Below, in pieces: positions 1 through 64,000 of a stretch of DNA of 64,000 nt. The notes under the pieces were generated by a model that saw only the letters and a program-made list of their open reading frames with translations, searched no databases and was not told the DNA's origin. The position numbers and the translations under genes were made by a program. Each line of letters opens with the position of its first letter. Positions within the stretch are counted from its first letter, which is position 1. The stretch is from Patescibacteria group bacterium (GTDB taxonomy: Bacteria > Patescibacteriota > Patescibacteriia > Patescibacteriales > JBAZCA01): the NCBI GenBank assembly GCA_041661505.1, contig JBAZUF010000005.1, forward strand, positions 3,532 through 67,531, given 5' to 3'.

Positions 1-397
1 GGTAATAGTAATCGGCTCCGGGATTTAAGCCGGACAAAAGGGCGCGATGGGCATTTTTTAGTTCCGGATTTTCGATTACGCCGTTTTTTAATTCCTGGTC
101 GTCTCCCCATTTTAAGGCGCATCTTACCGGCTTGTTGGCGCTCCAATTTATCACCGCTTCATCGGTTCCGGTCCGGACATAAGGCGCGCTTAATTCTATA
201 TCGCCAAAAAATTCCGGGAGGATTATCGGCTGGGGAGTTGGCGTCGGTTCTGGTTCTTCCGTCTCTTCATGTTCTTCTACCGTCAAAAATACGCTCGACT
301 CGCCCTGCGACTGGGCCGACAAAGCCACCTCGGCCGGTCCGGCCAATAAAACGGCCAGTAAAATTATAATTGCGATTTTGGCGGTTCTTCTTTGCAT
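1..397 (-). CDS. secreted protein, N-terminal part only (signal peptide, acidic/Pro linker, FN3- or purple-acid-phosphatase-N-like beta-sandwich); 3' end lies outside the window
   Basis: Absent from the ORF track because no stop lies in the window. The ATG at 397-395 sits 3 nt after the TAA of the upstream gene. My hand translation stays open to the window edge: MQRRTAKIAIIILLAVLLAGPAEVALSAQSQGESSVFLTVEEHEETEEPEPTPTPQPIILPEFFGDIELSAPYVRTGTDEAVINWSANKPVRCALKWGDDQELKNGVIENPELKNAHRALLSGLNPGADYYY. It has a hydrophobic signal region and an ..INW...KWG....L.GL.PG..Y.Y pattern typical of FN3-like domains. Confidence 0.6.
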   Translation of the reverse strand, partial: MQRRTAKIAIIILLAVLLAGPAEVALSAQSQGESSVFLTVEEHEETEEPEPTPTPQPIILPEFFGDIELSAPYVRTGTDEAVINWSANKPVRCALKWGDDQELKNGVIENPELKNAHRALLSGLNPGADYYY

Positions 398-400
398 ACT

Positions 401-1174
401 TTAATTTGTTGCCGCGGTAACAACTACTTTGGCGCTATAAGTTCCGGACGGCTGGAGAGTTTTTATCTCGGCCTTGAAATTAATTTTGGTATCTTCCCCG
501 GCTATATCGGTCATGCTGGTCTTATAGGCGATAGTCTCGGGAGTAAGCGACAGGTTATACCAGCAAGCGCCGTCGGTTATGGTTTGGCCGGCACTGCAGG
601 CCGAGGTATCGTTTTTAAACTTGGCCGCCTGGCTCAAAGCATTGTAGGGCGAATAGCCGAATTCATTTGAAAGGCCAACAACGCTCCAGGCATAATCAGG
701 CTTGTTATCTGCCGCCGGCGTATAGTTGGCAATTGAGGCGGTGGCCGAGTTCATCGCCGGATTGAGATTAGTCTTAACGGTAAGCGTGTAGCCGGAAGCC
801 GAGTCGGTTTTTACTTTCCAGGTTCCGCTGCCGGCCGCTGTTCCGCCGGTTAAACCGCCTAAAGACGGGCTCAAAGAGATGTCGGTGGAAACCGTGAGAG
901 ACAAATAAGTCTCATCCATCTGCCTATACCCGGCTTTGATATTAAATTGGGCGCTTTGCGATTCTCCGGTGCCGGCTTCCCCGACCGTATCCATAAGGCC
1001 GTAATTATCGGACGAGCTTTGGTCCAATCCGCCGGAATTTATTGAGTCTTTTTCCAGGCGGTAGTTGGAGCTGGACATGACAAAAGCATTGGCCTTAAAC
1101 GCAAAAAGTATTGGGGTGATTGCCAATACCGCGATTAATAAGCTGGTGCGCTTAACTCCTTTTTTTAATTTCAT
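401..1174 (-). CDS. secreted beta-rich surface protein, paralogue 1 (function unknown)
   Basis: Signal peptide MKLKKGVKRTSLLIAVLAITPILFAFKANA and an S/T/G-rich mature part. It shares motifs with the 2239..2886 product: SGTWKVKTDSASGYTLTVKT vs SGTFNVNTSDANGYTLSFKA, YAWSV..EFGY vs ESWSV..EFGF, and C-terminal PSGTYSAKVVVTAATN vs PSGTYNATIVGTASTQ. Confidence 0.8.
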   Translation of the reverse strand: MKLKKGVKRTSLLIAVLAITPILFAFKANAFVMSSSNYRLEKDSINSGGLDQSSSDNYGLMDTVGEAGTGESQSAQFNIKAGYRQMDETYLSLTVSTDISLSPSLGGLTGGTAAGSGTWKVKTDSASGYTLTVKTNLNPAMNSATASIANYTPAADNKPDYAWSVVGLSNEFGYSPYNALSQAAKFKNDTSACSAGQTITDGACWYNLSLTPETIAYKTSMTDIAGEDTKINFKAEIKTLQPSGTYSAKVVVTAATN

Positions 1175-1271
1175 AGATAATCACTTCCATTTCTAATTTT
1201 CTCTTTAAACTTTTTTTCCTCCTCGCTTCTAATGATTTTTCTGGCATTTTTTTACCCTTCTTCCCTCTTGC

Positions 1272-2228
1272 CTATTTTTTTCTTTTAAGCTCAAACCGGC
1301 TGGCAAACCACCAGATAACAAAGGCCAAAAACGCGATGGCTAAAAGGCCGGCGGCTATAACCTTAACCGGAATGACCCAGAAGCTAGTCTTTTGTTCGTC
1401 CACTAAATTTCCGTATCCGCGGTTTAAGCTTAAGACGGCGGTATATCTTCCAAAGGCCAAGCCCTTATCCCAGGAAATAACTTTTTCGCGGGTAAAGCCG
1501 GGCATAACGAACCAAGGCTGGATTTCGATGGCGTCGACCTTTTTTCCCAAAATGTTTTTTATCTCGATTTGAGCGTAAGGGTTTAGATGGACACTGCCTT
1601 TATTTTCGTAAACTACGGAAAAGTTAACCGGCGATTTCTGGTAGATGCTTTTCCCGGCCGTAAAAGATTTCAGGGCGCCTTCTTCTTTTACCGGGCCTTT
1701 AATGCGGACAAAAAACAAAGTAGCCAGGCGGGAAACTAGAGAAACGCTTCCCTGGGCTTCGTTCTTTGTTTCATCGGCACCCAGATTTTCCGGCTCAACC
1801 CGGAAGATCATAGCGCCGTAGCGGCCGCCCGGCTCCATGTCCGAAGGGACGCTGATTGTAACCGGAAGGGATGCCTTTTCCCCGTGGGCTAAAACGAATT
1901 CTTCTTTTTCCGGAACCAAAAGATCTTTAAGGCTATAGGGTCCGGCCTCATCTCCCAAAAGGCGGGTCGAATTTTGCGCGTCGCCGGTAAAGTCTTCCTT
2001 CTCAACGATGACTTTTAAAGCTTTTCCGCTTCGGTTGGTAACGTTTAGCGTCCGTATAGCCGTTTCGCCGGGGTCTAAAAACAATTCAACTTTTCCCGGC
2101 CCTAAAACAAAGTCGCCTTCAACCGGCATGTTTGCCAGCTGGGTGATTTCCATAGCCTGTACTCCCGCGACCGGACCGGACAAGAACACTGCTCCAAAGA
2201 TTGCGCCGACAATTAATTTTTTAATCAT
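1272..2228 (-). CDS. cell-surface protein with DUF916-like N-domain, DUF3324-like C-domain and C-terminal membrane anchor
   Basis: Signal peptide MIKKLIVGAIFGAVFLSGPVAGVQA. Motifs LFLDPGETAIRTLNVTNRSGKALKVIV and GGRYGAMIF, then a second Ig-like half (VNFSVVYENKGSVHLNPYAQIEIKN..FGRYTAVLSL). C-terminal TM VIAAGLLAIAFLAFVIWWF followed by a KRKK tail. This architecture matches my recollection of the DUF916/DUF3324 proteins of Firmicute WxL (csc) loci. I moved the start to ATG 2228 because the track start 2273 would overlap the upstream gene. Confidence 0.75.
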   Translation of the reverse strand: MIKKLIVGAIFGAVFLSGPVAGVQAMEITQLANMPVEGDFVLGPGKVELFLDPGETAIRTLNVTNRSGKALKVIVEKEDFTGDAQNSTRLLGDEAGPYSLKDLLVPEKEEFVLAHGEKASLPVTISVPSDMEPGGRYGAMIFRVEPENLGADETKNEAQGSVSLVSRLATLFFVRIKGPVKEEGALKSFTAGKSIYQKSPVNFSVVYENKGSVHLNPYAQIEIKNILGKKVDAIEIQPWFVMPGFTREKVISWDKGLAFGRYTAVLSLNRGYGNLVDEQKTSFWVIPVKVIAAGLLAIAFLAFVIWWFASRFELKRKK

Positions 2229-2238
2229 AATTTTTTTA

Positions 2239-2886
2239 TTACTGTGTGGAGGCAGTGCCGACAATCGTGGCATTATAGGTTCCTGAAGGGGCGGAAACGC
2301 TGTCGCCCTGCTCGGCCGCGACGCAAATTTCGGTATTTGATCCGGTCGGCGCGGTCGGGGTGCTTTTTGTAGCGACTCCGGCCACCGGAGTGGTTCCGTT
2401 AAACCCCATCCATTTCATGGTGCTGGAAAGCGTATCGGCTCCGGCGGTTCCGCAGGCTCCGGCCGCGCCCCAAGTTCCGGTATTAACGTCATCGCCGTAA
2501 GCGGTAAAGCCGAATTCATAAGCGGCCGCGCCCACGCTCCAGCTTTCCGGCGTCCCTTCAACTCCTTCGCCGTAGTCGGCAAAGCTGTCAACGCCGTTCC
2601 GCATAGCGGGAGTAGTTGAAGCCTTGAAGGAAAGCGTGTAGCCGTTAGCGTCCGAAGTGTTCACGTTAAAAGTTCCGCTGCCGACGGAAGAATCCTGGGA
2701 CAAGGTAACGTTCGGGGCCATAGTAATCGTCGCGTCCGGCGTTACGGCGATTTCCGACTCGACTACCAGGGTAACCGTCGTTGTTCCGATGGAGGAAGCG
2801 GCGCTGGTTATGCTTGGCTCAAGGCTCAAGTAGGAAGCGAGCGCCAGGGCGGTTAACCCAAAAAATGTTAGTAAAAATATTCTCAT
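2239..2886 (-). CDS. secreted beta-rich surface protein, paralogue 2 (function unknown)
   Basis: Paralogous to the 401..1174 product (motifs listed there). The signal peptide MRIFLLTFFGLTALALASY begins at ATG 2886. The track start 2931 adds 15 non-hydrophobic residues. Confidence 0.8.
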   Translation of the reverse strand: MRIFLLTFFGLTALALASYLSLEPSITSAASSIGTTTVTLVVESEIAVTPDATITMAPNVTLSQDSSVGSGTFNVNTSDANGYTLSFKASTTPAMRNGVDSFADYGEGVEGTPESWSVGAAAYEFGFTAYGDDVNTGTWGAAGACGTAGADTLSSTMKWMGFNGTTPVAGVATKSTPTAPTGSNTEICVAAEQGDSVSAPSGTYNATIVGTASTQ

Positions 2887-3097
2887 ATGCGTTTTGCATT
2901 TATCTTGCCGAAATCGATCGTATTCCGGCAAAACAGGTTAGTTAATTTTTCTCGACCTTTTTTCTAAAATTTAATATATAAATTATTTATTTTTTATCTT
3001 TTCAATTTTCCTCCGCGCGTCCAGTTTCTTCTTTGCATCCTTCCTTCATGCGTGCGTCCGGCATCTGCCGTCTTTGCCTTTCCGCCCTTTTGCCTAA

Positions 3098-4447
3098 TCA
3101 CTTCTTGGGCTCATCTTCAGCCACCGGAACCATCATGTACAAATAGCTGTCCCTTCCCGGCTCACCGCCAAAAACCGGCTTGATAATGCCTGACCGCCCG
3201 GAAGGGTCGGGCGATACTTCGACCGGATCGGAAAACATGGTGTCTACTTTTTGCTTTATCTCGTCCGCCTGCTCTTTGCTTTTATAGGGAACCACTACGG
3301 CGCCAGACTCCTCTTTTTTTTCTGATAATTTTTCCGGCGCCAGACTTTCTTTGAACTCAACCGGATTGATTAGTTCGAGAAAAGAAAGATAAATATTCTT
3401 TCCGCCGTTAAACGCCCAGCCGGCCAGGCGCCGATATTCGCTCCTGAAATAATCTCCGGCCTGGCAGGCTTCTTCTTCGATTTCATTTTCTTTGGCAATA
3501 AAAATTTCCGGATTCCAGAATGATTTTTTTTCGGCGAATATTTTTTCGCCGGCTACCGCTTGGCGGGCTTCTATTCCAACTGGCGGATTTTCCGGCTGGC
3601 CGAAGACTCCGTATTTAATAATTTTAGAAATTTTTATATAGGGGTAAAGGTAAGCCGGGGCCATGGCTTTTGCCAGATGGCCGGACAAAACCGGCGCCGA
3701 AGTGGCCAGGATGTAAGCCGCGTAAACCGCCAGAACGGACGCAAGGCTTAAGCGGCCGGCAAGGCTCTTAGGTAAAATTTTCAGTAAAACCGATTTTCTT
3801 TTTTTCCTGGCTTTAGACTTTACCGCCGCCTGCGCCTCCGCGCCGCCGGTTAAAATTTTTGAGGCGATCTTGTCCGACAAATCATCTAGATCAATCGCTC
3901 CGGCCGAAGCTTGTCCCGAGCCGCGAATTCCGGAAACTCCGGGCTGGTTTCCCGGAGCGCTGGCGATAGCGGACGGGACATTAAAACCAGGGGCCAATTC
4001 CCCGCCGATTCCGGCTTGAGGAAAAAGAGCTATGGCAGTTGATTTTAATACCCGGTCCTGGGAGTGGTTTTTTAAATATTCGCCAAACCATTCGCGGGTG
4101 GAAAAATAATTTCTACCGATCTTTTTAGCCTTCAGTTTTTTCCTTTGAACCAGGTTGGATAAATAAGCCAGGTTATAGGGGCCCTCTTTGGCAAACTGGC
4201 GCAAAGGCAGAAGCTCGCGGTTAATCGGTTCGACTTCCGCTTTCTCGGAAGGATCCATTCTTCCGTGCTTTTCCAGGTACTCGGAAAACCACTGGCGCGA
4301 AGAAAAATAATTCCGGCCAATCTTCTTGGCTTTGAGCTTCTTTCGCTGAACCAGGTTCGACAAATAGGCGAGCGTATAAGGCCCGTCTTTAGCGAAGCTT
4401 CTTAGGGGTAAAAGTTTTCGATTTTCGGACAATTGGCCGGCGTTCAT
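3098..4447 (-). CDS. single-pass membrane protein with two tandem N-terminal excisionase/MerR-type HTH domains
   Basis: Residues 10-61 and 77-128 are a near-identical duplication: LLPLR.FAK.GPY.LAYLSNLVQRKKLKAKKIGRNYFS.R.WF.EYL. This fits the ..A.....S...v..lv..GkL.a.KiGR.w.......eyl pattern of HTH_17-type domains. An Ala/Gly-rich linker, a KKRK stop-transfer, a TM helix (LSLASVLAVYAAYILATSAPVL) and a ~200-aa C-terminal domain follow. Confidence 0.7.
   Translation of the reverse strand: MNAGQLSENRKLLPLRSFAKDGPYTLAYLSNLVQRKKLKAKKIGRNYFSSRQWFSEYLEKHGRMDPSEKAEVEPINRELLPLRQFAKEGPYNLAYLSNLVQRKKLKAKKIGRNYFSTREWFGEYLKNHSQDRVLKSTAIALFPQAGIGGELAPGFNVPSAIASAPGNQPGVSGIRGSGQASAGAIDLDDLSDKIASKILTGGAEAQAAVKSKARKKRKSVLLKILPKSLAGRLSLASVLAVYAAYILATSAPVLSGHLAKAMAPAYLYPYIKISKIIKYGVFGQPENPPVGIEARQAVAGEKIFAEKKSFWNPEIFIAKENEIEEEACQAGDYFRSEYRRLAGWAFNGGKNIYLSFLELINPVEFKESLAPEKLSEKKEESGAVVVPYKSKEQADEIKQKVDTMFSDPVEVSPDPSGRSGIIKPVFGGEPGRDSYLYMMVPVAEDEPKK
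4064..4420 (-). repeat. intragenic tandem duplication (2 x ~156 nt, period 201 nt) encoding the two HTH domains
   Basis: The protein repeats R10-H61 and R77-H128 differ at only a few positions. The DNA copies are clearly related but carry many synonymous differences. Confidence 0.8.
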
Positions 4448-4527
4448 AATCTCTTATTTTGCTGGAGCTAAAATTAAAACCAAGACATAACCATAATCAA
4501 ACCATTCTATTACCATTTCATATCGGT

Positions 4528-4536
4528 ATTATACCA
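4528..4536 (-). promoter_or_regulatory. candidate extended -10 element (TGGTATAAT) for the twin-HTH gene
   Basis: The minus strand reads ..AAAAATATGGTATAATACCG.. about 80 nt upstream of ATG 4447 and downstream of the terminator at 4605-4644. I see no convincing -35. Confidence 0.35.
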
Positions 4537-4604
4537 TATTTTTATAAGCTCTAGAATATATTTTATGATTTATTTTTTATTCGCTCCCAGGCTTGTTTAA
4601 ATCT

Positions 4605-4644
4605 TTCCAAAACAAACAAAATCCCTTTAAACATAAGGGATTTT
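4605..4644 (-). terminator. rho-independent terminator downstream of the O-antigen-ligase-family gene
   Basis: Perfect 10-bp stem AAAATCCCTT / AAGGGATTTT (4618-4627 / 4635-4644) with a 7-nt loop. On the minus strand it is followed by TGTTTGTTTTGG. Confidence 0.6.
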
Positions 4645-4791
4645 ATTAACATTTTATTAAGAAGATTTTCTCCAGAGCGGCCAAAAAACAATAACCAGGA
4701 TTTGTATTAAGGCCGTATATTGAAAGTTATGCACAGTTATGCCCAGCTTATGAACACCATCTCACCAAAATCAAGAGCCAAACCTAAATAT

Positions 4792-6201
4792 TTATGCCTT
4801 TGTTTCAGGTAAACTTTCAGCGGCTGAAAGTTTAACCGCGAAGCCCAGGATAACCCAGGTAAAAAACATCCCAAAATGCAGGCTCCATAGCCAATGGTCA
4901 AATAGCGTTAATATTAAAAAGCAGGCAAGAATTGCCAGAATTGGTTTGGATTTTCCCCGCGCCAGGTAAAGTAGATATATCCCGATCGCAAGAGCGACAA
5001 CCAGGCCGATGAGGCCGATTTCCGCCCCTAAAAGTAAAAATGCATTATGGGCCGGCTGCCATTCGGCGCTTATGGCTAGGTCTTTACCCTTTGCCGCGCT
5101 TTTTTCGGCCGTTTTAAAGCTATAATTCACGTAATTGCCTATCCCGACTCCCAATACTGGATTATGGCGGATAATGCCCAGAGCCTCCTGATCTGAAGCC
5201 ATCCGCTCATCGCTAGACATAGCCTCCAGGCGGGTATTTCCTGCGGCCCTGGTTGCCACCAAATCCGGATATAGCCGGTAGAAGCAAAAAACCAGCACGC
5301 CCGAGACAAGTAAAATTTTAAGCAATTCCCTTTGGCGGACAAGATTCTTTGACAACACGGCTATTAACAGAAATCCGGCCAGGCCAATGCCAAAACCCAG
5401 CCAGGCGGCGCGGGAAAAGCTAAAAAACAGCCCGGAAATTATTACGAGGTATAGGGCGAGAAATATGTTTTTTAAGTACATGCCAGCTTTCTTTTCTGCG
5501 TTAGGATGATTGGCCATCCAATAGACGGCCAAAAGCCCCGCGATAGCCAGCGCTCCGCCTAAGATATTGGGGTGGTCCAGTCCGCCATAGGCTCTTAGCC
5601 AGCGCTCTGGCAGTTCCCCGGGAATATAAACTTCAATTACCGACGTACCGAGTTCTGAAGCGTTGTGCAGAGCCATTCCCAGCCATTTGCTCTGGAAGCT
5701 GGACTGGGTGACAAATTGCCACATTCCTAACCCGGCTTCAAAGGCTAACCCGGTTAAAAAGGCAGCCAAAAACTTCAGCTTATTGTAAGGGAAAAATGCC
5801 GTAACCCAAAATAAGGCCAAGCCTCCAAACAGCCAGGCTAATTTAAATAATGCCAGCCCCTTATCTTGGGCAGGAATAACCGACAAAGACGCGAATAAAA
5901 GAAGGCCGGCAATCAGGAATAAAAGAAGCTTGTTTATAACTGCCGGACGTTCATTTTTTTGAGTATCATTGCGTTTCAAAAAACCAACAACCGCAAGGAA
6001 TATGGCGAATAAAATTACTACTGCCAGGACTATATCAGAGGCATACAAAGACACAGTGCCGTATTCGGAATAACCCGTGCCGAGCACTCCCGATTTGATA
6101 ATATAGCGCGTCTGGAGAGGCAAAATAAGAAGAAAAAAATAAAAAGAAAAATTTAACCCTTTTTCAAGAAAAAAAACAATATTTTTTTTATTGTTAGCCA
6201 T
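4792..6201 (-). CDS. O-antigen ligase / O-antigen polymerase (Wzy_C) family membrane protein
   Basis: 469 aa, polytopic (about 12 hydrophobic helices). It has the family-typical ..FFSFSRAAWLGFGIGLAGFLL.. segment and a large external loop (SDERMASDQEALGIIRHNPVLGVGIGNY). Confidence 0.7.
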   Translation of the reverse strand: MANNKKNIVFFLEKGLNFSFYFFLLILPLQTRYIIKSGVLGTGYSEYGTVSLYASDIVLAVVILFAIFLAVVGFLKRNDTQKNERPAVINKLLLFLIAGLLLFASLSVIPAQDKGLALFKLAWLFGGLALFWVTAFFPYNKLKFLAAFLTGLAFEAGLGMWQFVTQSSFQSKWLGMALHNASELGTSVIEVYIPGELPERWLRAYGGLDHPNILGGALAIAGLLAVYWMANHPNAEKKAGMYLKNIFLALYLVIISGLFFSFSRAAWLGFGIGLAGFLLIAVLSKNLVRQRELLKILLVSGVLVFCFYRLYPDLVATRAAGNTRLEAMSSDERMASDQEALGIIRHNPVLGVGIGNYVNYSFKTAEKSAAKGKDLAISAEWQPAHNAFLLLGAEIGLIGLVVALAIGIYLLYLARGKSKPILAILACFLILTLFDHWLWSLHFGMFFTWVILGFAVKLSAAESLPETKA

Positions 6202-6230
6202 ATATTTAGTATTGTATTATCATCCTATTA

Positions 6231-7208
6231 TCAAATTCTATAGCCATTATTCAGCCTTTCAACCGTCCTTTTCCATTCCATCTGATAAATCCTCCGCCGG
6301 TCGTTAACGTGGAGCTTAATAAGGCTGTCGTTAGCCACCACTTCACTCCCCATATTGAGCTTCTCCCTAATTCCTAAAGGAAACATTTTTCTTTGTATTC
6401 CCCTTGAGAAGGGCTCTGCCCAAAACAGCATGCCCCCGATCAATTTTCCGATAACCATCCCGGCTAAACCAAGTTCGACTCTCCTTTCTTCGTGGAGCTC
6501 AATCGGCTGCCAATTGGGAATAGTTTTTTTTATCCAGCCGTTTGATTTTATTAATTTTAAATACGCGCCGCCCCTTTCGTAGAGCGGAACCAGTCCGGCC
6601 ATCCAGTAATAAAAATACATATCGTTTTCGATAAAATATTTATTTAAGTCCAGGCAATTTTCAGCGGCGAAAAAGCTTAAGCAAATTTTATCTTTTACGT
6701 CCTCTTTTTTCGGCCGGAGATTCAAGGCCATGGTAACGAGGTTTAATAAAAGCCGGGTAGTCCAAATCTTTCCCGGCCGGACGATTACAAAAAAATCTAT
6801 GTCGCCTTCCAGTTTAAGATTGTGGGATCCGATAATATTCCCCACCCCGGCCATCCTTATCCAGGGAACCAGCTTGAAAATCTTTATTACTTTTTTCGCT
6901 TTTTTTATTTTATCGCCGCTATGGCTAAACCGCCTAAGCCTTTCCTCAACTATCGCCTCCCGGCCGGATAGATAATAAAAGCCGTCCTTAAAATCCACGA
7001 TTTTCCTGCTGTTCAAAATTTTTGTACAATGTAAAATAGCCGATATACTGCTATAAGTCAAAAATTCGCTGCCTGCCCGCTCGGGCCAATAGAGATATTT
7101 TTTTATCTCCATTAAAGTCAAAGGGTGGTCGAATATGTCAAAAAAAGCAATCGTTTTTAAGATTGCTCCTTTTAACTCTTCCTGGATGGCTTTTTCGATT
7201 AGGTCCAT
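6231..7208 (-). CDS. hypothetical protein (possible minimal nucleotidyltransferase fold)
   Basis: 325-aa intact ORF. The only motif I recognise is GVGNIIGSHNLKLEGDIDFFVIV, which resembles the G[SG]-x(9-13)-DxD signature of pol-beta-type nucleotidyltransferases. The functional call is weak. Confidence 0.5.
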   Translation of the reverse strand: MDLIEKAIQEELKGAILKTIAFFDIFDHPLTLMEIKKYLYWPERAGSEFLTYSSISAILHCTKILNSRKIVDFKDGFYYLSGREAIVEERLRRFSHSGDKIKKAKKVIKIFKLVPWIRMAGVGNIIGSHNLKLEGDIDFFVIVRPGKIWTTRLLLNLVTMALNLRPKKEDVKDKICLSFFAAENCLDLNKYFIENDMYFYYWMAGLVPLYERGGAYLKLIKSNGWIKKTIPNWQPIELHEERRVELGLAGMVIGKLIGGMLFWAEPFSRGIQRKMFPLGIREKLNMGSEVVANDSLIKLHVNDRRRIYQMEWKRTVERLNNGYRI

Positions 7209-7305
7209 GGGTCTTATTTACGGCATAAGCTTATGCGTAATTTCCGGCTAAGTCAATACCCCCGGCTAAAATTAATCCCCGCCCGAACGCGTCTTGTTTC
7301 GCGCT

Positions 7306-8421
7306 TCATTCGTCCTTGGGTTTTTCAATCTGCACCACCTGGGCCCGGGGCTTGCCTTCGATTATTTTAGCCACGTCTTTATCGATTTTACCGAACTCGC
7401 GGTAGGCGCTGTTATAGTGGCTAACAGTTACCTTCATGCTGGCGCCGAGCTTTTTCATAAACTCCTCATAAGACAGGATATGGCGGGATAGCTTCTCAAC
7501 GTTGTGCCTTATCGTCTTGGCCGACTCTTCAATCTGCAAAGCCCGGAGCCCCTGCAATACAGTCTGCAAATAAGCCAGAAACGAGGTCGGCGATACTATT
7601 ATTACCTTCTTATCGCAAAACGCGTATTCGATCAAATCCCGGGTATTAATCTTGATCGCCCCGACTTTATTGACCAAAAGGTCGTAAAATATGGCTTCAG
7701 ACGGTATGAACATGAAAGCGAAGTCGAGCGTTTTCTCTCCCGGCTTTACGTACTTGGAGGTTTCGTCAATCCGGTCTTTTAAATCCTGCTTGAATAATTT
7801 TTCGAGCTTTTCCTTTTCTGCCGGATCACTGCAGTTTAATATTCGCTCGTAATTTTCCAAAGAAAATTTCGAATCAACCGGAATAATCTTATCGCCGACA
7901 AAAACTACCGCGTCAACAATCGACCCGTCTTTGAATTTATATTGCATTTCGTAGGAGTTGGGCGGAAGGACGTTTTTCAATGTTTCTTCCAGAAAATACT
8001 CGCCTAGCACTCCCCGCTGTTTCGGATTCTTTAGTATGTCCTGGAGGCTTTGCAATTGGGCGGAAAAATTAATTACCTGCTTATTGGTCTCATCAAGCTT
8101 GGTAAGCTTTTCCGTTACATCGGAAATCAGCTTGGCTGAATGATTGGCCATTGCCTGGGCGGTGCGCATGGTTTGGCCGAGCTGGTCCTGGGTGGAGCGG
8201 AATTGGGACTGGGTAACGCGGTGGGTTTCGGCGAGCTTGTCGTCCAAAGCCCGGCGCATATCCTTGTTCTGGTCGTTTAGCATGTTGAGGCGCTCCATCA
8301 TGGCAATCATCTTCTCGTCCATCAAACCGCCCGCCCTGTCTTTCTTTCTCATTAAAAGAAAAATTACTCCGATGATGCCGAAGCACAATAATGCCAGTAA
8401 TAAAATTATAATCCCCTCCAT
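7306..8421 (-). CDS. rmuC: DNA recombination protein RmuC
   Basis: N-terminal TM helix, a long coiled coil, then the RmuC core: QRGVLGEYFLEETL..., VDAVVF..IPVDSKF..., FAFMFIPSEAIF, VIIVSPTSFLAYL. I moved the start to ATG 8421 (MEGIIILLLALL) because the candidate promoter lies inside the longer track ORF. Confidence 0.85.
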   Translation of the reverse strand: MEGIIILLLALLCFGIIGVIFLLMRKKDRAGGLMDEKMIAMMERLNMLNDQNKDMRRALDDKLAETHRVTQSQFRSTQDQLGQTMRTAQAMANHSAKLISDVTEKLTKLDETNKQVINFSAQLQSLQDILKNPKQRGVLGEYFLEETLKNVLPPNSYEMQYKFKDGSIVDAVVFVGDKIIPVDSKFSLENYERILNCSDPAEKEKLEKLFKQDLKDRIDETSKYVKPGEKTLDFAFMFIPSEAIFYDLLVNKVGAIKINTRDLIEYAFCDKKVIIVSPTSFLAYLQTVLQGLRALQIEESAKTIRHNVEKLSRHILSYEEFMKKLGASMKVTVSHYNSAYREFGKIDKDVAKIIEGKPRAQVVQIEKPKDE

Positions 8422-8447
8422 AGAAAATAAGTAATAATAACAAAGGT

Positions 8448-8477
8448 ATAATATCACAACTTTCCCGCTCCGCACAA
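8448..8477 (-). promoter_or_regulatory. candidate sigma-70-type promoter for rmuC (TTGTGC-18-TATTAT)
   Basis: The minus strand reads TTGTGC (8477-8472), an 18-nt spacer, then TATTAT (8453-8448), about 27 nt upstream of ATG 8421. Confidence 0.35.
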
Positions 8478-8480
8478 CCC

Positions 8481-8509
8481 TTGCCAGGGGCGTTTTTTTA
8501 GGTTATAAT
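8481..8509 (+). promoter_or_regulatory. candidate sigma-70-type promoter for uvrA (TTGCCA-17-TATAAT)
   Basis: TTGCCA at 8481-8486, exactly 17 nt of spacer, and a consensus TATAAT at 8504-8509, 40 nt upstream of ATG 8549. Confidence 0.55.
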
Positions 8510-8548
8510 TACTTCTATTAGTTTTAGTTTACTATCAGCAAAATTTAC

Positions 8549-11410
8549 ATGAAAAACTCCATCACTATAAAAGGCGCGCGCGTCCATAATTTAAAAAACG
8601 TCTCGCTGGAAATTCCCCGCGATAAGCTAGTGGTCATAACCGGCCTTTCCGGCTCCGGCAAATCCTCTTTGGCTTTTGATACAATTTACGCCGAGGGCCA
8701 GCGCCGGTATGTTGAATCGCTTTCGGCTTACGCCCGGCAGTTTATTGGACTCATGGACAAACCGGACGTTGATCTGATTGAAGGGCTTTCGCCGGCTATT
8801 TCCATTGACCAAAAATCCGCCTCCTCCAATCCGCGTTCCACCGTCGGAACAGTAACGGAAATTTACGATTATCTCCGCTTGCTTTACGCCCGGATCGGCG
8901 ACCCCCATTGCCCCAAATGCGGAAATAAAATAAAGACCTATACGGTTGATGAAATCGTAGAAAATATTTTAAAAAACTATTCGGGCGAAGATGTTTATGT
9001 CCTGGCCCCGCTAATTAAAGACAAAAAGGGCGAACATAAAGGCATTCTCATTAACATTAAAAAAGCCGGATTCACCCGGATTAGGTATGACAAAGGCGTA
9101 ATCAGCCTGGAAGAGGCCGAAGATTTAAGCGTGGATAAAAATAAGCGCCATACGGTAGAAATAGTAATCGACCGGCTGGCGGTCGGCGCAGGAAAGGAAG
9201 ACCGGGCGCGCCTGGCTGAAGCGGTAGAAAAAGCCCTGGATCTAGCCAATGGACTGATAACTATCTATAAGGTAAAACAAGCTCCGGGCAATGGTTTGGC
9301 TGACAAGACTTATTCCCGGCTTTTCGCCTGCCCGGATTGCGGTTTAAGCCTTCCGGAGATTGAACCCCGGCTCTTTTCGTTTAATAACCCGCACGGCGCC
9401 TGCCCGGAATGCGGGGGTATCGGGACTAAGCTGGAAGTGGATCCTAGCCTTGTCCTAAACCAAAATTTAACTATTGCCCAGGGCGCCATCCGCCCCTGGT
9501 CGCATGGCACCGCCGGCTCCCAATCCTGGCTTTTGCGCATATTAGGCACTGTGGCTCTAAAAAACGGCTTTGACTTGAATACGCCGATAAAAAACCTTTC
9601 TCCCAAACAGCTCCATATCGTTTTGTACGGCACCGGCGAAAAAAACTATAATGTCGAATATCAGTCAGACCGCTTTTCCGGCCAGCTTACGACGGAATTC
9701 GAAGGCGTCATCCCAAACCTGGAGCGCCGCTACAAGCAAACCGAATCCGATTATATAAGAAAAGAAATTGAAGGCTATATGCGCGTCCTTCCCTGCCCCG
9801 CCTGCGAAGGCCGGCGCTTAAAACCCGAAGCTTTGGCCGTAAAAATCGACAGCCAATCGATCCACGAAGTTGCTTCTTTATCGATAGACGAGGTGTTCAA
9901 ATTTTTTGTACAGCTCGAAGCCGGGGATAAATTAACCGCCAAAAAGAGAAAAATTTCCAATCAGGTTGTCAAGGAAATAAAATCCCGCCTGCAGTTCCTC
10001 TTAAACGTCGGCCTTTCTTATCTTACTTTGAGCCGGGCGGCCAATACCTTGTCCGGCGGCGAGGCCCAAAGGATACGCCTCGCTACCCAAATCGGCTCCC
10101 AGCTGATGGGGGTTTTGTATATTCTAGACGAGCCGTCAATCGGACTGCACCAAAGGGATAATACCAAGTTAATAAGCACGCTTATGAACCTGCGCGATTT
10201 AGGCAATACTGTAATTGTTGTCGAGCATGACGAGCAAACTATCGAAGCGGCCGATTATGTCGTTGATGTCGGACCGGGCGCTGGAGAACACGGCGGGGAA
10301 ATCGTCGCCGCCGGCACCTTGAAGCAAATTATTAAATCTCCAAAATCCATAACCGGCCATTATCTTTCGGGAAAGAAATCTATTTCCGCGCCGAAAAATT
10401 ACCGGCCGGGAAACGGCCAATCGATAAAAATATTCGGCGCGTCGGAAAATAACTTAAAAAATCTCGACGTCGAAATTCCTTTGGGAAAATTTACCGCCAT
10501 TACCGGAGTTTCCGGCTCGGGAAAATCTACCTTAATGGACGACATATTGTCGCGCGCCCTGGCCCAAAAATTTTACCGGGCCAAAGAACAGCCCGGCAAG
10601 CACGACCGGATTGAAGGCACCAGCCAGATTAACAAAGTCATTAATATTGACCAATCGCCTATCGGCCGGACTCCCCGCTCCAACGCGGCCACCTATACCG
10701 GCGCTTTTACGCCGATACGCGAACTCTTTGCCGCCCTGCCGGAAGCCAAGCTCCGGGGTTATAAAGCCGGCAGGTTTTCTTTTAACGTCGTCGGCGGACG
10801 GTGCGAGGCCTGCTCGGGCGACGGTTTGGTTAAAATCGAAATGCAATTTCTTCCTGACATCTATATTGAATGCGAAGTCTGCCACGGCACCCGCTATAAT
10901 AAGGAGGCTTTGGAAGTCCATTACAAAGAAAAAAATATTTCTGAAATTCTCAACATGACGGTTGAAGAGGCCTCTTCTTTTTTTAAAAATATTCCGATTG
11001 TCCGGCAAAAACTGGAAACCTTGAACGAAGTCGGCTTAGGCTATATTAAGCTCGGCCAATCCGCCACTACTCTGTCCGGCGGCGAAGCCCAAAGAATCAA
11101 GCTGGCTAGCGAACTGTCCCGGCGCGACACCGGGAGTACTCTTTACATCCTGGACGAGCCGACCACCGGCTTGCATTTTGATGACATAAAAAGGCTTCTT
11201 TCCGTCCTGCAAAAATTAGTGGACAAGGGCAATACGGTTTTGATTATTGAGCATAATTTGGATGTTATTAAGTCCGTTGACTGGATTATCGACCTTGGCC
11301 CCGAAGGCGGCGACAAAGGCGGACAAATTATCGCCACCGGAACTCCAAGCCAGGTGGCCAAGGTTAAGAAATCCTATACCGGCCAGTATCTGGCCAAGAT
11401 TATAAAATGA
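8549..11410 (+). CDS. uvrA: excinuclease ABC subunit A
   Basis: 953 aa. Two ABC modules with Walker A ([20 protein letters not shown]), two LSGGEAQR signatures and Walker B (YILDEPS/T). Zn-finger cysteine pairs are present ([36 protein letters not shown]). Confidence 0.98.
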
Positions 11411-11455
11411 AAACTTATTTTTCCTTTAGATTAAGATTTTACGGCTAAAAGAAAC

Positions 11456-11492
11456 AAGGGCGGGATCTCGAATAGCAAGACCCTGCCCTTTT
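11456..11492 (+). terminator. rho-independent terminator after uvrA
   Basis: The stem 11456-11464 AAGGGCGGG pairs with 11482-11490 CCTGCCCTT (9 bp including one G-U). There is a small inner helix (TCT/AGA), and the sequence runs into TTTT (11489-11492). Confidence 0.5.
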
Positions 11493-11501
11493 ATAACACA
11501 A

Positions 11502-11996
11502 TTACCCGGCGGCCGCGAAGGCGCGAATCGCGCCCTTGGCCGTCTCCAGGAGGCTGGACGGCTTCACATCCAAGCTGTAGCCGATAACGCAAAGAGTGAT
11601 GGCCGCCGCCCAGTACACTTTGGTGGCACTCACTTCAGCGTTGCCGATGACAGTCTGGAGTACAAAAAATGCTACCAGACTCCCGGCGCCGACGATGGCG
11701 CTCACCGTCCTTGGGTCAGTGCCGAGCGAAACGGCCTCGTACTGCGCCGCATTTCCGACGTAGCAGAAAGCTGCGGCCAGGAGAAAAGGTACGATACAGC
11801 CGGCAAAATCATAATCAAATACCGGATTCACGAATTTGCCGAAAAAAAATTTCAGAGCCCAAAAGGTTCCCATCATGCCCAGCGTATCGCCCACCGGAAT
11901 TCCTTTGCGGGTCAAATAGCACATAACTATGCCCATTCCCGCGTAGGAAAGCGCCGAGGCGATGCTTAACCCCTTGCCGATTCCTATGATTTCCAC
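11502..11996 (-). CDS. small integral membrane protein, family not recognised
   Basis: 164 aa with 4-5 hydrophobic helices. The GTG start at 11996 is preceded by a strong SD (CCGGAGGGAGAGGAAAC-GTG). The sequence looks more GC-rich than its neighbours by eye. Confidence 0.7.
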   Translation of the reverse strand: MEIIGIGKGLSIASALSYAGMGIVMCYLTRKGIPVGDTLGMMGTFWALKFFFGKFVNPVFDYDFAGCIVPFLLAAAFCYVGNAAQYEAVSLGTDPRTVSAIVGAGSLVAFFVLQTVIGNAEVSATKVYWAAAITLCVIGYSLDVKPSSLLETAKGAIRAFAAAG

Positions 11997-12170
11997 GTTT
12001 CCTCTCCCTCCGGATCAAAGCTGGCATTGCACCAGCCAATAAAAAAACACGGCCATTTCCCTCCTGGCCACCTTGGCGGTTTTGTGTTTTTTTTCGGAAA
12101 GGACCTACCCGCTTCCAAAAAATTTAAAAGAGCGTTCCCTGGCCATACCAGCCCCTTTCTTTTGGCCAAA
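11997..12170 (-). promoter_or_regulatory. structured GC-rich 5' leader with an internal terminator-like hairpin + U7 (candidate attenuator or unclassified riboswitch)
   Basis: The minus strand reads ..UUUGGCCAAAAGAAAGGGGCUGGUAUGGCCAGGGAACGC..GGAAGCGGGUAGGUCCUUUCCGAAAAAAAACACAAAACCGCCAAGGUGGCCAGGAGGGAAAUGGCCGUGUUUUUUUAUUGGCUGGUGCAAUGCCAGCUUUGAUCCGGAGGGAGAGGAAACGUG. It contains two GGCCA..UGGCC hairpins, a GAAAGG/CCUUUC pairing, a U7 run (12047-12041) 45 nt before the start codon, and a GCUGG..CCAGC hairpin. Confidence 0.4.
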
Positions 12171-12321
12171 GGTTAGAAATTTGAGAATGAATCCCCCGGG
12201 ACACTGTGAAAATGAGTCTTTCTCATTCTTTTAGGATAATTGTAAGAAATTAAGAGCGCATTAAGCAGTATTTATTTTAATATTAGCTATTTATATTCCT
12301 CGCGAAATTACTCTAGAAAGT

Positions 12322-12349
12322 AAAAAAATAACCTCTCTTTTCAGGGAGG
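12322..12349 (-). terminator. candidate terminator after the phosphoesterase gene
   Basis: The minus strand reads GCCUCCCUGAAAAGAGAGGUUAUUUUUUUAC. The stem is CCUCCCU/AGAGAGG (6 of 7 pairs) with a GAAA loop, followed by a U-rich tail. Confidence 0.4.
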
Positions 12350-12378
12350 CTTATTCTAAAAAAACCAAGGGTATTATT

Positions 12379-12906
12379 TTAATTTTCTTTTAAGCTCTCG
12401 AGTAAAATTAACTCAATCTTCTCATCTTCTTCGCCCGCCTGCCCAGGCTCCGGCAGATTCCAAACGGCAAAAGTGGCTTTCTGGAACACTCCGCCCAAAG
12501 TGCCGGGATTTATAATCGTCACGCCTTTATCCTTTTCCAGCCAGGGCTTATGCGTGTGGCCGTAAAATACGTAATAAAGCATCGGATCAAGGGCCATAAC
12601 TTCTTTAACAAATTTAGGTTCATGGCAGAGTCCGGCTTTGATTTCCTCGAATTGCGCTAATCCATACCTCCCGAGATAATTGATATTATTATATTTTTTC
12701 GCTTCGCTTTCTTCGTAAATTTCCATATTGCCTCTTACAAGATAAATCGGGCCGTTAAAACTTTCCGCCAGCCTTCCTAGTGTTTCCGCGTTCGTAACGT
12801 CGCCCAGGCAAAGAAGCTTGCTAATTTTATTTTTTCCGCACCACTCTAAGCATTTGTCCAGATTAACCAGATTATCATGGATATCGGAAATAATCACTAT
12901 TTTCAT
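12379..12906 (-). CDS. YfcE/MJ0936-family metallophosphoesterase
   Basis: Contains MKIVIISDIHDN, LCLGDV, VRGNMEI and YGHTHKP, the canonical calcineurin-like phosphoesterase metal ligands. I place the start at ATG 12906; the track start 12936 overlaps the upstream gene. Confidence 0.85.
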   Translation of the reverse strand: MKIVIISDIHDNLVNLDKCLEWCGKNKISKLLCLGDVTNAETLGRLAESFNGPIYLVRGNMEIYEESEAKKYNNINYLGRYGLAQFEEIKAGLCHEPKFVKEVMALDPMLYYVFYGHTHKPWLEKDKGVTIINPGTLGGVFQKATFAVWNLPEPGQAGEEDEKIELILLESLKEN

Positions 12907-12922
12907 ATACATTGATGCCAGT

Positions 12923-14062
12923 TTATGTCCGGCCAAACATTAAAACCTCATATAAAATTCCGGCCGCGAACAAAATAAATACCAGGCTCAAAAAAATCAA
13001 CCCGGGCTTATGTTTGAAGAACGAAGTCCTTTTTTCTTTTTTCTCCATCTTGCGGAAAATTAAAATCAATGAAATACCGGTAAGCCCGCCGGAGATTGCT
13101 CCGGCAAAACTGATGACGTTAATAAAATTATTCAGCCCGGCCAAAAATAAGAGATACGGTAAAACTACGGCAAAAATAAACGCGAGGCCCGGGCGGACTT
13201 TGTAATCCCAGGTAAAAATTTCCTTAATGCACTGGGCGACGCCGAAAAAAGAAGTGGCAATTACTAAAAGCCCGAAGACCAGAGAGATTTGGATTATCTT
13301 GCCGTCTAAGATATTCCAGAGCCCGACCAGCCCGTCAGGCGTTGTCGCCTTCCCTGTTATTCCGGCCACCACCAAGGCGAAAAAGGTAATCATCGCTATG
13401 GAAATGAAAGTGCCCCAGGCCACGGCCGACTTCAATTGTTTTTTATCTTTTTTTACTATTTCCGCTACAATCGGAATCGCCCCGCCGCCGTCAAAGGCAA
13501 AAAGGATGGCGCCGTAAGGGAGAAGCGCGTATTTCCAGTCGATCGGGTTGTAATTAGTAAAATCAACATAACCGGCTCCGATTTTCGTAATTATAACTAT
13601 AATAACGAGTAAGGCCAGGGTAAATATCAATTCAAAGCGGGCAATAGCTTTAATCCCGAACAAAACCACGCCGGCCATAAAAACATACAGCGCGGTAGTA
13701 TAAAAAAGGAGGCTCCCGCCGAAAATTGGGTTAAAGAGTTCATGGGCAAAAATTCCGCCGACAATTATATAAGCTAAAACGGCGCCGTAATTCCCAATCA
13801 TCGAAGCAAAGAAGGCGAAATGTTTTCCCTTTTCACCGAGGTAAATTTTCGCGTAGCCCGGCGTGCGGTGATAGCCCGGCGTATCGGCGATTACCGAGGC
13901 ATATATCAAATGGATGTAATATTGCACCGTCCCGATAACGGCGATTAAAATAAGGCAGGGCCAGAGGCCGGCGCGCATAAATAAAAACGGCAGTCCGAAC
14001 ATGCCGACGCCGATGATATAACCGATTAATGCCGCCAGGGCAAACCAATAACGTTTTGTCAT
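12923..14062 (-). CDS. amino-acid permease-type transporter (HAAAP / Trp-Tyr permease-like)
   Basis: 379 aa with about 11 TM helices. The N-terminus ..LIGYIIGVGMFGLPFLFMRAGLWP.. resembles aromatic/hydroxy amino-acid permease family openings. Family assignment is from recollection only. Confidence 0.6.
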   Translation of the reverse strand: MTKRYWFALAALIGYIIGVGMFGLPFLFMRAGLWPCLILIAVIGTVQYYIHLIYASVIADTPGYHRTPGYAKIYLGEKGKHFAFFASMIGNYGAVLAYIIVGGIFAHELFNPIFGGSLLFYTTALYVFMAGVVLFGIKAIARFELIFTLALLVIIVIITKIGAGYVDFTNYNPIDWKYALLPYGAILFAFDGGGAIPIVAEIVKKDKKQLKSAVAWGTFISIAMITFFALVVAGITGKATTPDGLVGLWNILDGKIIQISLVFGLLVIATSFFGVAQCIKEIFTWDYKVRPGLAFIFAVVLPYLLFLAGLNNFINVISFAGAISGGLTGISLILIFRKMEKKEKRTSFFKHKPGLIFLSLVFILFAAGILYEVLMFGRT

Positions 14063-14074
14063 AACTTCACTTTT

Positions 14075-16036
14075 TCATCTTCCGCTTATTATCAACTGCC
14101 CCTCTTTAATAATATTTTCTTTATCCAGGCCGTCCTGGACTGACCAGCCGACAAACTTCTCCAATAACTTTTTCTTTTTCCCGCTTTCCATCAGTTCCGG
14201 CTGGCTCAATTTAGAGCTCATAGGCAAAAATTCAATTTGCAGTTTATCCGGCGCCCAGCCGATTGAAAGCGCTAACTCTTCCTGGGTGTCTTCGGAAAAG
14301 TACTGGTCAAAGACGAAATTGCCGAGCGAGTAAAAAATCGGCTTTCCTTTATAAATTTCCATTCCCTGCATTACGTGCGGATGGTGTCCGATTATTATAT
14401 CGGCGCCGGAATCGATTAGCGCCTGGCCGGTATTTTTTTGGCTGGAATTATTATTATGCTGGTATTCTGCTCCCCAATGGATGTTAACAATTACCAGATC
14501 AGTTTCTTTTTTCAATTTTTCCACGGCCTCCCGGGCTTTTTCCAGGCTGAAATTTTTATAAACCATGCTAAAGCCCGCCAGGCCGATCTTTTTCCCGCCC
14601 TTTTCCACGATTACGCTTGAGCAATCGCCAATTTGGGCGTCTTTACAGCCGGAAAAATCAAACCCGAGAGCTTTCAAATTTTCTCTCGTTTCCATTATAC
14701 CACGCTCCCCTTGATCGGAAAAATGATTGTTGGCTAAATTGAAAAAATTGAAATTGTATTTTTTCAAGCTCTTGATGAGATCCGGAGAAAAGGCGAAATC
14801 ATAACTATTGGCGGGCGGATAATGCGCGCCCAAATCGGTTACGGCTCCTTCCAAGTTGGCGGACACCAGGTCTTTTCCGCTAAAAATATTTTCTCCGCCT
14901 TCGTCCGGTTTTATGAGTTTTGCAAAAGGATAATCGGCGCCTTTGGATTTAATTTTTTCACCCACGTGCCGGTCAAGCATCAAATCGCCGAAAAATAGAA
15001 GCCTTAAACTTTCTTTAACGCCTTTCATACTGCCTTCATCCCCGCGTTCATTTTCTCTTCCGTCCGCATCGCTCGCCCCGCTCTCCCCTTTCCCGCCCGC
15101 CGCAAACACTCCGGTTACGTAGCTGGTCGCGTTTTTTATTTCCGGCTTGCCCGACAATAAAGCCGAATTAGAATTATTGAACAAATTAAAATTTATTGCG
15201 CCTTTTAATTCCGCGTATCTCGCGAGAGTATAAATCGACCCGGGCGAATCCAGTTTCAGGCTATAGATTTTTTCACAGTCGAGATTTTCCAAAGCCCCGA
15301 TGCTTTCCCGGTCGTTTTTCATTGCCGTTTCACTGTCGGCGTTATGGGTAAAATCTACGCTCGCGATAATAAGAATTTTTTTCTTTTTGGAAATTTCATA
15401 AAGCGCCCGGGCCAGGCTTTCGGCTTCCTCCTTTTTCAATCCCGGCCTTAAAACCAAGGGGAGAAATTTAGCCTTGGGGAAAACTTTTTTTATAAAAGCC
15501 GTTTCTCCGTAAATTGCGTGCTCCTTGTCAAAAATCCCTTCGTCCGGCACGGCGATCTTCTTCAAAGCCAATTCTTCTATAATTCCCTGGTCCGCTTCTA
15601 AGTCTCCATAAGGCGTCTTCCAGCTGGCTTCCGAGGTTATTATCCTTCCTTCGCCCGCCCCGAAATGATTGGGGCCCAAAAGCACGATTGTCTCGTATTC
15701 ATCGCCCGAGAAAGCCGAATAAAAATCCGCGATTAAATCCGCGGCTAAAAGATGGTGCGGAATAACCCCGCCGGCAATTTCTTTTTCTAAAAAATCTTTC
15801 TTTCGGTCCAGCCGGGAAAAGCTAAATGCCTGATCATAAAATTTTTTATCGCCAGGCTTTGATTCGTGCCAAACTTGATTCTTTTTTTGGGAAATGCCGG
15901 CCAGTAGTTTTGACCTTGCGCCCGCCACATCCGCGATAAAGCCAGCCGCTCCCGCGCCTAAAACTAAAATAAATAGGCCTGCAATAAAGAGGCCTATTAT
16001 TAAATATTTCTTCTTGTCAATTTCGGACGCTTCCAT
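14075..16036 (-). CDS. membrane-anchored fusion of a Memo/AmmeMemoRadiSam-B-like domain and a CapA (PGA_cap) metallophosphatase-like domain
   Basis: N-terminal TM (YLIIGLFIAGLFILVLGAGAAGFI). The Memo-like half has GGVIPHHLLAADLI..IVLLGPNHF..ASVDFTH. After a Gly/Glu/Asp linker, the CapA-like half has FFGDLMLDR, NLANNHFSDQGERG, VNIHWGAEY, GHHPHVMQG and FYSLGNFVFDQ. Confidence 0.75.
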   Translation of the reverse strand: MEASEIDKKKYLIIGLFIAGLFILVLGAGAAGFIADVAGARSKLLAGISQKKNQVWHESKPGDKKFYDQAFSFSRLDRKKDFLEKEIAGGVIPHHLLAADLIADFYSAFSGDEYETIVLLGPNHFGAGEGRIITSEASWKTPYGDLEADQGIIEELALKKIAVPDEGIFDKEHAIYGETAFIKKVFPKAKFLPLVLRPGLKKEEAESLARALYEISKKKKILIIASVDFTHNADSETAMKNDRESIGALENLDCEKIYSLKLDSPGSIYTLARYAELKGAINFNLFNNSNSALLSGKPEIKNATSYVTGVFAAGGKGESGASDADGRENERGDEGSMKGVKESLRLLFFGDLMLDRHVGEKIKSKGADYPFAKLIKPDEGGENIFSGKDLVSANLEGAVTDLGAHYPPANSYDFAFSPDLIKSLKKYNFNFFNLANNHFSDQGERGIMETRENLKALGFDFSGCKDAQIGDCSSVIVEKGGKKIGLAGFSMVYKNFSLEKAREAVEKLKKETDLVIVNIHWGAEYQHNNNSSQKNTGQALIDSGADIIIGHHPHVMQGMEIYKGKPIFYSLGNFVFDQYFSEDTQEELALSIGWAPDKLQIEFLPMSSKLSQPELMESGKKKKLLEKFVGWSVQDGLDKENIIKEGQLIISGR

Positions 16037-16066
16037 GTTTATGTGATTAATGAAGCTTCATGCGGC

Positions 16067-18616
16067 TTAATCTACTAAATCCTTGGTCCATTTGTCCGCG
16101 GCCGGCAATTTTTCCTTGCCGCCATAAACCTTGGCCTGCCACTCTTCGTCCGACAACCGGCTTTCCAGCTTGTCGGTAAATTCATAATGCGAAAAGGCCG
16201 TTCCCCGGGTCAGCCGGGCGCCATTGGCGTCTTTCACGGCAACATACATGATGTAGGGCTTGCCGGTGGCTTCATACAATATTTCTCCCAAGGGCGCATT
16301 GGTATGGATATCGGCAATGATTCCCGCCCGTTTTTCCCTTAAGGTAAGTTCCTGTCCCGGAAGCGGCGCGGTAACACTCTCGAAATAGTTCGAATTTACG
16401 GTTCTTAATTTTTCAAAATCATCGTCGCTGATTTTCCCATTAGCCAGTTCTTTGGCAACAATGCCGCGCAAGAACTCCGCCCCTTCGATATATGAATCAT
16501 AGCGTTCGGAGAATTCCGCCGGCATAAGATTCAGTTTTTTTAATCCGCCGCGGGTCATTTTCGATAAGGCCAAAATCCGGTTCCAAAAAACCAAATCCGG
16601 CTCTACATAGCCTTTTACCACCGGCGGCAATTCTTCCGGTCCGCCGGCGCCCATCTCGGCGTATGACTGCTTGGCATACAGCAAGGTGTCGTGCTTTAAT
16701 TCGGTAAACGATCCTAAAACCGCCCCTAAATTTTTTTTCATCCAGGGTTCGCCGGCCATAAAAGCCGGATAGCCGGCGCCGTAAGCCTCTAAAAGGGGTT
16801 TTAAGCAGTTTAACCAGCCCCAATAAATATTTTGGTTCCAGGTCTCATTGTCGAACTTGAAAAACTCATCTTTTAAGAGGCCGCTCGCTTTGGCGATAAT
16901 CTTATCCGACTCCCGGCCTTTTTCACGCTCGATTCTTTTCGGATCTTTTACCCATTCATCCAAATAGGTTTGGACCAGCTTATTTTCCGAAGCTAAAAGA
17001 TTGACGACCATCAAAGCCGTCGGCGTCGACGGCAATTTCTGGCCGGTTTCCGGATCCGGCGCCTCGTCTCCCTGGGTCAGGCGGTTAATAATATAAGCGT
17101 CCGGCGTAAATCTTTGGCCCATGAACCGGAACTGCATAGTGTCTTTTAAAAGCTCTTCTTTAGTTTTTTCATCGGACGCGCTCATCATAATCGCTTCAGA
17201 CAGGATCTTCGGCGCCGGCAGGTCTTTTTTCGCCTTTTCCTGGAATTTAGCTAACAGTCCGTCATCCTTTAATTGTTCAACCGTCATCTCCGCGCCATAA
17301 ACTCCTTTTATCGTTTGCGTATATTGATAAGGGGTTAAATCGTCCGCTTCGCCGACAAAAAAGGAAATGGCCGCGCTTATATCGCTCCAGAGCTTAGCTA
17401 TTTTTTCATCGCCGACTTTCAGATTATTAACTTGGCCGGTTATTATCAAAGCGTCGCGGGTCATATCGGCGCTCTTTATCGGAAAGCCCATCCGGCCGTA
17501 CCACATCATGGCAATAAAATAACTCTTTAAGACATCGTTTTTCGTATAGTGCGAGCGGGGTTTGAATTGGGAATAATCATTGGTAAATTCAGGCCGGTAC
17601 GGGGTGAATAGCGGCGAATCAGCAAGGCCTTTGGCTTCGTTTATTAAAGCCAATTCCTTCTGGGCAATATTATATATCTCCTCCGGTATTTCTACGCCGT
17701 CATAGGCTTTGCTGGCCAGTGTAAATTGGAAGTTCCCCTCGCTGTTCGCGATTTCTTTTTCGCTTACAGCTTCAAGGTATTTGGCAAAAGTCGGGAAATC
17801 TTTGGGGTTAATATCGGCATTGGCCGACTTACTGCCCTGATCTAAAACTACTAAAGGCGCCAGATAATAAGCGGTCAATCTTTTATAGGATTCCTTCAGC
17901 CGGGCGTCATCGGCGTTAGCATAGCCATTCAGTGAATCCAAAAAAAGGTTTCGGGTTATGGCCCTGATGGCCGGCTGGAATTTTTCTTCCTCAATTTTTT
18001 GAAAACTCCGGTCGATTAAGACGTGGTAAACGTGCAAGGCCAGGTCGCTGGAAACAAAAACCGAATTTTCCGGCTGTCTTTCGTACATGCTTGACGGCCC
18101 CTGGATATAATTGTAAGTATCGGTAAAATCATCTTGCGCCGGCTCTTCGCCGACGATATCGTTTTTCGCCAGGAAAAAATTATTCACTTCCAGGGCCGAG
18201 AGCTGTTCCTGGGTAAAATTTATTTTAGCGTTTTCTTTAAAGCTCTTGTAATTCTCCAATTCTTTCAGGCTGGCCTTTTCTTCCGGCACTTTCGGCGTTA
18301 CCAGCCCCTTAATTTCTTCGTATTCGGCAAAAACCGGCTTTCCCAGATCAAAAGAAAAAAGCTTCTCGCCGGCTTTTTCCCCGGTTATTGCGGCCGGCCC
18401 TTTTTTCATCCGGCTTTTCGCCAGCCCGAAACCGGCGGCAACTATTAAAATAGCCGCGGCAACTATAAGAATCTGCCATTTATGCCCTGAATTTTTTGGT
18501 GCCGGACTCGGAGCTGGGTTAAAAATTTCTTTAACCGCCGGCTTGGCCCGCGGCTTTTCTTTAGCTGGTCTTTTGATCATAAGAATTAAAAATGAAATTA
18601 AAATTTTTGAATCCAA
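16067..18616 (-). CDS. large membrane-anchored extracytoplasmic protein, DUF3160-like
   Basis: 849 aa with an N-terminal TM (WQILIVAAAILIVAAGFGLA). The segment ..YSQFKPRSHYTKNDVLKSYFIAMMWYGRMGF.. matches my recollection of the DUF3160 core. No catalytic motif recognised. Confidence 0.6.
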   Translation of the reverse strand: MDSKILISFLILMIKRPAKEKPRAKPAVKEIFNPAPSPAPKNSGHKWQILIVAAAILIVAAGFGLAKSRMKKGPAAITGEKAGEKLFSFDLGKPVFAEYEEIKGLVTPKVPEEKASLKELENYKSFKENAKINFTQEQLSALEVNNFFLAKNDIVGEEPAQDDFTDTYNYIQGPSSMYERQPENSVFVSSDLALHVYHVLIDRSFQKIEEEKFQPAIRAITRNLFLDSLNGYANADDARLKESYKRLTAYYLAPLVVLDQGSKSANADINPKDFPTFAKYLEAVSEKEIANSEGNFQFTLASKAYDGVEIPEEIYNIAQKELALINEAKGLADSPLFTPYRPEFTNDYSQFKPRSHYTKNDVLKSYFIAMMWYGRMGFPIKSADMTRDALIITGQVNNLKVGDEKIAKLWSDISAAISFFVGEADDLTPYQYTQTIKGVYGAEMTVEQLKDDGLLAKFQEKAKKDLPAPKILSEAIMMSASDEKTKEELLKDTMQFRFMGQRFTPDAYIINRLTQGDEAPDPETGQKLPSTPTALMVVNLLASENKLVQTYLDEWVKDPKRIEREKGRESDKIIAKASGLLKDEFFKFDNETWNQNIYWGWLNCLKPLLEAYGAGYPAFMAGEPWMKKNLGAVLGSFTELKHDTLLYAKQSYAEMGAGGPEELPPVVKGYVEPDLVFWNRILALSKMTRGGLKKLNLMPAEFSERYDSYIEGAEFLRGIVAKELANGKISDDDFEKLRTVNSNYFESVTAPLPGQELTLREKRAGIIADIHTNAPLGEILYEATGKPYIMYVAVKDANGARLTRGTAFSHYEFTDKLESRLSDEEWQAKVYGGKEKLPAADKWTKDLVD

Positions 18617-18626
18617 AACTCTTTCT

Positions 18627-19199
18627 CTAGCTCCGCCTGATTTTTATGTCATAATCAATCTGCTCGATTTTTCTTAAATTAGTTTTGGCCTGGTCGTATT
18701 TGGTGCGCAGGTAGCCGGTCATGTCAAATAATACCAGCTCGGCCATTATTTCATTAATTACTCCCTTAATTTTGTCCACTTCATCCATCTGCCCCCGGGA
18801 AGCCTTATTAATCGCCAGACGCACCATCTCGCCGGTAAGATCGCAAATCCCGCCCAGATAGCTTTCAGTATCGATTTTCACTTTGGCCACTTTATCGATT
18901 TTCTTTCCGGACATTACATAGAAAAACATTTTGGCTTCAACGTATTCCTCCATGCCCGCCTTAAAAGACCCTTCTTCGTAGAGCCGGCTATGCCCGAATT
19001 TTTTATCAAGATAGGCTAATTTTTCCTCGATTTCTTTTAAGGAAACTTCGGCGATCGATAAATCATTCCGGTGCAAAGAAAAAATGACTCTCTTTGAATC
19101 ATGCAAAACCTGGTTTGATAAGCTGATAATTTGCCTCCGCTCACCCTCATGCTTGTCATAATCAGCTTTCAGCTGTTTGATAAATTTTTTGTTTAACAT
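18627..19199 (-). CDS. translin-family protein (COG2178-type)
   Basis: 190 aa, all-helical. YLGGICDLTGEMVRLAI matches the translin/TRAX ..YL.G.ADLTGEL.R.. motif. The C-terminus LRTKYDQAKTNLRKIEQIDYDI parallels human translin LRKRYDGLKYDVKKVEEVVYDL. Confidence 0.6.
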   Translation of the reverse strand: MLNKKFIKQLKADYDKHEGERRQIISLSNQVLHDSKRVIFSLHRNDLSIAEVSLKEIEEKLAYLDKKFGHSRLYEEGSFKAGMEEYVEAKMFFYVMSGKKIDKVAKVKIDTESYLGGICDLTGEMVRLAINKASRGQMDEVDKIKGVINEIMAELVLFDMTGYLRTKYDQAKTNLRKIEQIDYDIKIRRS

Positions 19200-19295
19200 G
19201 TATTATTTTATCGCTAAATTAATCAATCCGCGTATTTTGTTTTTCAGACTTCCTTAAAAACCCCTAAGCAAACCGATTCTTGCGGGCCGGCCGGA

Positions 19296-21023
19296 CTATT
19301 CCGCTACCCGGAATACCTCTAGAACGCTGGTAGAGCCGCGCAAGGCCTTAATTAGTCCGTCCTGCGCCATAGTAAGATAACCCTTCTGGCGGGCGTATTC
19401 GCGCATGTCGTATTCGGAAATATTGCCGGATAAAATTATTTTTTCCAGTTCTCCGGACATGACGACAATCTCAAAAATCCCAAGCCGGCCTTTGTAGCCG
19501 ATTCCCTGGCATTTCTCGCAGCCTTTGCCGTGATGGAATTTTAGCTTAGCTCCGCCCGAGGACAGATCGATGTCTTTCCTATATTCTTCTTTGATATTGG
19601 AAAGCACCTCAACTACCCGGGCTAAAATTTTCGGCTCCAGCTTTTCCTCCTCTTTGCAGTTTTCGCAAATTTTCCTTACCAGCCGCTGGCCCATCATAGC
19701 GTTAACCGCCGGAGCCAGCAAAAAAGGCTTAACGCCTAAAGACAAGAACCGCGGAATGGCTCCGGCCGCGTCGTTGGTATGAATGGTAGAAAGGACCAGG
19801 TGCCCGGTAAGGGCCGCCTGGATGGCCGTATCGGCCGTCTCCAAATCGCGGATTTCTCCAACCATAATAACGTCCGGGTCTTGCCGTACGATTGAGCGCA
19901 AAGCCTTGGCAAAAGTATAGATATCAGAAACCTGGGACTGGTTAATCCCCTCCAGCTGATATTCGATCGGATCCTCGACAGTTATGATTTTTACTTCCGG
20001 CTGGTTCAGCTTTTTCAAAGCCGCGTAAAGGGTCGTCGTTTTGCCCGAACCGGTCGGGCCGGTGGTAACAACCATCCCGTTCGGCCGTTCAATTTGCCTT
20101 TTTAACCGCTCGAAAGCGTCGCCTTCCAAACCCAGCTGCTCGAAGTCCAGACTGATCGAGGAAAATTGTAATATTCTCATTACCACGCTTTCGCCGTAGG
20201 AGGTGGGCAAGAATGAAGCACGGATATCCAACCGGTCGTTTTCCATAAAAATGGACATCCGGCCGTCTTGCGGTTTATTGGCAATATTGATTTTCACTCC
20301 GGTTAAAAGCTTTAAGCGGGAAATCACTTTTGGCCATTCTTCCTCCCTTAAAACCGCCGCGTCGTGCAAAACTCCATCCACCCGGAAGCGGACTTTGATG
20401 TCTTTGGCTTCCCTTTCGACGTGGATATCCGAGGCATTTAACTGGATGGCTGAAGCGATCAGTATGGTGATAATTTCCGTGGTGTTGGATGAATTTATTT
20501 TTTCTTCCAAAGCCTTAAAGCTGGAAAATTGGTCCTGGTATTTAACTAGATCCGCTTGGGTAATTTCTACGCCCTTGATTATCTTTTTTACTTTGGGCAG
20601 CATCCGGTAAGCCTCCAAAAGATAGTCAAAACTGTGGTCCGACACTATATAAATCCGCGTATCGGTAAAATATTCCTTGGCCAATTCTTCTTTTAATACC
20701 AATACCGCGTCCGTCGTTTCGACCGCCGCGATCCGGATATTTTTTCCGTCGTAAAAAAAGCACGAAGCCCGAAGTTCGCGGGCGCGGGCCTCGGGGACGA
20801 GCTTTAAGGCTTCCTGGGAAATCGGCGCTCCGATTAAGCTTATATAAGGCAGTCCAAGCGCGGTGGCCTTGTTATTAACCCCCCGCTCAATCTCCTTAAG
20901 CTTCATTTCTTCCTGCTTTTCCTTTAGCTTTGAGCCGGCGCTTTCATCGCCGATTTTCCTGCCGCCGCCTTTTCCCGAAGCATCCATTAAATCTTCAATT
21001 GAAGTGAGTGAGTCTTTATCCAT
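19296..21023 (-). CDS. pilB: type IV pilus / type II secretion assembly ATPase (PilB/GspE family)
   Basis: N-terminal T2SSE_N-like domain, Walker A GPTGSGKTTTLYA, Asp box ITVEDPIEY, Walker B IMVGEIRD, His box LVLSTIHTND, and the tetracysteine motif CENC...CEKCQG. Confidence 0.92.
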   Translation of the reverse strand: MDKDSLTSIEDLMDASGKGGGRKIGDESAGSKLKEKQEEMKLKEIERGVNNKATALGLPYISLIGAPISQEALKLVPEARARELRASCFFYDGKNIRIAAVETTDAVLVLKEELAKEYFTDTRIYIVSDHSFDYLLEAYRMLPKVKKIIKGVEITQADLVKYQDQFSSFKALEEKINSSNTTEIITILIASAIQLNASDIHVEREAKDIKVRFRVDGVLHDAAVLREEEWPKVISRLKLLTGVKINIANKPQDGRMSIFMENDRLDIRASFLPTSYGESVVMRILQFSSISLDFEQLGLEGDAFERLKRQIERPNGMVVTTGPTGSGKTTTLYAALKKLNQPEVKIITVEDPIEYQLEGINQSQVSDIYTFAKALRSIVRQDPDVIMVGEIRDLETADTAIQAALTGHLVLSTIHTNDAAGAIPRFLSLGVKPFLLAPAVNAMMGQRLVRKICENCKEEEKLEPKILARVVEVLSNIKEEYRKDIDLSSGGAKLKFHHGKGCEKCQGIGYKGRLGIFEIVVMSGELEKIILSGNISEYDMREYARQKGYLTMAQDGLIKALRGSTSVLEVFRVAE

Positions 21024-21059
21024 AATTACTTGATAATTTTTATAATTGCTCTTTTGCCA

Positions 21060-22286
21060 TTATACCAGAATTTTCAGCAAAAAAGTAGATATTTTTTTCA
21101 AAACCCAAGCCAGTCCTAAAAATACAATCAGGTAGAAAACAGCCGCCAGCCAGGCCGGTAAATATCTATAAAAAAGGTCATAGCGGCTGGCGAGCGGCCA
21201 GTGCAGAAGATAAACTTCATAAGAATACAGGCCGAACAAAGAAAGCAAATTGAATTCAACTCTTATATAAGAAAAAAGAAGGACGATAGCCAGCACGACA
21301 ATTATGCTAACGAGCTGTTCTTTGTCCGGACTTTGGCCCACGCCGGAATTAAGGGCAAAATAGCCGATAAATATTACCAAAACGGCAATTATTAAATAAT
21401 ATATGGCCGGACCGATTTTTTCTTCTAATTTCAAAACGCCGGGTTTTCCCGCCCAAGCTGATAATTTTTCCAGCCCGAAAAGACGCGAGAATCGGAATCG
21501 GCCCAGCCCGGGCGCCCCGTAAGCCAGCCAGCCGAAAAAAATTCCTGCTGGAAAAGCAATTATGTGAATCTCGTACAGATGCCTTACCTCGCTCATCCAA
21601 ACAGGGTTTTCGCGCAGGATAAAATAAGCGGCCAGATAAATTATGATGGCCGACAGCCAGGGCCTTTTTTTTGATAAAACCCAGGGAAAAATTAAATAGT
21701 AGAATAAAATTAAAGTAAAATACCAAAGGGGCGAATTCAAATCCTCAAATACGTCGGCGCGCGGGAAAAATCCGGCCGCGGCCTTAAAGATATACTGCCA
21801 AGAGTAAGTGATTTTTAATATTAAAAAGTCTAAGATAAAGTACAGCGCTAATATTATCCATAAAGGCATAAATAACTTCGGCAGGCGCCGGCGGTAGAAT
21901 TTCCAAATCGCCAATCCGTCCCGCTCTTTTTTTATCGCCCCGCCTTGCCCGTCCAAAGCGGCTAAACCTTTTGCCTCTTTTAATTCGTTAGAATCCTTTT
22001 TTAAGGCGCTTTGGGTGAGGCCGAAGCCGGATAAAAATAAAAACAGATCTACCCCGACTCCGGCAAGGATTGAAAGCGGAAACAGGAAGCGGTGATCGGC
22101 AATCAAAAAATAGCCGAAATGGGAAAAAATTATAGTTAAAATCGCTAAGCCTTTAAGCTCTTGGGTGAGTGATTTAGGAAGGAAGCGGGTGGATTTTTTC
22201 ATCCGGGCGGAAACTAAAACAGCCGCCAAAAAAATAGCGGCAAAGATCCAGGTAGCCTGAACCGGATTATTTATCGAAATAGCCAT
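21060..22286 (-). CDS. acyltransferase family 3 (OafA-like) membrane protein
   Basis: 408 aa with 10 or more TM helices. The opening ..LKGLAILTIIFSHFGYF.. (conserved His) and the overall topology are typical of acyltransferase_3. Confidence 0.7.
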   Translation of the reverse strand: MAISINNPVQATWIFAAIFLAAVLVSARMKKSTRFLPKSLTQELKGLAILTIIFSHFGYFLIADHRFLFPLSILAGVGVDLFLFLSGFGLTQSALKKDSNELKEAKGLAALDGQGGAIKKERDGLAIWKFYRRRLPKLFMPLWIILALYFILDFLILKITYSWQYIFKAAAGFFPRADVFEDLNSPLWYFTLILFYYLIFPWVLSKKRPWLSAIIIYLAAYFILRENPVWMSEVRHLYEIHIIAFPAGIFFGWLAYGAPGLGRFRFSRLFGLEKLSAWAGKPGVLKLEEKIGPAIYYLIIAVLVIFIGYFALNSGVGQSPDKEQLVSIIVVLAIVLLFSYIRVEFNLLSLFGLYSYEVYLLHWPLASRYDLFYRYLPAWLAAVFYLIVFLGLAWVLKKISTFLLKILV

Positions 22287-23022
22287 AAATTATCTTCGCC
22301 CAGATCGCGTACCCTTCGGCTGAAGGATGGAATAAGTCCGGCGAGTAATGGGCGCCATTCGTTTTGAATTGGGCCGCGGTCGGAGAATATAAATCAATGT
22401 ATTGGGCTTTGTAAGTTTCGGCCAAAGCCTTGATAACCGAGTTAAACTTTTTGGTTTGCCAATCAATATATAAATTGTATGGCGGCATCATCAAGCTCGG
22501 GGCGCCGATAAAGGGAATGCTGACCAGGTAAATTTTAGCATCAGTTTCTTCGGTAAGGCGCTTTAATATCGCCCCGTAGCTATTTTTGAATTCAGCCAGG
22601 GAAACTTTGCCATGCACGTCGTTAACGCCGGCCAGGATTGTAATGATATCCGGGTTATCAGCTATGGCCGCCGAAACTAATTTATCTTTTAAATCACCGA
22701 CTTTGGCACCGGGGATTGAATGATCTTTCAAGGTTACCTTTTTGCCGTCCTGCGCCATTTTCCCGGCTATGAGATAAGGAAAGGATTCCTCGTAATTTAA
22801 AACCCCGACTCCGGCAGTCAAGCTGTCGCCCAAGGCGGCGTACACTATATTTTTTTGAAAATCCATATCAGCGCCGATTAGAAAGGTTTGGTTTTTATCA
22901 GGTGATTTCAGGTTTGCCTTGCTGATTTCCTGGTAGATGCGGGCATGAAAATAATATAAATAAATTCCAGCCGCAAGAATGGCCAATAAACTAGCCAGTA
23001 AGTACTTCTTTTTCATACCCAT
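22267..23022 (-). CDS. SGNH/GDSL-family hydrolase (lipase/esterase/acylhydrolase)
   Basis: Block I AALGDSLTAGVG, block III LAGVNDV and block V DLFHPSAEGY. N-terminal signal anchor. The start is at 23022 or 23016; the track start 23061 adds a non-homologous extension that ends 13 nt short of the tRNA. Confidence 0.85.
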   Translation of the reverse strand: MGMKKKYLLASLLAILAAGIYLYYFHARIYQEISKANLKSPDKNQTFLIGADMDFQKNIVYAALGDSLTAGVGVLNYEESFPYLIAGKMAQDGKKVTLKDHSIPGAKVGDLKDKLVSAAIADNPDIITILAGVNDVHGKVSLAEFKNSYGAILKRLTEETDAKIYLVSIPFIGAPSLMMPPYNLYIDWQTKKFNSVIKALAETYKAQYIDLYSPTAAQFKTNGAHYSPDLFHPSAEGYAIWAKIIYGYFDK

Positions 23023-23073
23023 GATTAAACAAAAATTTCGCCAAAGTGCGCCAGAGCGCACATGTCCATCAAT

Positions 23074-23146
23074 GTCGGGGTGCCGGGAATTGAACCCGGA
23101 TTACACGAACCCGAATCGTGCGTAATACCGTTATACCACACCCCGA
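23074..23146 (-). tRNA. tRNA-Pro (anticodon CGG)
   Basis: The minus strand reads TCGGGGTG TGGTATAACGGTATTACG CACGA-TTCGGGT-TCGTG TAATC CGGGTTCAATTCCCGG CACCCCGA(C). It has a 7-bp acceptor stem, D arm, 5-bp anticodon stem with loop UUCGGGU (anticodon CGG), and a T arm with GGTTCAATTCC. CCA is not encoded. Confidence 0.9.
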
Positions 23147-23237
23147 TATAAAATAAGGCAGGCCGGAAATTTGCCTACTCATATATTTAAGCACGCGAAA
23201 GCCAAGCTGGCAAGGCTAGCTTCTCCCGCCCCCCCCA

Positions 23238-23275
23238 AAGAAAAAAGCCCTTATCGCTTGAAGTGCGGTAAGGGC
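23238..23275 (-). terminator. rho-independent terminator after the sigma-XRE gene
   Basis: The minus strand reads GCCCTTACCGC-ACTTCAA-GCGATAAGGGC (7 bp + 1 mismatch + 3 bp) followed by TTTTTTCTTT. Confidence 0.65.
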
Positions 23276-23322
23276 CGGTGTTTTAATTAATGGTGTTATA
23301 TCTCCTTTGTCTTTCGGCGTGA

Positions 23323-24477
23323 TCAATAATAACTCACGCCGGCCAGTTCGTAAAAATCGCTCTTGGCTTCGCGTGTCAGTCGGAACACTTTAGCTAGACG
23401 CCTCACAGTGTTCGGGGGAGGAACTCGTTTTTCTAGCTCAGCCCTATAGACGCAAAACCGGGTGCATTCGGCCCGCTTGGCCAGTTCGAGTTGCGACCAG
23501 CCTTTTTCGAGGCGGAGCTCTTTTAGTCTTCGGCCGAAAGTCATAGGTTGCGCCGAGCGGGGGGTGGTGTTGCCGTTTTGAGGAGACGTGGGGGGAAGGA
23601 TGATGAGCAGAGGAGAAATCTGCGGGGACGTTTTTACCGGCTTGCCATTCTGAAAACTAGAGGCGATTTTTTTCGCCTCACCCACTGACGCTACGTATTT
23701 ACCTAAGTAATCTTTATTGCAAGCGTCAGGCAAGTCTTCGGGTTTCATTTGTTGGCGTAGATATTTCCTCGCACGAAGGACTGCCTTAGTGTGGATCAGC
23801 GAGATCATGGATTCGGAATAGCCAAGAACAACGCCAATTTCCTTCATGGTCAGTTCTTCGTAATAGTAAAGAGTAAGTACGGTTTGCTCTTTTTCCGGGA
23901 GTCGGCCAATGGCCTCGGTAAGATGATAAGCAATCTCTTTCCTAAAAACCGCGTTAAAATGCTCCTCCTCTCCAACCGCAAGCATATATATTTCGCGATT
24001 TCCCCGGATTACTTCACTGATATTTTCCGGGAGGAAAGAGATCCCCTTAATTTCATCCATCAGCTTGAAAAAATCCTCCTCGCTGATCTGGAGTTCCTCT
24101 GCAATCTCCTCCTCCGTGGGGTCGCGCCCAAACCTTTGTTCCAAGGAAGCGCATGCTCTTTCCAGCATGCCGCTTTTTCTTCTAAGCGAGCGGGGCACCC
24201 AATCCATAGCGCGGATTTCGTCGAGCATCGCCCCCCGGATCCGGATTTTAGCGTAAAAGTTAAAAGGAACGCCCTCGCTGGAATCATATTTATTGAGAGC
24301 GTCCATGAGCCCCAGCACTCCAGCGCTAATAAGGTCGCCGACCGAGATGTGGTCAGGCAGTCGGGAGATGAGCCGCAGGGCGATGAATTTCACCATGTCA
24401 GCGTGTTTCAGCATCATCTCGTTCCGTTCGTTAAGATTTGAATACATTCTTTCTTTACCGTTGCCATTACCGTCCAT
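23323..24477 (-). CDS. group-3 (FliA/WhiG/sigma-28-type) RNA polymerase sigma factor fused to a C-terminal XRE-family HTH domain
   Basis: Residues ~20-245 form the sigma part. Region 2 is DLISAGVLGLMDALNKYD..FYAKIRIRGAMLDEIR, region 3 follows, and region 4 is LPEKEQTVLTLYYYEELTMKEIGVVLGYSESMISLIHTKAVLRARKYL. A ~60-aa Pro/Ser-rich linker leads to FGRRLKELRLEKGWSQLELAKRAECTRFCVYRAELEKRVPPPNTVRRLAKVF, an XRE/Cro-type HTH. There is a strong SD (GAAAGGAGGTGGCGC-ATG) and the gene has its own terminator. Confidence 0.8.
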   Translation of the reverse strand: MDGNGNGKERMYSNLNERNEMMLKHADMVKFIALRLISRLPDHISVGDLISAGVLGLMDALNKYDSSEGVPFNFYAKIRIRGAMLDEIRAMDWVPRSLRRKSGMLERACASLEQRFGRDPTEEEIAEELQISEEDFFKLMDEIKGISFLPENISEVIRGNREIYMLAVGEEEHFNAVFRKEIAYHLTEAIGRLPEKEQTVLTLYYYEELTMKEIGVVLGYSESMISLIHTKAVLRARKYLRQQMKPEDLPDACNKDYLGKYVASVGEAKKIASSFQNGKPVKTSPQISPLLIILPPTSPQNGNTTPRSAQPMTFGRRLKELRLEKGWSQLELAKRAECTRFCVYRAELEKRVPPPNTVRRLAKVFRLTREAKSDFYELAGVSYY

Positions 24478-24611
24478 GCGCCACCTCCTTTCCGAAGGCC
24501 TGATATTGCGTTAGCGGAAAATTCTTCCGTGATTTTTAAAAGATCGTATATAAAAAATTTCCAAAGAATGGAAATTTGATGCCCTTATAAAAAGCGCCCG
24601 CGCGTGCCAGA

Positions 24612-25010
24612 CTATCTTCTATCAATTGCCTCATTCACCAGCCGGTCAGCTTCCTTATTCTTTTCTCTTGGCACATGCGTAAACTTAACCTTTTTAAAGC
24701 CCAAAGTCAAGTTGTTGATTTTCAAAAATAGCGGCGCCAAATCGGAGTTTTTTACTTTATATTCGCGTTTTATTTGCTTTACTACGAGTTCAGAATCAAG
24801 ATAAAAATCCAGTTCTTCTGCCTTGCAGGTCTTAGCTTTTTCCAAAGCGGCGATTACTGCTTTGTATTCCGCCTGATTATTAGTCGCTTCGCCGATATAT
24901 TCGGACACGGTGAACACCACCTTAGCATCTTCATCATAAGCGATCGCCCCAATCCCCGCCGGCCCCGGATTCCCCCTTGCCCCTCCGTCGGTAAATATTT
25001 TTAGCTTCAT
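24612..25010 (-). CDS. rnhA: ribonuclease HI
   Basis: Contains MKLKIFTDGGARGNPGPAGIG..NNQAEYKAVIAALE..LDSELVVKQI..HVPREKNKEADRLVNEA, with the DEDD catalytic residues in the canonical RNase H context. I prefer the start at 25010. The track start 25031 lies inside the outer arm of hairpin element A. Confidence 0.9.
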   Translation of the reverse strand: MKLKIFTDGGARGNPGPAGIGAIAYDEDAKVVFTVSEYIGEATNNQAEYKAVIAALEKAKTCKAEELDFYLDSELVVKQIKREYKVKNSDLAPLFLKINNLTLGFKKVKFTHVPREKNKEADRLVNEAIDRR

Positions 25011-25022
25011 AATTTTATATTG

Positions 25023-25210
25023 TTTTGTCATTTTATTTATGTGCGAGCCATTGAGAAAATTTAGTATTATTTTTTGTACAATTGAGGCAATAAATTTTCA
25101 CTGTTTGATCCGCCCCGTGTCAACGGGGCGGAGAGTTTGAAAATTTGTCCGTAAATTGTGCAAAAAATCTAAATTTTTTCGCAGGCGAGTGAATAAATAA
25201 AATGACAAAA
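25023..25210. repeat. long imperfect palindrome / hairpin element A (188 nt) with conserved apical core
   Basis: The outer arms 25023-25040 TTTTGTCATTTTATTTAT and 25193-25210 ATAAATAAAATGACAAAA are perfectly complementary (18 bp). Inner pairings include ATTTTTTGTACAATT/AATTGTGCAAAAAAT and AAATTTTC/GAAAATTT. The apex is CTGTTTGAT-CCGCCCCG-TGTCAA-CGGGGCGG-AGAGTT (25101-25137). Confidence 0.85.
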
Positions 25211-25243
25211 TTTTTCAGCGACGAGCAATCAAATTTCTTTAAT

Positions 25244-26983
25244 TCATTTAACCTTAATATCAATAATCTTTAACTGCACATCCCTCCGTCCGTTATACTC
25301 ATTAATCTCCGGGTAATAAACCATGTCAATTTTATCCCCGATCTTTAAAGCCTTCCACTGTTCGGACTGCCCGAAACCGATAGCGTAAATCAGGCTAGAC
25401 TCTTCACTTTTCACTCTTAATTTTATATGCTGATTTTGCGCCCCCATGCGCATGATGTCCATAACCAATATCTTTTTCGAAACAAACTTCGGCTTCTCGT
25501 TTCCGGCCCCGAAAGGCGCGAATTTTTCCAGCTCCAAAATCAAATTTTCGCTTATTTCTGACAGGTCTAATTCTATGTCAATTTTTACTTTCGGCTTTAA
25601 TACCAATTTTCCCAGCTCCCGTCCGGCAATTTCTTGGATTTTTTTCATAAAACCGTTTAAATTCTTTTCTTCCAGGCTGAATCCGCAGGCGGCCGGATGC
25701 CCGCCGTACTTGTACAAAAATTTTGAACACTCCTCCAGCGCTTTTATTAAATTAAATTCTTCAATGCTCCGGCCCGAACCCTTAAATTCTCCATTTGAAC
25801 CGACAGTAATTACCAGGGCCGGCAGATAAAATTTCTCCGCTACCCGCCCGGCAATAAGCCCTACGACGCCTTCGTTCCAAGCTTTTTTTTCCAAACCTTT
25901 ATCAGTAACAGCGATTATTATTTTATTGTCTTTGCATTTTGGGTCGTCTTCAAGCATTTTTACGATCTCTTCAGATATCTTTTCCGTTATCATCTGGCGC
26001 TCAAAGTTTCTTTGGTTTAGGGCCTGGGCCAGTTCCTTCGCCCGGCTCCGGTCGCGGGTGATTAAAAGCTCGTAAGCCGTATTAGCGTGATCAAGCCGGC
26101 CGGCGGCGTTAAGCCTCGGTCCGAGCTGGAACCCGATATTCCAGGAATCGAGCTTTTTCCCGTTATTTAACTGGGAAACTTCAATCAATTCACGCAGGCC
26201 GATGCGTTTGGTTTTATTCAATATTTCCAGGCCTTTTTTAACTAAAATCCGGTTCTCATCCCTTAATGGCACCATGTCGGCAACAGTCCCGACCGCCACC
26301 AAGTCCAAAATCCTGTCTTCTAATTTCTTTTTGTCATCACCCGAAAGCTTAGACCGGCGGGTTATGGCCGTAGCAAATTTAAAAGCCACCCCGACGCCGG
26401 CTAAAAATCTAAAGGGATATTTTTCGCCGGGGAGGTTGGGATTAATAACCAAACATTTTGGCCAGTCTTTCTTTTCTTCGGGCGCCGAATGGTGGTCGGT
26501 GATAATTATTTCCAGCCCGAGGCTTTTCGCGAACTCGGCTTCAGGCGCGTTTCTAATTCCGGTATCAACGGTAATAATCAATTTGACGCCCTTGTCTTTA
26601 GCTTCTTCCAGCGCGTTCATATTCATGCCGTAGCCTTCGGTTGTCCGAAAAGGGATGTAAACGCCGACGTCCGCTTTCAGCGTCTTCAGGGTTTCGACCA
26701 TAACTACCGAAGCGGTTACCCCGTCCGCGTCATAATCCCCGTAAACCAATATCTTATTTTTTTTCTTTACATGATTAATTACCGAATCTACCGCCGCGGC
26801 CATATCCTTAAAATCATCGGGGTCGTGCGCGTCCTCGTAAGTCCCTTTTAAAAACCGCTCTATATCTTTCTTGTCCCGAAACCCCCGGTTAATGAGCAAT
26901 TGCAAAATAACCCGATTGTATTCGGGATATTTTTTTAGAATTTTATCAGAAACTTTTGGCGCAATCTGCCAATCCTTTGTCAT
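25244..26983 (-). CDS. recJ: single-stranded-DNA-specific exonuclease RecJ
   Basis: DHH motifs (YGDYDADGVT, TVDTG, ITDHH), DHHA1 (GGHPAACG) and a C-terminal OB-like region. I chose the start at ATG 26983 (MTKDWQIAPK..ILQLLINRG). The track start 27106 adds 41 residues without RecJ similarity, so the start is uncertain. Confidence 0.9.
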   Translation of the reverse strand: MTKDWQIAPKVSDKILKKYPEYNRVILQLLINRGFRDKKDIERFLKGTYEDAHDPDDFKDMAAAVDSVINHVKKKNKILVYGDYDADGVTASVVMVETLKTLKADVGVYIPFRTTEGYGMNMNALEEAKDKGVKLIITVDTGIRNAPEAEFAKSLGLEIIITDHHSAPEEKKDWPKCLVINPNLPGEKYPFRFLAGVGVAFKFATAITRRSKLSGDDKKKLEDRILDLVAVGTVADMVPLRDENRILVKKGLEILNKTKRIGLRELIEVSQLNNGKKLDSWNIGFQLGPRLNAAGRLDHANTAYELLITRDRSRAKELAQALNQRNFERQMITEKISEEIVKMLEDDPKCKDNKIIIAVTDKGLEKKAWNEGVVGLIAGRVAEKFYLPALVITVGSNGEFKGSGRSIEEFNLIKALEECSKFLYKYGGHPAACGFSLEEKNLNGFMKKIQEIAGRELGKLVLKPKVKIDIELDLSEISENLILELEKFAPFGAGNEKPKFVSKKILVMDIMRMGAQNQHIKLRVKSEESSLIYAIGFGQSEQWKALKIGDKIDMVYYPEINEYNGRRDVQLKIIDIKVK

Positions 26984-27178
26984 ATTCCTGCCTTTTATCC
27001 GTTTTTTATCTACTTCCAGATTAACACATTTTGGGCCTACATCAAAGCCATCCCAAAAGTCCATATTACCATTGAGATAATCACCATAACGCTGATGATA
27101 ATCCACATTACCCTTACGAATTTCTTCTGTTTAGCCATAAGAATAAGTTTTTAAATTTTAACCCGCGGACAATAAAAA

Positions 27179-29110
27179 TTATCTCTTTAAAATTTTAATA
27201 AAAGTGTCGGACGGTATTTCGACGCTTCCCTTGCCATGCTCCATCATCTTCTTCTTTCCCTTCTTCTGTTTTTCGAGGAGTTTCCGTTTGCGGGTCACGT
27301 CTCCGCCATATAATTTGGCCGTTACGTCCTTGCGCATAGCTGATAATCTTTCGGCGGCGATGACTTTTCCGCCGACGGCCGCCTGTAATTTAATCATGAA
27401 CATCTGCCGCGGCAATGTTTCTTTTAAAGTTTCTACCACTTCCTTGCCCCGATGAAAAGCTTCGTCCCGATAAACGATCATGGATAAAGACTCTACCGGT
27501 TCTTCAGCGACCAGGATATCCATTTTCACCACTTCGGCTCCCCGGTAGCCTAAAAATTCATAATTTACCGAAGCGTAGCCCGAGCTGACACTTTTTATTT
27601 TATCATAAAAATCAGTTAAGATCGTCGCCATCGGCGCTTCGTAATGCAAAATCGCGCGGGTAACGTCAATAAATTCGGTATTTTTGTAAATGCCGTGCTT
27701 TTCCTGGATTAAGTTCATGGCCGCGCCCATGTAATCTTTGGGGATAATTACGTCCAAGGCCACCCACGGCTCTTCGATTTTTTCAATCTGCGACGGGTCC
27801 GGCAGTTCGTGCGGGCTATGGATTATCAATGCTCCTTCCGCGTCCACGTGCTTAAGCCGGTTAGCGTCCAGCGATTTGGTTGATTTTAAAAATACTTTGT
27901 AGGCGACGCTTGGGGTGGTTACTACGATATCTAAATTATATTCCCGGCTTAACCTTTCCTGAAATATCTCTAAATGCAGTAAGCCCAAAAATCCGCACCT
28001 AAAGCCAAAGCCTAAAGCGTCCGAATGCTCGGGCTCGTAGGACAAAGCCGCGTCATTTAATTTCAATTTTTCCATAGCTTCGCGGAGTTGTTGGTATTCG
28101 TTTCCTTCTTGGGGAAAAATTCCGGCAAAAACCATGGGCTTAACTTCTTTATAGCCTTTTAGCGGTTCCACATTTACCTTGTCCCCTGTCCCGCCTTGAG
28201 CGTTAATATTGGTAACGGTATCACCAACCCGGCACTCATTTACGTTTTTAAAGCCAGTGGCGATATAACCGATTTCCCCCGCCTTTAATTCGCCGGTTGA
28301 TTTATAATCCGGCTTAAATATTCCTACGTCAACGGCTTCGCTCCTAGCCTTGGTGGCAATCAAGTAAATCTTTTCCCCTTTTTTTATTTTGCCTTCCATC
28401 ACCCGGACAAAGGCGAGCACTCCCCGGTATTCGTCATAAGTTGAATCAAAAATCAAAGCCCGCAAGGGTTTGCCGCTTGGACCATCACTTCCCGCTCCTT
28501 CAGTTTTAACGTTTGGCTGGCTAGCCGCATTCTTTTCGCCATCTATGACTTTGGCAAAAGTAGGCGCCGGCACCCGATCCACCACGGCCTGCAAAATTTC
28601 CGCCACACCTTCGCCGGTTTTTCCCGAAGCGCTGATAATCTCCTCTTCTTTACAACCGATCAGGCTCATAATTTCGTGCTTGGTTTTTAGCGCGTTCGCC
28701 GCCGGCAAATCAATTTTATTTACCACCGGAATAATTTCCAGCCCTTCTTCCAAAGCCAAATACAAATTAGCCAGAGTCTGGGCCTGGATGCCTTGCGTCG
28801 AGTCCACTAAAAGGATTGCGCCTTCCACCGCGGCCAAAGAGCGCGACACTTCGTAGGTAAAATCCACGTGTCCGGGGGTATCGATGAGATTTAATAAATA
28901 TTCTTTTCCGTCTTGAGCTTTGAAGTTCATGGACACGGGCTGGAGTTTAATAGTAATTCCCCGCTCGCGCTCCAAATCCATCCGGTCCAAAAATTGCTCT
29001 TTCATTTTTCTCTTTTCAATCGTCCCGGTAATCTCCAGCATCCGGTCAGCCAGGGTTGATTTGCCGTGGTCAATGTGCGCGATGATGCAGTAATTTCTGA
29101 TGTTTTTCAT
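27179..29110 (-). CDS. lepA: translation elongation factor 4 (LepA)
   Basis: G-domain motifs AHIDHGKST, DTPGH and NKID. The LepA-specific C-terminal region is YEPEHS.ALGFGFRCGFLGLLHLEI..., ending ..GKGSVEIP..FIKILK. It carries a ~30-aa insertion (KNAASQPNVKTEGAGSDGPSG) after the G domain. Confidence 0.97.
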   Translation of the reverse strand: MKNIRNYCIIAHIDHGKSTLADRMLEITGTIEKRKMKEQFLDRMDLERERGITIKLQPVSMNFKAQDGKEYLLNLIDTPGHVDFTYEVSRSLAAVEGAILLVDSTQGIQAQTLANLYLALEEGLEIIPVVNKIDLPAANALKTKHEIMSLIGCKEEEIISASGKTGEGVAEILQAVVDRVPAPTFAKVIDGEKNAASQPNVKTEGAGSDGPSGKPLRALIFDSTYDEYRGVLAFVRVMEGKIKKGEKIYLIATKARSEAVDVGIFKPDYKSTGELKAGEIGYIATGFKNVNECRVGDTVTNINAQGGTGDKVNVEPLKGYKEVKPMVFAGIFPQEGNEYQQLREAMEKLKLNDAALSYEPEHSDALGFGFRCGFLGLLHLEIFQERLSREYNLDIVVTTPSVAYKVFLKSTKSLDANRLKHVDAEGALIIHSPHELPDPSQIEKIEEPWVALDVIIPKDYMGAAMNLIQEKHGIYKNTEFIDVTRAILHYEAPMATILTDFYDKIKSVSSGYASVNYEFLGYRGAEVVKMDILVAEEPVESLSMIVYRDEAFHRGKEVVETLKETLPRQMFMIKLQAAVGGKVIAAERLSAMRKDVTAKLYGGDVTRKRKLLEKQKKGKKKMMEHGKGSVEIPSDTFIKILKR

Positions 29111-29136
29111 TAAAATATAGGTCTAGCCGAATTATT

Positions 29137-29958
29137 CTACTTAATTCCCAAAACATCCTGCATTGAATAGAGTCCGGGTTTTTGACTGACAATCCATATT
29201 GCCGCCCGGATGGCGCCGCGGGCAAAAGTATCCCGGCTCGCGGCCCGATGGGTTATTTCAATCCGTTCGCCAAGACCGCCGAACAATACGGTATGATCGC
29301 CGGCTATATCTCCGGCCCGGATTGCCTGGATGCCGATTTCTTTTTTAGGGCGTTCGCCAATCAGACCGTGTCGTTCATATTTGCCAACTGCATTTAAATC
29401 GCGGCCCAATGCCTGGGCTACAACTTCGGCCAATTTCATCGCCGTTCCTGACGGCGCGTCTTTTTTAAACCGGTGATGGGCTTCTATAATTTCCACATCA
29501 TAATCATCGCCTAACAGTTTAGCGGCTTCGGCCGCCAGTTTAAACATGACATTTACGCCAAGGCTCATGTTCGGCGCTAGAACCACCGGAATTTTCTTTG
29601 CTAACTCACCCGCCTTTTCCAGTTGTTCCCTGGTAAAACCGGTTGAACCGATTACTATGGGTTTACCGGCTTGGCTTGCCGCTTCCAGATGCTTTATCGA
29701 ACTCTCGGCATTGGTAAAATCAATAATCACATCGCATTCAGCCAAAACATCTTTTACGCTAGGGGCCGTTTTTATTCCAGTCAAAGCTCCGCCGATAATT
29801 TCCGATAAATCTTTTTTTGTTTTGGCATGGCCGGGCGATTCAAAACCGGCCGAAAGCGAAACGCCTTCAGTCTCACCGATTAGCTGGGCAATCCGGGATC
29901 CCATCCGTCCTCCGATACCGGCAACGGCAACTTTTATATTGTCTTTTTTGTTTGGCAT
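29137..29958 (-). CDS. dapB: 4-hydroxy-tetrahydrodipicolinate reductase
   Basis: Contains VAVAGIGGRMG (NAD(P) binding), DFT, the DapB signature EAHHRFKKDAPSGTA, and RAGDIAGDHTVLF. Confidence 0.95.
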   Translation of the reverse strand: MPNKKDNIKVAVAGIGGRMGSRIAQLIGETEGVSLSAGFESPGHAKTKKDLSEIIGGALTGIKTAPSVKDVLAECDVIIDFTNAESSIKHLEAASQAGKPIVIGSTGFTREQLEKAGELAKKIPVVLAPNMSLGVNVMFKLAAEAAKLLGDDYDVEIIEAHHRFKKDAPSGTAMKLAEVVAQALGRDLNAVGKYERHGLIGERPKKEIGIQAIRAGDIAGDHTVLFGGLGERIEITHRAASRDTFARGAIRAAIWIVSQKPGLYSMQDVLGIK

Positions 29959-30001
29959 AATTTATCTGGCATCCATCCGATGCCTTTACCTGCTTATAGA
30001 T

Positions 30002-30916
30002 TTAAATCAACCCGTAATCCTTCAGCGCATCTTCCAGCCTTTTCCGGTTAACTTCGGACATTTGAACGAGGGGCAAGCGCAGTTCATCCGACGCTATCTT
30101 TCCCATCATCGCCAAAGCCGCTTTGACCGGCGCCGGATTGGTTTCATAAAATAGCGCGTTGCATAAAGGCATTAATTTATAAAACATCTTCCTGGCCTCT
30201 TCAATTTTTCCGTCAAAATAAGTTTGGCAAAGCGCCGCCATGTCGCGCGGCGCGGCGTTGGATACGACCGATATTACCCCCTGCCCGCCGATACAAAGCA
30301 TGGGGTAGGTTAAATAATCTTCTCCTGACACAACAATGAATTCTTCCGGGCATTGGCTTATAATGTCGGCCGCCTGTTTTAAATTACCCGAAGCCTCTTT
30401 AATGCCGATTATATTGGGAAGCTCTGACAGCCGAACGACGGTCGCCGGCTCCATATTGATCCCGGTCCGGCCCTGAATGTTATAAAGAAATATGGGAATA
30501 TCAACGGTTTCCGCCACTTTTTTAAAATGCTGATGCAGCCCTTCCTGGGTCGGCTTGTTATAGTAAGGGCAAATTAAGAGGGCGGCGTCAGCTCCGTCGG
30601 CTTTGGCTTTTTCGGTCAAGCGAATCGCCTCGGCCGTATCATTAGAGCCGGTGCCGGCAATTACCGGTATCCGTCCTTTTACCTGTTCAACGGTTAGGGC
30701 AATTACCCTGTTATGCTCTTCGTGGGTTAAGGTAGCCGATTCGCCGGTAGTGCCGCAGGGAATAATCGCCTTGGTTCCGTTTACAATCTGGAATTCAATC
30801 AACTGCCGTAATTTTTCCTCGTCAATAGATCCGTTATTAAACGGAGTGATAATGGCAACCATTGCTCCGCGCAATTTTCTCCTTAATTCGGAATAAGATG
30901 GCTCTGGGCCTGGCAT
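30002..30916 (-). CDS. dapA: 4-hydroxy-tetrahydrodipicolinate synthase
   Basis: Contains GAMVAIITPF, GTTGES.TLT..EH and YNIQGRTG, plus the Schiff-base Lys context IIGIKEASG. Confidence 0.95.
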   Translation of the reverse strand: MPGPEPSYSELRRKLRGAMVAIITPFNNGSIDEEKLRQLIEFQIVNGTKAIIPCGTTGESATLTHEEHNRVIALTVEQVKGRIPVIAGTGSNDTAEAIRLTEKAKADGADAALLICPYYNKPTQEGLHQHFKKVAETVDIPIFLYNIQGRTGINMEPATVVRLSELPNIIGIKEASGNLKQAADIISQCPEEFIVVSGEDYLTYPMLCIGGQGVISVVSNAAPRDMAALCQTYFDGKIEEARKMFYKLMPLCNALFYETNPAPVKAALAMMGKIASDELRLPLVQMSEVNRKRLEDALKDYGLI

Positions 30917-31159
30917 AAATTTATTTGCCGCAAGTTAGAGGGCGTATTTAAATTTAAATGATGTATCCAATTATATTTTTAACATAAAGACTGTTAAATA
31001 TCAAGTAAAATTCCGGCGGAAAGCCGAAGATTGATTTTATTTCAATATAACGATATATTGTAAACATCATTCAATCATCAATGTCCGTTTTTATTTAACC
31101 CTGAACATCATGCCGGTTCTATTGATAATTGTTAATTTCTAATTGCAAATTGATTCATT

Positions 31160-32491
31160 ATGCCAATGTCAAAAGATTTTAAAGAGCGGGCTTTTCCCTT
31201 ATTGCCGAAGATATTGAAAGATTTCCGGCCAAAGCTCTACGGAAAAAATTCGGCCGGATTAGACGCCGCCCTTTCTCCGGGATTCCATTTGTATGACGAA
31301 AAAGGCATCCGCGAACGGATCGCATTAATGAAAAAGCTTTTCTTCACCGAGCACCCGGGAATGGAATTTTTCGCGGTCAAAGCCAATTCCAATAATGCCA
31401 TTTTGAAAATCATGCTTGACGAAGGATTTGGAGTAGACTGCTCTTCCCCGACTGAAATTATCCGGGCCCAGGCGCTCGGGTTTCCAAAGGAATTAATCAT
31501 GTGCACCGGAAATAATACTAATCCGGAATTCTACGAAGCTTTCATGGACGCGGGGTGCATACTAAATTTAGACGACATAGGCTATATCGACAAACTGCCT
31601 TACATGCCCGAACGGATTTGTTTTCGCTATAATCCGGGACCGAGAAAAACCAAAGGCAGCACCGAATTTATTGGCGATCCTGTCAATCAAAAATACGGAG
31701 TGCGGTTTGATCAAATTGCTGAAGCTTACCAAAGAGCCAAGGCTAAAGGCGCAAAAATTTTCGGATTACATACCATGTTTGCTTCAAATTGCCTGGATGC
31801 TGAAGCTCTCGGGGAAATCGCGGGCATGCAGCTGGAAATTGCCGAGGAATTACAGAAAAAATTGGGAATAAAATTCGAGTTCGTCAATATCGGCGGCGGC
31901 ATCGGCATCGAATACCGGCCGGATGAAAAACCGCTGGATGTAGAATTGGTGGCCCGAATGACCAACAAGGCGTTTTCCGCTTTTAAAGCCAAGCACGGTT
32001 ACGCGCCCAAGCTTTATATGGAAGCGGGACGATTCGTAACCGGGCCTTTTGGTATTTTAGCCGGCCGGGCAATTAATAGGATGAATAAATACAAAAATTT
32101 TGTCGGCGTGGATTTTTGCGACGCCGCTGACATTTTACGGGCCGGCATATACCCGGCTTATCACGAGGTAAGCGTCTTAACGCCTGAAGGCAAGGAAAAA
32201 ACCGAAGGGGAAAAAGAAACTGTTTCCATCGTCGGTCCGCTTTGTGAAAATATCCACATGATTTCCGACAGATTACTGCCGAAAGTCGAAGAGGGCGATA
32301 TTATCGTAATCCACGACACCGGCGCCCATGGAATCGGCATGGGTATGAACTATAACGGCTGGGCTAAAAGCCAGGAATTAATGCTCCATTCCGATAATTC
32401 AGTGTCGCGCGTAAGCCGGGCCGAAACTATAGGCGATTTGTTGGTTAAAGAGCTGGATATGAAAGGCCAGGAATTGACCGTTAAATATTAA
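31160..32491 (+). CDS. lysA: diaminopimelate decarboxylase (fold-type III PLP decarboxylase)
   Basis: Contains FFAVKANSN (PLP Lys), HTMFASN, NIGGGIGIEY, GPLCENIHM and HDTGAHG..MNYNG. The DAP-pathway context (dapA, dapB, aminotransferase) supports lysA over ornithine/arginine decarboxylase. Confidence 0.8.
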   Translation: MPMSKDFKERAFPLLPKILKDFRPKLYGKNSAGLDAALSPGFHLYDEKGIRERIALMKKLFFTEHPGMEFFAVKANSNNAILKIMLDEGFGVDCSSPTEIIRAQALGFPKELIMCTGNNTNPEFYEAFMDAGCILNLDDIGYIDKLPYMPERICFRYNPGPRKTKGSTEFIGDPVNQKYGVRFDQIAEAYQRAKAKGAKIFGLHTMFASNCLDAEALGEIAGMQLEIAEELQKKLGIKFEFVNIGGGIGIEYRPDEKPLDVELVARMTNKAFSAFKAKHGYAPKLYMEAGRFVTGPFGILAGRAINRMNKYKNFVGVDFCDAADILRAGIYPAYHEVSVLTPEGKEKTEGEKETVSIVGPLCENIHMISDRLLPKVEEGDIIVIHDTGAHGIGMGMNYNGWAKSQELMLHSDNSVSRVSRAETIGDLLVKELDMKGQELTVKY

Positions 32492-32502
32492 AAATCCATA
32501 CT

Positions 32503-33726
32503 ATGCTAAATTCATGGCTGCCTAAAGGCGGGGAAAATATCTTCCAAAAGGTTAAGCGCGAAAGAGCCGAAGCCGAAGCGGCAGGCATTAAGCTATGGCC
32601 TTTGTCTTTTGGCCAGCCGACTGGTCCAGCTTTGCTTGCCGCCAGGAAAAAGGCGGCCGAAGCCGTCATGTCGGAAGACGAGTCCTTGCATGAATACCAG
32701 GACAACGGCTCGCCCGGCGTTGGCGATTTTGCCCGGCGTTTTATCGCCGCCCATTTCGATAAAGAAACGGCTAAAAGGATTACAGGCCAAGCCAATTTTG
32801 ATTTTCTTCCGACCCCCGGAACTAAATCCATGCTGGGCCTTGTTCCGATGGCCTGCGGATTTATCCGGGACAAGAAAACCCGGCAGGCTATCAACCCGGA
32901 ATTACAGGTAGCAACTATGACCGAGCCCGGCTACCCTACGCCGGCGGTTTGGTGCGACTATCTGGGAGCTAAAAATTATTCTTTAAAAACCACGCCGGAA
33001 AATCAATTCATTTTTTCTTTAGACGGCATCCAGCCCGGCACGAAGTTAATCATGGCCAATTATCCCCATAATCCGACCGGACAGGTAGCCGACAAAAACT
33101 TTTGGCGCTCGCTTTGCGCTTATTGCGCCGAACATGGCATCAGGCTGTTTAACGACGCGGCTTATGCCATTCTTACATTCACTGACGCGGCCGCCACCCT
33201 AGCGGAAATAGCGATAGAGTTCCCCGAACTGTCCTGGGCCGAGGCTTATTCTTCTTCCAAAGTAATCGCCAACGGAACCGGCTGGCGCATTGGAGCCATT
33301 ACCGGCTCTAAAGATTTTATTGAAGACATCCGAACCATTAAAGGCAATACTGACTCGGGATTTTTCGCGCCGGCAGCGGCCGGGGTGCTTTCTTGCATGG
33401 AAGAAGATATGCCAGCCATAACAGCCAACCGGGATACTTATGCCCGCCGGCTGGAACTTTTATGCGGTTTGTTAACCGAACGCGGGATGAAACTGGCGGT
33501 AAGGCCCAAAGCCACTTTTTTTACCACCTGGCTTGCTCCTAAAACCGCTTTTGGCCGGAAAATCGGGAACGCCGGAGAATTCAATAAACTGATGATCGAA
33601 AATACCGGCATTGTCGGTATCCCCTTTGAACCTTATCTCCGCTACACGGTCACCAATCCGATCGAAAAAAAAGAATGGACCGAGGCCATAAAAAAAGCTT
33701 TTGATCAGGCCAAAGTTTCTTACTAG
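32503..33726 (+). CDS. class I/II PLP aminotransferase, probable LL-diaminopimelate aminotransferase (DapL-like)
   Basis: Contains NYPHNPTG, FNDAAY and SSSKVIANGTGWRIGA (PLP Lys). It begins 12 nt after lysA, next to dapA/dapB. The DapL assignment is contextual only. Confidence 0.6.
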   Translation: MLNSWLPKGGENIFQKVKRERAEAEAAGIKLWPLSFGQPTGPALLAARKKAAEAVMSEDESLHEYQDNGSPGVGDFARRFIAAHFDKETAKRITGQANFDFLPTPGTKSMLGLVPMACGFIRDKKTRQAINPELQVATMTEPGYPTPAVWCDYLGAKNYSLKTTPENQFIFSLDGIQPGTKLIMANYPHNPTGQVADKNFWRSLCAYCAEHGIRLFNDAAYAILTFTDAAATLAEIAIEFPELSWAEAYSSSKVIANGTGWRIGAITGSKDFIEDIRTIKGNTDSGFFAPAAAGVLSCMEEDMPAITANRDTYARRLELLCGLLTERGMKLAVRPKATFFTTWLAPKTAFGRKIGNAGEFNKLMIENTGIVGIPFEPYLRYTVTNPIEKKEWTEAIKKAFDQAKVSY

Positions 33727-33756
33727 CACAAATAAAACTGCCACCGGCTTCTCAAT

Positions 33757-33791
33757 TAAAAAAACTGCTCGATCATGCGAGTGGTTTTTTT
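33757..33791. terminator. terminator between the convergent aminotransferase and murJ genes (better formed on the + strand)
   Basis: ACTGCTCG-ATCATG-CGAGTGGT (8 bp, two G-U on the + strand) is flanked by A7 (33758-33764) and T6-7 (33785-33791). Confidence 0.55.
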
Positions 33792-33830
33792 AATAATATT
33801 GAAAATTGTCAATTGGTAATTACGGATTGA

Positions 33831-35528
33831 TTAAATCCCCCGCGCTTCGCTTGAATCGTCGGTTTCCACCTTGCCCCAGTTAACCCGGCGCCGGAATGAA
33901 TTCCAAAAAGAAAAAAATTCTTCGCTTCTTAAAATATAACATAAAATTAAAAACGCGATTATCCCGCCTAAGCCGGCCACCGCGCCCTGGATCAAGACGC
34001 CTAAAAAAGTGCTCATGCTGATATACGGCCAGACTAGAGATTTAACCGCCTGAATGCTCGCGCCGGAACCGGCGGCGGCCAATGAGAGCTTCGCGGTTGA
34101 TATGAAGATTCTTTTTCCATCCAGGCTTCCTACCTCCATCCTTAATAAAATCCAGAGAAGAATAAAATTAATGATGCTGGAAATGGAAAAGGCCAAAGCC
34201 AGCCCGGCAACGCCCAAAGGCAGGCAGGCCGAGACCCCGCCAAAGGGGCTTAATAGCACTTTGCAAATTATTATTTTCGGCAGCCAAAGAGACAAGCCGA
34301 TATTAATAAACACGGAAAAAAGTCCGATATAAAACGGCGTCCGGCTGTCGTGGCGCGCGTAAAACACCCGGATTAAAAGCGGAATCAGCGCCTGGGCCCA
34401 TAAACCAATGGTAAAGAAGGCCAGCGTATCAATAGTCATGATCGTATCTTCCCAATCAAAATGCCCGGAGCCTAAAATTACGCGGACAATTTGCGCGCGC
34501 AGGGCTAAAAGCAAGACGGTTGAAGGGATAATAAAAAACAAAATTTGCCTAAGCGCTGAAGAAAAGCTGGCCTTTAATTTTTCCCGGTCAAAGGCGTTTA
34601 GGGCCAGGGTCGGAAAAGCGGCGACCGCGTAAGAGATGCCGAAAATTCCAATAGGAAAAGACTGCAAATTATTAGCCAGGTTGAATACCGAAAGCGAGCC
34701 GCTTTTTAAGGTTGAGGCGATTATGGTCAAAACGACTAAATTTATCTGGGCAATCGCCAAAGACATGGTTCTTGGGCCCATCATGCGGATAATTTTTTTA
34801 AACCCCGCGTCCTTCCAGTCGAGCAGACGCTGATAACGATAACCCAGGTTAAAGACCGACGGCAGCTGGACCAGCATATGCATAAGCGCCCCCAAAACTA
34901 CGCCTATAGCCAGGCCGTAAACTCCGAATCGCGGAGTCAAAAATAACGCGCCTAAAATAATTCCGACATTGTAAAAAATCGGCGCCAGCGAATATACGAA
35001 GAAGCGCTTGAACGATTGGAGAATCCCGCCCAAGACGCTGGAGATCCCTAAAAAAAGCGGGGACAAGAACATAATTTGGGTCAAGCCGACGGTAAGCTTT
35101 AATTTTTCCTGGCTAAATCCGGGGGTAATAACTTTCATGATCCAAGGCGCGGCGATTATTCCTATCGCCGTTAAAGCCAGCAAGCTTAATACAATAAAAT
35201 TTAAAATATTATTGGAAAGCTCCCAGGCCTCCTTGTATTTTTTATACCGGTCATTTTCTTCTTTGGCTTTCTTTTTTATAAGTCCGGTGAAGACAGGGAT
35301 GAATCCGGCTGACAGTGCGCCTAAAACAAGCAGGTTAAATATCAGGTCGGGAATCCGAAAGGCGGCATAGTAAATATCCAGGGTATCGCCGGCGCCGAAT
35401 TCTCCGGCCAAAATCCGGTCGCGGAAAATTCCCAAAAGCCGGCTTACCAAAGAAAAAAAAGCGACCAGGGCGGCGGCCATGGCGATTGAATCTATTTTTC
35501 CGTTAATAATTTTTTGGATGCGCCTCAT
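33831..35528 (-). CDS. murJ: lipid II flippase MurJ (MviN)
   Basis: 565 aa with about 14 TM helices. The N-terminus ..SRLLGIFRDRILAGEFGAG..LDIYYAAFRIPDLIFNLLV.GALSAGFIPVF is the canonical MurJ opening. Confidence 0.9.
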   Translation of the reverse strand: MRRIQKIINGKIDSIAMAAALVAFFSLVSRLLGIFRDRILAGEFGAGDTLDIYYAAFRIPDLIFNLLVLGALSAGFIPVFTGLIKKKAKEENDRYKKYKEAWELSNNILNFIVLSLLALTAIGIIAAPWIMKVITPGFSQEKLKLTVGLTQIMFLSPLFLGISSVLGGILQSFKRFFVYSLAPIFYNVGIILGALFLTPRFGVYGLAIGVVLGALMHMLVQLPSVFNLGYRYQRLLDWKDAGFKKIIRMMGPRTMSLAIAQINLVVLTIIASTLKSGSLSVFNLANNLQSFPIGIFGISYAVAAFPTLALNAFDREKLKASFSSALRQILFFIIPSTVLLLALRAQIVRVILGSGHFDWEDTIMTIDTLAFFTIGLWAQALIPLLIRVFYARHDSRTPFYIGLFSVFINIGLSLWLPKIIICKVLLSPFGGVSACLPLGVAGLALAFSISSIINFILLWILLRMEVGSLDGKRIFISTAKLSLAAAGSGASIQAVKSLVWPYISMSTFLGVLIQGAVAGLGGIIAFLILCYILRSEEFFSFWNSFRRRVNWGKVETDDSSEARGI

Positions 35529-35611
35529 GGAATAATGCTATAAAACCGGCAAATTTAAAATGGCCGGATTTTTCACCTCGCTTTATTTAGCCGGCCGCCT
35601 GGGTTTAGGCC

Positions 35612-36844
35612 TTATACTCTATTATTATATACGAGATTGGAAAAAATATCATCCATTTTCGAGGCAATTATATCCCAATCATATTTTTCTCTGACCAATT
35701 TTTTACCGTTTGCGGCCAGCTTTTGCTTTAAAGTTTCATCATTTAAGATCCTAACCAGGCTTTCCTTAATGCTTTGAGGATCGCCAGGACGGCAAAAAAC
35801 TCCGGTTTCGCCGTCTTTTAAGAAATCCACTATTCCTCCGACCGGAGTGGCGACGACCGGCAAACCGGCGGCCATAGCCTCCAAAAATACATTTCCCAGC
35901 CCTTCTGTGAGCGAAGGCCTGATGAAAATATCGCTTATCCAGAGATATTTCGGCACTTCATCATTAGGGACCTTGCCGATAAAAATTACTTTGTTTTCTA
36001 ATCCGGATTCGCGCACCATCGATTTTAAGATCTTTTCCAGTTCGCCGGTTCCGATGATTAACAGTTTAAAGCTAGAGTTTTCCCCGGCCTCCGAATCCGC
36101 TAACAATTTGATTCCCCTGATCAAGTCCTCCAAGCCGTTTTTTTTAACCAGCCGGGATACGGTGGTTATAATTTTTTCATCTTTCAATATTCCCAGCGAG
36201 GCTTTCAGATTATATATAATTTCCAATTCTTCTGAAAGGGGCGGCGGATTTTTCCTTTCGAATTTATTAATATCTACCCCATTCGGGACGATTTTTATAT
36301 CGCATCCCGCGCCGCTGTTTTTTGCCCGCTTCCCCAGGTCGTTGGATATCGCTGTTATAGAGTCTGCCTTTTTAATTACTAGCCGGTGAAAAGGCTGTAC
36401 AAAAATTTTGAACAGTGTATCGCTTCCCAAAGAGTAGCGCCTTAAGTGCTCTTCAGAATCCCCTTCCTGCATATTTAGAAGCATTATCTTTTTGGGAAAA
36501 ATCAGCTTAAAAAAAGAAGCGGTAATTCCGCCCTGGCTAGCCATAACCGCCCAAATGATTTCGTAGCTATTTTTGCGGTTTAGTCTTACTGCTTTGATAA
36601 GTCCTAAAAAAGGCAGAAGAAATTTATCGAACCGATTGCCAAAACCTACCCGGAAAACGCTAACATTTTCTATCCTTTCCCGGCGCCGGCATTTTCTATC
36701 CAGCCGGGAGGTTATGAGGTCAAACCCATACTTAGGCTGGCCGTTTTTAACTTTAGCCGCGAGATGATTAGTAATTTCCCTTACCGCTAATTCCGCCCCT
36801 CCAATAAACGGCAAATAGGCAGTGGAAAAAATTAATATTCTCAT
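35612..36844 (-). CDS. glycosyltransferase family 4 (GT-B)
   Basis: N-terminus MRILIFSTAY.P.IGGAE. The C-terminal half has EGLGNVFLEAMAAGLPVVATPVGG, the E-x7-E region typical of GT4. Confidence 0.85.
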   Translation of the reverse strand: MRILIFSTAYLPFIGGAELAVREITNHLAAKVKNGQPKYGFDLITSRLDRKCRRRERIENVSVFRVGFGNRFDKFLLPFLGLIKAVRLNRKNSYEIIWAVMASQGGITASFFKLIFPKKIMLLNMQEGDSEEHLRRYSLGSDTLFKIFVQPFHRLVIKKADSITAISNDLGKRAKNSGAGCDIKIVPNGVDINKFERKNPPPLSEELEIIYNLKASLGILKDEKIITTVSRLVKKNGLEDLIRGIKLLADSEAGENSSFKLLIIGTGELEKILKSMVRESGLENKVIFIGKVPNDEVPKYLWISDIFIRPSLTEGLGNVFLEAMAAGLPVVATPVGGIVDFLKDGETGVFCRPGDPQSIKESLVRILNDETLKQKLAANGKKLVREKYDWDIIASKMDDIFSNLVYNNRV

Positions 36845-36847
36845 GGT

Positions 36848-37786
36848 TTATTTTTTTACTATCGGCTTAAAATATTCGATAGTCTTTATGAGGCCTTGTT
36901 CTAAAGCGACTTTGGGCTCCCAGCCGAGCTCTTTTTTTGCGAGGCTGATGTCGGGTTGCCTTTGCTTCGGGTCGTCTTCGGGCAATTCCTTGTAGATGAT
37001 TTTGCTTTTTCCGCCTGTTAATCTTATAACTTCTTCCGCCAGCTTTTTTATTGAAAATTCGCCAGGATTACCGATATTTACCGGCCCAATCAAACCTTTT
37101 TTGTTATTCATCATCTTGATTATTCCGTCAATTAAATCGTCCACGTACTGGAAAGAACGGGTTTGAGAGCCATCGCCATAAACCGTCAAATCTTCACCGC
37201 GCAAAGCCTGGACAATAAAATTGGAAACTACCCGCCCGTCATTCGGGTGCATATTCGGCCCGTAAGTGTTAAAAATCCTTACGACCCGAATATCCAGCTT
37301 GTGCTGGCGCCAGTAATCGAAAAACAAAGTTTCGGCGCAGCGCTTGCCTTCATCGTAGCAGGAGCGGGGCCCGACCGGGTTGACGTTCCCCCAATAGGCT
37401 TCGGTTTGGGGGTGGACAATCGGATCGCCGTAAACTTCCGAGGTTGAGGCCTGAAGGATCTTCGCGGAGAGCCTTTTAGCCAGGCCGAGCATATTAATTG
37501 AGCCGTGGACTGACGTCTTGGTTGTTTGGACGGGATCGAGCTGGTATTGGACCGGCGAAGCCGGGCAGGCCAGATTATAGATTTCGTCCACCTCCAGGTA
37601 CAAGGGAAAAGTAATGTCATGCCTTACCAGCTCAAAATATTTATTATCCATTAAGTCGGCAATATTTTCCTTGCAGCCGGTATAAAAATTATCAACGCAG
37701 ATTACTTCATTCCCGTCTTGAAGCAGCCGGCGGCATAAATGCGAACCGATAAACCCTGCTCCTCCAGTGACTAAAATGCGTTTCAT
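36848..37786 (-). CDS. uxs: UDP-glucuronate decarboxylase (UDP-xylose synthase)
   Basis: Contains [40 protein letters not shown] (YxxxK), [19 protein letters not shown] and [11 protein letters not shown]. These are strongly UXS-like blocks. Confidence 0.88.
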
Positions 37787-37837
37787 AATGCTTAACTTTA
37801 TAACTTCAACTCTGCCACAGGCAGATTTTTTATTTAT

Positions 37838-38737
37838 CTAAATCCCCATCTCTTTCTTATAAATCTCCAGCCACTCGGGCAAATCCATAGTCGGTTCCCA
37901 TCCCAAAAGTTTTTTAGCTTTAGTGTTGGAGCATAAATTTCTAACCGGTTCTATCCTTTCCGGGAGATTGATTGTCGGGCCCCCGAACATCTTGGCAATG
38001 TCATTTACGTTATACTCTGTGCTTTGTCCGGTGTTCATGGCTTGCCCGTCGCAGATATCGCTTTCGGCAGCCAGCAAGTTGCCTCTGACTATGTCTTTAA
38101 CATAAGTATAAGTTCTGAAGTGCGTTCCGTCGCCGGCGACGGTCATCGCTTCCCCCTTCTGACGCTGCTGGCCGAAAATACTAATCACGGAAGCGTAAGC
38201 CCCTTCAGTAGCCATGCGCGGACCGTATACGTTAAAATACCTCAAACATACTGTCGGCAATTTATACACAAAGCTAAACAAACGGCAATATTCTTCACCG
38301 ATCCATTTTTGGAGCGCGTAAGGCGATATGGGGATAGCCGGCATATCTTCGGTTAAAGGCATTTTTTCCTGGTCTCCGTATATGGAAGACGAAGATGCGT
38401 AAACCACCTTTTTCACTCCCGCCTGCCTAGCCGCCTCCAAGACGTTAACCACGGCATTGACGTTGTAATCATGGTATTTTAGCGGCTCTTCAATTGATGG
38501 CTGAACTCTCGCTAACGCCGCTTCATGAAAAACATAATCGACTCCATGAAACAGAGGTTTTATTTTCTCATAATCCCTTAAATCCAATTCGAAAAACTCG
38601 GCTTTGGAATTAATATTCTCTTTTTTGCCGGTAGCCAAATTATCAACTACAATTACCTCGTCCCCCCGATCGATTAAAGCGTCGACTAAGTTAGATCCGA
38701 TAAATCCGGCGCCGCCGGTAACTAAACATTTTGCCAT
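37838..38737 (-). CDS. NAD-dependent nucleotide-sugar epimerase/dehydratase (extended SDR)
   Basis: Contains [29 protein letters not shown] and YALQK (YxxxK). Substrate not assignable from sequence. Confidence 0.8.
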   Translation of the reverse strand: MAKCLVTGGAGFIGSNLVDALIDRGDEVIVVDNLATGKKENINSKAEFFELDLRDYEKIKPLFHGVDYVFHEAALARVQPSIEEPLKYHDYNVNAVVNVLEAARQAGVKKVVYASSSSIYGDQEKMPLTEDMPAIPISPYALQKWIGEEYCRLFSFVYKLPTVCLRYFNVYGPRMATEGAYASVISIFGQQRQKGEAMTVAGDGTHFRTYTYVKDIVRGNLLAAESDICDGQAMNTGQSTEYNVNDIAKMFGGPTINLPERIEPVRNLCSNTKAKKLLGWEPTMDLPEWLEIYKKEMGI

Positions 38738-38772
38738 ATTATTAATCTTAATTATGCAGTTTTTATGTCCGC

Positions 38773-39699
38773 TTATTTCTTATTTACCGCGTCTTCTCCG
38801 TATACTCCTTTTACCAAGTCTAAATCTTTGCAGGTTTTGATAAGTAAATCCAAATTTTTTTCTTCCAGGCTTTTAATAACTTCCATCCCAAGCGGATCGC
38901 CCACCATCTTAGAGTACATTTCCCGGAAAGCGGCAAAATCTTTAATAAAGCAGTGGCCGCCGGCTCCGCGTCCGGCTTTATGGACCGGCACCATATGCAC
39001 GTCGTTATAAGCCAGTCCCGGCCGGGCTTCACCGCCTGATTCCCCGCTTTTATGGATTGGATTCAAATGGTTAGAACCGATGCGCGGATCCGCCGCCATC
39101 GCGTCCCTTACCGCTTCCCAGCGGCAACCCAGCTTTTCGGCTAAATCGTAAAGCAGGTTGATATAAATCACCTTAAAATAAAACCAGCAATTGCCTCCGT
39201 ACTTTATAAGCTCGGCTTCTTTGGCCGTGCAAACCAACTCGTAAGGGGCTTTAGGCAGGACGGCCAAAGCTTCTTTGGCTTTTTCTGTATATTCGTCATT
39301 TTGGACCGGCGAACCGATAATATTCCTGAACGGATGGGCGGCGTCGTAGGCGGCCGTGGACTCGGTTAAAAATTCCGGCGAATGAAAAATGAACTTGCCC
39401 GGATTTTCTTCCTGGATAGATTCGGTCGTCCCGGGTAAAAGGGTAGATTTTATCACTACCGACTTCCCTTCACCCGCCAGCTTAACCACACTCCTTAAGA
39501 TACTTGAATCAAAGCCTTGGGGCGTAGTCGGGGTCGGGACGGCAATGAAAACGATATCGCAATCTTTGATCTTTTCCTTGTTTTGGACATAAGGTTCTTC
39601 CATAGCGTAGCGCACGACTTGAAAACCGCGCTTTTCAAAATCATCGGCATAATTCTTGCCGATCCACCCTTGTCCGATAAATCCGATTAGTTTTCCCAT
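38773..39699 (-). CDS. UDP-glucose/GDP-mannose dehydrogenase family protein, short form
   Basis: N-terminal Rossmann IGFIGQGWIGKN and IAVPTPT. The Cys-containing block GRGAGGHCFIKD resembles the catalytic GG.C..KD motif. At 308 aa it is about 100 aa shorter than typical UGDH as I recall them. Confidence 0.65.
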   Translation of the reverse strand: MGKLIGFIGQGWIGKNYADDFEKRGFQVVRYAMEEPYVQNKEKIKDCDIVFIAVPTPTTPQGFDSSILRSVVKLAGEGKSVVIKSTLLPGTTESIQEENPGKFIFHSPEFLTESTAAYDAAHPFRNIIGSPVQNDEYTEKAKEALAVLPKAPYELVCTAKEAELIKYGGNCWFYFKVIYINLLYDLAEKLGCRWEAVRDAMAADPRIGSNHLNPIHKSGESGGEARPGLAYNDVHMVPVHKAGRGAGGHCFIKDFAAFREMYSKMVGDPLGMEVIKSLEEKNLDLLIKTCKDLDLVKGVYGEDAVNKK

Positions 39700-39719
39700 A
39701 TTTTTACTTTGTTAAATAA

Positions 39720-39884
39720 GCTTGGACAATATATGCGATTCCATTATGATTTTTAGCGCAAATTATCCGTTAAAAATAGCCGCTGTTTGACCCGCCCTTC
39801 AGGGCGGGGAGTTCGGCTATTTTAGGATAATTTGCGCGTGACAAAGGCAAAAATCATCCATGGATGAGCGTATATTGTCCAAGC
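39720..39884. repeat. long imperfect palindrome / hairpin element B (165 nt) with conserved apical core
   Basis: Pairings: GCTTGGACAATATA/TATATTGTCCAAGC (14 bp), GCGCAAATTATCC/GGATAATTTGCGC and AAAATAGCCG/CGGCTATTTT. The apex is CTGTTTGAC-CCGCCC-TTCA-GGGCGG-GGAGTT (39783-39813). Confidence 0.85.
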
Positions 39885-39931
39885 TGATAAAATTGCAATT
39901 TTAAACACTATACCTTATTATTAAATAAAGT

Positions 39932-41131
39932 ATGGCAAAAGTCAAAAAATCCGCCTCCCCGGCGGGTAAAATCCTCTACCTTATTACCCAATCCGAGCTG
40001 GGCGGCGCGCAAAGCTATATTTTTGATTTGGCTAAAAACCTTAAGGAAGAGTACGAAATTAGCGTGGCTTTTGGCCTGTCCCGCAATCGGCGGGGCGAGC
40101 CGGGCGAGGCTGGGGAGCTGGCTAAAGCCTTAAAAAGCGAAGAAATTAGCGCTTTTTTCCTACCCCATCTTAAGCGCCGTATTTGCCCTCGAAATGACCT
40201 TTGGGCCTACTTTGAAATCAAGGCTTTAATCAAAAAATTAGAGCCGGATATAATCCATTTGAATAGCTCTAAGATCTCCATTCTTGGCTCTTTAGCGGCA
40301 AGGGCAGTAAAATCCAAAAAGACCCAGATAATCTATACTGCCCACGGCTGGGTCTTTAACGAGCCTATGTCGGGGATTAAAAAAGCCTTTTACAAATGGG
40401 CGGAAAAATTTACGGCCCGTTATAAAGATAAAATAATCTGCGTTTCCGAATTCGACCGGCAAGCCGCGCTAAAGGAAGAAATCGCTCCAGCGGAAAAGCT
40501 AGTCACTATCCATAACGGCATCGGCGAAATTAATTTCTTAACTAAAGAAGATGCCCGCCAAAAATTAAATCTTCCGCCAGACAGCTTGGTAATCGGCTCC
40601 ATCGGTAATTTATATAAGACTAAAGGCTTTGAATATTTTATTGAAGCGGCCGCGAGTCTATTAAAAAGCCAGCTCTCCGGCCAAACCAAAGCCCAGGCTG
40701 GACAGACTGCGCGTTCTCCGCTCGCCTTTATCATCATCGGCGAAGGCGGAGAAAGAAAAAATCTTGAGGCTTTGATAAATAAACATCATCTGGAAAAACA
40801 GTTTATTCTGGCTGGCCGCATTTCGGACGCCTCGCGCCTTTTAAAAGCTTTTGATGTTTATGTTTCTTCTTCAGTTAAAGAAGGCTTGTCTTACACCTTG
40901 ATCGAAGCAGTTCAGGCAGGACTGCCTATAGTCGCTACCGAGGTCGGCGGCAATCCGGAGGTTTTAGCCGGTTATAGCGCTGACCTTGTTGAACCCGGCG
41001 ATTCTCAAGCCCTCGCCGAAAAAATCAGCCGCCATCTTGGGCGTCCTTTTCCAATAAAAAAAATACCCCAAGGTTTTACTCTTCGGGAAATGCTTGAGAA
41101 GACAAAAAAAATCTACGCTTCATCCTTTTAA
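39932..41131 (+). CDS. glycosyltransferase family 4 (GT-B)
   Basis: Contains ILYLITQSELGGAQ, HLNSSK and SVKEGLSYTLIEAVQAGLPIVATEVGGNPE. Confidence 0.85.
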   Translation: MAKVKKSASPAGKILYLITQSELGGAQSYIFDLAKNLKEEYEISVAFGLSRNRRGEPGEAGELAKALKSEEISAFFLPHLKRRICPRNDLWAYFEIKALIKKLEPDIIHLNSSKISILGSLAARAVKSKKTQIIYTAHGWVFNEPMSGIKKAFYKWAEKFTARYKDKIICVSEFDRQAALKEEIAPAEKLVTIHNGIGEINFLTKEDARQKLNLPPDSLVIGSIGNLYKTKGFEYFIEAAASLLKSQLSGQTKAQAGQTARSPLAFIIIGEGGERKNLEALINKHHLEKQFILAGRISDASRLLKAFDVYVSSSVKEGLSYTLIEAVQAGLPIVATEVGGNPEVLAGYSADLVEPGDSQALAEKISRHLGRPFPIKKIPQGFTLREMLEKTKKIYASSF

Positions 41132-42346
41132 ATACTTTTTTCCTTTGAGCTTGTCAGGAAAATACTCCTGCTCTTCTTTGTAATCGAATTTAGGCGAATA
41201 TTTATAGTCTTTGCCGTACCCCAAGTCTTTCATCAGTTTAGTCGGGGCGTTTCGGATATGCAAAGGCGTAGGCAGGTTGCCATGCTCATGCACGTCGCTA
41301 GTAGCCTGGCCATAAGCAATATAGAGTTCGTTCGATTTCTTGCACTTAGCCAGGTAAACCACTACCTGCGCTAGAACCACGCCGCATTCCGGCATGCCGA
41401 TAAAATGGCAAGCCTGGTAAGCCGCTACCGCTTGTTCTAAAGCCCGGGAATTGGCGAGGCCAATGTCTTCCGAAGCGAAACGCACCAGGCGCCGGGCGAT
41501 ATACAAGGGATCTTCTCCGCCTTCCAGCATCCGCGCGAGATAATACAATCCAGCATCCGCGTCTGATCCGCGCAGGGACTTATGGAGAGCCGAAATAATA
41601 TTATAGTGCTCTTCCCCGTCTTTGTCGTAAAGAAGATGGGATTTTTGAAAAGCTTCTTCAATTTCTTTTTCGCAAATTTCGTTAGTGATATTGCTCGCGT
41701 ATTCCAAAACATTTAATGCCGTACGCGCGTCGCCGTTCGACATCTTGGCGATCATTTTAATATTATCATCGCTTATTTTTATCTTTTTTGCTCCCAGCCC
41801 GCGTTCAGTATCAGCCAAGGCCCGCTTAATAATTACTTCCAGTTCAGATTCACTTAATTGCTCTAAAACAAAAACCCGGCATCTTGATAATAACGCCGGT
41901 CTGACTTCAAAACTCGGGTTTTCAGTTGTAGTGCCGATAAAGACGATCGTGCCATTTTCCACGTGGGGTAAAAGCGCGTCCTGTTGGGCTTTATTCCAGC
42001 GGTGAATTTCGTCGATAAACAGGATGGTTTTTTTGTCGTATAGCAAATTCTCCCGGGCCCGGTCGATAATCTTTCTTAAGTCCCTCACGCCGCTCGTTAC
42101 GGCCGAAAACTGGATAAATTCGGCTTTTAAATATCCGGCAATCAGACGGGCTAAAGTCGTTTTTCCCGAACCCGGCGGCCCCCACAAAATCATGGACGGC
42201 ACCTCGCCGGCTTCAATGGCGCGCCGAAGCATAGCTTCCTTGCCGGCCACTTTGACCTGTCCCACCATTTCTTCCAAATCGACCGGCCGCATCCGGTCGG
42301 CTAAGGGTGAAATATTCGTACGATTTGTTTCTTTTCTCGTTTCCAT
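41120..42346 (-). CDS. rarA: replication-associated recombination protein A (RarA/MgsA AAA+ ATPase)
   Basis: Contains LADRMRP..L.EMVGQ, Walker A GPPGSGKTTLA, Walker B LFIDEIHR.NK.QQD.LLP.VE.G, GATTENPSFEV-type block FIGTTTENPSFEV, and the MgsA_C blocks YD..GEEHYN.ISA..KS.RGSD.DA..YYLARM and PLHIRNAPTKLMK.LGYGK.Y.Y. Confidence 0.95.
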   Translation of the reverse strand: METRKETNRTNISPLADRMRPVDLEEMVGQVKVAGKEAMLRRAIEAGEVPSMILWGPPGSGKTTLARLIAGYLKAEFIQFSAVTSGVRDLRKIIDRARENLLYDKKTILFIDEIHRWNKAQQDALLPHVENGTIVFIGTTTENPSFEVRPALLSRCRVFVLEQLSESELEVIIKRALADTERGLGAKKIKISDDNIKMIAKMSNGDARTALNVLEYASNITNEICEKEIEEAFQKSHLLYDKDGEEHYNIISALHKSLRGSDADAGLYYLARMLEGGEDPLYIARRLVRFASEDIGLANSRALEQAVAAYQACHFIGMPECGVVLAQVVVYLAKCKKSNELYIAYGQATSDVHEHGNLPTPLHIRNAPTKLMKDLGYGKDYKYSPKFDYKEEQEYFPDKLKGKKYLKG

Positions 42347-42388
42347 GCCCCCATAGTAGCAAAATTCAAATTTAAATTCAATTAGGAA

Positions 42389-42967
42389 TTATTCAAGCTT
42401 CAGCCTGCAAGACCCGCCCTTGACGTCGATGCCGCACAAAGGCATATAGGGAGAGGCGAGAAGCATGCATATTTTTTGACCTGTACTCCCCTCGCATACA
42501 CCCTTTTTCTTGACTGAAAATATTTTGACGCATTTATTTTTGCCGTCAGTATCATAGATGAAGAATTCATTATTGTTTTTCGATATTTTTTTGCCGACTC
42601 GCAGAGTTGTCAAAACATACGCATTGCCGGTACAGTTATTTGTTTCATAATTCAAAGCTATCTCTGGCGCGCTTGCAATATGCGCGCTAGCGCAATCAAA
42701 ACTGTTAAGCATTCTTATAAAACCATCTTTATCAAAGTAGATCATGCCCTCGCAGGTGCTTTTTTCCGGCAAACTTAAATAAGTGCCCAACCGAAGAGAT
42801 AAGTCGTTACTATAAACGCCGATAGACTGATAAGGATGGACTCCATCATATTGCGATTGATCAGCCCTTGCCCCCTTCCAAACTCTTTGTTGCACTAATA
42901 AACCGCCAGCAAGAATTAGTAATATTATTAAGAAAAAAAATTTAAGATTAAAATTTTTTTTGAGCAT
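42389..42967 (-). CDS. hypothetical secreted/anchored Cys-rich protein
   Basis: 192 aa with the N-terminal hydrophobic anchor FFFLIILLILAGGLLV and 8 cysteines in the mature part. No family recognised. The gene looks AT-rich by eye. Confidence 0.6.
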   Translation of the reverse strand: MLKKNFNLKFFFLIILLILAGGLLVQQRVWKGARADQSQYDGVHPYQSIGVYSNDLSLRLGTYLSLPEKSTCEGMIYFDKDGFIRMLNSFDCASAHIASAPEIALNYETNNCTGNAYVLTTLRVGKKISKNNNEFFIYDTDGKNKCVKIFSVKKKGVCEGSTGQKICMLLASPYMPLCGIDVKGGSCRLKLE

Positions 42968-43028
42968 AATTTAACGCTTATATTAATTAATATTTAAACC
43001 CATTAAATTCTTATGAGTAATTAGCTTC

Positions 43029-43706
43029 TTAATTTCGCCTCCTATTAAATTCATTAAGAATATAATCCGCGTCAGCGGGTTCGAATTCGGGCCAGTTCTT
43101 TTTTAAAAACAGTATCTCGGAATTAGCGCCTTCCCAAAGCAGAAACCCGGAAACTTTTTCTACGCCTGAAGTACGGACAACTATATCCGGATCCGGGAGC
43201 TCTCCATTATACAAATATTTCTTTATTATCCCTTCGTGCACCTGGTCTTCCAAAACATTGTTTTTAATCATTTTTTTTATAGCGTCAACCAGCTCTGCCC
43301 GGCCGCCGTAATTTAGGCAAATGTTGATAGTCCCGGCTTTGCCGTCTTTAGTCTTGTCGGCCGCAACTTGCACCGCTTGCGGTAAATCTCCGGGCAGTTC
43401 GCCGACCCGCCCGCTAAAGATAAGGCGATATTCCTTTTCCACCGCCTGCTCGGCTTCTTTTTCTATGGCCTGCCGCAAAATTTTCATCAGACAATTTACC
43501 TCTTCGGCCGGACGGTCCCAGCTCTCGGCGGAAAAAGCGAAAAACGAAAGCGCCTTTACTCCCCGCGAAAAAAACCATTGGGAAGACAAGCCCATTTTTT
43601 CATAGCATTTGATATGCCCTTCCTGGTATGGCAAATTCCGTTCGGCCGCCCAGCGCCGGTTTCCGTCCATGATTATTCCGATATGGTTGGGGATATTTTT
43701 TTCCAT
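43029..43706 (-). CDS. uppS: isoprenyl transferase (undecaprenyl diphosphate synthase)
   Basis: Contains HIGIIMDGNRRWA, FAFS.ESW.RP..EV, RTSG..VSGFLLWE and E..F....WP.F. Confidence 0.93.
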   Translation of the reverse strand: MEKNIPNHIGIIMDGNRRWAAERNLPYQEGHIKCYEKMGLSSQWFFSRGVKALSFFAFSAESWDRPAEEVNCLMKILRQAIEKEAEQAVEKEYRLIFSGRVGELPGDLPQAVQVAADKTKDGKAGTINICLNYGGRAELVDAIKKMIKNNVLEDQVHEGIIKKYLYNGELPDPDIVVRTSGVEKVSGFLLWEGANSEILFLKKNWPEFEPADADYILNEFNRRRN

Positions 43707-43759
43707 ATATGCCAGCTGGCGATTAGCGGCCAGCCTCGCTGATTTTTAATGCCCGTCTT

Positions 43760-44035
43760 TTAGGCCGCCCTTGAAACTTTTAATAACTTTATCTTCTCGC
43801 CGGCTCCGCTTATAATCTTGACGTTTACGGCTAAAAATTCTTTTCTTAAATATTTCACCAGTGCTTCGTTTGCCCGGCCTTTTACCGGCTGGGCGGCCAC
43901 GTCAATCTTTATTGTTTTTCCTTCTTCGCCTTCCAAAACTTCGCGGACCGCGGTTTTCCCGGCTCCGGTTCTCACTTTTACCCTTAAGTATACTTCTCCT
44001 TTTTCCTTAAATTGTTTCTTAAATGGCTCTAGCAT
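43760..44035 (-). CDS. DUF167 (YggU) family protein
   Basis: 91 aa. L.V.V...A....V........I.V.A.P..G.AN.ALVK.L is the typical DUF167 pattern. Confidence 0.8.
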   Translation of the reverse strand: MLEPFKKQFKEKGEVYLRVKVRTGAGKTAVREVLEGEEGKTIKIDVAAQPVKGRANEALVKYLRKEFLAVNVKIISGAGEKIKLLKVSRAA

Positions 44036-44736
44036 TATTTTATTCCGATATAGGCAATCATCGCTTTTAAAGGCTTCGCTTTTTCGCGGCGAAAAGAAAA
44101 ATATTTACTATCCAGGCAATGGGTGCATTTGCCGCTTATCCTGATATTCTTTTCCGGAACGCCCGCGGTTTTTAGCTGGGTTTTTAAAACTGCCGGCATG
44201 TCTAAAAAATATTTGCCGCCGCGCCTTATAACCCCGCTGCCGTAATGTTTAAATTCTTCCATTAAATCTTCCTTAATTTCAAAGTGGCAATTTTTCAGAT
44301 GCGGTCCGACAAAGAAATATAAATCCTTTTCCCGGGAGCCGAATTCTTCCTTTATCCTTTTTACGGCTTCTTTGCCGATTCCCCTGGCGAGGCCGCGCCA
44401 GCCTGCATGGACGATGCCGGCCGCTTTCTTTTCCGGATCAAAGATAAAAATTGCCATGCAGTCCGCTATGGTAACGCTTAATATTGCCTTATCGCGGGTC
44501 AACAGCCCGTCAACATTATCAATCATACGGCCGCCTTCCAATACTGATACCCGGCTGATATTTATTCCGTGGGTATTTTCCGCCGAGATTACCCGGGAAT
44601 TTTCAATTTGGCGGAGCCTGAAAAAATTCTCCCGGTTTAAAATATTTTCTTCCGGCTCCTGATCCTTAAAAAGCTTCATTGACCCGTCTTTTTTCTCCGA
44701 GACGCCCCAAATTATATTTGAAAAATTAAAAAGCAT
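44035..44736 (-). CDS. pgeF: laccase-domain / purine nucleoside phosphorylase YfiH-PgeF family protein
   Basis: Contains TADCMAIF.FD (here TIADCMAIFIFD), AG.VHAGWRG and C.HC....FFS.RR (here CTHCLDSKYFSFRRE). Its start overlaps the yggU-like stop by 1 nt. Confidence 0.85.
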   Translation of the reverse strand: MLFNFSNIIWGVSEKKDGSMKLFKDQEPEENILNRENFFRLRQIENSRVISAENTHGINISRVSVLEGGRMIDNVDGLLTRDKAILSVTIADCMAIFIFDPEKKAAGIVHAGWRGLARGIGKEAVKRIKEEFGSREKDLYFFVGPHLKNCHFEIKEDLMEEFKHYGSGVIRRGGKYFLDMPAVLKTQLKTAGVPEKNIRISGKCTHCLDSKYFSFRREKAKPLKAMIAYIGIK

Positions 44737-44745
44737 AGTCGCTGG

Positions 44746-46092
44746 CTACTCTTCTTTGAAAACAATGGCGTTGGGGACATTCCGGCCCGGTCCGACAATG
44801 TATTCATCATTATACCATAAGGCAGTAGAACCGCCTCCGTCAAGGTTTAAGGCGTATTCCAGGCCAAGAGACTGCATCACCTCGGCGGCTTCCGGAAAGG
44901 TGGAATTATAGACGACTGCCAGATAAATTTTATTTTCTTTATAACCCAGAGCGTTATGGACCGAACGCTGGGTCAGCTGCTTTTTGTCCAGCTCCCATTC
45001 AATTAGATAATTCATGTAGTCCTGAATCATCCTCGGCTTGTTGCCGATGGCCGCCTGCAATTTTACTCCGTAGTTTTTTTCGAAGCCAGCGACGCTCCCA
45101 AATTCCCGGCTGTCTTTAAAATAATAGAATTTGTTGTTCTGGTCAAAGACGAACATCGGCCCGGTCGTCCAGTATTTCAGCTGGTCCTCGTTAATCATGA
45201 CTCCGAGCCGCGTATTGAAAGTCGGGTAAAAAGTGGAATTATATCCGCATCCGCCGGAATCGCAAAAGTATGATCCGTTTATTCCGGCAAAGGCGCTGGA
45301 CGAGAGCGCGTATTTAGCCAATGATTTTACCGGGCAATTGGTTTTGCAGTTGGCTTCGTTGGCCGTATCAGTAATTATTTTTAATTTAGGATTGGTTAAA
45401 TCTATGGTAATAAGGTCCAGCGTAAATATCTTACTGCCAGCCGTCACTTTTTTATGCTCGTATTGGCTGTAATTATTTATCGATTCAGCTGTGCCCGGCT
45501 TGTGGATCTTCGCCAAATTTTCACTGGTTATTCCCAAAGAAAGCTCGCGCATAATCCGGAAAGCGTCTGTCGGCCGGCCTAAATAATATTTTTTCAGATC
45601 TGTCGGGTTGATATACCAGGCCTCTCCATTTCCTTCTACTTGAAGTAAAATTTTTCCCGCAAGGCTCTGGGTTAGCTGGCGGTCATAACTTTTTGCCGGA
45701 TCGTTTGTTTGCGCCGAAGCTGGCGCAGAGGCTAATGGCTCGACCGGGCTTGCACTTACAGCCGTTTTGGGAGTCGAGGTAGCCGCTTCTTTTACTCCGG
45801 CCACCTTCTTTTCTCCGGGTATGAAAATATTTTTATCCCTTTCCGAAGGTTCAATTTTCGCCAGGCGTTCATTGGTTATTCCCAAAGAAAGCTCGCGCAT
45901 AATCCGGAAGGCGTCTGTCGGCCGGCCTAAATAATATCTGTTATTGTTGCATGGATTTACGTACCAGGCTTCCCCGTTTTTCTCCACGTTCAAAAGAATC
46001 CGTCCGGACAATTCTTTTCCCAGCGGCCCCGCGTTTAATTTAAGCGGGAGTATCAAAAGCGCCGCGGATAAAAATAACCAAAAGCATTTCAT
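44746..46092 (-). CDS. secreted protein with two N-terminal ~50-aa repeats and a C-terminal phosphodiester glycosidase (DUF2233/NAGPA-like) domain
   Basis: Signal peptide present. The repeats are GRILLNVEKNGEAWYVNP...YYLGRPTDAFRIMRELSLGITNERLAKI and GKILLQVEGNGEAWYINP...YYLGRPTDAFRIMRELSLGITSENLAKI. The C-terminal ..ALNLDGGGSTALWY.. is typical of DUF2233. Confidence 0.75.
   Translation of the reverse strand: MKCFWLFLSAALLILPLKLNAGPLGKELSGRILLNVEKNGEAWYVNPCNNNRYYLGRPTDAFRIMRELSLGITNERLAKIEPSERDKNIFIPGEKKVAGVKEAATSTPKTAVSASPVEPLASAPASAQTNDPAKSYDRQLTQSLAGKILLQVEGNGEAWYINPTDLKKYYLGRPTDAFRIMRELSLGITSENLAKIHKPGTAESINNYSQYEHKKVTAGSKIFTLDLITIDLTNPKLKIITDTANEANCKTNCPVKSLAKYALSSSAFAGINGSYFCDSGGCGYNSTFYPTFNTRLGVMINEDQLKYWTTGPMFVFDQNNKFYYFKDSREFGSVAGFEKNYGVKLQAAIGNKPRMIQDYMNYLIEWELDKKQLTQRSVHNALGYKENKIYLAVVYNSTFPEAAEVMQSLGLEYALNLDGGGSTALWYNDEYIVGPGRNVPNAIVFKEE
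45526..45937 (-). repeat. intragenic direct repeat: two 64-nt copies (45526-45589 and 45874-45937), 63/64 identical, period 348 nt
   Basis: GGTTATTCCCAAAGAAAGCTCGCGCATAATCCGGAA[A/G]GCGTCTGTCGGCCGGCCTAAATAATAT occurs twice. The flanking parts of the two protein repeats are much more diverged at the DNA level. Confidence 0.9.
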
Positions 46093-46096
46093 AATT

Positions 46097-46885
46097 CTAT
46101 CGCACTTTATAATTCAAATTAATTTCAATTATAATTTCCTGGGTGCCGGACGGTACTGACGGTGCGGAAACTTCGCCGCCGCCCATTCCGCCTTTCCCAT
46201 AATCCTGACTGGCATACTGGCTTGTGTTAGGCGCCTGTATGATATTTTCCCACCAGCCGATTACCTTGCCCAGCCTTACTCCGGCCGCTTCCGCGATACT
46301 GCCAGCCTTGGCGCGGGCATCCGCAATAGCTATAATCCTGGCTTCCTGCTTCAAATCCTCCAGCCTTGAAGAGTCAAAACTTATCCCGGCTACCTGATTT
46401 GCTCCGGCTTTGGAAGCTTCGGAAATTGCTTTGGAAACCTGATCCGATCCGGATTTGAAATTTTTCACCTTAATTACTAACTGCTGGTTAGCACTATAGC
46501 CGGTAACCGTCGAAATGCCGTTGACTGTATCATACTGGGGATTTAATGAATAATTCTGGGTCTGGATATCTTCGGCTTTGACGCCGGCTTTCTTGACGGC
46601 TTCAATAATCTTATTAATTGATCCGTTCAGCTGATTTAAAGCGTCTTCGGCCTTTTTTACCTTATCAACCTGGACGCCCAAAGTAATATTCGCGATGTCC
46701 GGCTGGTAGTAAACTTTCCCTTGGCCGATCACCGCTACCTGGTTTTGGTCCGGATTCGTAATATAGTCGCGTAAAATCGATACAACCACGATTGCGCCCA
46801 CCACCAATACCCCTAAAAGGACTAGGGGGCGTTTTGATTTTAACCAGCTTTCGCTTGATGAGTTAAGCATAAATTTTTGGCGCAT
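46097..46885 (-). CDS. SIMPL-domain (DUF541) protein, membrane-anchored
   Basis: 262 aa with an N-terminal TM. The alternating beta/alpha pattern and motifs (..ANITLGVQV....A.DA........I..A.K.AGV...DIQT..YSL.P.Y..) are typical of the SIMPL / 26-kDa periplasmic immunogenic protein family. Confidence 0.7.
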   Translation of the reverse strand: MRQKFMLNSSSESWLKSKRPLVLLGVLVVGAIVVVSILRDYITNPDQNQVAVIGQGKVYYQPDIANITLGVQVDKVKKAEDALNQLNGSINKIIEAVKKAGVKAEDIQTQNYSLNPQYDTVNGISTVTGYSANQQLVIKVKNFKSGSDQVSKAISEASKAGANQVAGISFDSSRLEDLKQEARIIAIADARAKAGSIAEAAGVRLGKVIGWWENIIQAPNTSQYASQDYGKGGMGGGEVSAPSVPSGTQEIIIEINLNYKVR

Positions 46886-46929
46886 CAGATTATGCCCAAT
46901 GCGCGATGAAGAATAAATTCGTATCTAAA

Positions 46930-46967
46930 TCATATAAAAATAGCCCGCACTTGGCAAGGCTATTTTT
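46930..46967 (-). terminator. candidate terminator after the cupin gene
   Basis: AAAATAGCC / GGCTATTTT is a perfect 9-bp stem (46937-46945 / 46958-46966) with a 12-nt loop and a U-rich 3' flank on the minus strand. Confidence 0.5.
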
Positions 46968-47050
46968 AAGCGCTTTCTTATATCAAATTTTTTCAAACCA
47001 ATCTTCAGGGCCGTTTTCTTCGCCTCCACCTCTTAATCCTGCCGCTATTT

Positions 47051-47452
47051 TTATTCGTACTCTGTCGTTTTGCCGTCGAAATGCTCGTCGTCAGCCATAG
47101 CTTCTCCTTTTGTCACGTGCATCACCTTATCGCGGTGCTCGGGAGGAGAATAAACCGTATAAAGCTTCATTGGCTTATCGTTTGAGGTATTTAAAATATT
47201 ATGCTTTACTCCGGCCGGAACGACAATCGCCGAACCGTCTTCAATCGGGTATTCGGCGTCGTTTAAAATTGCTTTGCCAATACCGGATTCGACCCGTAAA
47301 AATTGATCAAGATGATGGACTTCTTCGCCGATATCCTGGCCTGGATCCAAGCTCATCAATACCAGCTGGGAATTTTTCGCGGTATAGAGTACTTGGCGAA
47401 AATTCTCATTTTTTAAAGTTAGTTTCTCGATGTTGGAAACATAGCCTTTCAT
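47051..47452 (-). CDS. cupin-domain protein
   Basis: 133 aa. G.E...H.H...Q....V..G ... VVPAGV.HN matches the two-motif cupin signature. Confidence 0.75.
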   Translation of the reverse strand: MKGYVSNIEKLTLKNENFRQVLYTAKNSQLVLMSLDPGQDIGEEVHHLDQFLRVESGIGKAILNDAEYPIEDGSAIVVPAGVKHNILNTSNDKPMKLYTVYSPPEHRDKVMHVTKGEAMADDEHFDGKTTEYE

Positions 47453-47511
47453 AAATTTTTGCTTTAAGTAAGATTTAAATATTAAACCAAATTAATTTTG
47501 CCATCTCTTTA

Positions 47512-47697
47512 TTAATAATTCATTAAGGTTATTATATCAAAGCTTTTGTTTGTTCCACAGCTCGTAAAACCGGAGGAGTGACGCGAAAAAAACCGCCAGC
47601 GGTAAGGCTTTAAGTAGCTGCCGATATCGCGGATAAGCTGCCAGTTTGAGTAGCTTAACAGCTTTTCAGAATCAATTTTCTCCCCTTTCATTTCCAT
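47512..47697 (-). pseudogene. remnant of the 5' end of an ABC exporter (MsbA/ABC_membrane-type) gene
   Basis: The ORF opens ..KLLSYSNWQLIRDIGSYLKPYRWRFF.., the stereotyped N-terminus of type-I ABC exporters. It then degenerates and stops after 61 codons. A +1 frame continues FFASLLRFYELW before a stop. No TMD or NBD follows. Confidence 0.45.
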
Positions 47698-47717
47698 GGC
47701 TTATTGATATTTATTTT

Positions 47718-48611
47718 TTAGTTTGCCGTTGCCGCCCCAGATTTCTTATTAATTCCTAATAAAATTACCCCGGCGCACATTGGAATGATTGATAATAACT
47801 GAAAACCGGTAGGAGCATCATGAAGAATCAGCCAGACGAAAAACAGGGTCAGAAGAGGCGAAGTGCTGGATAAGGCCGTTGCTTTAGTTACGCTAATACG
47901 GTGGATTCCTTCAATCCATAAAATCTTTGAAAAGCCGAGAAGAATAAACCCATTTAACAATAAATAAAATATGACGCTCTTTATGCCGGATGAATAAAAA
48001 TTGGAGTTAAAAAAAACGGCTAAAGTTAAAATAATAGGAAAACTAACCATAGCCCGGATAAAAAGAATTGATTGGCTGCTAACGCTCTTCCTGGCTCTCT
48101 GCTGGAAAAAATTCCCTAGCGGCGCTATAAAGGCGGCGATTAAAACCAGAAAATCACCGATTTGCGGCTTATGAAAATTTGGATATAAAACAATCAAGGC
48201 TCCAGCCAAAACCAAGAAAGCGCCGAAAATATGCGTCCTGGGAATATAATGCTTGTGCCATAAATGGAAAAAAACAAAACTAAAAAATACTTCAGTCAAA
48301 GCGATAATGGCCGCGTTGCCTGGAGTAGTGTAGCGGAGGCCGAAATAATAAAAAAGATAATAAACCACCCCCAAGATTATTGAGGCCCATAAGATATCGC
48401 CGAACGCTTCCCGTCTTTTTAATTCCGGCCATCTCCTTTTAAGAGTTAAAGCCAAAGCGAAAAAAACCGCGGAGAAGAAAGTACTAATACCTAACGACAC
48501 CAGCGGAGGAATTGCTCTTAAGGATAACGCGGTGATGATAGGAAAAAAACTCCAGAGCATGGTGCCGGACAATATTGACGCTTCCCCTTGTCTTTCTTTA
48601 CTGATAGCCAT
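47718..48611 (-). CDS. EamA/DMT-family transporter
   Basis: 297 aa with 10 TM helices arranged as two 5-TM EamA repeats. Confidence 0.8.
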   Translation of the reverse strand: MAISKERQGEASILSGTMLWSFFPIITALSLRAIPPLVSLGISTFFSAVFFALALTLKRRWPELKRREAFGDILWASIILGVVYYLFYYFGLRYTTPGNAAIIALTEVFFSFVFFHLWHKHYIPRTHIFGAFLVLAGALIVLYPNFHKPQIGDFLVLIAAFIAPLGNFFQQRARKSVSSQSILFIRAMVSFPIILTLAVFFNSNFYSSGIKSVIFYLLLNGFILLGFSKILWIEGIHRISVTKATALSSTSPLLTLFFVWLILHDAPTGFQLLSIIPMCAGVILLGINKKSGAATAN

Positions 48612-48649
48612 ATCTATTATTATATTTCAATATTATAACTAAAACATTA

Positions 48650-48689
48650 AAAAAGCCAACAATAAAAATACGCCCATGCCGGGGCGTAT
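48650..48689 (-). terminator. rho-independent terminator after the ABC-2 permease gene
   Basis: The minus strand reads ATACGCCC-CGGCAT-GGGCGTAT (8 bp) followed by TTTTATTGTTGGCTTTTTT. Confidence 0.6.
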
Positions 48690-48720
48690 GATTTTAGCCT
48701 TACTGGCTTTATTTAAATTT

Positions 48721-49467
48721 TTAGACCTGAATCTTAGAAAAGAAATAACTGCCTAAGAGAAGAAAAAACATAGTTACTAGCGACAATACGGTTAAATCTA
48801 AAGCCAGGCTGAAATGCGAAGTGCCGATTAAAAAGCCGCGCAGGGCGTCGATGCCGTAAGTTAAGGGATCAAGCTTAGCGACAATATCAATGGCTTTAGG
48901 CAGGCCTTGCAAGGGAAACAGGGCGCCGGACAAGAAGAATAAAGGCATAACCAGGAAGTTAATAATCAGCTGGAAGCCCTGCATGTCTTCCAGAAACGAC
49001 GCGATAGCCGTTCCCAGGGCAGTAAAAAGTAAAGCCACGAGCGCCATAACAAGTATTGCCATAGGCACCAAGCTCCAGCTAACCGGCCGGAAGCCAGCCA
49101 GCATGGAAATTAAAAACACTATAATCCCCTGAATAGTTGCCACTGTGGCTCCGCCTAAAGTCCGTCCGATCATAATATTGACCCGCGGCATAGGCGCGAC
49201 TAAAGTTTCTTTTAAAAAACCAAACTGCCGGTCCCAGATAATTTCCATTCCGGAAAAAATCGAAGTGAAAATTATCGACATGCCGATAATTCCGGGCGCT
49301 AAAAATTCAATATAGTTCCCGGCTCCGGCCTTTTGAAATACCGCCCCAAAGCCATAGCCCAAAGCCAAAAGAAAAAGCAGAGGCTGGGCTAAGGAGCCGA
49401 TAATCCGCGACTTTGACCGCGTATATCTTTTAATTTGGCGTAACCAGAGTATGTATATTTTTTTCAT
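48721..49467 (-). CDS. ABC-2-type exporter permease
   Basis: 248 aa with 6 TM helices. The opening ..WLRQIKRYTRSKSRIIGSLAQPLLFLL.. is typical of ABC-2 permeases, and the gene sits downstream of a DrrA-like ATPase. Confidence 0.85.
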   Translation of the reverse strand: MKKIYILWLRQIKRYTRSKSRIIGSLAQPLLFLLALGYGFGAVFQKAGAGNYIEFLAPGIIGMSIIFTSIFSGMEIIWDRQFGFLKETLVAPMPRVNIMIGRTLGGATVATIQGIIVFLISMLAGFRPVSWSLVPMAILVMALVALLFTALGTAIASFLEDMQGFQLIINFLVMPLFFLSGALFPLQGLPKAIDIVAKLDPLTYGIDALRGFLIGTSHFSLALDLTVLSLVTMFFLLLGSYFFSKIQV

Positions 49468-49487
49468 ATCTAATATTTATCTAAGTA

Positions 49488-49619
49488 AATCCAATATCTT
49501 CTGAAGGGGTTCTTTTGGCTAAAATTGCTTGGTTCGCCCGGGGCGAAATTTTGGCCAAAAGCAGAGTAAAAATTTTCGCTGGAAAAATTTTTATGTCCCT
49601 GAAGAAGATATTGGATTTC
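49488..49619. repeat. intercistronic long hairpin element C (132 nt), structurally similar to A/B/D but lacking their core motif
   Basis: Pairings: AAATCCAATATCTTCT (49488-49503) with AGAAGATATTGGATTT (49604-49619), 16 bp perfect, and CTTTTGGCTAAAATT with AATTTTGGCCAAAAG. The apex is TTCGCCCGGGGCGAA. The right arm carries an extra AAAAATTTT..AAAAATTTTT branch. Confidence 0.7.
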
Positions 49620-49620
49620 C

Positions 49621-50412
49621 TTATCGCTTTCTCGTCCACATGCGCCTCCCCATCCTCAATTTATCCATAGAGGTGCTTTCTTCTTCGCGGATTATTTTCC
49701 CGGTCAAAGCTAAAAATGCCTCTTCCAAAGATTCGGTCTTGGTTTGTTTCTTTAAATCATCAGCCGTTCCAGTGGCGATAATTTTCCCGTGGTCGATAAT
49801 CGCGATCCGCTCCGCCATCTTTTCCGCTTCTTCCATGTAGTGGGTAGTAAAAAACACGGTGGTTTTCTCTTTTTTATTCAGTTCTTTCAGATAGTTCCAC
49901 ATGTGATTCCGGGTTTGCGGATCCAGGCCTAAGGTCGGCTCGTCTAAAAATATAATTTTCGGGTGGTGCAGAAGCCCGCGGGCGATTTCCAGGCGCCTTT
50001 TCATTCCGCCGGAGAACTCCTTAACAAAACTGTTGCGCCGATCGTCCAGTTCTACGAATTTCAAAAGCTCGTCAATTTTTTTCCGCCTTTCAATCTTCGG
50101 CACGTCGTAAAGAATTCCGTGGAATTCAAGATTTTCAAAAGCCGTCAGCTCGTCGTCCAGGCTTGGGTCCTGAAAAATAATACCAATATTCCTTCGGACA
50201 TTACTTGAGTCCTTGGCCACGTTAAATCCCGCCACATCCATTTCCCCTTTAGTGGGATTTAAAAGCGTCGTAAGCATCTTGATGGTCGTTGATTTGCCGG
50301 CGCCGTTCGGGCCTAAAAAGGCGAACACTTCCCCCTCTTTGACTGAAAAGGAAATATTATCGACAGCCGTAAAATCGTCAAATTTTTTGGTTAAATTTTC
50401 TACTTTTATCAT
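49621..50412 (-). CDS. ABC transporter ATP-binding protein (DrrA/ABC-2 type)
   Basis: Walker A GPNGAGKST, Q-loop, signature FSGGMKRRLEIA, Walker B IIFLDEPT and H-loop TTHYMEE. Confidence 0.93.
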   Translation of the reverse strand: MIKVENLTKKFDDFTAVDNISFSVKEGEVFAFLGPNGAGKSTTIKMLTTLLNPTKGEMDVAGFNVAKDSSNVRRNIGIIFQDPSLDDELTAFENLEFHGILYDVPKIERRKKIDELLKFVELDDRRNSFVKEFSGGMKRRLEIARGLLHHPKIIFLDEPTLGLDPQTRNHMWNYLKELNKKEKTTVFFTTHYMEEAEKMAERIAIIDHGKIIATGTADDLKKQTKTESLEEAFLALTGKIIREEESTSMDKLRMGRRMWTRKR

Positions 50413-50605
50413 AATATTAGTGTATAAAAAAACACCCTGAAACCGGATTGAATAATCCTATTATAACTTATACGCATAATAATGCAAAAGCTTTAAGCTG
50501 CCATTAAGGCAAGCGGCTCTTAACTTGAACTTAACATCATTGTAAGAAAATGGTATTAACAGCATCTATATAATAAACCCAGCATTAACTTATTAATTAA
50601 TCACT

Positions 50606-51019
50606 ATGAACAACAAAATTTTAATTTCCGCGGTTATTATCGTGATAATTATTGTTGGCGGGCTGGCCTATATCTATAGCCAGCCGACAAATGACGCCGC
50701 GAATAACCCGCCCTCTAATTCGACGGATAACACCGGTGGAAATGTCCAAAAAGTAACAGTGTCAGGAACTGACTTTAGATTCTCGCCCAGTGAAATCAGG
50801 GTTAAGAACGGCCAGCAGGTAAAGATAACCTTTACCAACAACGGACAATTTCCGCACGACTGGAAAGTTGATGAGTTCAGCGCAGTTACCCCGACGGCCC
50901 AGCCGGGAGAAACAACGGAAGTAACTTTCACGCCTAACCAAACCGGAACCTTCCAGTATTATTGCGCCGTTCCCGGCCATAAAGATAGGGGCATGGTCGG
51001 AAATTTTATAGTAGAATAA
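50606..51019 (+). CDS. membrane-anchored cupredoxin (plastocyanin/azurin-like type-1 copper protein)
   Basis: N-terminal TM helix. Type-1 Cu ligand pattern: His in FPHDW, then YYCAVPGHKDRGMVGNF (Cys-x4-His-x4-Met). Confidence 0.8.
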   Translation: MNNKILISAVIIVIIIVGGLAYIYSQPTNDAANNPPSNSTDNTGGNVQKVTVSGTDFRFSPSEIRVKNGQQVKITFTNNGQFPHDWKVDEFSAVTPTAQPGETTEVTFTPNQTGTFQYYCAVPGHKDRGMVGNFIVE

Positions 51020-51559
51020 TTATTTAGCCGGATTATCTTGCGTTGGCGCGGGGTTGCCCTGGACTTCGACTGAGCCTGTTGCCGCGTTTTCCGGGCGGAT
51101 TTGCACTAGCTGGGCGATAATACTGCCGTCCGAGTTGGCGGTTCCCGTAATCATCACATTTTTTCCGACGGCCATGTCATCTTTAGTGCCGTCAACTGAT
51201 TTGGAAACCGTAGTAGTGTCGGAATAATAGATTGTTTTTGATCCCGTAGCGTTGGATGACCCATTTGCACCGCTGTTCGCGTTTCCGCCATTGCCGCCTA
51301 ACTGGATAGTAATACTCTTATCATCTTTTTTTATAATCTCGCCGGCCACAAATCCGCCGCTATTTCTCATAATCCGGTTGGCGCCGCCAGTCCCCGAGCC
51401 AGAACCGGCGCCTTGGCCAAACGTGGCAAAACCGCCGCCATTCCTTTGAAAATTGGCAAACGGGCTTTTACTGGCCTGGTATTTCATTCCGCCGTAAAAA
51501 CCTGCACCGGCAAACACTATTGCCGCGACAATAGTGATAATAATTGATTTTTTGTCCAT
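51020..51559 (-). CDS. Gly/Asn/Ser-rich membrane-anchored protein, unknown function
   Basis: I place the start at ATG 51559 (MDKKSIIITIVAAIVFAGAGFYGG). The track start 51661 runs into hairpin element D and adds a non-hydrophobic extension. It has low-complexity G/N/S stretches and a small beta-rich C-terminal domain. Confidence 0.65.
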   Translation of the reverse strand: MDKKSIIITIVAAIVFAGAGFYGGMKYQASKSPFANFQRNGGGFATFGQGAGSGSGTGGANRIMRNSGGFVAGEIIKKDDKSITIQLGGNGGNANSGANGSSNATGSKTIYYSDTTTVSKSVDGTKDDMAVGKNVMITGTANSDGSIIAQLVQIRPENAATGSVEVQGNPAPTQDNPAK

Positions 51560-51568
51560 AGAATTTAT

Positions 51569-51746
51569 ATTTCTAATTATATTATGAGTGAAGCATTGAA
51601 AAATTATGGTTTGTAACGGCGTAAAAATTTTGCTACAAAATTTTACTGTTTGACCCCGCATTTGCGGGGGAGTTTAAAATTTTGTTAAAAATTTTTGCGC
51701 TGTTTCCTTAATTTTTCACCTGCAAACGAATAATATAATTAGAAAT
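51569..51746. repeat. long imperfect palindrome / hairpin element D (178 nt) with conserved apical core
   Basis: Pairings: ATTTCTAATTATATTAT (51569-51585) with ATAATATAATTAGAAAT (51730-51746), 17 bp perfect, plus TTGAAAAATTATGG/CCTTAATTTTTCAC-type pairing and GGCGTAAAAATTTT/AAAATTTTTGCGC. The apex is CTGTTTGAC-CCCGC-ATTT-GCGGG-GGAGTT (51646-51674). Confidence 0.85.
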
Positions 51747-51771
51747 TTAGCTTAACATATTAATTACACTC

Positions 51772-52998
51772 TTACTCATATCTCAAGGCCTCAATCGGAT
51801 TCAGTTTGGCGGCGCGCCGGGCCGGATAATAGCCGAAAATAATCCCGATGGCAGCCGAAACGCCGAAAGCCAAAAGAACGGAAGACAGAGAAATCGACGT
51901 GGCGATGCTCGCGAATTTAGAAACGATCGCGGCTAAAAGCCAGCCTAAAATAATCCCAAAAGCCCCGCCGATAAAAGTAAGCATAATAGCTTCGGCTAAA
52001 AATTGATTGGAAATATCGTTCCTTTTGGCGCCAATGGCTTTGCGCAGTCCTATTTCCCGGGTTCGCTCGGTAACGTTAGTAAGCATCATGTTCATAATGC
52101 CGATTCCGCCCACAATCAAGGAAATTCCGGCAATAGCGGCTAAAAGCATAGTAAAAGTTCCGGTTACCGAGGATGCCGTTGCCACGATGTCGGCCTGGTT
52201 TAAAATCTGGAAATCAGCATTAGCCGCGTTAGATATTTTATGGCGCTGGAGCAAGAGATCATTAACCTGATTTTGCACTGCGGTTAAACCGGACTGATCC
52301 TGGGATTGGATATAAATTGTACTAATGTACTCGCTTCCGGATAAATAGCCTTTGGCGGTCGTTAATGGCACAAAAATCATGTCGTCCTGCGAACCGAACC
52401 CTGATCCGCCCTTGGACTTAGAAACGCCGATAACTTTAAAATTAACTTGTTTAATGGCAACAGTTTTGCCAAGGGCGTCAGCTCCGGTGCCGAATAAGTC
52501 GTCTCTCGCTGTCGGTCCTAAAATCGCCACTTTGCTATTAGACCTTAAGTCAGTTTCGGTAAAAAATTGTCCCTGGTCTATCTCGAGATTCCTGACCGCC
52601 GGATATTCAGCTACAGTGCCCACCACCTGGGTATTGGTGTTAGTGCCCTTGGCGGTTATCTGATAGCGGCCAGTCACTTCCGGCTCAACGGCTTTGACGC
52701 CGGTAACTTCAGTCTTGATGGCCTCCGCGTCTTCGGTAGTTAGGGTAGTGGCCGAACCCCGGCCGGCCGATACCCCGCCGCCGCCGACAGAACGCTGGAA
52801 GCCCGGCATAACGATTAAAAGATTGGAGCCGATGGATTCTATGCTGGCTTCAATCGATTTCTGGGCCCCCTGGCCGATCGCGACCATGGCGATTACCGAA
52901 CCAATGCCGATAATTATCCCTAAAATCGTTAAGCCTGACCGGGCTTTGTTGGCGCGGATAGCGAAAAATGTCTCCTGGAATAAATCATTTACTAGCAT
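51772..52998 (-). CDS. MacB/FtsX-family ABC transporter permease
   Basis: 408 aa. TM1, a large extracytoplasmic MacB_PCD domain, then a C-terminal FtsX 3-TM bundle (..ERTREIGLRKAIGA...I..QFL.EA..). Confidence 0.9.
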   Translation of the reverse strand: MLVNDLFQETFFAIRANKARSGLTILGIIIGIGSVIAMVAIGQGAQKSIEASIESIGSNLLIVMPGFQRSVGGGGVSAGRGSATTLTTEDAEAIKTEVTGVKAVEPEVTGRYQITAKGTNTNTQVVGTVAEYPAVRNLEIDQGQFFTETDLRSNSKVAILGPTARDDLFGTGADALGKTVAIKQVNFKVIGVSKSKGGSGFGSQDDMIFVPLTTAKGYLSGSEYISTIYIQSQDQSGLTAVQNQVNDLLLQRHKISNAANADFQILNQADIVATASSVTGTFTMLLAAIAGISLIVGGIGIMNMMLTNVTERTREIGLRKAIGAKRNDISNQFLAEAIMLTFIGGAFGIILGWLLAAIVSKFASIATSISLSSVLLAFGVSAAIGIIFGYYPARRAAKLNPIEALRYE

Positions 52999-53003
52999 AA
53001 TTC

Positions 53004-53696
53004 CTATTGGGCGTTATGAGATTTTTTATCTTCGACGATCACTCCGTCCCGGATGGAAATTATCCGGTTGGCGTGCGCCGCCACTTCCCGCTCATGGGTA
53101 ATTAAAATAATAGTGTGGCCTTCCCTTTCATTTAGTTCCCGGAAAGTTTTTAATACTATTTCGCCGGTCTTGGTGTCAAGATTTCCGGTCGGCTCATCGG
53201 CTAAAATTATGGATGGGTTATTGACTAGCGCTCGGGCAATGGCTACCCTTTGCATTTGCCCGCCGGATAACTGGTTGGTTAAATGCGACCAGCGGTTTTC
53301 TTCGAGGCCGGCCGAAAGCAAAGCCTTTTTTGCCATCTCTTCCCTTTTATCGCCGGGCACTTCGGCGTAGACTAATGGCAGTATGACGTTCCGCAGAACG
53401 GTTGATCGCGCGAGCAAATTAAACGCTTGGAAAACAAAGCCGATTTTATTTTTCCTAATCTCCGCCAGTTCCTCGTCAGTGAGTTTTGATACATCCTGGC
53501 CTTCTAAAAGATATTGGCCGTTGGTTGGGGTATCCAAAGCGCCGATAATATGCATGATTGTGGATTTTCCCGAACCCGAAGGGCCGGTAATGGCAATGAA
53601 TTCACCTTTGTCAATCTTAAACGACACATCTTTTAATACGTGCGTCTCCACATCGCCGGTATTGTATATTTTATTGATTTTTACGCATTCCAGCAT
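53004..53696 (-). CDS. ABC transporter ATP-binding protein (MacB/LolD-type)
   Basis: Contains GPSGSGKST, FVFQ.FNL, LSGGQMQRVAIARAL, ILADEPTGNLD and ITHE. Confidence 0.95.
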   Translation of the reverse strand: MLECVKINKIYNTGDVETHVLKDVSFKIDKGEFIAITGPSGSGKSTIMHIIGALDTPTNGQYLLEGQDVSKLTDEELAEIRKNKIGFVFQAFNLLARSTVLRNVILPLVYAEVPGDKREEMAKKALLSAGLEENRWSHLTNQLSGGQMQRVAIARALVNNPSIILADEPTGNLDTKTGEIVLKTFRELNEREGHTIILITHEREVAAHANRIISIRDGVIVEDKKSHNAQ

Positions 53697-53706
53697 ATTA
53701 GATCTA

Positions 53707-55725
53707 TTATCTCGTCATCCGAACATTGCTGCCGCCTCCGCCCAATATTCCGAATCCGCTCTGCTGGCCGGAAGTGGTAGTTTTAGCCGCCGTACCGGTA
53801 ATAGTTTTGGTAATAATTAAATCCCCTTCCGAAAGCCCTTCGGTAATTTCCGTATTAGCATCATTCGATAAGCCGGCCTGAACGTATTTTATTTCCGGCG
53901 TGTCGCTTGTTGTAATTCCACTGCTCCCGGAAACTTCTGTCGCACCTTTTAAAATTTCCACGTAGCTTAATCCGTTCGTGTCGGTTTTAATTGCCGTGTT
54001 CGGCACTAATAAAGCGTCCAATTTTTGGTCAGTGGTTATGGAGGCCGAAACGCTCATCTCCGGCTTGATCCGCGCGTCCTGGGTATCCAGGGCAATTTGG
54101 ACTGAATAATTAACCACTCCCGAAGTTACGGTCCCCACCCCGTCAACTTCCACTACGCTTCCGGTAATCTCCAGCCCGTCGATGGCATTAAAGGTTAAGG
54201 TAGCTTTTTGGCCAGTCTTAACTTTGGCCGCATCCACCTCGTTTAATGAAACTGTGGCCATTTGCTTATTGGTCACTATAGTCACTAAAGGGGTGGATTG
54301 GGATAACGAGGACAGGTCGCCCGGGTTTTGGTAAACCTTGGCCACCACGCCGTCAATCGGCGAAGTAATCGTCGCTTCTTTTAAATTTTCCAAAGCCGTT
54401 TGATAGCCGTTTCGCGCCTGGGTAATCTGGATTTTATAGCTCGCGATATCTACCGGCCGGGGAGCGGCCATTTTTAAATCATACGAAGCCTTTTGGCTTT
54501 CGTAAGAAAGTTTTTTGGTAGCGACGTCCGCCTGGGCAGACTGGATATTTTTGGCATTGTCTGACTGGGCCTGGGTTAAATTGCTCTTGGCCGTATCCAA
54601 AGCGGTTTTAGCGCTACCAACGCTTCCAGACTGGGAAATATCGGAAGATGTCTGGCTTAATTTGGCCGAGGCAATACTTTGCAAGGCTGTCTGGGCGGCG
54701 GAAATATTGGATGTAGCGGAGCTCTCCTGCGAAGTGACGGAAGTTTTTAGACTGGTAAGCGTCGCTTCCGGCAGATCGGCGGAAATTACCGAATTTATTA
54801 AAACCGTATAAACGTCCTGATCCATTTTTCTGGCATTTTGCAAAACCGCCGTAGAATCGGATAAAAGCGCTTCAATCTGGCTGTCTGTCCAATTGTTGGC
54901 GTTAACATTATAATCGGCTTGAAATTTATTGAAAGAATTGCGGGCGGCCTCGTAAGAATTCTGGGCAGTAACCAAGGTTTGGGGATTTACCGCTCCGAGC
55001 GAATTTTTATAGGTATTGGAAATATTGTTATAATCATTCATCCCAAGAATGCCGTCCATCAGAACTAAAGATGAACGAACCGCGGAATAAACGGAATTAA
55101 TCGTGGTTTTCGCGTCGACATAAGCATTATCCAAGTCAGAGTTCTTTGATACGCCGGTTATGCCTTGAGTGGCGACGGCATTATCATAATCCGCCTGCGC
55201 TTTAGTTAGGCTCGACTGGGTTTTGGCTAAATTTTGGTCAGCCGTAGTTTTCGCATTAGCTAAATTAGTTTGCGATTGGTCATAAGACAGTTTGGCCGAC
55301 TGGACGGATTTTAGGGCTACGGCCGCGTCCTGCGAAGTCGGCCCGGCCATTTTAAGATTATAGCTCGCCACCGCGGAATCGTAGGAGGCTTTGGCGTCTT
55401 TTAACGACTTCTGCAAGTCCTTGGAATCCAGCGTAGCCAAGACATCGCCAGTCTTAACGTTTTGGCCGGCTTTGACGTTGACAGTAAGAATTTTCGCGGA
55501 AATCTGGGGCTTTAAATCAAGCTGGTTAGTGGCCGTCACCTGGCCAGTGCCGGAAACCGAAGTTATTATCGCGCCCTTTTCCACTTTGCCGATAACATAA
55601 GCCGGCGGGGCGGCTGACGATTTATTGGAACCGAAATAATAATATCCTCCGCCGCCTATTACTATAACGATTATGGCCGTGATAATTTTATGCTGTTTTA
55701 TAATTGCCGGAATTTTGATTTTCAT
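53707..55725 (-). CDS. HlyD/MacA-family periplasmic adaptor (membrane fusion protein) with an unusually long alpha-helical hairpin
   Basis: N-terminal TM. Lipoyl half-motifs are ..ISAKILTVNVKAGQNVKTGDVLATLD and, near the end of the hairpin, ITSPIDGVVAKV. A beta-barrel and membrane-proximal domain follow. Between the lipoyl halves lie ~350 aa of S/T/A/Q/N-rich coiled coil bracketed by ASYNLKMAGP and ASYDLKMAAP. Confidence 0.85.
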   Translation of the reverse strand: MKIKIPAIIKQHKIITAIIVIVIGGGGYYYFGSNKSSAAPPAYVIGKVEKGAIITSVSGTGQVTATNQLDLKPQISAKILTVNVKAGQNVKTGDVLATLDSKDLQKSLKDAKASYDSAVASYNLKMAGPTSQDAAVALKSVQSAKLSYDQSQTNLANAKTTADQNLAKTQSSLTKAQADYDNAVATQGITGVSKNSDLDNAYVDAKTTINSVYSAVRSSLVLMDGILGMNDYNNISNTYKNSLGAVNPQTLVTAQNSYEAARNSFNKFQADYNVNANNWTDSQIEALLSDSTAVLQNARKMDQDVYTVLINSVISADLPEATLTSLKTSVTSQESSATSNISAAQTALQSIASAKLSQTSSDISQSGSVGSAKTALDTAKSNLTQAQSDNAKNIQSAQADVATKKLSYESQKASYDLKMAAPRPVDIASYKIQITQARNGYQTALENLKEATITSPIDGVVAKVYQNPGDLSSLSQSTPLVTIVTNKQMATVSLNEVDAAKVKTGQKATLTFNAIDGLEITGSVVEVDGVGTVTSGVVNYSVQIALDTQDARIKPEMSVSASITTDQKLDALLVPNTAIKTDTNGLSYVEILKGATEVSGSSGITTSDTPEIKYVQAGLSNDANTEITEGLSEGDLIITKTITGTAAKTTTSGQQSGFGILGGGGSNVRMTR

Positions 55726-55875
55726 CTTTTTTAATTTCTATTAATGATTATTCACGTTATGCGTAATCCATTATTTTTCCATTAAAGCCTCTGGTTCGGT
55801 ATAATAACAATAACTTTCTTGGGAAAGAAAGCTATTGTCAAAATTTTAATTGTTAATTCTTTTTTCATATTAATC

Positions 55876-56373
55876 CTACTGGTTGGCCGCCTGGTTTTGC
55901 CCCATTATCCCATTGCCGCCCATTGGCCCAAAACCCATCATTCCCGCGTGTCCTTCGCCGCGCAGTTCTCCGTTTCCCAATCCCAAAGATTCAAGTTTGT
56001 CATGGGCTTGTTTCATTAAATTGTAGGCGTCAACGTAAGTCTGGAAGTTGCCTTGGTTAATTTTTTTGGCAATCGGGCTATTAGCGCCAACAGCCGCTAC
56101 CCAGGCATTATAATCATTCGCCGCCAAGGCCTTATCTATGGCGTCGCGCTTAGCCTGCGCTTGCGCCTTATTGGCGTCCATCTTGGCTTTTAAATCGGCT
56201 TTTTCCTGATCGGTTAAATTGTTCCAATTATTTTTCCCGTGCATCATCTGGCCGATCTTTTTTACGCCGTTTGATACCGGGTTATCGGTTCCGGCGGCGT
56301 AAACCGGAAGGGCGGACAAAACGGCCAAGCTCAAAAGAGCTAAAGAAGAGATTGCGATATATGGTTTTTTCAT
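55876..56373 (-). CDS. secreted helical protein with Met/Gly-rich C-terminus, unknown function
   Basis: I place the start at ATG 56373 (MKKPYIAISSLALLSLAVLSALPVYA signal peptide). It has a helical Lys/Ala/Asp-rich core and the C-terminus GEGHAGMMGFGPMGGNGIMGQNQ. It is the last gene of the ECF sigma operon. Confidence 0.7.
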   Translation of the reverse strand: MKKPYIAISSLALLSLAVLSALPVYAAGTDNPVSNGVKKIGQMMHGKNNWNNLTDQEKADLKAKMDANKAQAQAKRDAIDKALAANDYNAWVAAVGANSPIAKKINQGNFQTYVDAYNLMKQAHDKLESLGLGNGELRGEGHAGMMGFGPMGGNGIMGQNQAANQ

Positions 56374-56383
56374 GGTGTGGTTG

Positions 56384-56417
56384 CCCCTCCTTTGGTGCTG
56401 GCTCTCCAAAGGAGGGG
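56384..56417 (-). promoter_or_regulatory. perfect 12-bp hairpin sequestering an SD-like AAGGAGGGG just upstream of the 56373 start codon
   Basis: 56384-56395 CCCCTCCTTTGG and 56406-56417 CCAAAGGAGGGG are exact reverse complements with a 10-nt loop. On the mRNA this reads 5'-CCCCUCCUUUGG-AGAGCCAGCA-CCAAAGGAGGGG-CAACCACACC-AUG. No U-tract follows. Confidence 0.6.
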
Positions 56418-56486
56418 ATAAATTAATTGTTAATAGAGATCTAGCTAGAGGGGGCTCCCTTGCAGTTAAATACGCAGGACCGAAGA

Positions 56487-57296
56487 TTATTCTTCAAATC
56501 TCTCATCCAGCTCCCTAAAGCCCTCCATCCCCCGCGGTCCCGGCGGCATCAGCATCCCTTCCTTGGGAAATCCCCGGAAAATTCCCCTTCCTGAATTCAA
56601 AGGAAGGATTTCGATGGCCTTGAATTCCTCGCCGGAAATTTCTTCTCCAATAACGCGGATCGGGCGGCCGATCATTATTTCAACCCCCCAGTCATTTTTT
56701 GCCCCTTGGGTGAATAGCCGCCATTCCTTTCTTCTTATATCAATTACATCGTACACATCGGCCTTCTCTTCGCCTAAGACTAGTCCAATCAGCCGGCCGT
56801 CTTCGGGATGGGACCAAAAACCCAGATGGGGATTTATTACTCCGCCATAAAATCCGTAAGGAGTGTTCTGGCTGATAAGGTCGTCCATCTCTTCTGCGAG
56901 TCCAAACTTGTGGAATGCCGCTCCCAATCCGGCGGACAGGATGACCGCTCCTCCGATTATAACCAAAACCGGGTAACGGTAGCCTTTTTTTGTTCTTTTG
57001 AAGTCATAAAAAACCAAAAAAGTCAGGCTGATTAAAAGCGCGAGCCAAAAAACCGGCAGGGCGATAAATAAATATTGGAGCGGCCAGCGGCCCAGCCTCT
57101 GGTAAACCCCCCATTCCGAAAACTGGGAGAAAAAAATCATGAGGGAAAAAGAAAACGCCCCGACCAAAAGCAAAGCCAGCCCGGCTATCCAGATTGCCAG
57201 TTCGCGAAAAACAAAATGCCACCGCGGTATCGGCGATATTTTTTTATCCTTGATCGAGTCAAGGAGCTCTTTGTCAAAATTATTGTTTTCTAGCAT
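56487..57296 (-). CDS. 4-TM membrane protein co-transcribed with the ECF sigma factor (possible anti-sigma / sensor)
   Basis: 269 aa with four hydrophobic helices in the first 130 aa, then a soluble ~140-aa domain. It starts 40 nt downstream of the sigma gene. No HxxxCxxC zinc anti-sigma motif, so the anti-sigma role rests on position only. Confidence 0.6.
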   Translation of the reverse strand: MLENNNFDKELLDSIKDKKISPIPRWHFVFRELAIWIAGLALLLVGAFSFSLMIFFSQFSEWGVYQRLGRWPLQYLFIALPVFWLALLISLTFLVFYDFKRTKKGYRYPVLVIIGGAVILSAGLGAAFHKFGLAEEMDDLISQNTPYGFYGGVINPHLGFWSHPEDGRLIGLVLGEEKADVYDVIDIRRKEWRLFTQGAKNDWGVEIMIGRPIRVIGEEISGEEFKAIEILPLNSGRGIFRGFPKEGMLMPPGPRGMEGFRELDERFEE

Positions 57297-57335
57297 ACGC
57301 TTTGGCGTTAATAAATATCTTTTTTGAGCTATATT

Positions 57336-57920
57336 TCATAATTTAATATCCTGCCTCAATAATTCTTTTTTAAATTCCAATTTTGCCTTATTTAAAAGCG
57401 ACCCGACGGTTCCGATTGGTTTTTTCAAAATATCGGAGATTTCAGCGTAGCTTTTTTCCTCCAAAAATTTTAAAACCAGCGCCACGCGGTATTTTTCGTT
57501 TAGGCCATCCAGTATTTTTTCAATATTGTCTTTTATAATCTTATTGTCCATATCTTTCTTCAAGTCAAATTCAGAAACCAGCCTTTGCGCGATTTCATCC
57601 GAAAGCGGGTAAGAATAGCCTTCGGCCCGGGCTTTCAATTTTCGATGGCTGGAAATTACCTGGTTTCTTGCGATCATATAAATCCAGGACGAAAATTTTA
57701 AATCGGCGTCAAAGCCATTTAGATTCAAGTAAACTTTAAAAAAAATGTCCTGGAGCAGATCCTCGGCGTCCTCATCCGGCACATTGGTTATACGCTTGAT
57801 AAAATTAAAAATTTTCAGCTTGTATCTTTGAATGAGGTATAAAAAATTCTCCTGGTTTTCTAAGGACCGGATTACCAGCTCTTCGTCAGTTAACTTGCCA
57901 GCTTGTTCTAAATCCAGCAT
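57336..57920 (-). CDS. ECF-type sigma-70 family RNA polymerase sigma factor
   Basis: Region 2 is FLYLIQRYKLKIFNFIKR...AEDLLQDIFFKVY...F..WIYMIARN. Region 4 is EKYRVALVLKFLEEKSYAEISDILKKPIGTVGSLLNKAK. I prefer the start at ATG 57920 over the track start 58007. Confidence 0.88.
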   Translation of the reverse strand: MLDLEQAGKLTDEELVIRSLENQENFLYLIQRYKLKIFNFIKRITNVPDEDAEDLLQDIFFKVYLNLNGFDADLKFSSWIYMIARNQVISSHRKLKARAEGYSYPLSDEIAQRLVSEFDLKKDMDNKIIKDNIEKILDGLNEKYRVALVLKFLEEKSYAEISDILKKPIGTVGSLLNKAKLEFKKELLRQDIKL

Positions 57921-58040
57921 AAGCTCTTTATAATATAATACGGATGGCCAGGCTATTTTCTTCAATCTAGCGCCTTGCGGGCTATTTGGCAATCTAGTCT
58001 TTCCCAAGCGCTTATATTACATAGAGGGCTTGGCTTGACT

Positions 58041-58062
58041 ATAAAAGCCGCCTATAGGCGGC
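58041..58062 (-). terminator. rho-independent terminator after the ZIP transporter gene
   Basis: GCCGCC-TATA-GGCGGC (perfect 6 bp, 58047-58062) is followed on the minus strand by TTTTAT. Confidence 0.55.
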
Positions 58063-58088
58063 CGGAAAACACTGCCACGTTAAAATTT

Positions 58089-58814
58089 TTAAGCCGCCCG
58101 GCTGACCAGATAGACAAAAGCCACTCCCAGCACCGTCAGAACTATCAATTTCGGCGAGCTCTTGTTCGAATGGGCTTCGGGAAGGATGTCGCTCGCCCCT
58201 ATATATAGCAGAAACCCGGCGAAAAACCCTAAATACAATACGAGAAAATGAGAGGAAAAACTAATAACTAAAGTCGTAGCCGCGCCCAAAATCGGCGCCA
58301 AAGCGTCTAAAAGCAAAAACCATTTGGCTTTTCTTTCGCTATTTTTATTGGCGAGCATCAAGGTAACGGTGTTCATGCCGTCGGTAAAATCATGGGAGAT
58401 TACGGCGATGGCGACCAGAACTCCAACGGCCGGATTAACCTGAAATCCTAACCCAATACCGAGCCCATCCATAAAGCTATGCCCGGCCAAAGCCAAGGCG
58501 CTTAAAACCCCGACGTGGGGATGCTTATGGCAGGCATAGCAGTCTTCCTGGGCGTGGTGGATAAGAATGGTTTTTTCCAAAATATGAAAAACCAAAAACC
58601 CGATAACGAGCGCCGTCATCACCTCAAAGGAATCAAAATTATTAATCCTCACCTGGTCGATAATTTCAGGGAAAATATCAAAACTAACTACGCCCATCAA
58701 TACCCCGGCGGAAAAAGCCATGATGTAGTGGAGCTTGTCCTTGAATTTCACGGCAAAGAGGCCGCCGGCTAGCGTCGAAAAAAAAGTCGCGAGTGAAAAT
58801 AAGACTACTGGCAT
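58089..58814 (-). CDS. ZIP-family divalent metal (zinc) transporter
   Basis: 241 aa with 8 TM helices. There is a His-rich loop (HHAQEDCYACHKHPHVG), and HSFMDGLGIG / ISHDFTDG match the ZIP/ZupT metal-site helices. Confidence 0.85.
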   Translation of the reverse strand: MPVVLFSLATFFSTLAGGLFAVKFKDKLHYIMAFSAGVLMGVVSFDIFPEIIDQVRINNFDSFEVMTALVIGFLVFHILEKTILIHHAQEDCYACHKHPHVGVLSALALAGHSFMDGLGIGLGFQVNPAVGVLVAIAVISHDFTDGMNTVTLMLANKNSERKAKWFLLLDALAPILGAATTLVISFSSHFLVLYLGFFAGFLLYIGASDILPEAHSNKSSPKLIVLTVLGVAFVYLVSRAA

Positions 58815-59479
58815 GAAGCTGGTTTTCTTGAATAATCAAAATCCTTGGCAAAAAAATACTTGGCCAGGGCGTAAATGCTGTAAGTTATAAACGGGGCGGC
58901 AAAGACATCAATAGAATAATGGACGTGGGCTAAAAGTACGCTGGTTCCTAAAATAAAAGAAATTGCGATGAAAGTATAGCGCCAAATTTTTTCCGGCCAG
59001 AAAACGAGCGCCATTAAGAGAGGCATGCCTGTGTGGCCGGAAAAGAAAAAATCATTGGTATTGTTATAAAGCAAATTGAATAAGCCAAAGCCGAAGCTCT
59101 GGTTGTCTAAGGCTAAAGCGTCTGGCGAATAGCCCAGATGCGTCAAACTGATAAAGAACGACCGGGTGACTAGAAAAATCGAAAAGGCTTTGATGCCGAA
59201 GCAAAAATACTTAGGCTTATAAAAAAACAGGAAGATGCCTATGAAAGTGGCGGCCAGCGCGCCCTGGATGATAAAAAAATCAACGTCAACGGTCGGCAGG
59301 TTATTTAATAATACGTCGCTTACCGCTACGCCGTTAATTCCGCTTACATAAGTATCCGCTGTCTTTTGGACTACTAAAGCGACTAAAAGATAGCCCAAGC
59401 TCGAAATTACGGCTGGCAGGTTCTCCCGGGTCCAAAAGCTTTTGCTATTCGCGTGGAATTCTTTAAAAATTTTTCTCAT
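58805..59479 (-). CDS. PAP2-superfamily membrane protein (PAP2_C / sphingomyelin-synthase-like)
   Basis: 6 TM helices. FFSGHTG (C2 motif) and HYSIDV (C3 motif HxxxD) sit in the expected spacing. It overlaps the ZIP gene start by 10 nt. Confidence 0.7.
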   Translation of the reverse strand: MRKIFKEFHANSKSFWTRENLPAVISSLGYLLVALVVQKTADTYVSGINGVAVSDVLLNNLPTVDVDFFIIQGALAATFIGIFLFFYKPKYFCFGIKAFSIFLVTRSFFISLTHLGYSPDALALDNQSFGFGLFNLLYNNTNDFFFSGHTGMPLLMALVFWPEKIWRYTFIAISFILGTSVLLAHVHYSIDVFAAPFITYSIYALAKYFFAKDFDYSRKPASCQ

Positions 59480-59524
59480 TTTTTTGGCTCTAAATCCGCC
59501 GCGGATCCTTTGGCGCCAAGCCGG

Positions 59525-59992
59525 TTATTTTATGTCCGAAAAATCTTTCAGCTCGTTCCATCTTTTTTCCATCTTTACCGCGTCTTTATCATCCATGAAT
59601 TTTCCGTATTGCGAGTGCGTCCTCTCAATCCTCTTTTTATACCGGATTGGGCACCAGAAGCGTTCAGTCCTGGCGCCGATTTCGTACGCGTATCGGACCA
59701 GGTTATTGAAATAACCGCAGTAATAGCAATTCATTTTCTGCAGCCAGTTCAAATAGGGCCAAAGCTGGCGGTCATGAATGAAATAGTCTTCGCTTTTTAC
59801 TAAAGGAATGCCGTAGATCCGAAAGCAAAACTGCTGGTAGATTTCCAGGCAGATGTGGAAAAAAGCTATTGGTACGATCATGCCGTAAATCACCGGCATT
59901 GAAATAAGGTAGCCCCAATTTACCCTGGAAAAAAGCACGCTTTTCGGCCTGGGCAAAAATCTTCCAAAATTTTCCAATGCGTTAGGCAGCAT
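59525..59992 (-). CDS. hypothetical membrane-associated protein
   Basis: 155-aa intact ORF with one or two hydrophobic helices and a Cys/aromatic-rich stretch (CYYCGYF...FWCPIRY). No family recognised. Confidence 0.55.
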   Translation of the reverse strand: MLPNALENFGRFLPRPKSVLFSRVNWGYLISMPVIYGMIVPIAFFHICLEIYQQFCFRIYGIPLVKSEDYFIHDRQLWPYLNWLQKMNCYYCGYFNNLVRYAYEIGARTERFWCPIRYKKRIERTHSQYGKFMDDKDAVKMEKRWNELKDFSDIK

Positions 59993-60054
59993 ATTCTTAA
60001 TCCTTAAATTTAACTATGTTTATTATTACATAAACAAGTTAAATCGTCCATTAA

Positions 60055-60088
60055 GAAAAATTGCCCCTGTAAATTGGGGCGGTTTTTT
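60055..60088. terminator. candidate terminator hairpin between pyrC and the upstream-region gene
   Basis: GCCCC-TGTAAATT-GGGGC (extendable by two G-U pairs on the + strand) is flanked by A5 on the left and T6 on the right. It lies downstream of the pyrC stop (60134) on the minus strand. Confidence 0.4.
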
Positions 60089-60133
60089 CCTGTCTCGCCA
60101 TCCGGCGATAAATAATAAATAACCGGGTCGGGA

Positions 60134-61171
60134 TTAAGCAGTTCTCCACTTAAAAGTTTCCCCGCCCCGGAACACCTTAACGTTCCCAACCATCTCCGGC
60201 GCTGCCCAGTCCTCTTTTATTAATTCCAGACTGCCGGTATTTAAAGGCATCCCGTAAAACTCCGCCCCAAATCTCGAAACAAAGTCTTCCAGTTTTTCCA
60301 GTTTCCCTTCTTTTTCAAAAATTTCCGCCAGTCCGGGTAATGCTACGGGCGCGGTAAAAATTCCCGCCGGCGGGTTATCGCTTTGTTTTTTTTCAATCGG
60401 GTGCGGGGCTGAATCCGAGCCGAAGAAGAATTTCGAATTGCCGCTCGTCATCGCCTCAATTACAGCCTTGCAATCGTCGTCAGTCTTAGCCACCGGCATA
60501 CAGTATTTAAAAGCGTCAATTATCTTCCCTTCTTTATTAATGACATCATCATAAATTACCACCGCGTGATGATAAGTTAAGCCGGCCGCTACGTTCGGCC
60601 CGGCCGCTTTCACGGCCTCAATCAGTTCTCTGGTAGATGCATGTTCAACGACGATTTTTAACCTGGGAAATTCGGAAATTATTTTTTTTAAAAACGGAAT
60701 AGCCCTATATTCGCGCTCCAAAAACGGTACGGGATCGCCATTTTCTTCGGCCGCCAACTCTACATGCATGCTAAAAACCATGCCCAGTTCTTCCGCCCGT
60801 TTAATAACCGGGTAATAATCTTTAAGTTCATGATAAGATATTCCGTAAGCTGAACCGGTTGAAGTTTGCCCCGGAATTAACTTCAAAATTTTTGCCCCGG
60901 CGGCAAACGCTTCTTCTAGTATTCCGGGTGTGGTTTTTTTTATGAGCATTACGGTCATAATCGGTTCGAACCCAGGCCCAGCCGCCCGCACGATTTCATT
61001 CCGGTATTTTACAACGTCTTCCGCCGCAACGATCGGCTCGGGTAAATTTCCCATGGCTACTGCCCTAGCGAAAACACCTTTTAAAGACGGCAAAACCACC
61101 TTTTCCATTTCCTCTCCCCTTCTCAAATGCTCATGAAAATCATCCGGTTTTCTTATTGTAATCTTGTCCAT
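60134..61171 (-). CDS. pyrC: dihydroorotase, class II (E. coli type)
   Basis: IRKPDDFHEHLRRGEEM..V.P...G.FARAVAMGNLPEP aligns with E. coli PyrC IRRPDDWHLHLRDGDML. Later blocks are LKLIPG, FSMHVE, VVEHAST and FFFGSDSAPH. Confidence 0.93.
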   Translation of the reverse strand: MDKITIRKPDDFHEHLRRGEEMEKVVLPSLKGVFARAVAMGNLPEPIVAAEDVVKYRNEIVRAAGPGFEPIMTVMLIKKTTPGILEEAFAAGAKILKLIPGQTSTGSAYGISYHELKDYYPVIKRAEELGMVFSMHVELAAEENGDPVPFLEREYRAIPFLKKIISEFPRLKIVVEHASTRELIEAVKAAGPNVAAGLTYHHAVVIYDDVINKEGKIIDAFKYCMPVAKTDDDCKAVIEAMTSGNSKFFFGSDSAPHPIEKKQSDNPPAGIFTAPVALPGLAEIFEKEGKLEKLEDFVSRFGAEFYGMPLNTGSLELIKEDWAAPEMVGNVKVFRGGETFKWRTA

Positions 61172-61225
61172 AAAACGTTAATCCTTAATTAGTCTAACTA
61201 CAGCCAAGACTGTCCGAATTTACGA

Positions 61226-62023
61226 CTATCGATATTTATTTATCTCATCCCTTAACTTCTTCGCTTCTTCTTTCGGGTTGTCGGAAAAAATTATCGCCCG
61301 CGAAGAATTGATTATGAGGCCCTTCTTTTCCGAATTCAGTCCGTATTTTATCCATTCATCAATACTTCCTCCCTGGGGCCCAAAACCCGGCGACAAAAAA
61401 GTCATATCCCCGGCAATCTGCCTTCCCTTTTTCATTTCTTCCGGATAAGTAACGCCCATTACCATCATGCAGTTCTCATTCTCATTCCAGTCGTTAACCA
61501 CATTCTCGGCCACGATTTGCCACAAGGGCTTGCCGTCAAAAACCAGGTCTTGAAATTCTCCGGCTCCTGGGTTGGAGGTCCGGACTAAGATAACGCAGAC
61601 CTTGTCTTTGCGATTAAGGATTGGCTGAAGCGACTCTTTACCCATATACGGACTGACCGTCAGGGCGTCGGCGCCCAGCCAGTCGTAAGTCGCTTTTAAA
61701 TAGCCTTTATTGGTATTGCCGATATCGCCGCGCTTACAGTCCACGATTATAAAAACATCCGGATATTTTTCCCGCGCGTAATCAATGGTCATTTTCAATT
61801 CCCTTAATCCCTGATCGCCCCGCTCTTCGTAAAAAGCATTATTTGGTTTAAAAACCGCCGCGTATTCATGGGTTTCGTCCATGATATATTTATTAAATTC
61901 AAACTGGGGATTTTCTTTTCTTTTAAATTTCTCCGGCAATTTATCAAAATCCGGATCCAAGCCGACTGATAAAAGCGAATTCGCCTTGTCCATTCTTTTA
62001 TTCAATTTGTCTATGATATTCAT
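61226..62023 (-). CDS. pyrF: orotidine 5'-phosphate decarboxylase (type 2)
   Basis: Contains LSVGLDPD, FKPN.AFYE, DCKRGDIGNT and SPGFGPQGG. Confidence 0.9.
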   Translation of the reverse strand: MNIIDKLNKRMDKANSLLSVGLDPDFDKLPEKFKRKENPQFEFNKYIMDETHEYAAVFKPNNAFYEERGDQGLRELKMTIDYAREKYPDVFIIVDCKRGDIGNTNKGYLKATYDWLGADALTVSPYMGKESLQPILNRKDKVCVILVRTSNPGAGEFQDLVFDGKPLWQIVAENVVNDWNENENCMMVMGVTYPEEMKKGRQIAGDMTFLSPGFGPQGGSIDEWIKYGLNSEKKGLIINSSRAIIFSDNPKEEAKKLRDEINKYR

Positions 62024-62073
62024 ACTGAAATTTTAGTTTATAATTTTCTAATATCCCGATATATTCAGGCTCA

Positions 62074-62658
62074 TTATGCTGGTTTATTAATCTCACCTGC
62101 ATCCAGCGCCTCAAAAATTTTTTCCACGAGTTTAGCCGGATCTTCTTCGATAACAATTTTCACTTGGCTGGGTTTTTCGGTGGTTTTCGTAAAATTTATT
62201 AAGTATTCGTCTACCACTCCGCCCGAACCTTTTAAAAATCCGATTACATTTCCTGCTTCGCCGTCGTCATACAAAATTGTAAATTCGTTCATAGTTCCGG
62301 TCCGGCCGGAAATAAAAATACCGGCGTCGCAAGTCCGGCAACTAATCATGTTTCTTCCCTTTTGGCCCATGCCGGTAAGAACAAGAATATACGGCTCTAC
62401 CGGATTTTTGTATTTGTCAACATGCTCATCCAGGCTAATGGCCGGAGAAAACCCGATATTCATTCCGCCTTCTTCGGCCGCTCCCATCGCCGCCTCATAA
62501 GGCAGGCCGCGGGTCGCTCCGGAAATTAGAATCCCGCCTCTTTTAGCAATTTCCTCGCCGATTTTCCTCGCTAACGGCTTTAACTCTTCCACATTAGATC
62601 CGGCCGCCGATCCAAAAACGCCGATTTTAAATTTTTTTGAAAAATTTTCGGTACTCAT
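62074..62658 (-). CDS. TIGR00725 / LOG-like (SLOG superfamily) Rossmann-fold protein
   Basis: KIGVFGSA...A..IGEEIAKRGGILISGATRGLPYEAAMGAAEEGG..IGFSP....TG.G..GRN.I....D.GIFISGRTGTMNEF matches the family pattern GG..G.M.A...GA...GG..IG..P...GG.GT..E. Confidence 0.7.
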   Translation of the reverse strand: MSTENFSKKFKIGVFGSAAGSNVEELKPLARKIGEEIAKRGGILISGATRGLPYEAAMGAAEEGGMNIGFSPAISLDEHVDKYKNPVEPYILVLTGMGQKGRNMISCRTCDAGIFISGRTGTMNEFTILYDDGEAGNVIGFLKGSGGVVDEYLINFTKTTEKPSQVKIVIEEDPAKLVEKIFEALDAGEINKPA

Positions 62659-62667
62659 AATTTATAC

Positions 62668-63297
62668 TTATTGTTTTATTCCCTTCCTTTCTAAATATTC
62701 TTTCCCGTGCCCGACTTCAGTTGAAATTGGCACTCCCTGCTTACACATATGGCATTCATCCTCATTACAAGCCTGAATTTTTATTGCCTTAAGCGGAAGA
62801 TATTTTGTTCCGAAAAATTCATCAGTTACCTCGTCGGGATTCCGATTGACCATGGAACAAACTGCGACAACATCTCCTCCGGCTTCTTGGATGGCTTTTA
62901 CAGTTTTTAAAGCCGAGAGGCCGGTCGTTGTCCAATCTTCCACCACCAAAACTTTTTTTCCTTTTACGAACTTATCATAACCGCGGGTGAACCTTTGGCT
63001 TTTATCCGGCATCTTTTCAGTATAAACGCCGTATATTACTTTGCCTTTCAATTTTGAAAGATGATAAGCCGTCCATTGAGAAAGAATAATTGCCCCTAAA
63101 GCCGGGCCGACTACCGTATCAATGTCCAGGTCTTTAGTTTTCTCCGCCATCATCATCCCTACTTCTGAAGTTAACTCGGCATAAGGGTAAAGGCCATCCT
63201 TATTAAGGTAAGTATCGGAATGCTGGCCATTGGTAAAAACAAAATGGCCCTTCAAAATCGCATTCGCTTCTTTTAGAATGTCAAAAATGTCTCGCAT
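62668..63297 (-). CDS. pyrE: orotate phosphoribosyltransferase (PRTase type I)
   Basis: GHFVFTNGQHSDTYLNK is the OPRT-type opening, and VLVVEDWTTTGLS is the PRPP-binding motif. The pyr operon context agrees. Confidence 0.8.
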   Translation of the reverse strand: MRDIFDILKEANAILKGHFVFTNGQHSDTYLNKDGLYPYAELTSEVGMMMAEKTKDLDIDTVVGPALGAIILSQWTAYHLSKLKGKVIYGVYTEKMPDKSQRFTRGYDKFVKGKKVLVVEDWTTTGLSALKTVKAIQEAGGDVVAVCSMVNRNPDEVTDEFFGTKYLPLKAIKIQACNEDECHMCKQGVPISTEVGHGKEYLERKGIKQ

Positions 63298-63301
63298 AAT
63301 T

Positions 63302-64000
63302 TTAATTCAATTTATTTTTTATAACCTTTCCCAATTTTTTCACCTCTTTCTTAACTTCTTTAATATGTTTTTCTGTTGGCAAACGTTCCGGCAAGACTCC
63401 GCCGATATCTTTAATAGTCTGTCTAACTTTCCCTCCGACCATAAAATGAGCTTGAGTGGCCTCGCGCTCGCCTTCAATTTTATCCTTGTTTATTTTCTCA
63501 TCAGTTTGAGTAATGCGGAACAAATTAGCCGCCAATTCGGTTGATCCCGCACGGTCTAATAATTCGCCTTTTTTTATTCCCTTCTTTTGTTCTATTTCCG
63601 AAAGCGGCATGCCATATAATCCTTTGTAGCCCGCGTCATTAAATGTGCCAAAGCGGCTGACTCCGGCTTTTTTAGCGGTTTTAAACAACCTCTTGTTTGA
63701 GTCAGCTACCTCATTCCTGATAAACAATCTCTTTTCATTATCCGGCAATTGCTCAAAAATTTCCTGTTTCCGGGTTTGCAGGGCAAAGTAGGTTTGCGCC
63801 ATGGCGATTTGAGGTTTATTAGAATCACCATTCTGGGCTATCAAGTAGCAAGCATACCGGTCTAACTTGTAATCCACAACCCTTCTTACCGAATCTAAGC
63901 CAATTTTTACCATTTTGGTAGCCTTAACGAAATGGAGATCAACATCTTGACCGCTCTCAATGCAAGCCCGCGCGGCTTTGCCGATCACATCTTCAAAATT
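63302..64000 (-). CDS. dinD: DNA-damage-inducible protein D (DinD) homologue, 5' end outside the window
   Basis: ..HFVKATKMVKIGLDSVRRVVDYKLDRYACYLIAQNGDSNKPQIAMAQTYFALQTRKQE.. parallels E. coli DinD ..HFREVTKMVELGSGSKREVKDYMLTRYACYLIAQNGDPRKEEIAFAQSYFAIQTRKQE. The reading frame stays open upstream of the track ATG (63988) to the window edge (..NFEDVIGKAARA..). Confidence 0.85.
   Translation of the reverse strand, partial: NFEDVIGKAARACIESGQDVDLHFVKATKMVKIGLDSVRRVVDYKLDRYACYLIAQNGDSNKPQIAMAQTYFALQTRKQEIFEQLPDNEKRLFIRNEVADSNKRLFKTAKKAGVSRFGTFNDAGYKGLYGMPLSEIEQKKGIKKGELLDRAGSTELAANLFRITQTDEKINKDKIEGEREATQAHFMVGGKVRQTIKDIGGVLPERLPTEKHIKEVKKEVKKLGKVIKNKLN

Follow-up and report, generated by a model that had tools for sequence, protein, structure and literature searches.

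A rod-shaped palindrome in a Patescibacteria macB-like operon belongs to an intergenic hairpin family with a conserved apical module found in several bacterial phyla

The spacer between the macB-like and Gly-rich protein genes

The stretch of DNA analysed here, in the following referred to as the window, comprises 64,000 nucleotides of a Patescibacteria group bacterium genome (contig JBAZUF010000005.1). On its - strand, a MacB-like ABC permease gene (51772-52998; from the ORF list and Pfam) is the upstream gene of a junction whose downstream gene encodes a Gly-rich, DUF5666-like membrane-anchored protein of 179 aa (51020-51559, - strand), and the spacer between them holds a rod-shaped imperfect palindrome, here called element D (51569-51746, 178 nt), whose family motif lies on the + strand and which is delimited by sequence, folds and a covariance model. 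Re-reading the sequence gave the same element at the same position as in the initial annotation, and the distances reported there, 25 nt to the macB-like stop codon (51772-51774) and 9 nt to the ATG at 51559, are likewise right. The terminal helix of 17 perfect base pairs that it had described is formed on the + strand by the arms ATTTCTAATTATATTAT (51569-51585) and ATAATATAATTAGAAAT (51730-51746), and the pairing reaches somewhat further, i.e., 51566-51585 with 51730-51749 (20 nt, 95% complementary). Inside it we found three nested arm pairs (51597-51609/51706-51718, 51615-51631/51688-51704 and 51624-51645/51675-51696), in agreement with the several inner helices claimed earlier.

The apex of element D reads CTGTTTGA-CCCCGC-ATTT-GCGGGG-GAGTT. 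Specifically, CTGTTTGA (51646-51653, + strand) and GAGTT (51670-51674, + strand) form the 5' and 3' sides of an 8x5 internal loop that defines the family by motif and model matches, and between them lies the apical GC hairpin CCCCGC-ATTT-GCGGGG (51654-51669, + strand), which varies in sequence and length between copies while its pairing is kept. Directly below the loop, 51635-51645 pairs with 51675-51685 (+ strand) in a helix that is predicted in the fold and covaries across the family. Purine-rich loops, AGUGAAGC and GCAAACGAA, are also present in the rod.

When folded, the whole 212-nt spacer forms a single rod. The + strand RNA fold has a free energy of -71.8 kcal/mol (z = -9.0), the - strand RNA fold -60.8 kcal/mol (z = -8.6) and the fold with DNA parameters -43.7 kcal/mol (z = -8.4), and in each of the three cases none of 200 shuffled sequences folded as well. 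An independent JGI contig corresponds to window positions 49620-53727 with two mismatches, and a Logan contig from another run is identical to 51646-53594 and is broken off exactly where the apex motif begins. Since both contigs carry the same sequence, the hairpin is not an artefact, even though short-read assemblies break there.

The start of the downstream gene had been placed at the ATG at 51559 in the initial annotation instead of at 51661 as in the ORF list, and both 63 homologous loci and independent gene calls agree with this. Nothing in the 63 loci corresponds to the 34 codons from 51661 to 51559; the alignments with the homologues begin at the Met that opens the 179-aa model (MDKK in the window; MNKK, MSKK or MKK in others), and alignments that extend upstream of this Met cross stop codons. 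Moreover, a Prodigal-type gene call on the JGI contig and the identical NCBI protein WCW77_05340 are both 179 aa long. The ORF-list start falls inside the apex of element D; the 34-codon extension is spurious and the true start is the ATG at 51559. The N-terminus of the Gly-rich protein consists of a Lys-rich segment followed by a hydrophobic anchor, and its Pfam link to DUF5666 is weak.

Family members within the window and across phyla

The window has exactly three instances of the apex motif, CTGTTTGA-[GC hairpin]-GAGTT, all of them on the + strand and at the tip of a long hairpin: in element A (apex 25101-25137), element B (39783-39813) and element D (51646-51674). Element A (25023-25210) separates recJ from the RNase HI gene, whose ATG (25010) is 12 nt away, and element B (39716-39888) is located in a divergent intergenic region and has the CGUUAA.../...UUAGG module that is common in other phyla. 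A covariance model, R1, which was built from 55 family members, scored B, D and A at 62.8, 58.3 and 54.3 bits, respectively, while the next best match in the window reached 14 bits; the E-value for D was about 3e-12 (range about 1e-11 to 1e-12). The earlier view that D is a clear member of a family with A and B is therefore upheld, as the apex is shared and the model accepts all three. A and D are 70% identical over the whole rod, and B resembles A (69%) and D (67%) only across its inner 90-100 nt. The apex of a fourth hairpin, C (49482-49623), differs from theirs, and R1 does not count this hairpin as a member. The genes adjoining the three members are unrelated sets (RNase HI and RecJ for A, a UDP-glucose-dehydrogenase-like gene and a glycosyltransferase gene for B, the DUF5666-like and MacB genes for D), and for all window copies, as well as for the copy at one locus outside the window (L216), the distance from the end of the element to a - strand ATG is 9-16 nt.

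Beyond the window, GTDB genomes, one for each species, were scanned with the motif CTGTTTGAYCC-N6-24-GGRGAGTT, and at least 120 genome loci carry it. By our own arithmetic a few hundred matches with random fillers would be expected by chance in the whole collection, while among the matches listed most have a filler that is a perfect stem-loop, of varying sequence and length, within a long nested hairpin. The resulting architecture is an apical module on rods of 140-250 nt, in which a GC hairpin sits on the 8x5 loop (CUGUUUGA/GAGUU) and this in turn on a 10-bp helix that covaries. With R1 there were 80 matches at E<1e-3 in 100 sources (99 listed loci and the window). In the 10-bp helix 94.7% of the cells are paired, the number of double-change cells is 364 compared to 108 ± 11 in shuffles, and the covariation score is 0.845 compared to 0.20 after shuffling and at most 0.23 with the partners slid. 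The invariance of CUGUUUGA/GAGUU is imposed by the search pattern in most matches and is informative only in four that were found with the model alone: three of these (L049:3846, L111:760 and L044:4582) keep CUGUUUGA and GAGUU with changed closing pairs of the hairpin, and the fourth, L216, has UUGUUUGA.

The rod-hairpin family is present in at least six bacterial phyla. Among Bacteroidota the hosts are isolates (Flavobacterium undicola, F. zubiriense, Sphingobacterium nematocida, S. tabacisoli, Maribellus, Carboxylicivirga and Seramator), and the hosts outside Bacteroidota are mostly MAGs. The latter include Ignavibacteriota, Calditrichaceae (Calditrichota), Desulfobacterota/Thermodesulfobacteriota, Nitrospiraceae (Nitrospirota) and Elusimicrobia, and, within Patescibacteria, Parcubacteria, Saccharibacteria, Moranbacteria, Peribacteria and Kazan. 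Several genomes contribute two to seven loci among the matches listed, with F. undicola accounting for seven of these loci. Motif matches in Verrucomicrobiota (L009, L010, L054 and L118) and two in Rhodobacteraceae (L040 and L071) lie inside conserved coding regions and were set aside as non-members. On viral contigs there were 13 pattern matches, all without the flanking helix and scoring at most 21 bits, i.e., no members, and BLAST searches of phage and plasmid collections gave no matches to the family.

Below the apical loop, our reading of the alignments is that many cross-phylum copies, including window element B, have 5'-CGUU-AA-[10 bp]...[10 bp]-AGCG-3', and that some copies, L049 among them, repeat this CGUU-AA/AGCG module up to three times along the rod. 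Purine-rich loops such as AGUGAAGCG and GCGGAACGAA in L049 are common to family copies. When rods with about 55 nt on each side of the motif were analysed with RNAalifold only the inner 17 pairs were recovered, because the outer arms do not align. In the copy at L070 the hairpin is truncated on its 5' side.

The two strands of the rods are not equivalent. The motif strand gives the more stable fold in 78 of 91 listed loci, by a mean of 8.4 kcal/mol, and G·U-type mismatches in arm-to-arm alignments number 181 on the motif strand vs 108 on the opposite strand (p=2e-5); for A, B and D together the corresponding numbers are 10 and 0. Of 74 listed copies, 27 have CGTTAA in the 5' arm and none has its exact complement in the 3' arm, the partner being UUAGCG, i.e., a conserved U·G wobble. 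Moreover, the motif strand has GAAGCG, AGCGAA and GCGAAG in both of its arms (10-18 copies for each block), the other strand only 0-2 times. Together these asymmetries indicate that the element functions as a single strand with a fixed polarity. For the window copies this is the + strand, which at A and D runs antisense to the genes on either side. Folded single-stranded DNA recombination sites likewise tolerate or use G·T wobbles and unpaired purines, and the strand asymmetry alone is thus no proof of RNA.

Promoter and terminator signals around element D are at chance level. The sole promoter-like match on the + strand nearby is TTGATT-16-TATATT (51544-51571; 9/12, with 1.3 expected by chance), and on the - strand a promoter-like TTGAGA-18-TAATAT lies just upstream. 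A reading of alignments and folds of the Flavobacterium copies suggests an upstream Bacteroidetes-type promoter-like TTTG-N20-TAnnTTG and a U-run after the rod; the repeat unit in Flavobacterium also takes in upstream sequence that has diverged more, as well as a second hairpin that is AT-rich. Outside Flavobacterium there is no conserved promoter, conservation between genomes ending at the base of the rod, and there is no U-run after the rod at D or B. Across the family the T-run asymmetry is weak (32 vs 20 of 68).

Turnover at orthologous junctions and genomic context

The initial annotation implied that element D should be conserved at orthologous junctions, and this did not hold. Eighty metagenome loci encode MacB relatives (61-73% identity), in about 63 of these the Gly-rich gene is directly downstream, mostly after a spacer of 20-120 nt, and the motif is present in none of the roughly 63 junctions. 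In 470 kb of the MacB-relative loci R1 detected no members, whereas the 64-kb window has three. At the three closest full junctions (MacB 79-83% identical) the spacers are 240-256 nt long and are neither rods nor members, and two of them carry a called ORF of 65-71 aa. The absence of D in the orthologues shows it to be a recent insertion and not a conserved regulator of the operon, with the hairpin itself still being real; the flanks that remain, 9 and 25 nt, are in keeping with a spacer that was once short. For the Gly-rich gene, the nearest relative has 82% identity, and its contig extends only 40 nt beyond the ATG on the upstream side; these 40 nt resemble the terminal arm of D, and on account of this likeness D is probably shared by that one relative. 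As judged from these sequences, element D is thus probably common to the one nearest relative only and otherwise lineage-specific. Other relatives have unrelated long hairpins at the same macB/Gly-rich junction. Two of the junction hairpins (L142 and L146), faintly like reversed members, were considered and dropped with model scores of at most 11 bits.

The sites of A and C give a similar picture. At the recJ/RNase HI site, relatives with 81-82% RNase H identity have spacers of 10 and 59 nt, and the nearest relative (89%) has a 300-nt spacer with a complete member 9 nt from the ATG. This member is 78% identical to D and only 69% to A, and behind it comes what is left of an A-like 3' arm; at locus L216 there are one and a half elements. 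From sequence comparison, the pattern at recJ/RNase HI would mean repeated insertion or recombination between copies at one site. At the site of hairpin C, four of five relatives have a spacer of 0-9 nt between the ABC ATPase and permease genes. By the same comparisons, elements A and C are lineage-specific as well.

Between similar copies, whether from different genomes or loci, homology is limited to about -60/-100 to +80/+140 around the motif and ends at the base of the rod. In the AT-rich flanks no consistent direct repeat was seen at A, B or D, nor was one seen at unit boundaries elsewhere; GCCTTGA, which is found at both ends of some Bacteroidota copies, was considered as a target-site duplication and rejected because it belongs to the conserved element. 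BLAST clustering revealed no protein that recurs within 3.5 kb of 98 listed copies, and no transposase, reverse transcriptase (RT) or recombinase recurs within this distance. Neither a candidate for the binding protein nor one for a mobilising enzyme emerged from the neighbours and the window families. The 86 nearest neighbours match 140 Pfam families with at most three per family, and there is no transposase or RT among the best 25 of the 73 Pfam families in the window. The orientation relative to the neighbouring genes is mixed (+|+ 19, +|- 14, -|- 12 and -|+ 7).

Comparison with known elements and interpretation

At the gathering threshold, Rfam 15 identified only tRNA-Pro in the whole window. 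With E-values up to 10, element D gave only miRNA-like long-hairpin noise and L049 nothing relevant, and among 18 family loci only tRNAs and one Flavo-1 were found. Full-text literature searches found no published description of the rod-hairpin family. Element D shares the family architecture in that the module tops a nested rod of at least 140 nt in intergenic DNA.

ERIC/IRU, Correia (NEMIS), RUP and YPAL are intergenic palindromic repeats of enterobacterial, neisserial and streptococcal genomes. Like the rods they are imperfect palindromes of 100-200 bp, non-coding, multi-copy, intergenic and often located in operons, they show presence/absence polymorphism between relatives, and they can be co-transcribed as hairpins. 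They are, however, restricted to a genus or family and have similar copies with conserved termini (Correia in addition has a TA duplication), whereas the rod family has a constant apex on variable arms and termini and is spread over at least six phyla. By eye, no sequence similarity was seen to the published consensus sequences of ERIC, Correia, RUP or YPAL. REP/REPIN elements, which are mobilised by RAYT, are also strand-specific hairpins, recognised as single strands and dispersed in intergenic DNA, with most copies lacking an adjacent partner gene, but a REPIN has two conserved REP 20-40-mers with a GTAG/CGTC tag at the arms and a poorly conserved spacer. In A, B and D it is the centre that is conserved, the arms are variable and neither end has a GTAG/CGTC tag. 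As a small, non-coding, multi-copy and insertion-polymorphic hairpin, the rod family resembles ERIC, Correia, RUP and REPIN, yet it lacks the features by which membership in these families is recognised.

In integron attC sites, as in the rods, structure is conserved over sequence, one strand is informative and unpaired or extrahelical bases occur in a long imperfect hairpin. They differ by having R''/R' core sites (RYYYAAC/GTTRRRY) at the base, a variable tip and a location in cassette arrays beside intI. The base of D is ATTTCTAA.../...TTAGAAAT, its tip is conserved, and it is solitary among housekeeping genes. Comparing with MITEs, D has arms of 17-20 bp, a length of 178 nt and no credible ORF, with the whole element being palindromic and the terminal inverted repeats (TIRs) not separate; termini shared with an IS element are not seen, as the termini differ among A, B, D and between genomes and no transposase recurs near the 98 listed copies or is present in the best 25 of 73 window families.

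Among RNAs, 6S RNA and multi-copy sRNAs share with the rods a length of about 180 nt, internal loops, covariation, G·U pairs, GA-rich loops and possibly several paralogues. Element D has no Rfam match, including 6S, at E up to 10, its 8x5 loop does not have the size needed to imitate an open promoter, and the family turns over at orthologous sites more quickly than a housekeeping sRNA would be expected to. A K-turn/box C/D-like module is part of the TIGR-Tas guide RNAs reported from CPR bacteria (PMC12045711). In the rods, as in K-turn and box C/D modules, tandem G·A pairs are possible beside a Watson-Crick helix (...UGA-[helix]-GAG...), although by sequence inspection the loop is 8x5 and not a 3-nt bulge, and in contrast to TIGR-Tas the family has no RUGAUGA/CUGA boxes, no tandem array and no nearby Tas or Nop-domain gene. 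FopS sRNAs and TIGR-Tas arrays were considered as identities and do not fit. The hammerhead core (CUGANGA...GAAA, as compared to CUGUUUGA...GAGUU) was rejected since the invariant A6 and A14 are not kept, and a sigma-70 promoter since the spacing varies. Sarcin-ricin/loop E, 5S rRNA loop E-helix IV, SRP domain IV, an anticodon loop, an IHF site, a Cas9 repeat/anti-repeat and attC were dropped by inspection. Element D is not an intrinsic terminator, as a scan of 51350-51950 for such terminators did not pick out the apical hairpin on either strand, the tails being GAGUUUAA and UCAAACAG, and a riboswitch or leader does not agree with downstream genes as different as those for RNase HI, the UDP-glucose-dehydrogenase-like and the DUF5666-like proteins, nor with the mixed orientation.

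We hold, with belief and doubt about evenly balanced, that element D is a mobile, structured-RNA-like rod with a functional + strand fold and an apical loop that acts as a recognition site, and that it was recently inserted without a conserved role in the operon. Element D has entered a macB/Gly-rich spacer that is short in relatives, and we infer that the functional single strand is RNA rather than single-stranded DNA and that the + strand of D is transcribed in this genome. This transcript, most likely RNA and antisense to the macB operon, would fold into the rod, with the invariant apical loop, and its tandem G·A beside the capping helix, serving as the site where a protein may bind. In the mode of spread that we infer for the family, copies would multiply within genomes and move between lineages, so that the element would behave as a mobile structured-RNA element. 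A further-reaching version, which we regard as unlikely, is that the family is an uncatalogued cross-phylum mobile rod RNA, viroid- or SINE-like, whose apical loop recruits a conserved host factor or a mobilising enzyme, and which invades tiny spacers even in streamlined Patescibacteria.

The insertion dynamics would be explained equally well by a non-autonomous DNA hairpin transposon of MITE/REPIN type, where folded single-stranded DNA is moved in trans by a transposase or recombinase and any RNA is incidental. Presence/absence polymorphism at three junctions (D, A and C), the multi-copy and patchy distribution (three in 64 kb vs none in 470 kb of relatives; seven listed F. undicola loci), a conserved unit that is the hairpin itself, the one and a half elements at L216 and the 5'-truncated copy at L070, as well as the strong rod fold with DNA parameters, are all in keeping with such a transposon. 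It is nevertheless somewhat unlikely in our judgement, given that the termini, the usual target of a transposase, are the least conserved part and the apex the most conserved, that no consistent target-site duplication is visible at A, B and D or between genomes, and that a recurring transposase, RT or recombinase is missing within 3.5 kb of the 98 listed copies, just as none is found among the best 25 of 73 window Pfam families. In addition, a conserved U·G wobble and symmetric GA-rich loops, as present here, are what one typically finds in RNA, and no copies were seen on viral contigs, in phage records or on plasmids.

The structured-RNA reading of the + strand also has to be set against a cis-acting element in the - strand mRNA of macB and the Gly-rich gene, that is, a terminator or attenuator, an RNase III/stability hairpin or a translational gate. 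Correia and ERIC elements act as such once inserted, the reverse-complement rod is very stable (-60.8 kcal/mol, z = -8.6), the window and L216 copies end 9-16 nt from a - strand ATG, and the promoter-like TTGAGA-18-TAATAT lies just upstream on that strand. The operon does not need the element, though, as seen from its absence at about 63 orthologous junctions; moreover, copies with co-directional neighbours are mixed (19 sense vs 12 antisense), the downstream genes are unrelated, the strand-specific features are on the strand antisense to the macB operon, and the GC hairpin has no U-run after it on either strand and was not reported in the terminator scan. We therefore consider this very unlikely as an account of D. 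A cis effect on the operon mRNA may arise as a side effect of a hairpin 9 nt from the start codon, but owing to the mixed orientation and the orthologues without the element it is not the family's reason for being. Finally, a chance palindrome in an AT-rich spacer or a chimeric inverted duplication introduced in the assembly has a vanishingly small probability: short-read assemblies do break at these hairpins, but none of 200 shuffles folds as well, two independent assemblies agree up to the apex, the covariance model gives D an E-value of about 1e-11 to 1e-12, and the module is also present in isolate genomes of several Bacteroidota.

The macB/Gly-rich spacer has thus been invaded, rather than being the home of a conserved regulator, and recognising element D corrects the gene model by placing the start at 51559. 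An apical module of about 30 nt with a covarying stem is shared by intergenic rods across phyla and is absent from Rfam. If it is RNA, the family is a candidate for a new and widespread RNA class; if it is a DNA element, it would be an unusual hairpin transposon in which the tip is conserved instead of the ends. Whether RNA or DNA, rod elements of this kind explain assembly breaks and spurious ORFs in the compact genomes of Patescibacteria.

Surroundings of element D and hairpin C in the window

Downstream of element D (51569-51746), the family member between the macB-like gene and the Gly-rich gene, the latter (51020-51559, - strand) converges with zero spacer on a cupredoxin-like gene (50606-51019, + strand), such that the end of the + strand gene meets the - strand stop codon. 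Element D is flanked by two sigma-70-like hexamer pairs, each 9/12: TTGATT-16-TATATT (51544-51571, + strand), which points into D, and TTGAGA-18-TAATAT (51786-51757, - strand) at the macB end. These flanking pairs are weak and no better than chance. An identical TATATT hexamer (25016-25021) directly adjoins the 5' end of element A, the family member between recJ and the RNase HI gene.

Hairpin C, a 142-nt rod (49482-49623), separates the ABC ATPase gene from the ABC-2 permease gene, and its right arm reaches into the ATPase ORF, over the final codons. Its apex (GCUUGG / UUCGCC-CGG-GGCGAA) is unlike that of the family, and its G·U pair is borne also by the + strand. Judging from the corresponding site in relatives, hairpin C is, like D, an insertion, because the spacer there is 0-9 nt in four of the five; the break of one JGI contig falls exactly at hairpin C. 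The window has six more pairs of inverted repeats whose arms are separated by 200-350 nt (6138-6399, 7586-7899, 11836-12100, 14507-14753, 34259-34660 and 36363-36617), and some of these are probably inside genes.

Multiple copies and look-alikes in other phyla

Among the loci recovered by scanning GTDB species genomes with the motif pattern, near-identical copies of a 240-330-nt unit occur in different contexts at no fewer than eight Flavobacterium loci, seven in F. undicola (L004, L016, L053, L073, L094, L097 and L119) and one in F. zubiriense (L072). Internal segments of 30 nt and of 45 nt are optional in these copies, which also show compensatory A-U/G-C swaps adjoining the loop and carry an AT-rich trailing hairpin, GTTTCTTTTTTGATCAAGCAAAAAAGAAA. 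In one Flavobacterium MAG a Flavo-1 RNA (RF01705; L015:859-963, 69 bits) lies approximately 140 nt downstream of the rod element; no Flavo-1 RNA was seen beside the one F. undicola copy scanned.

Paired copies were detected in two Ignavibacteria MAGs. The two copies in the first (L070:3055-3294 and 6086-6305) are 3 kb apart and have approximately 110 nt of downstream sequence in common, and one of them is without the outer 5' arm; those in the second, L044:4582-4640(+) and 4841-4901(-), are on opposite strands with 200 nt between them. The search pattern is also matched by a conserved protein-coding gene in Verrucomicrobiota (CTGTTTGATCCACCA...GGTGGAGAGTT; L009, L010, L054 and L118), and these four loci, where the flanking helix is absent, were rejected as family members and classified as coding-sequence look-alikes.

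The recJ and macB junctions in relatives

In the nearest relative, the 300-nt recJ/RNase HI spacer (L216:2700-3000; also L217) harbors a complete family member, 9 nt from the ATG and with the motif variant UUGUUUGA. This member is 78% identical to window element D vs only 69% to A, its positional counterpart; after it, the same spacer retains a remnant of a 3' arm resembling that of A. The arrangement looks like a nested insertion or recombination between copies.

At the macB/Gly-rich junction, the Gly-rich gene has its closest relative (82% identical) on a contig that stops 40 nt upstream of the ATG, and since the contig end (L222:1-40) resembles the terminal arm of D, the assembly probably broke inside an element orthologous to D. 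In two relatives whose MacB is 79-80% identical, an ORF of 65-71 aa is predicted between macB and the Gly-rich gene (L224:2750-2947 and L225:2732-2947), in the place that D occupies in the window. In different relatives the spacer after macB holds long hairpins other than D (-44 to -94 kcal/mol), at eight loci (L138, L142, L144, L146, L166, L172, L178 and L186). Those of L142 and L146, where the opposite strand has a GC hairpin and then GAG, were rejected as family members by the covariance model. Hairpin elements seem to have landed repeatedly at the macB/Gly-rich junction.
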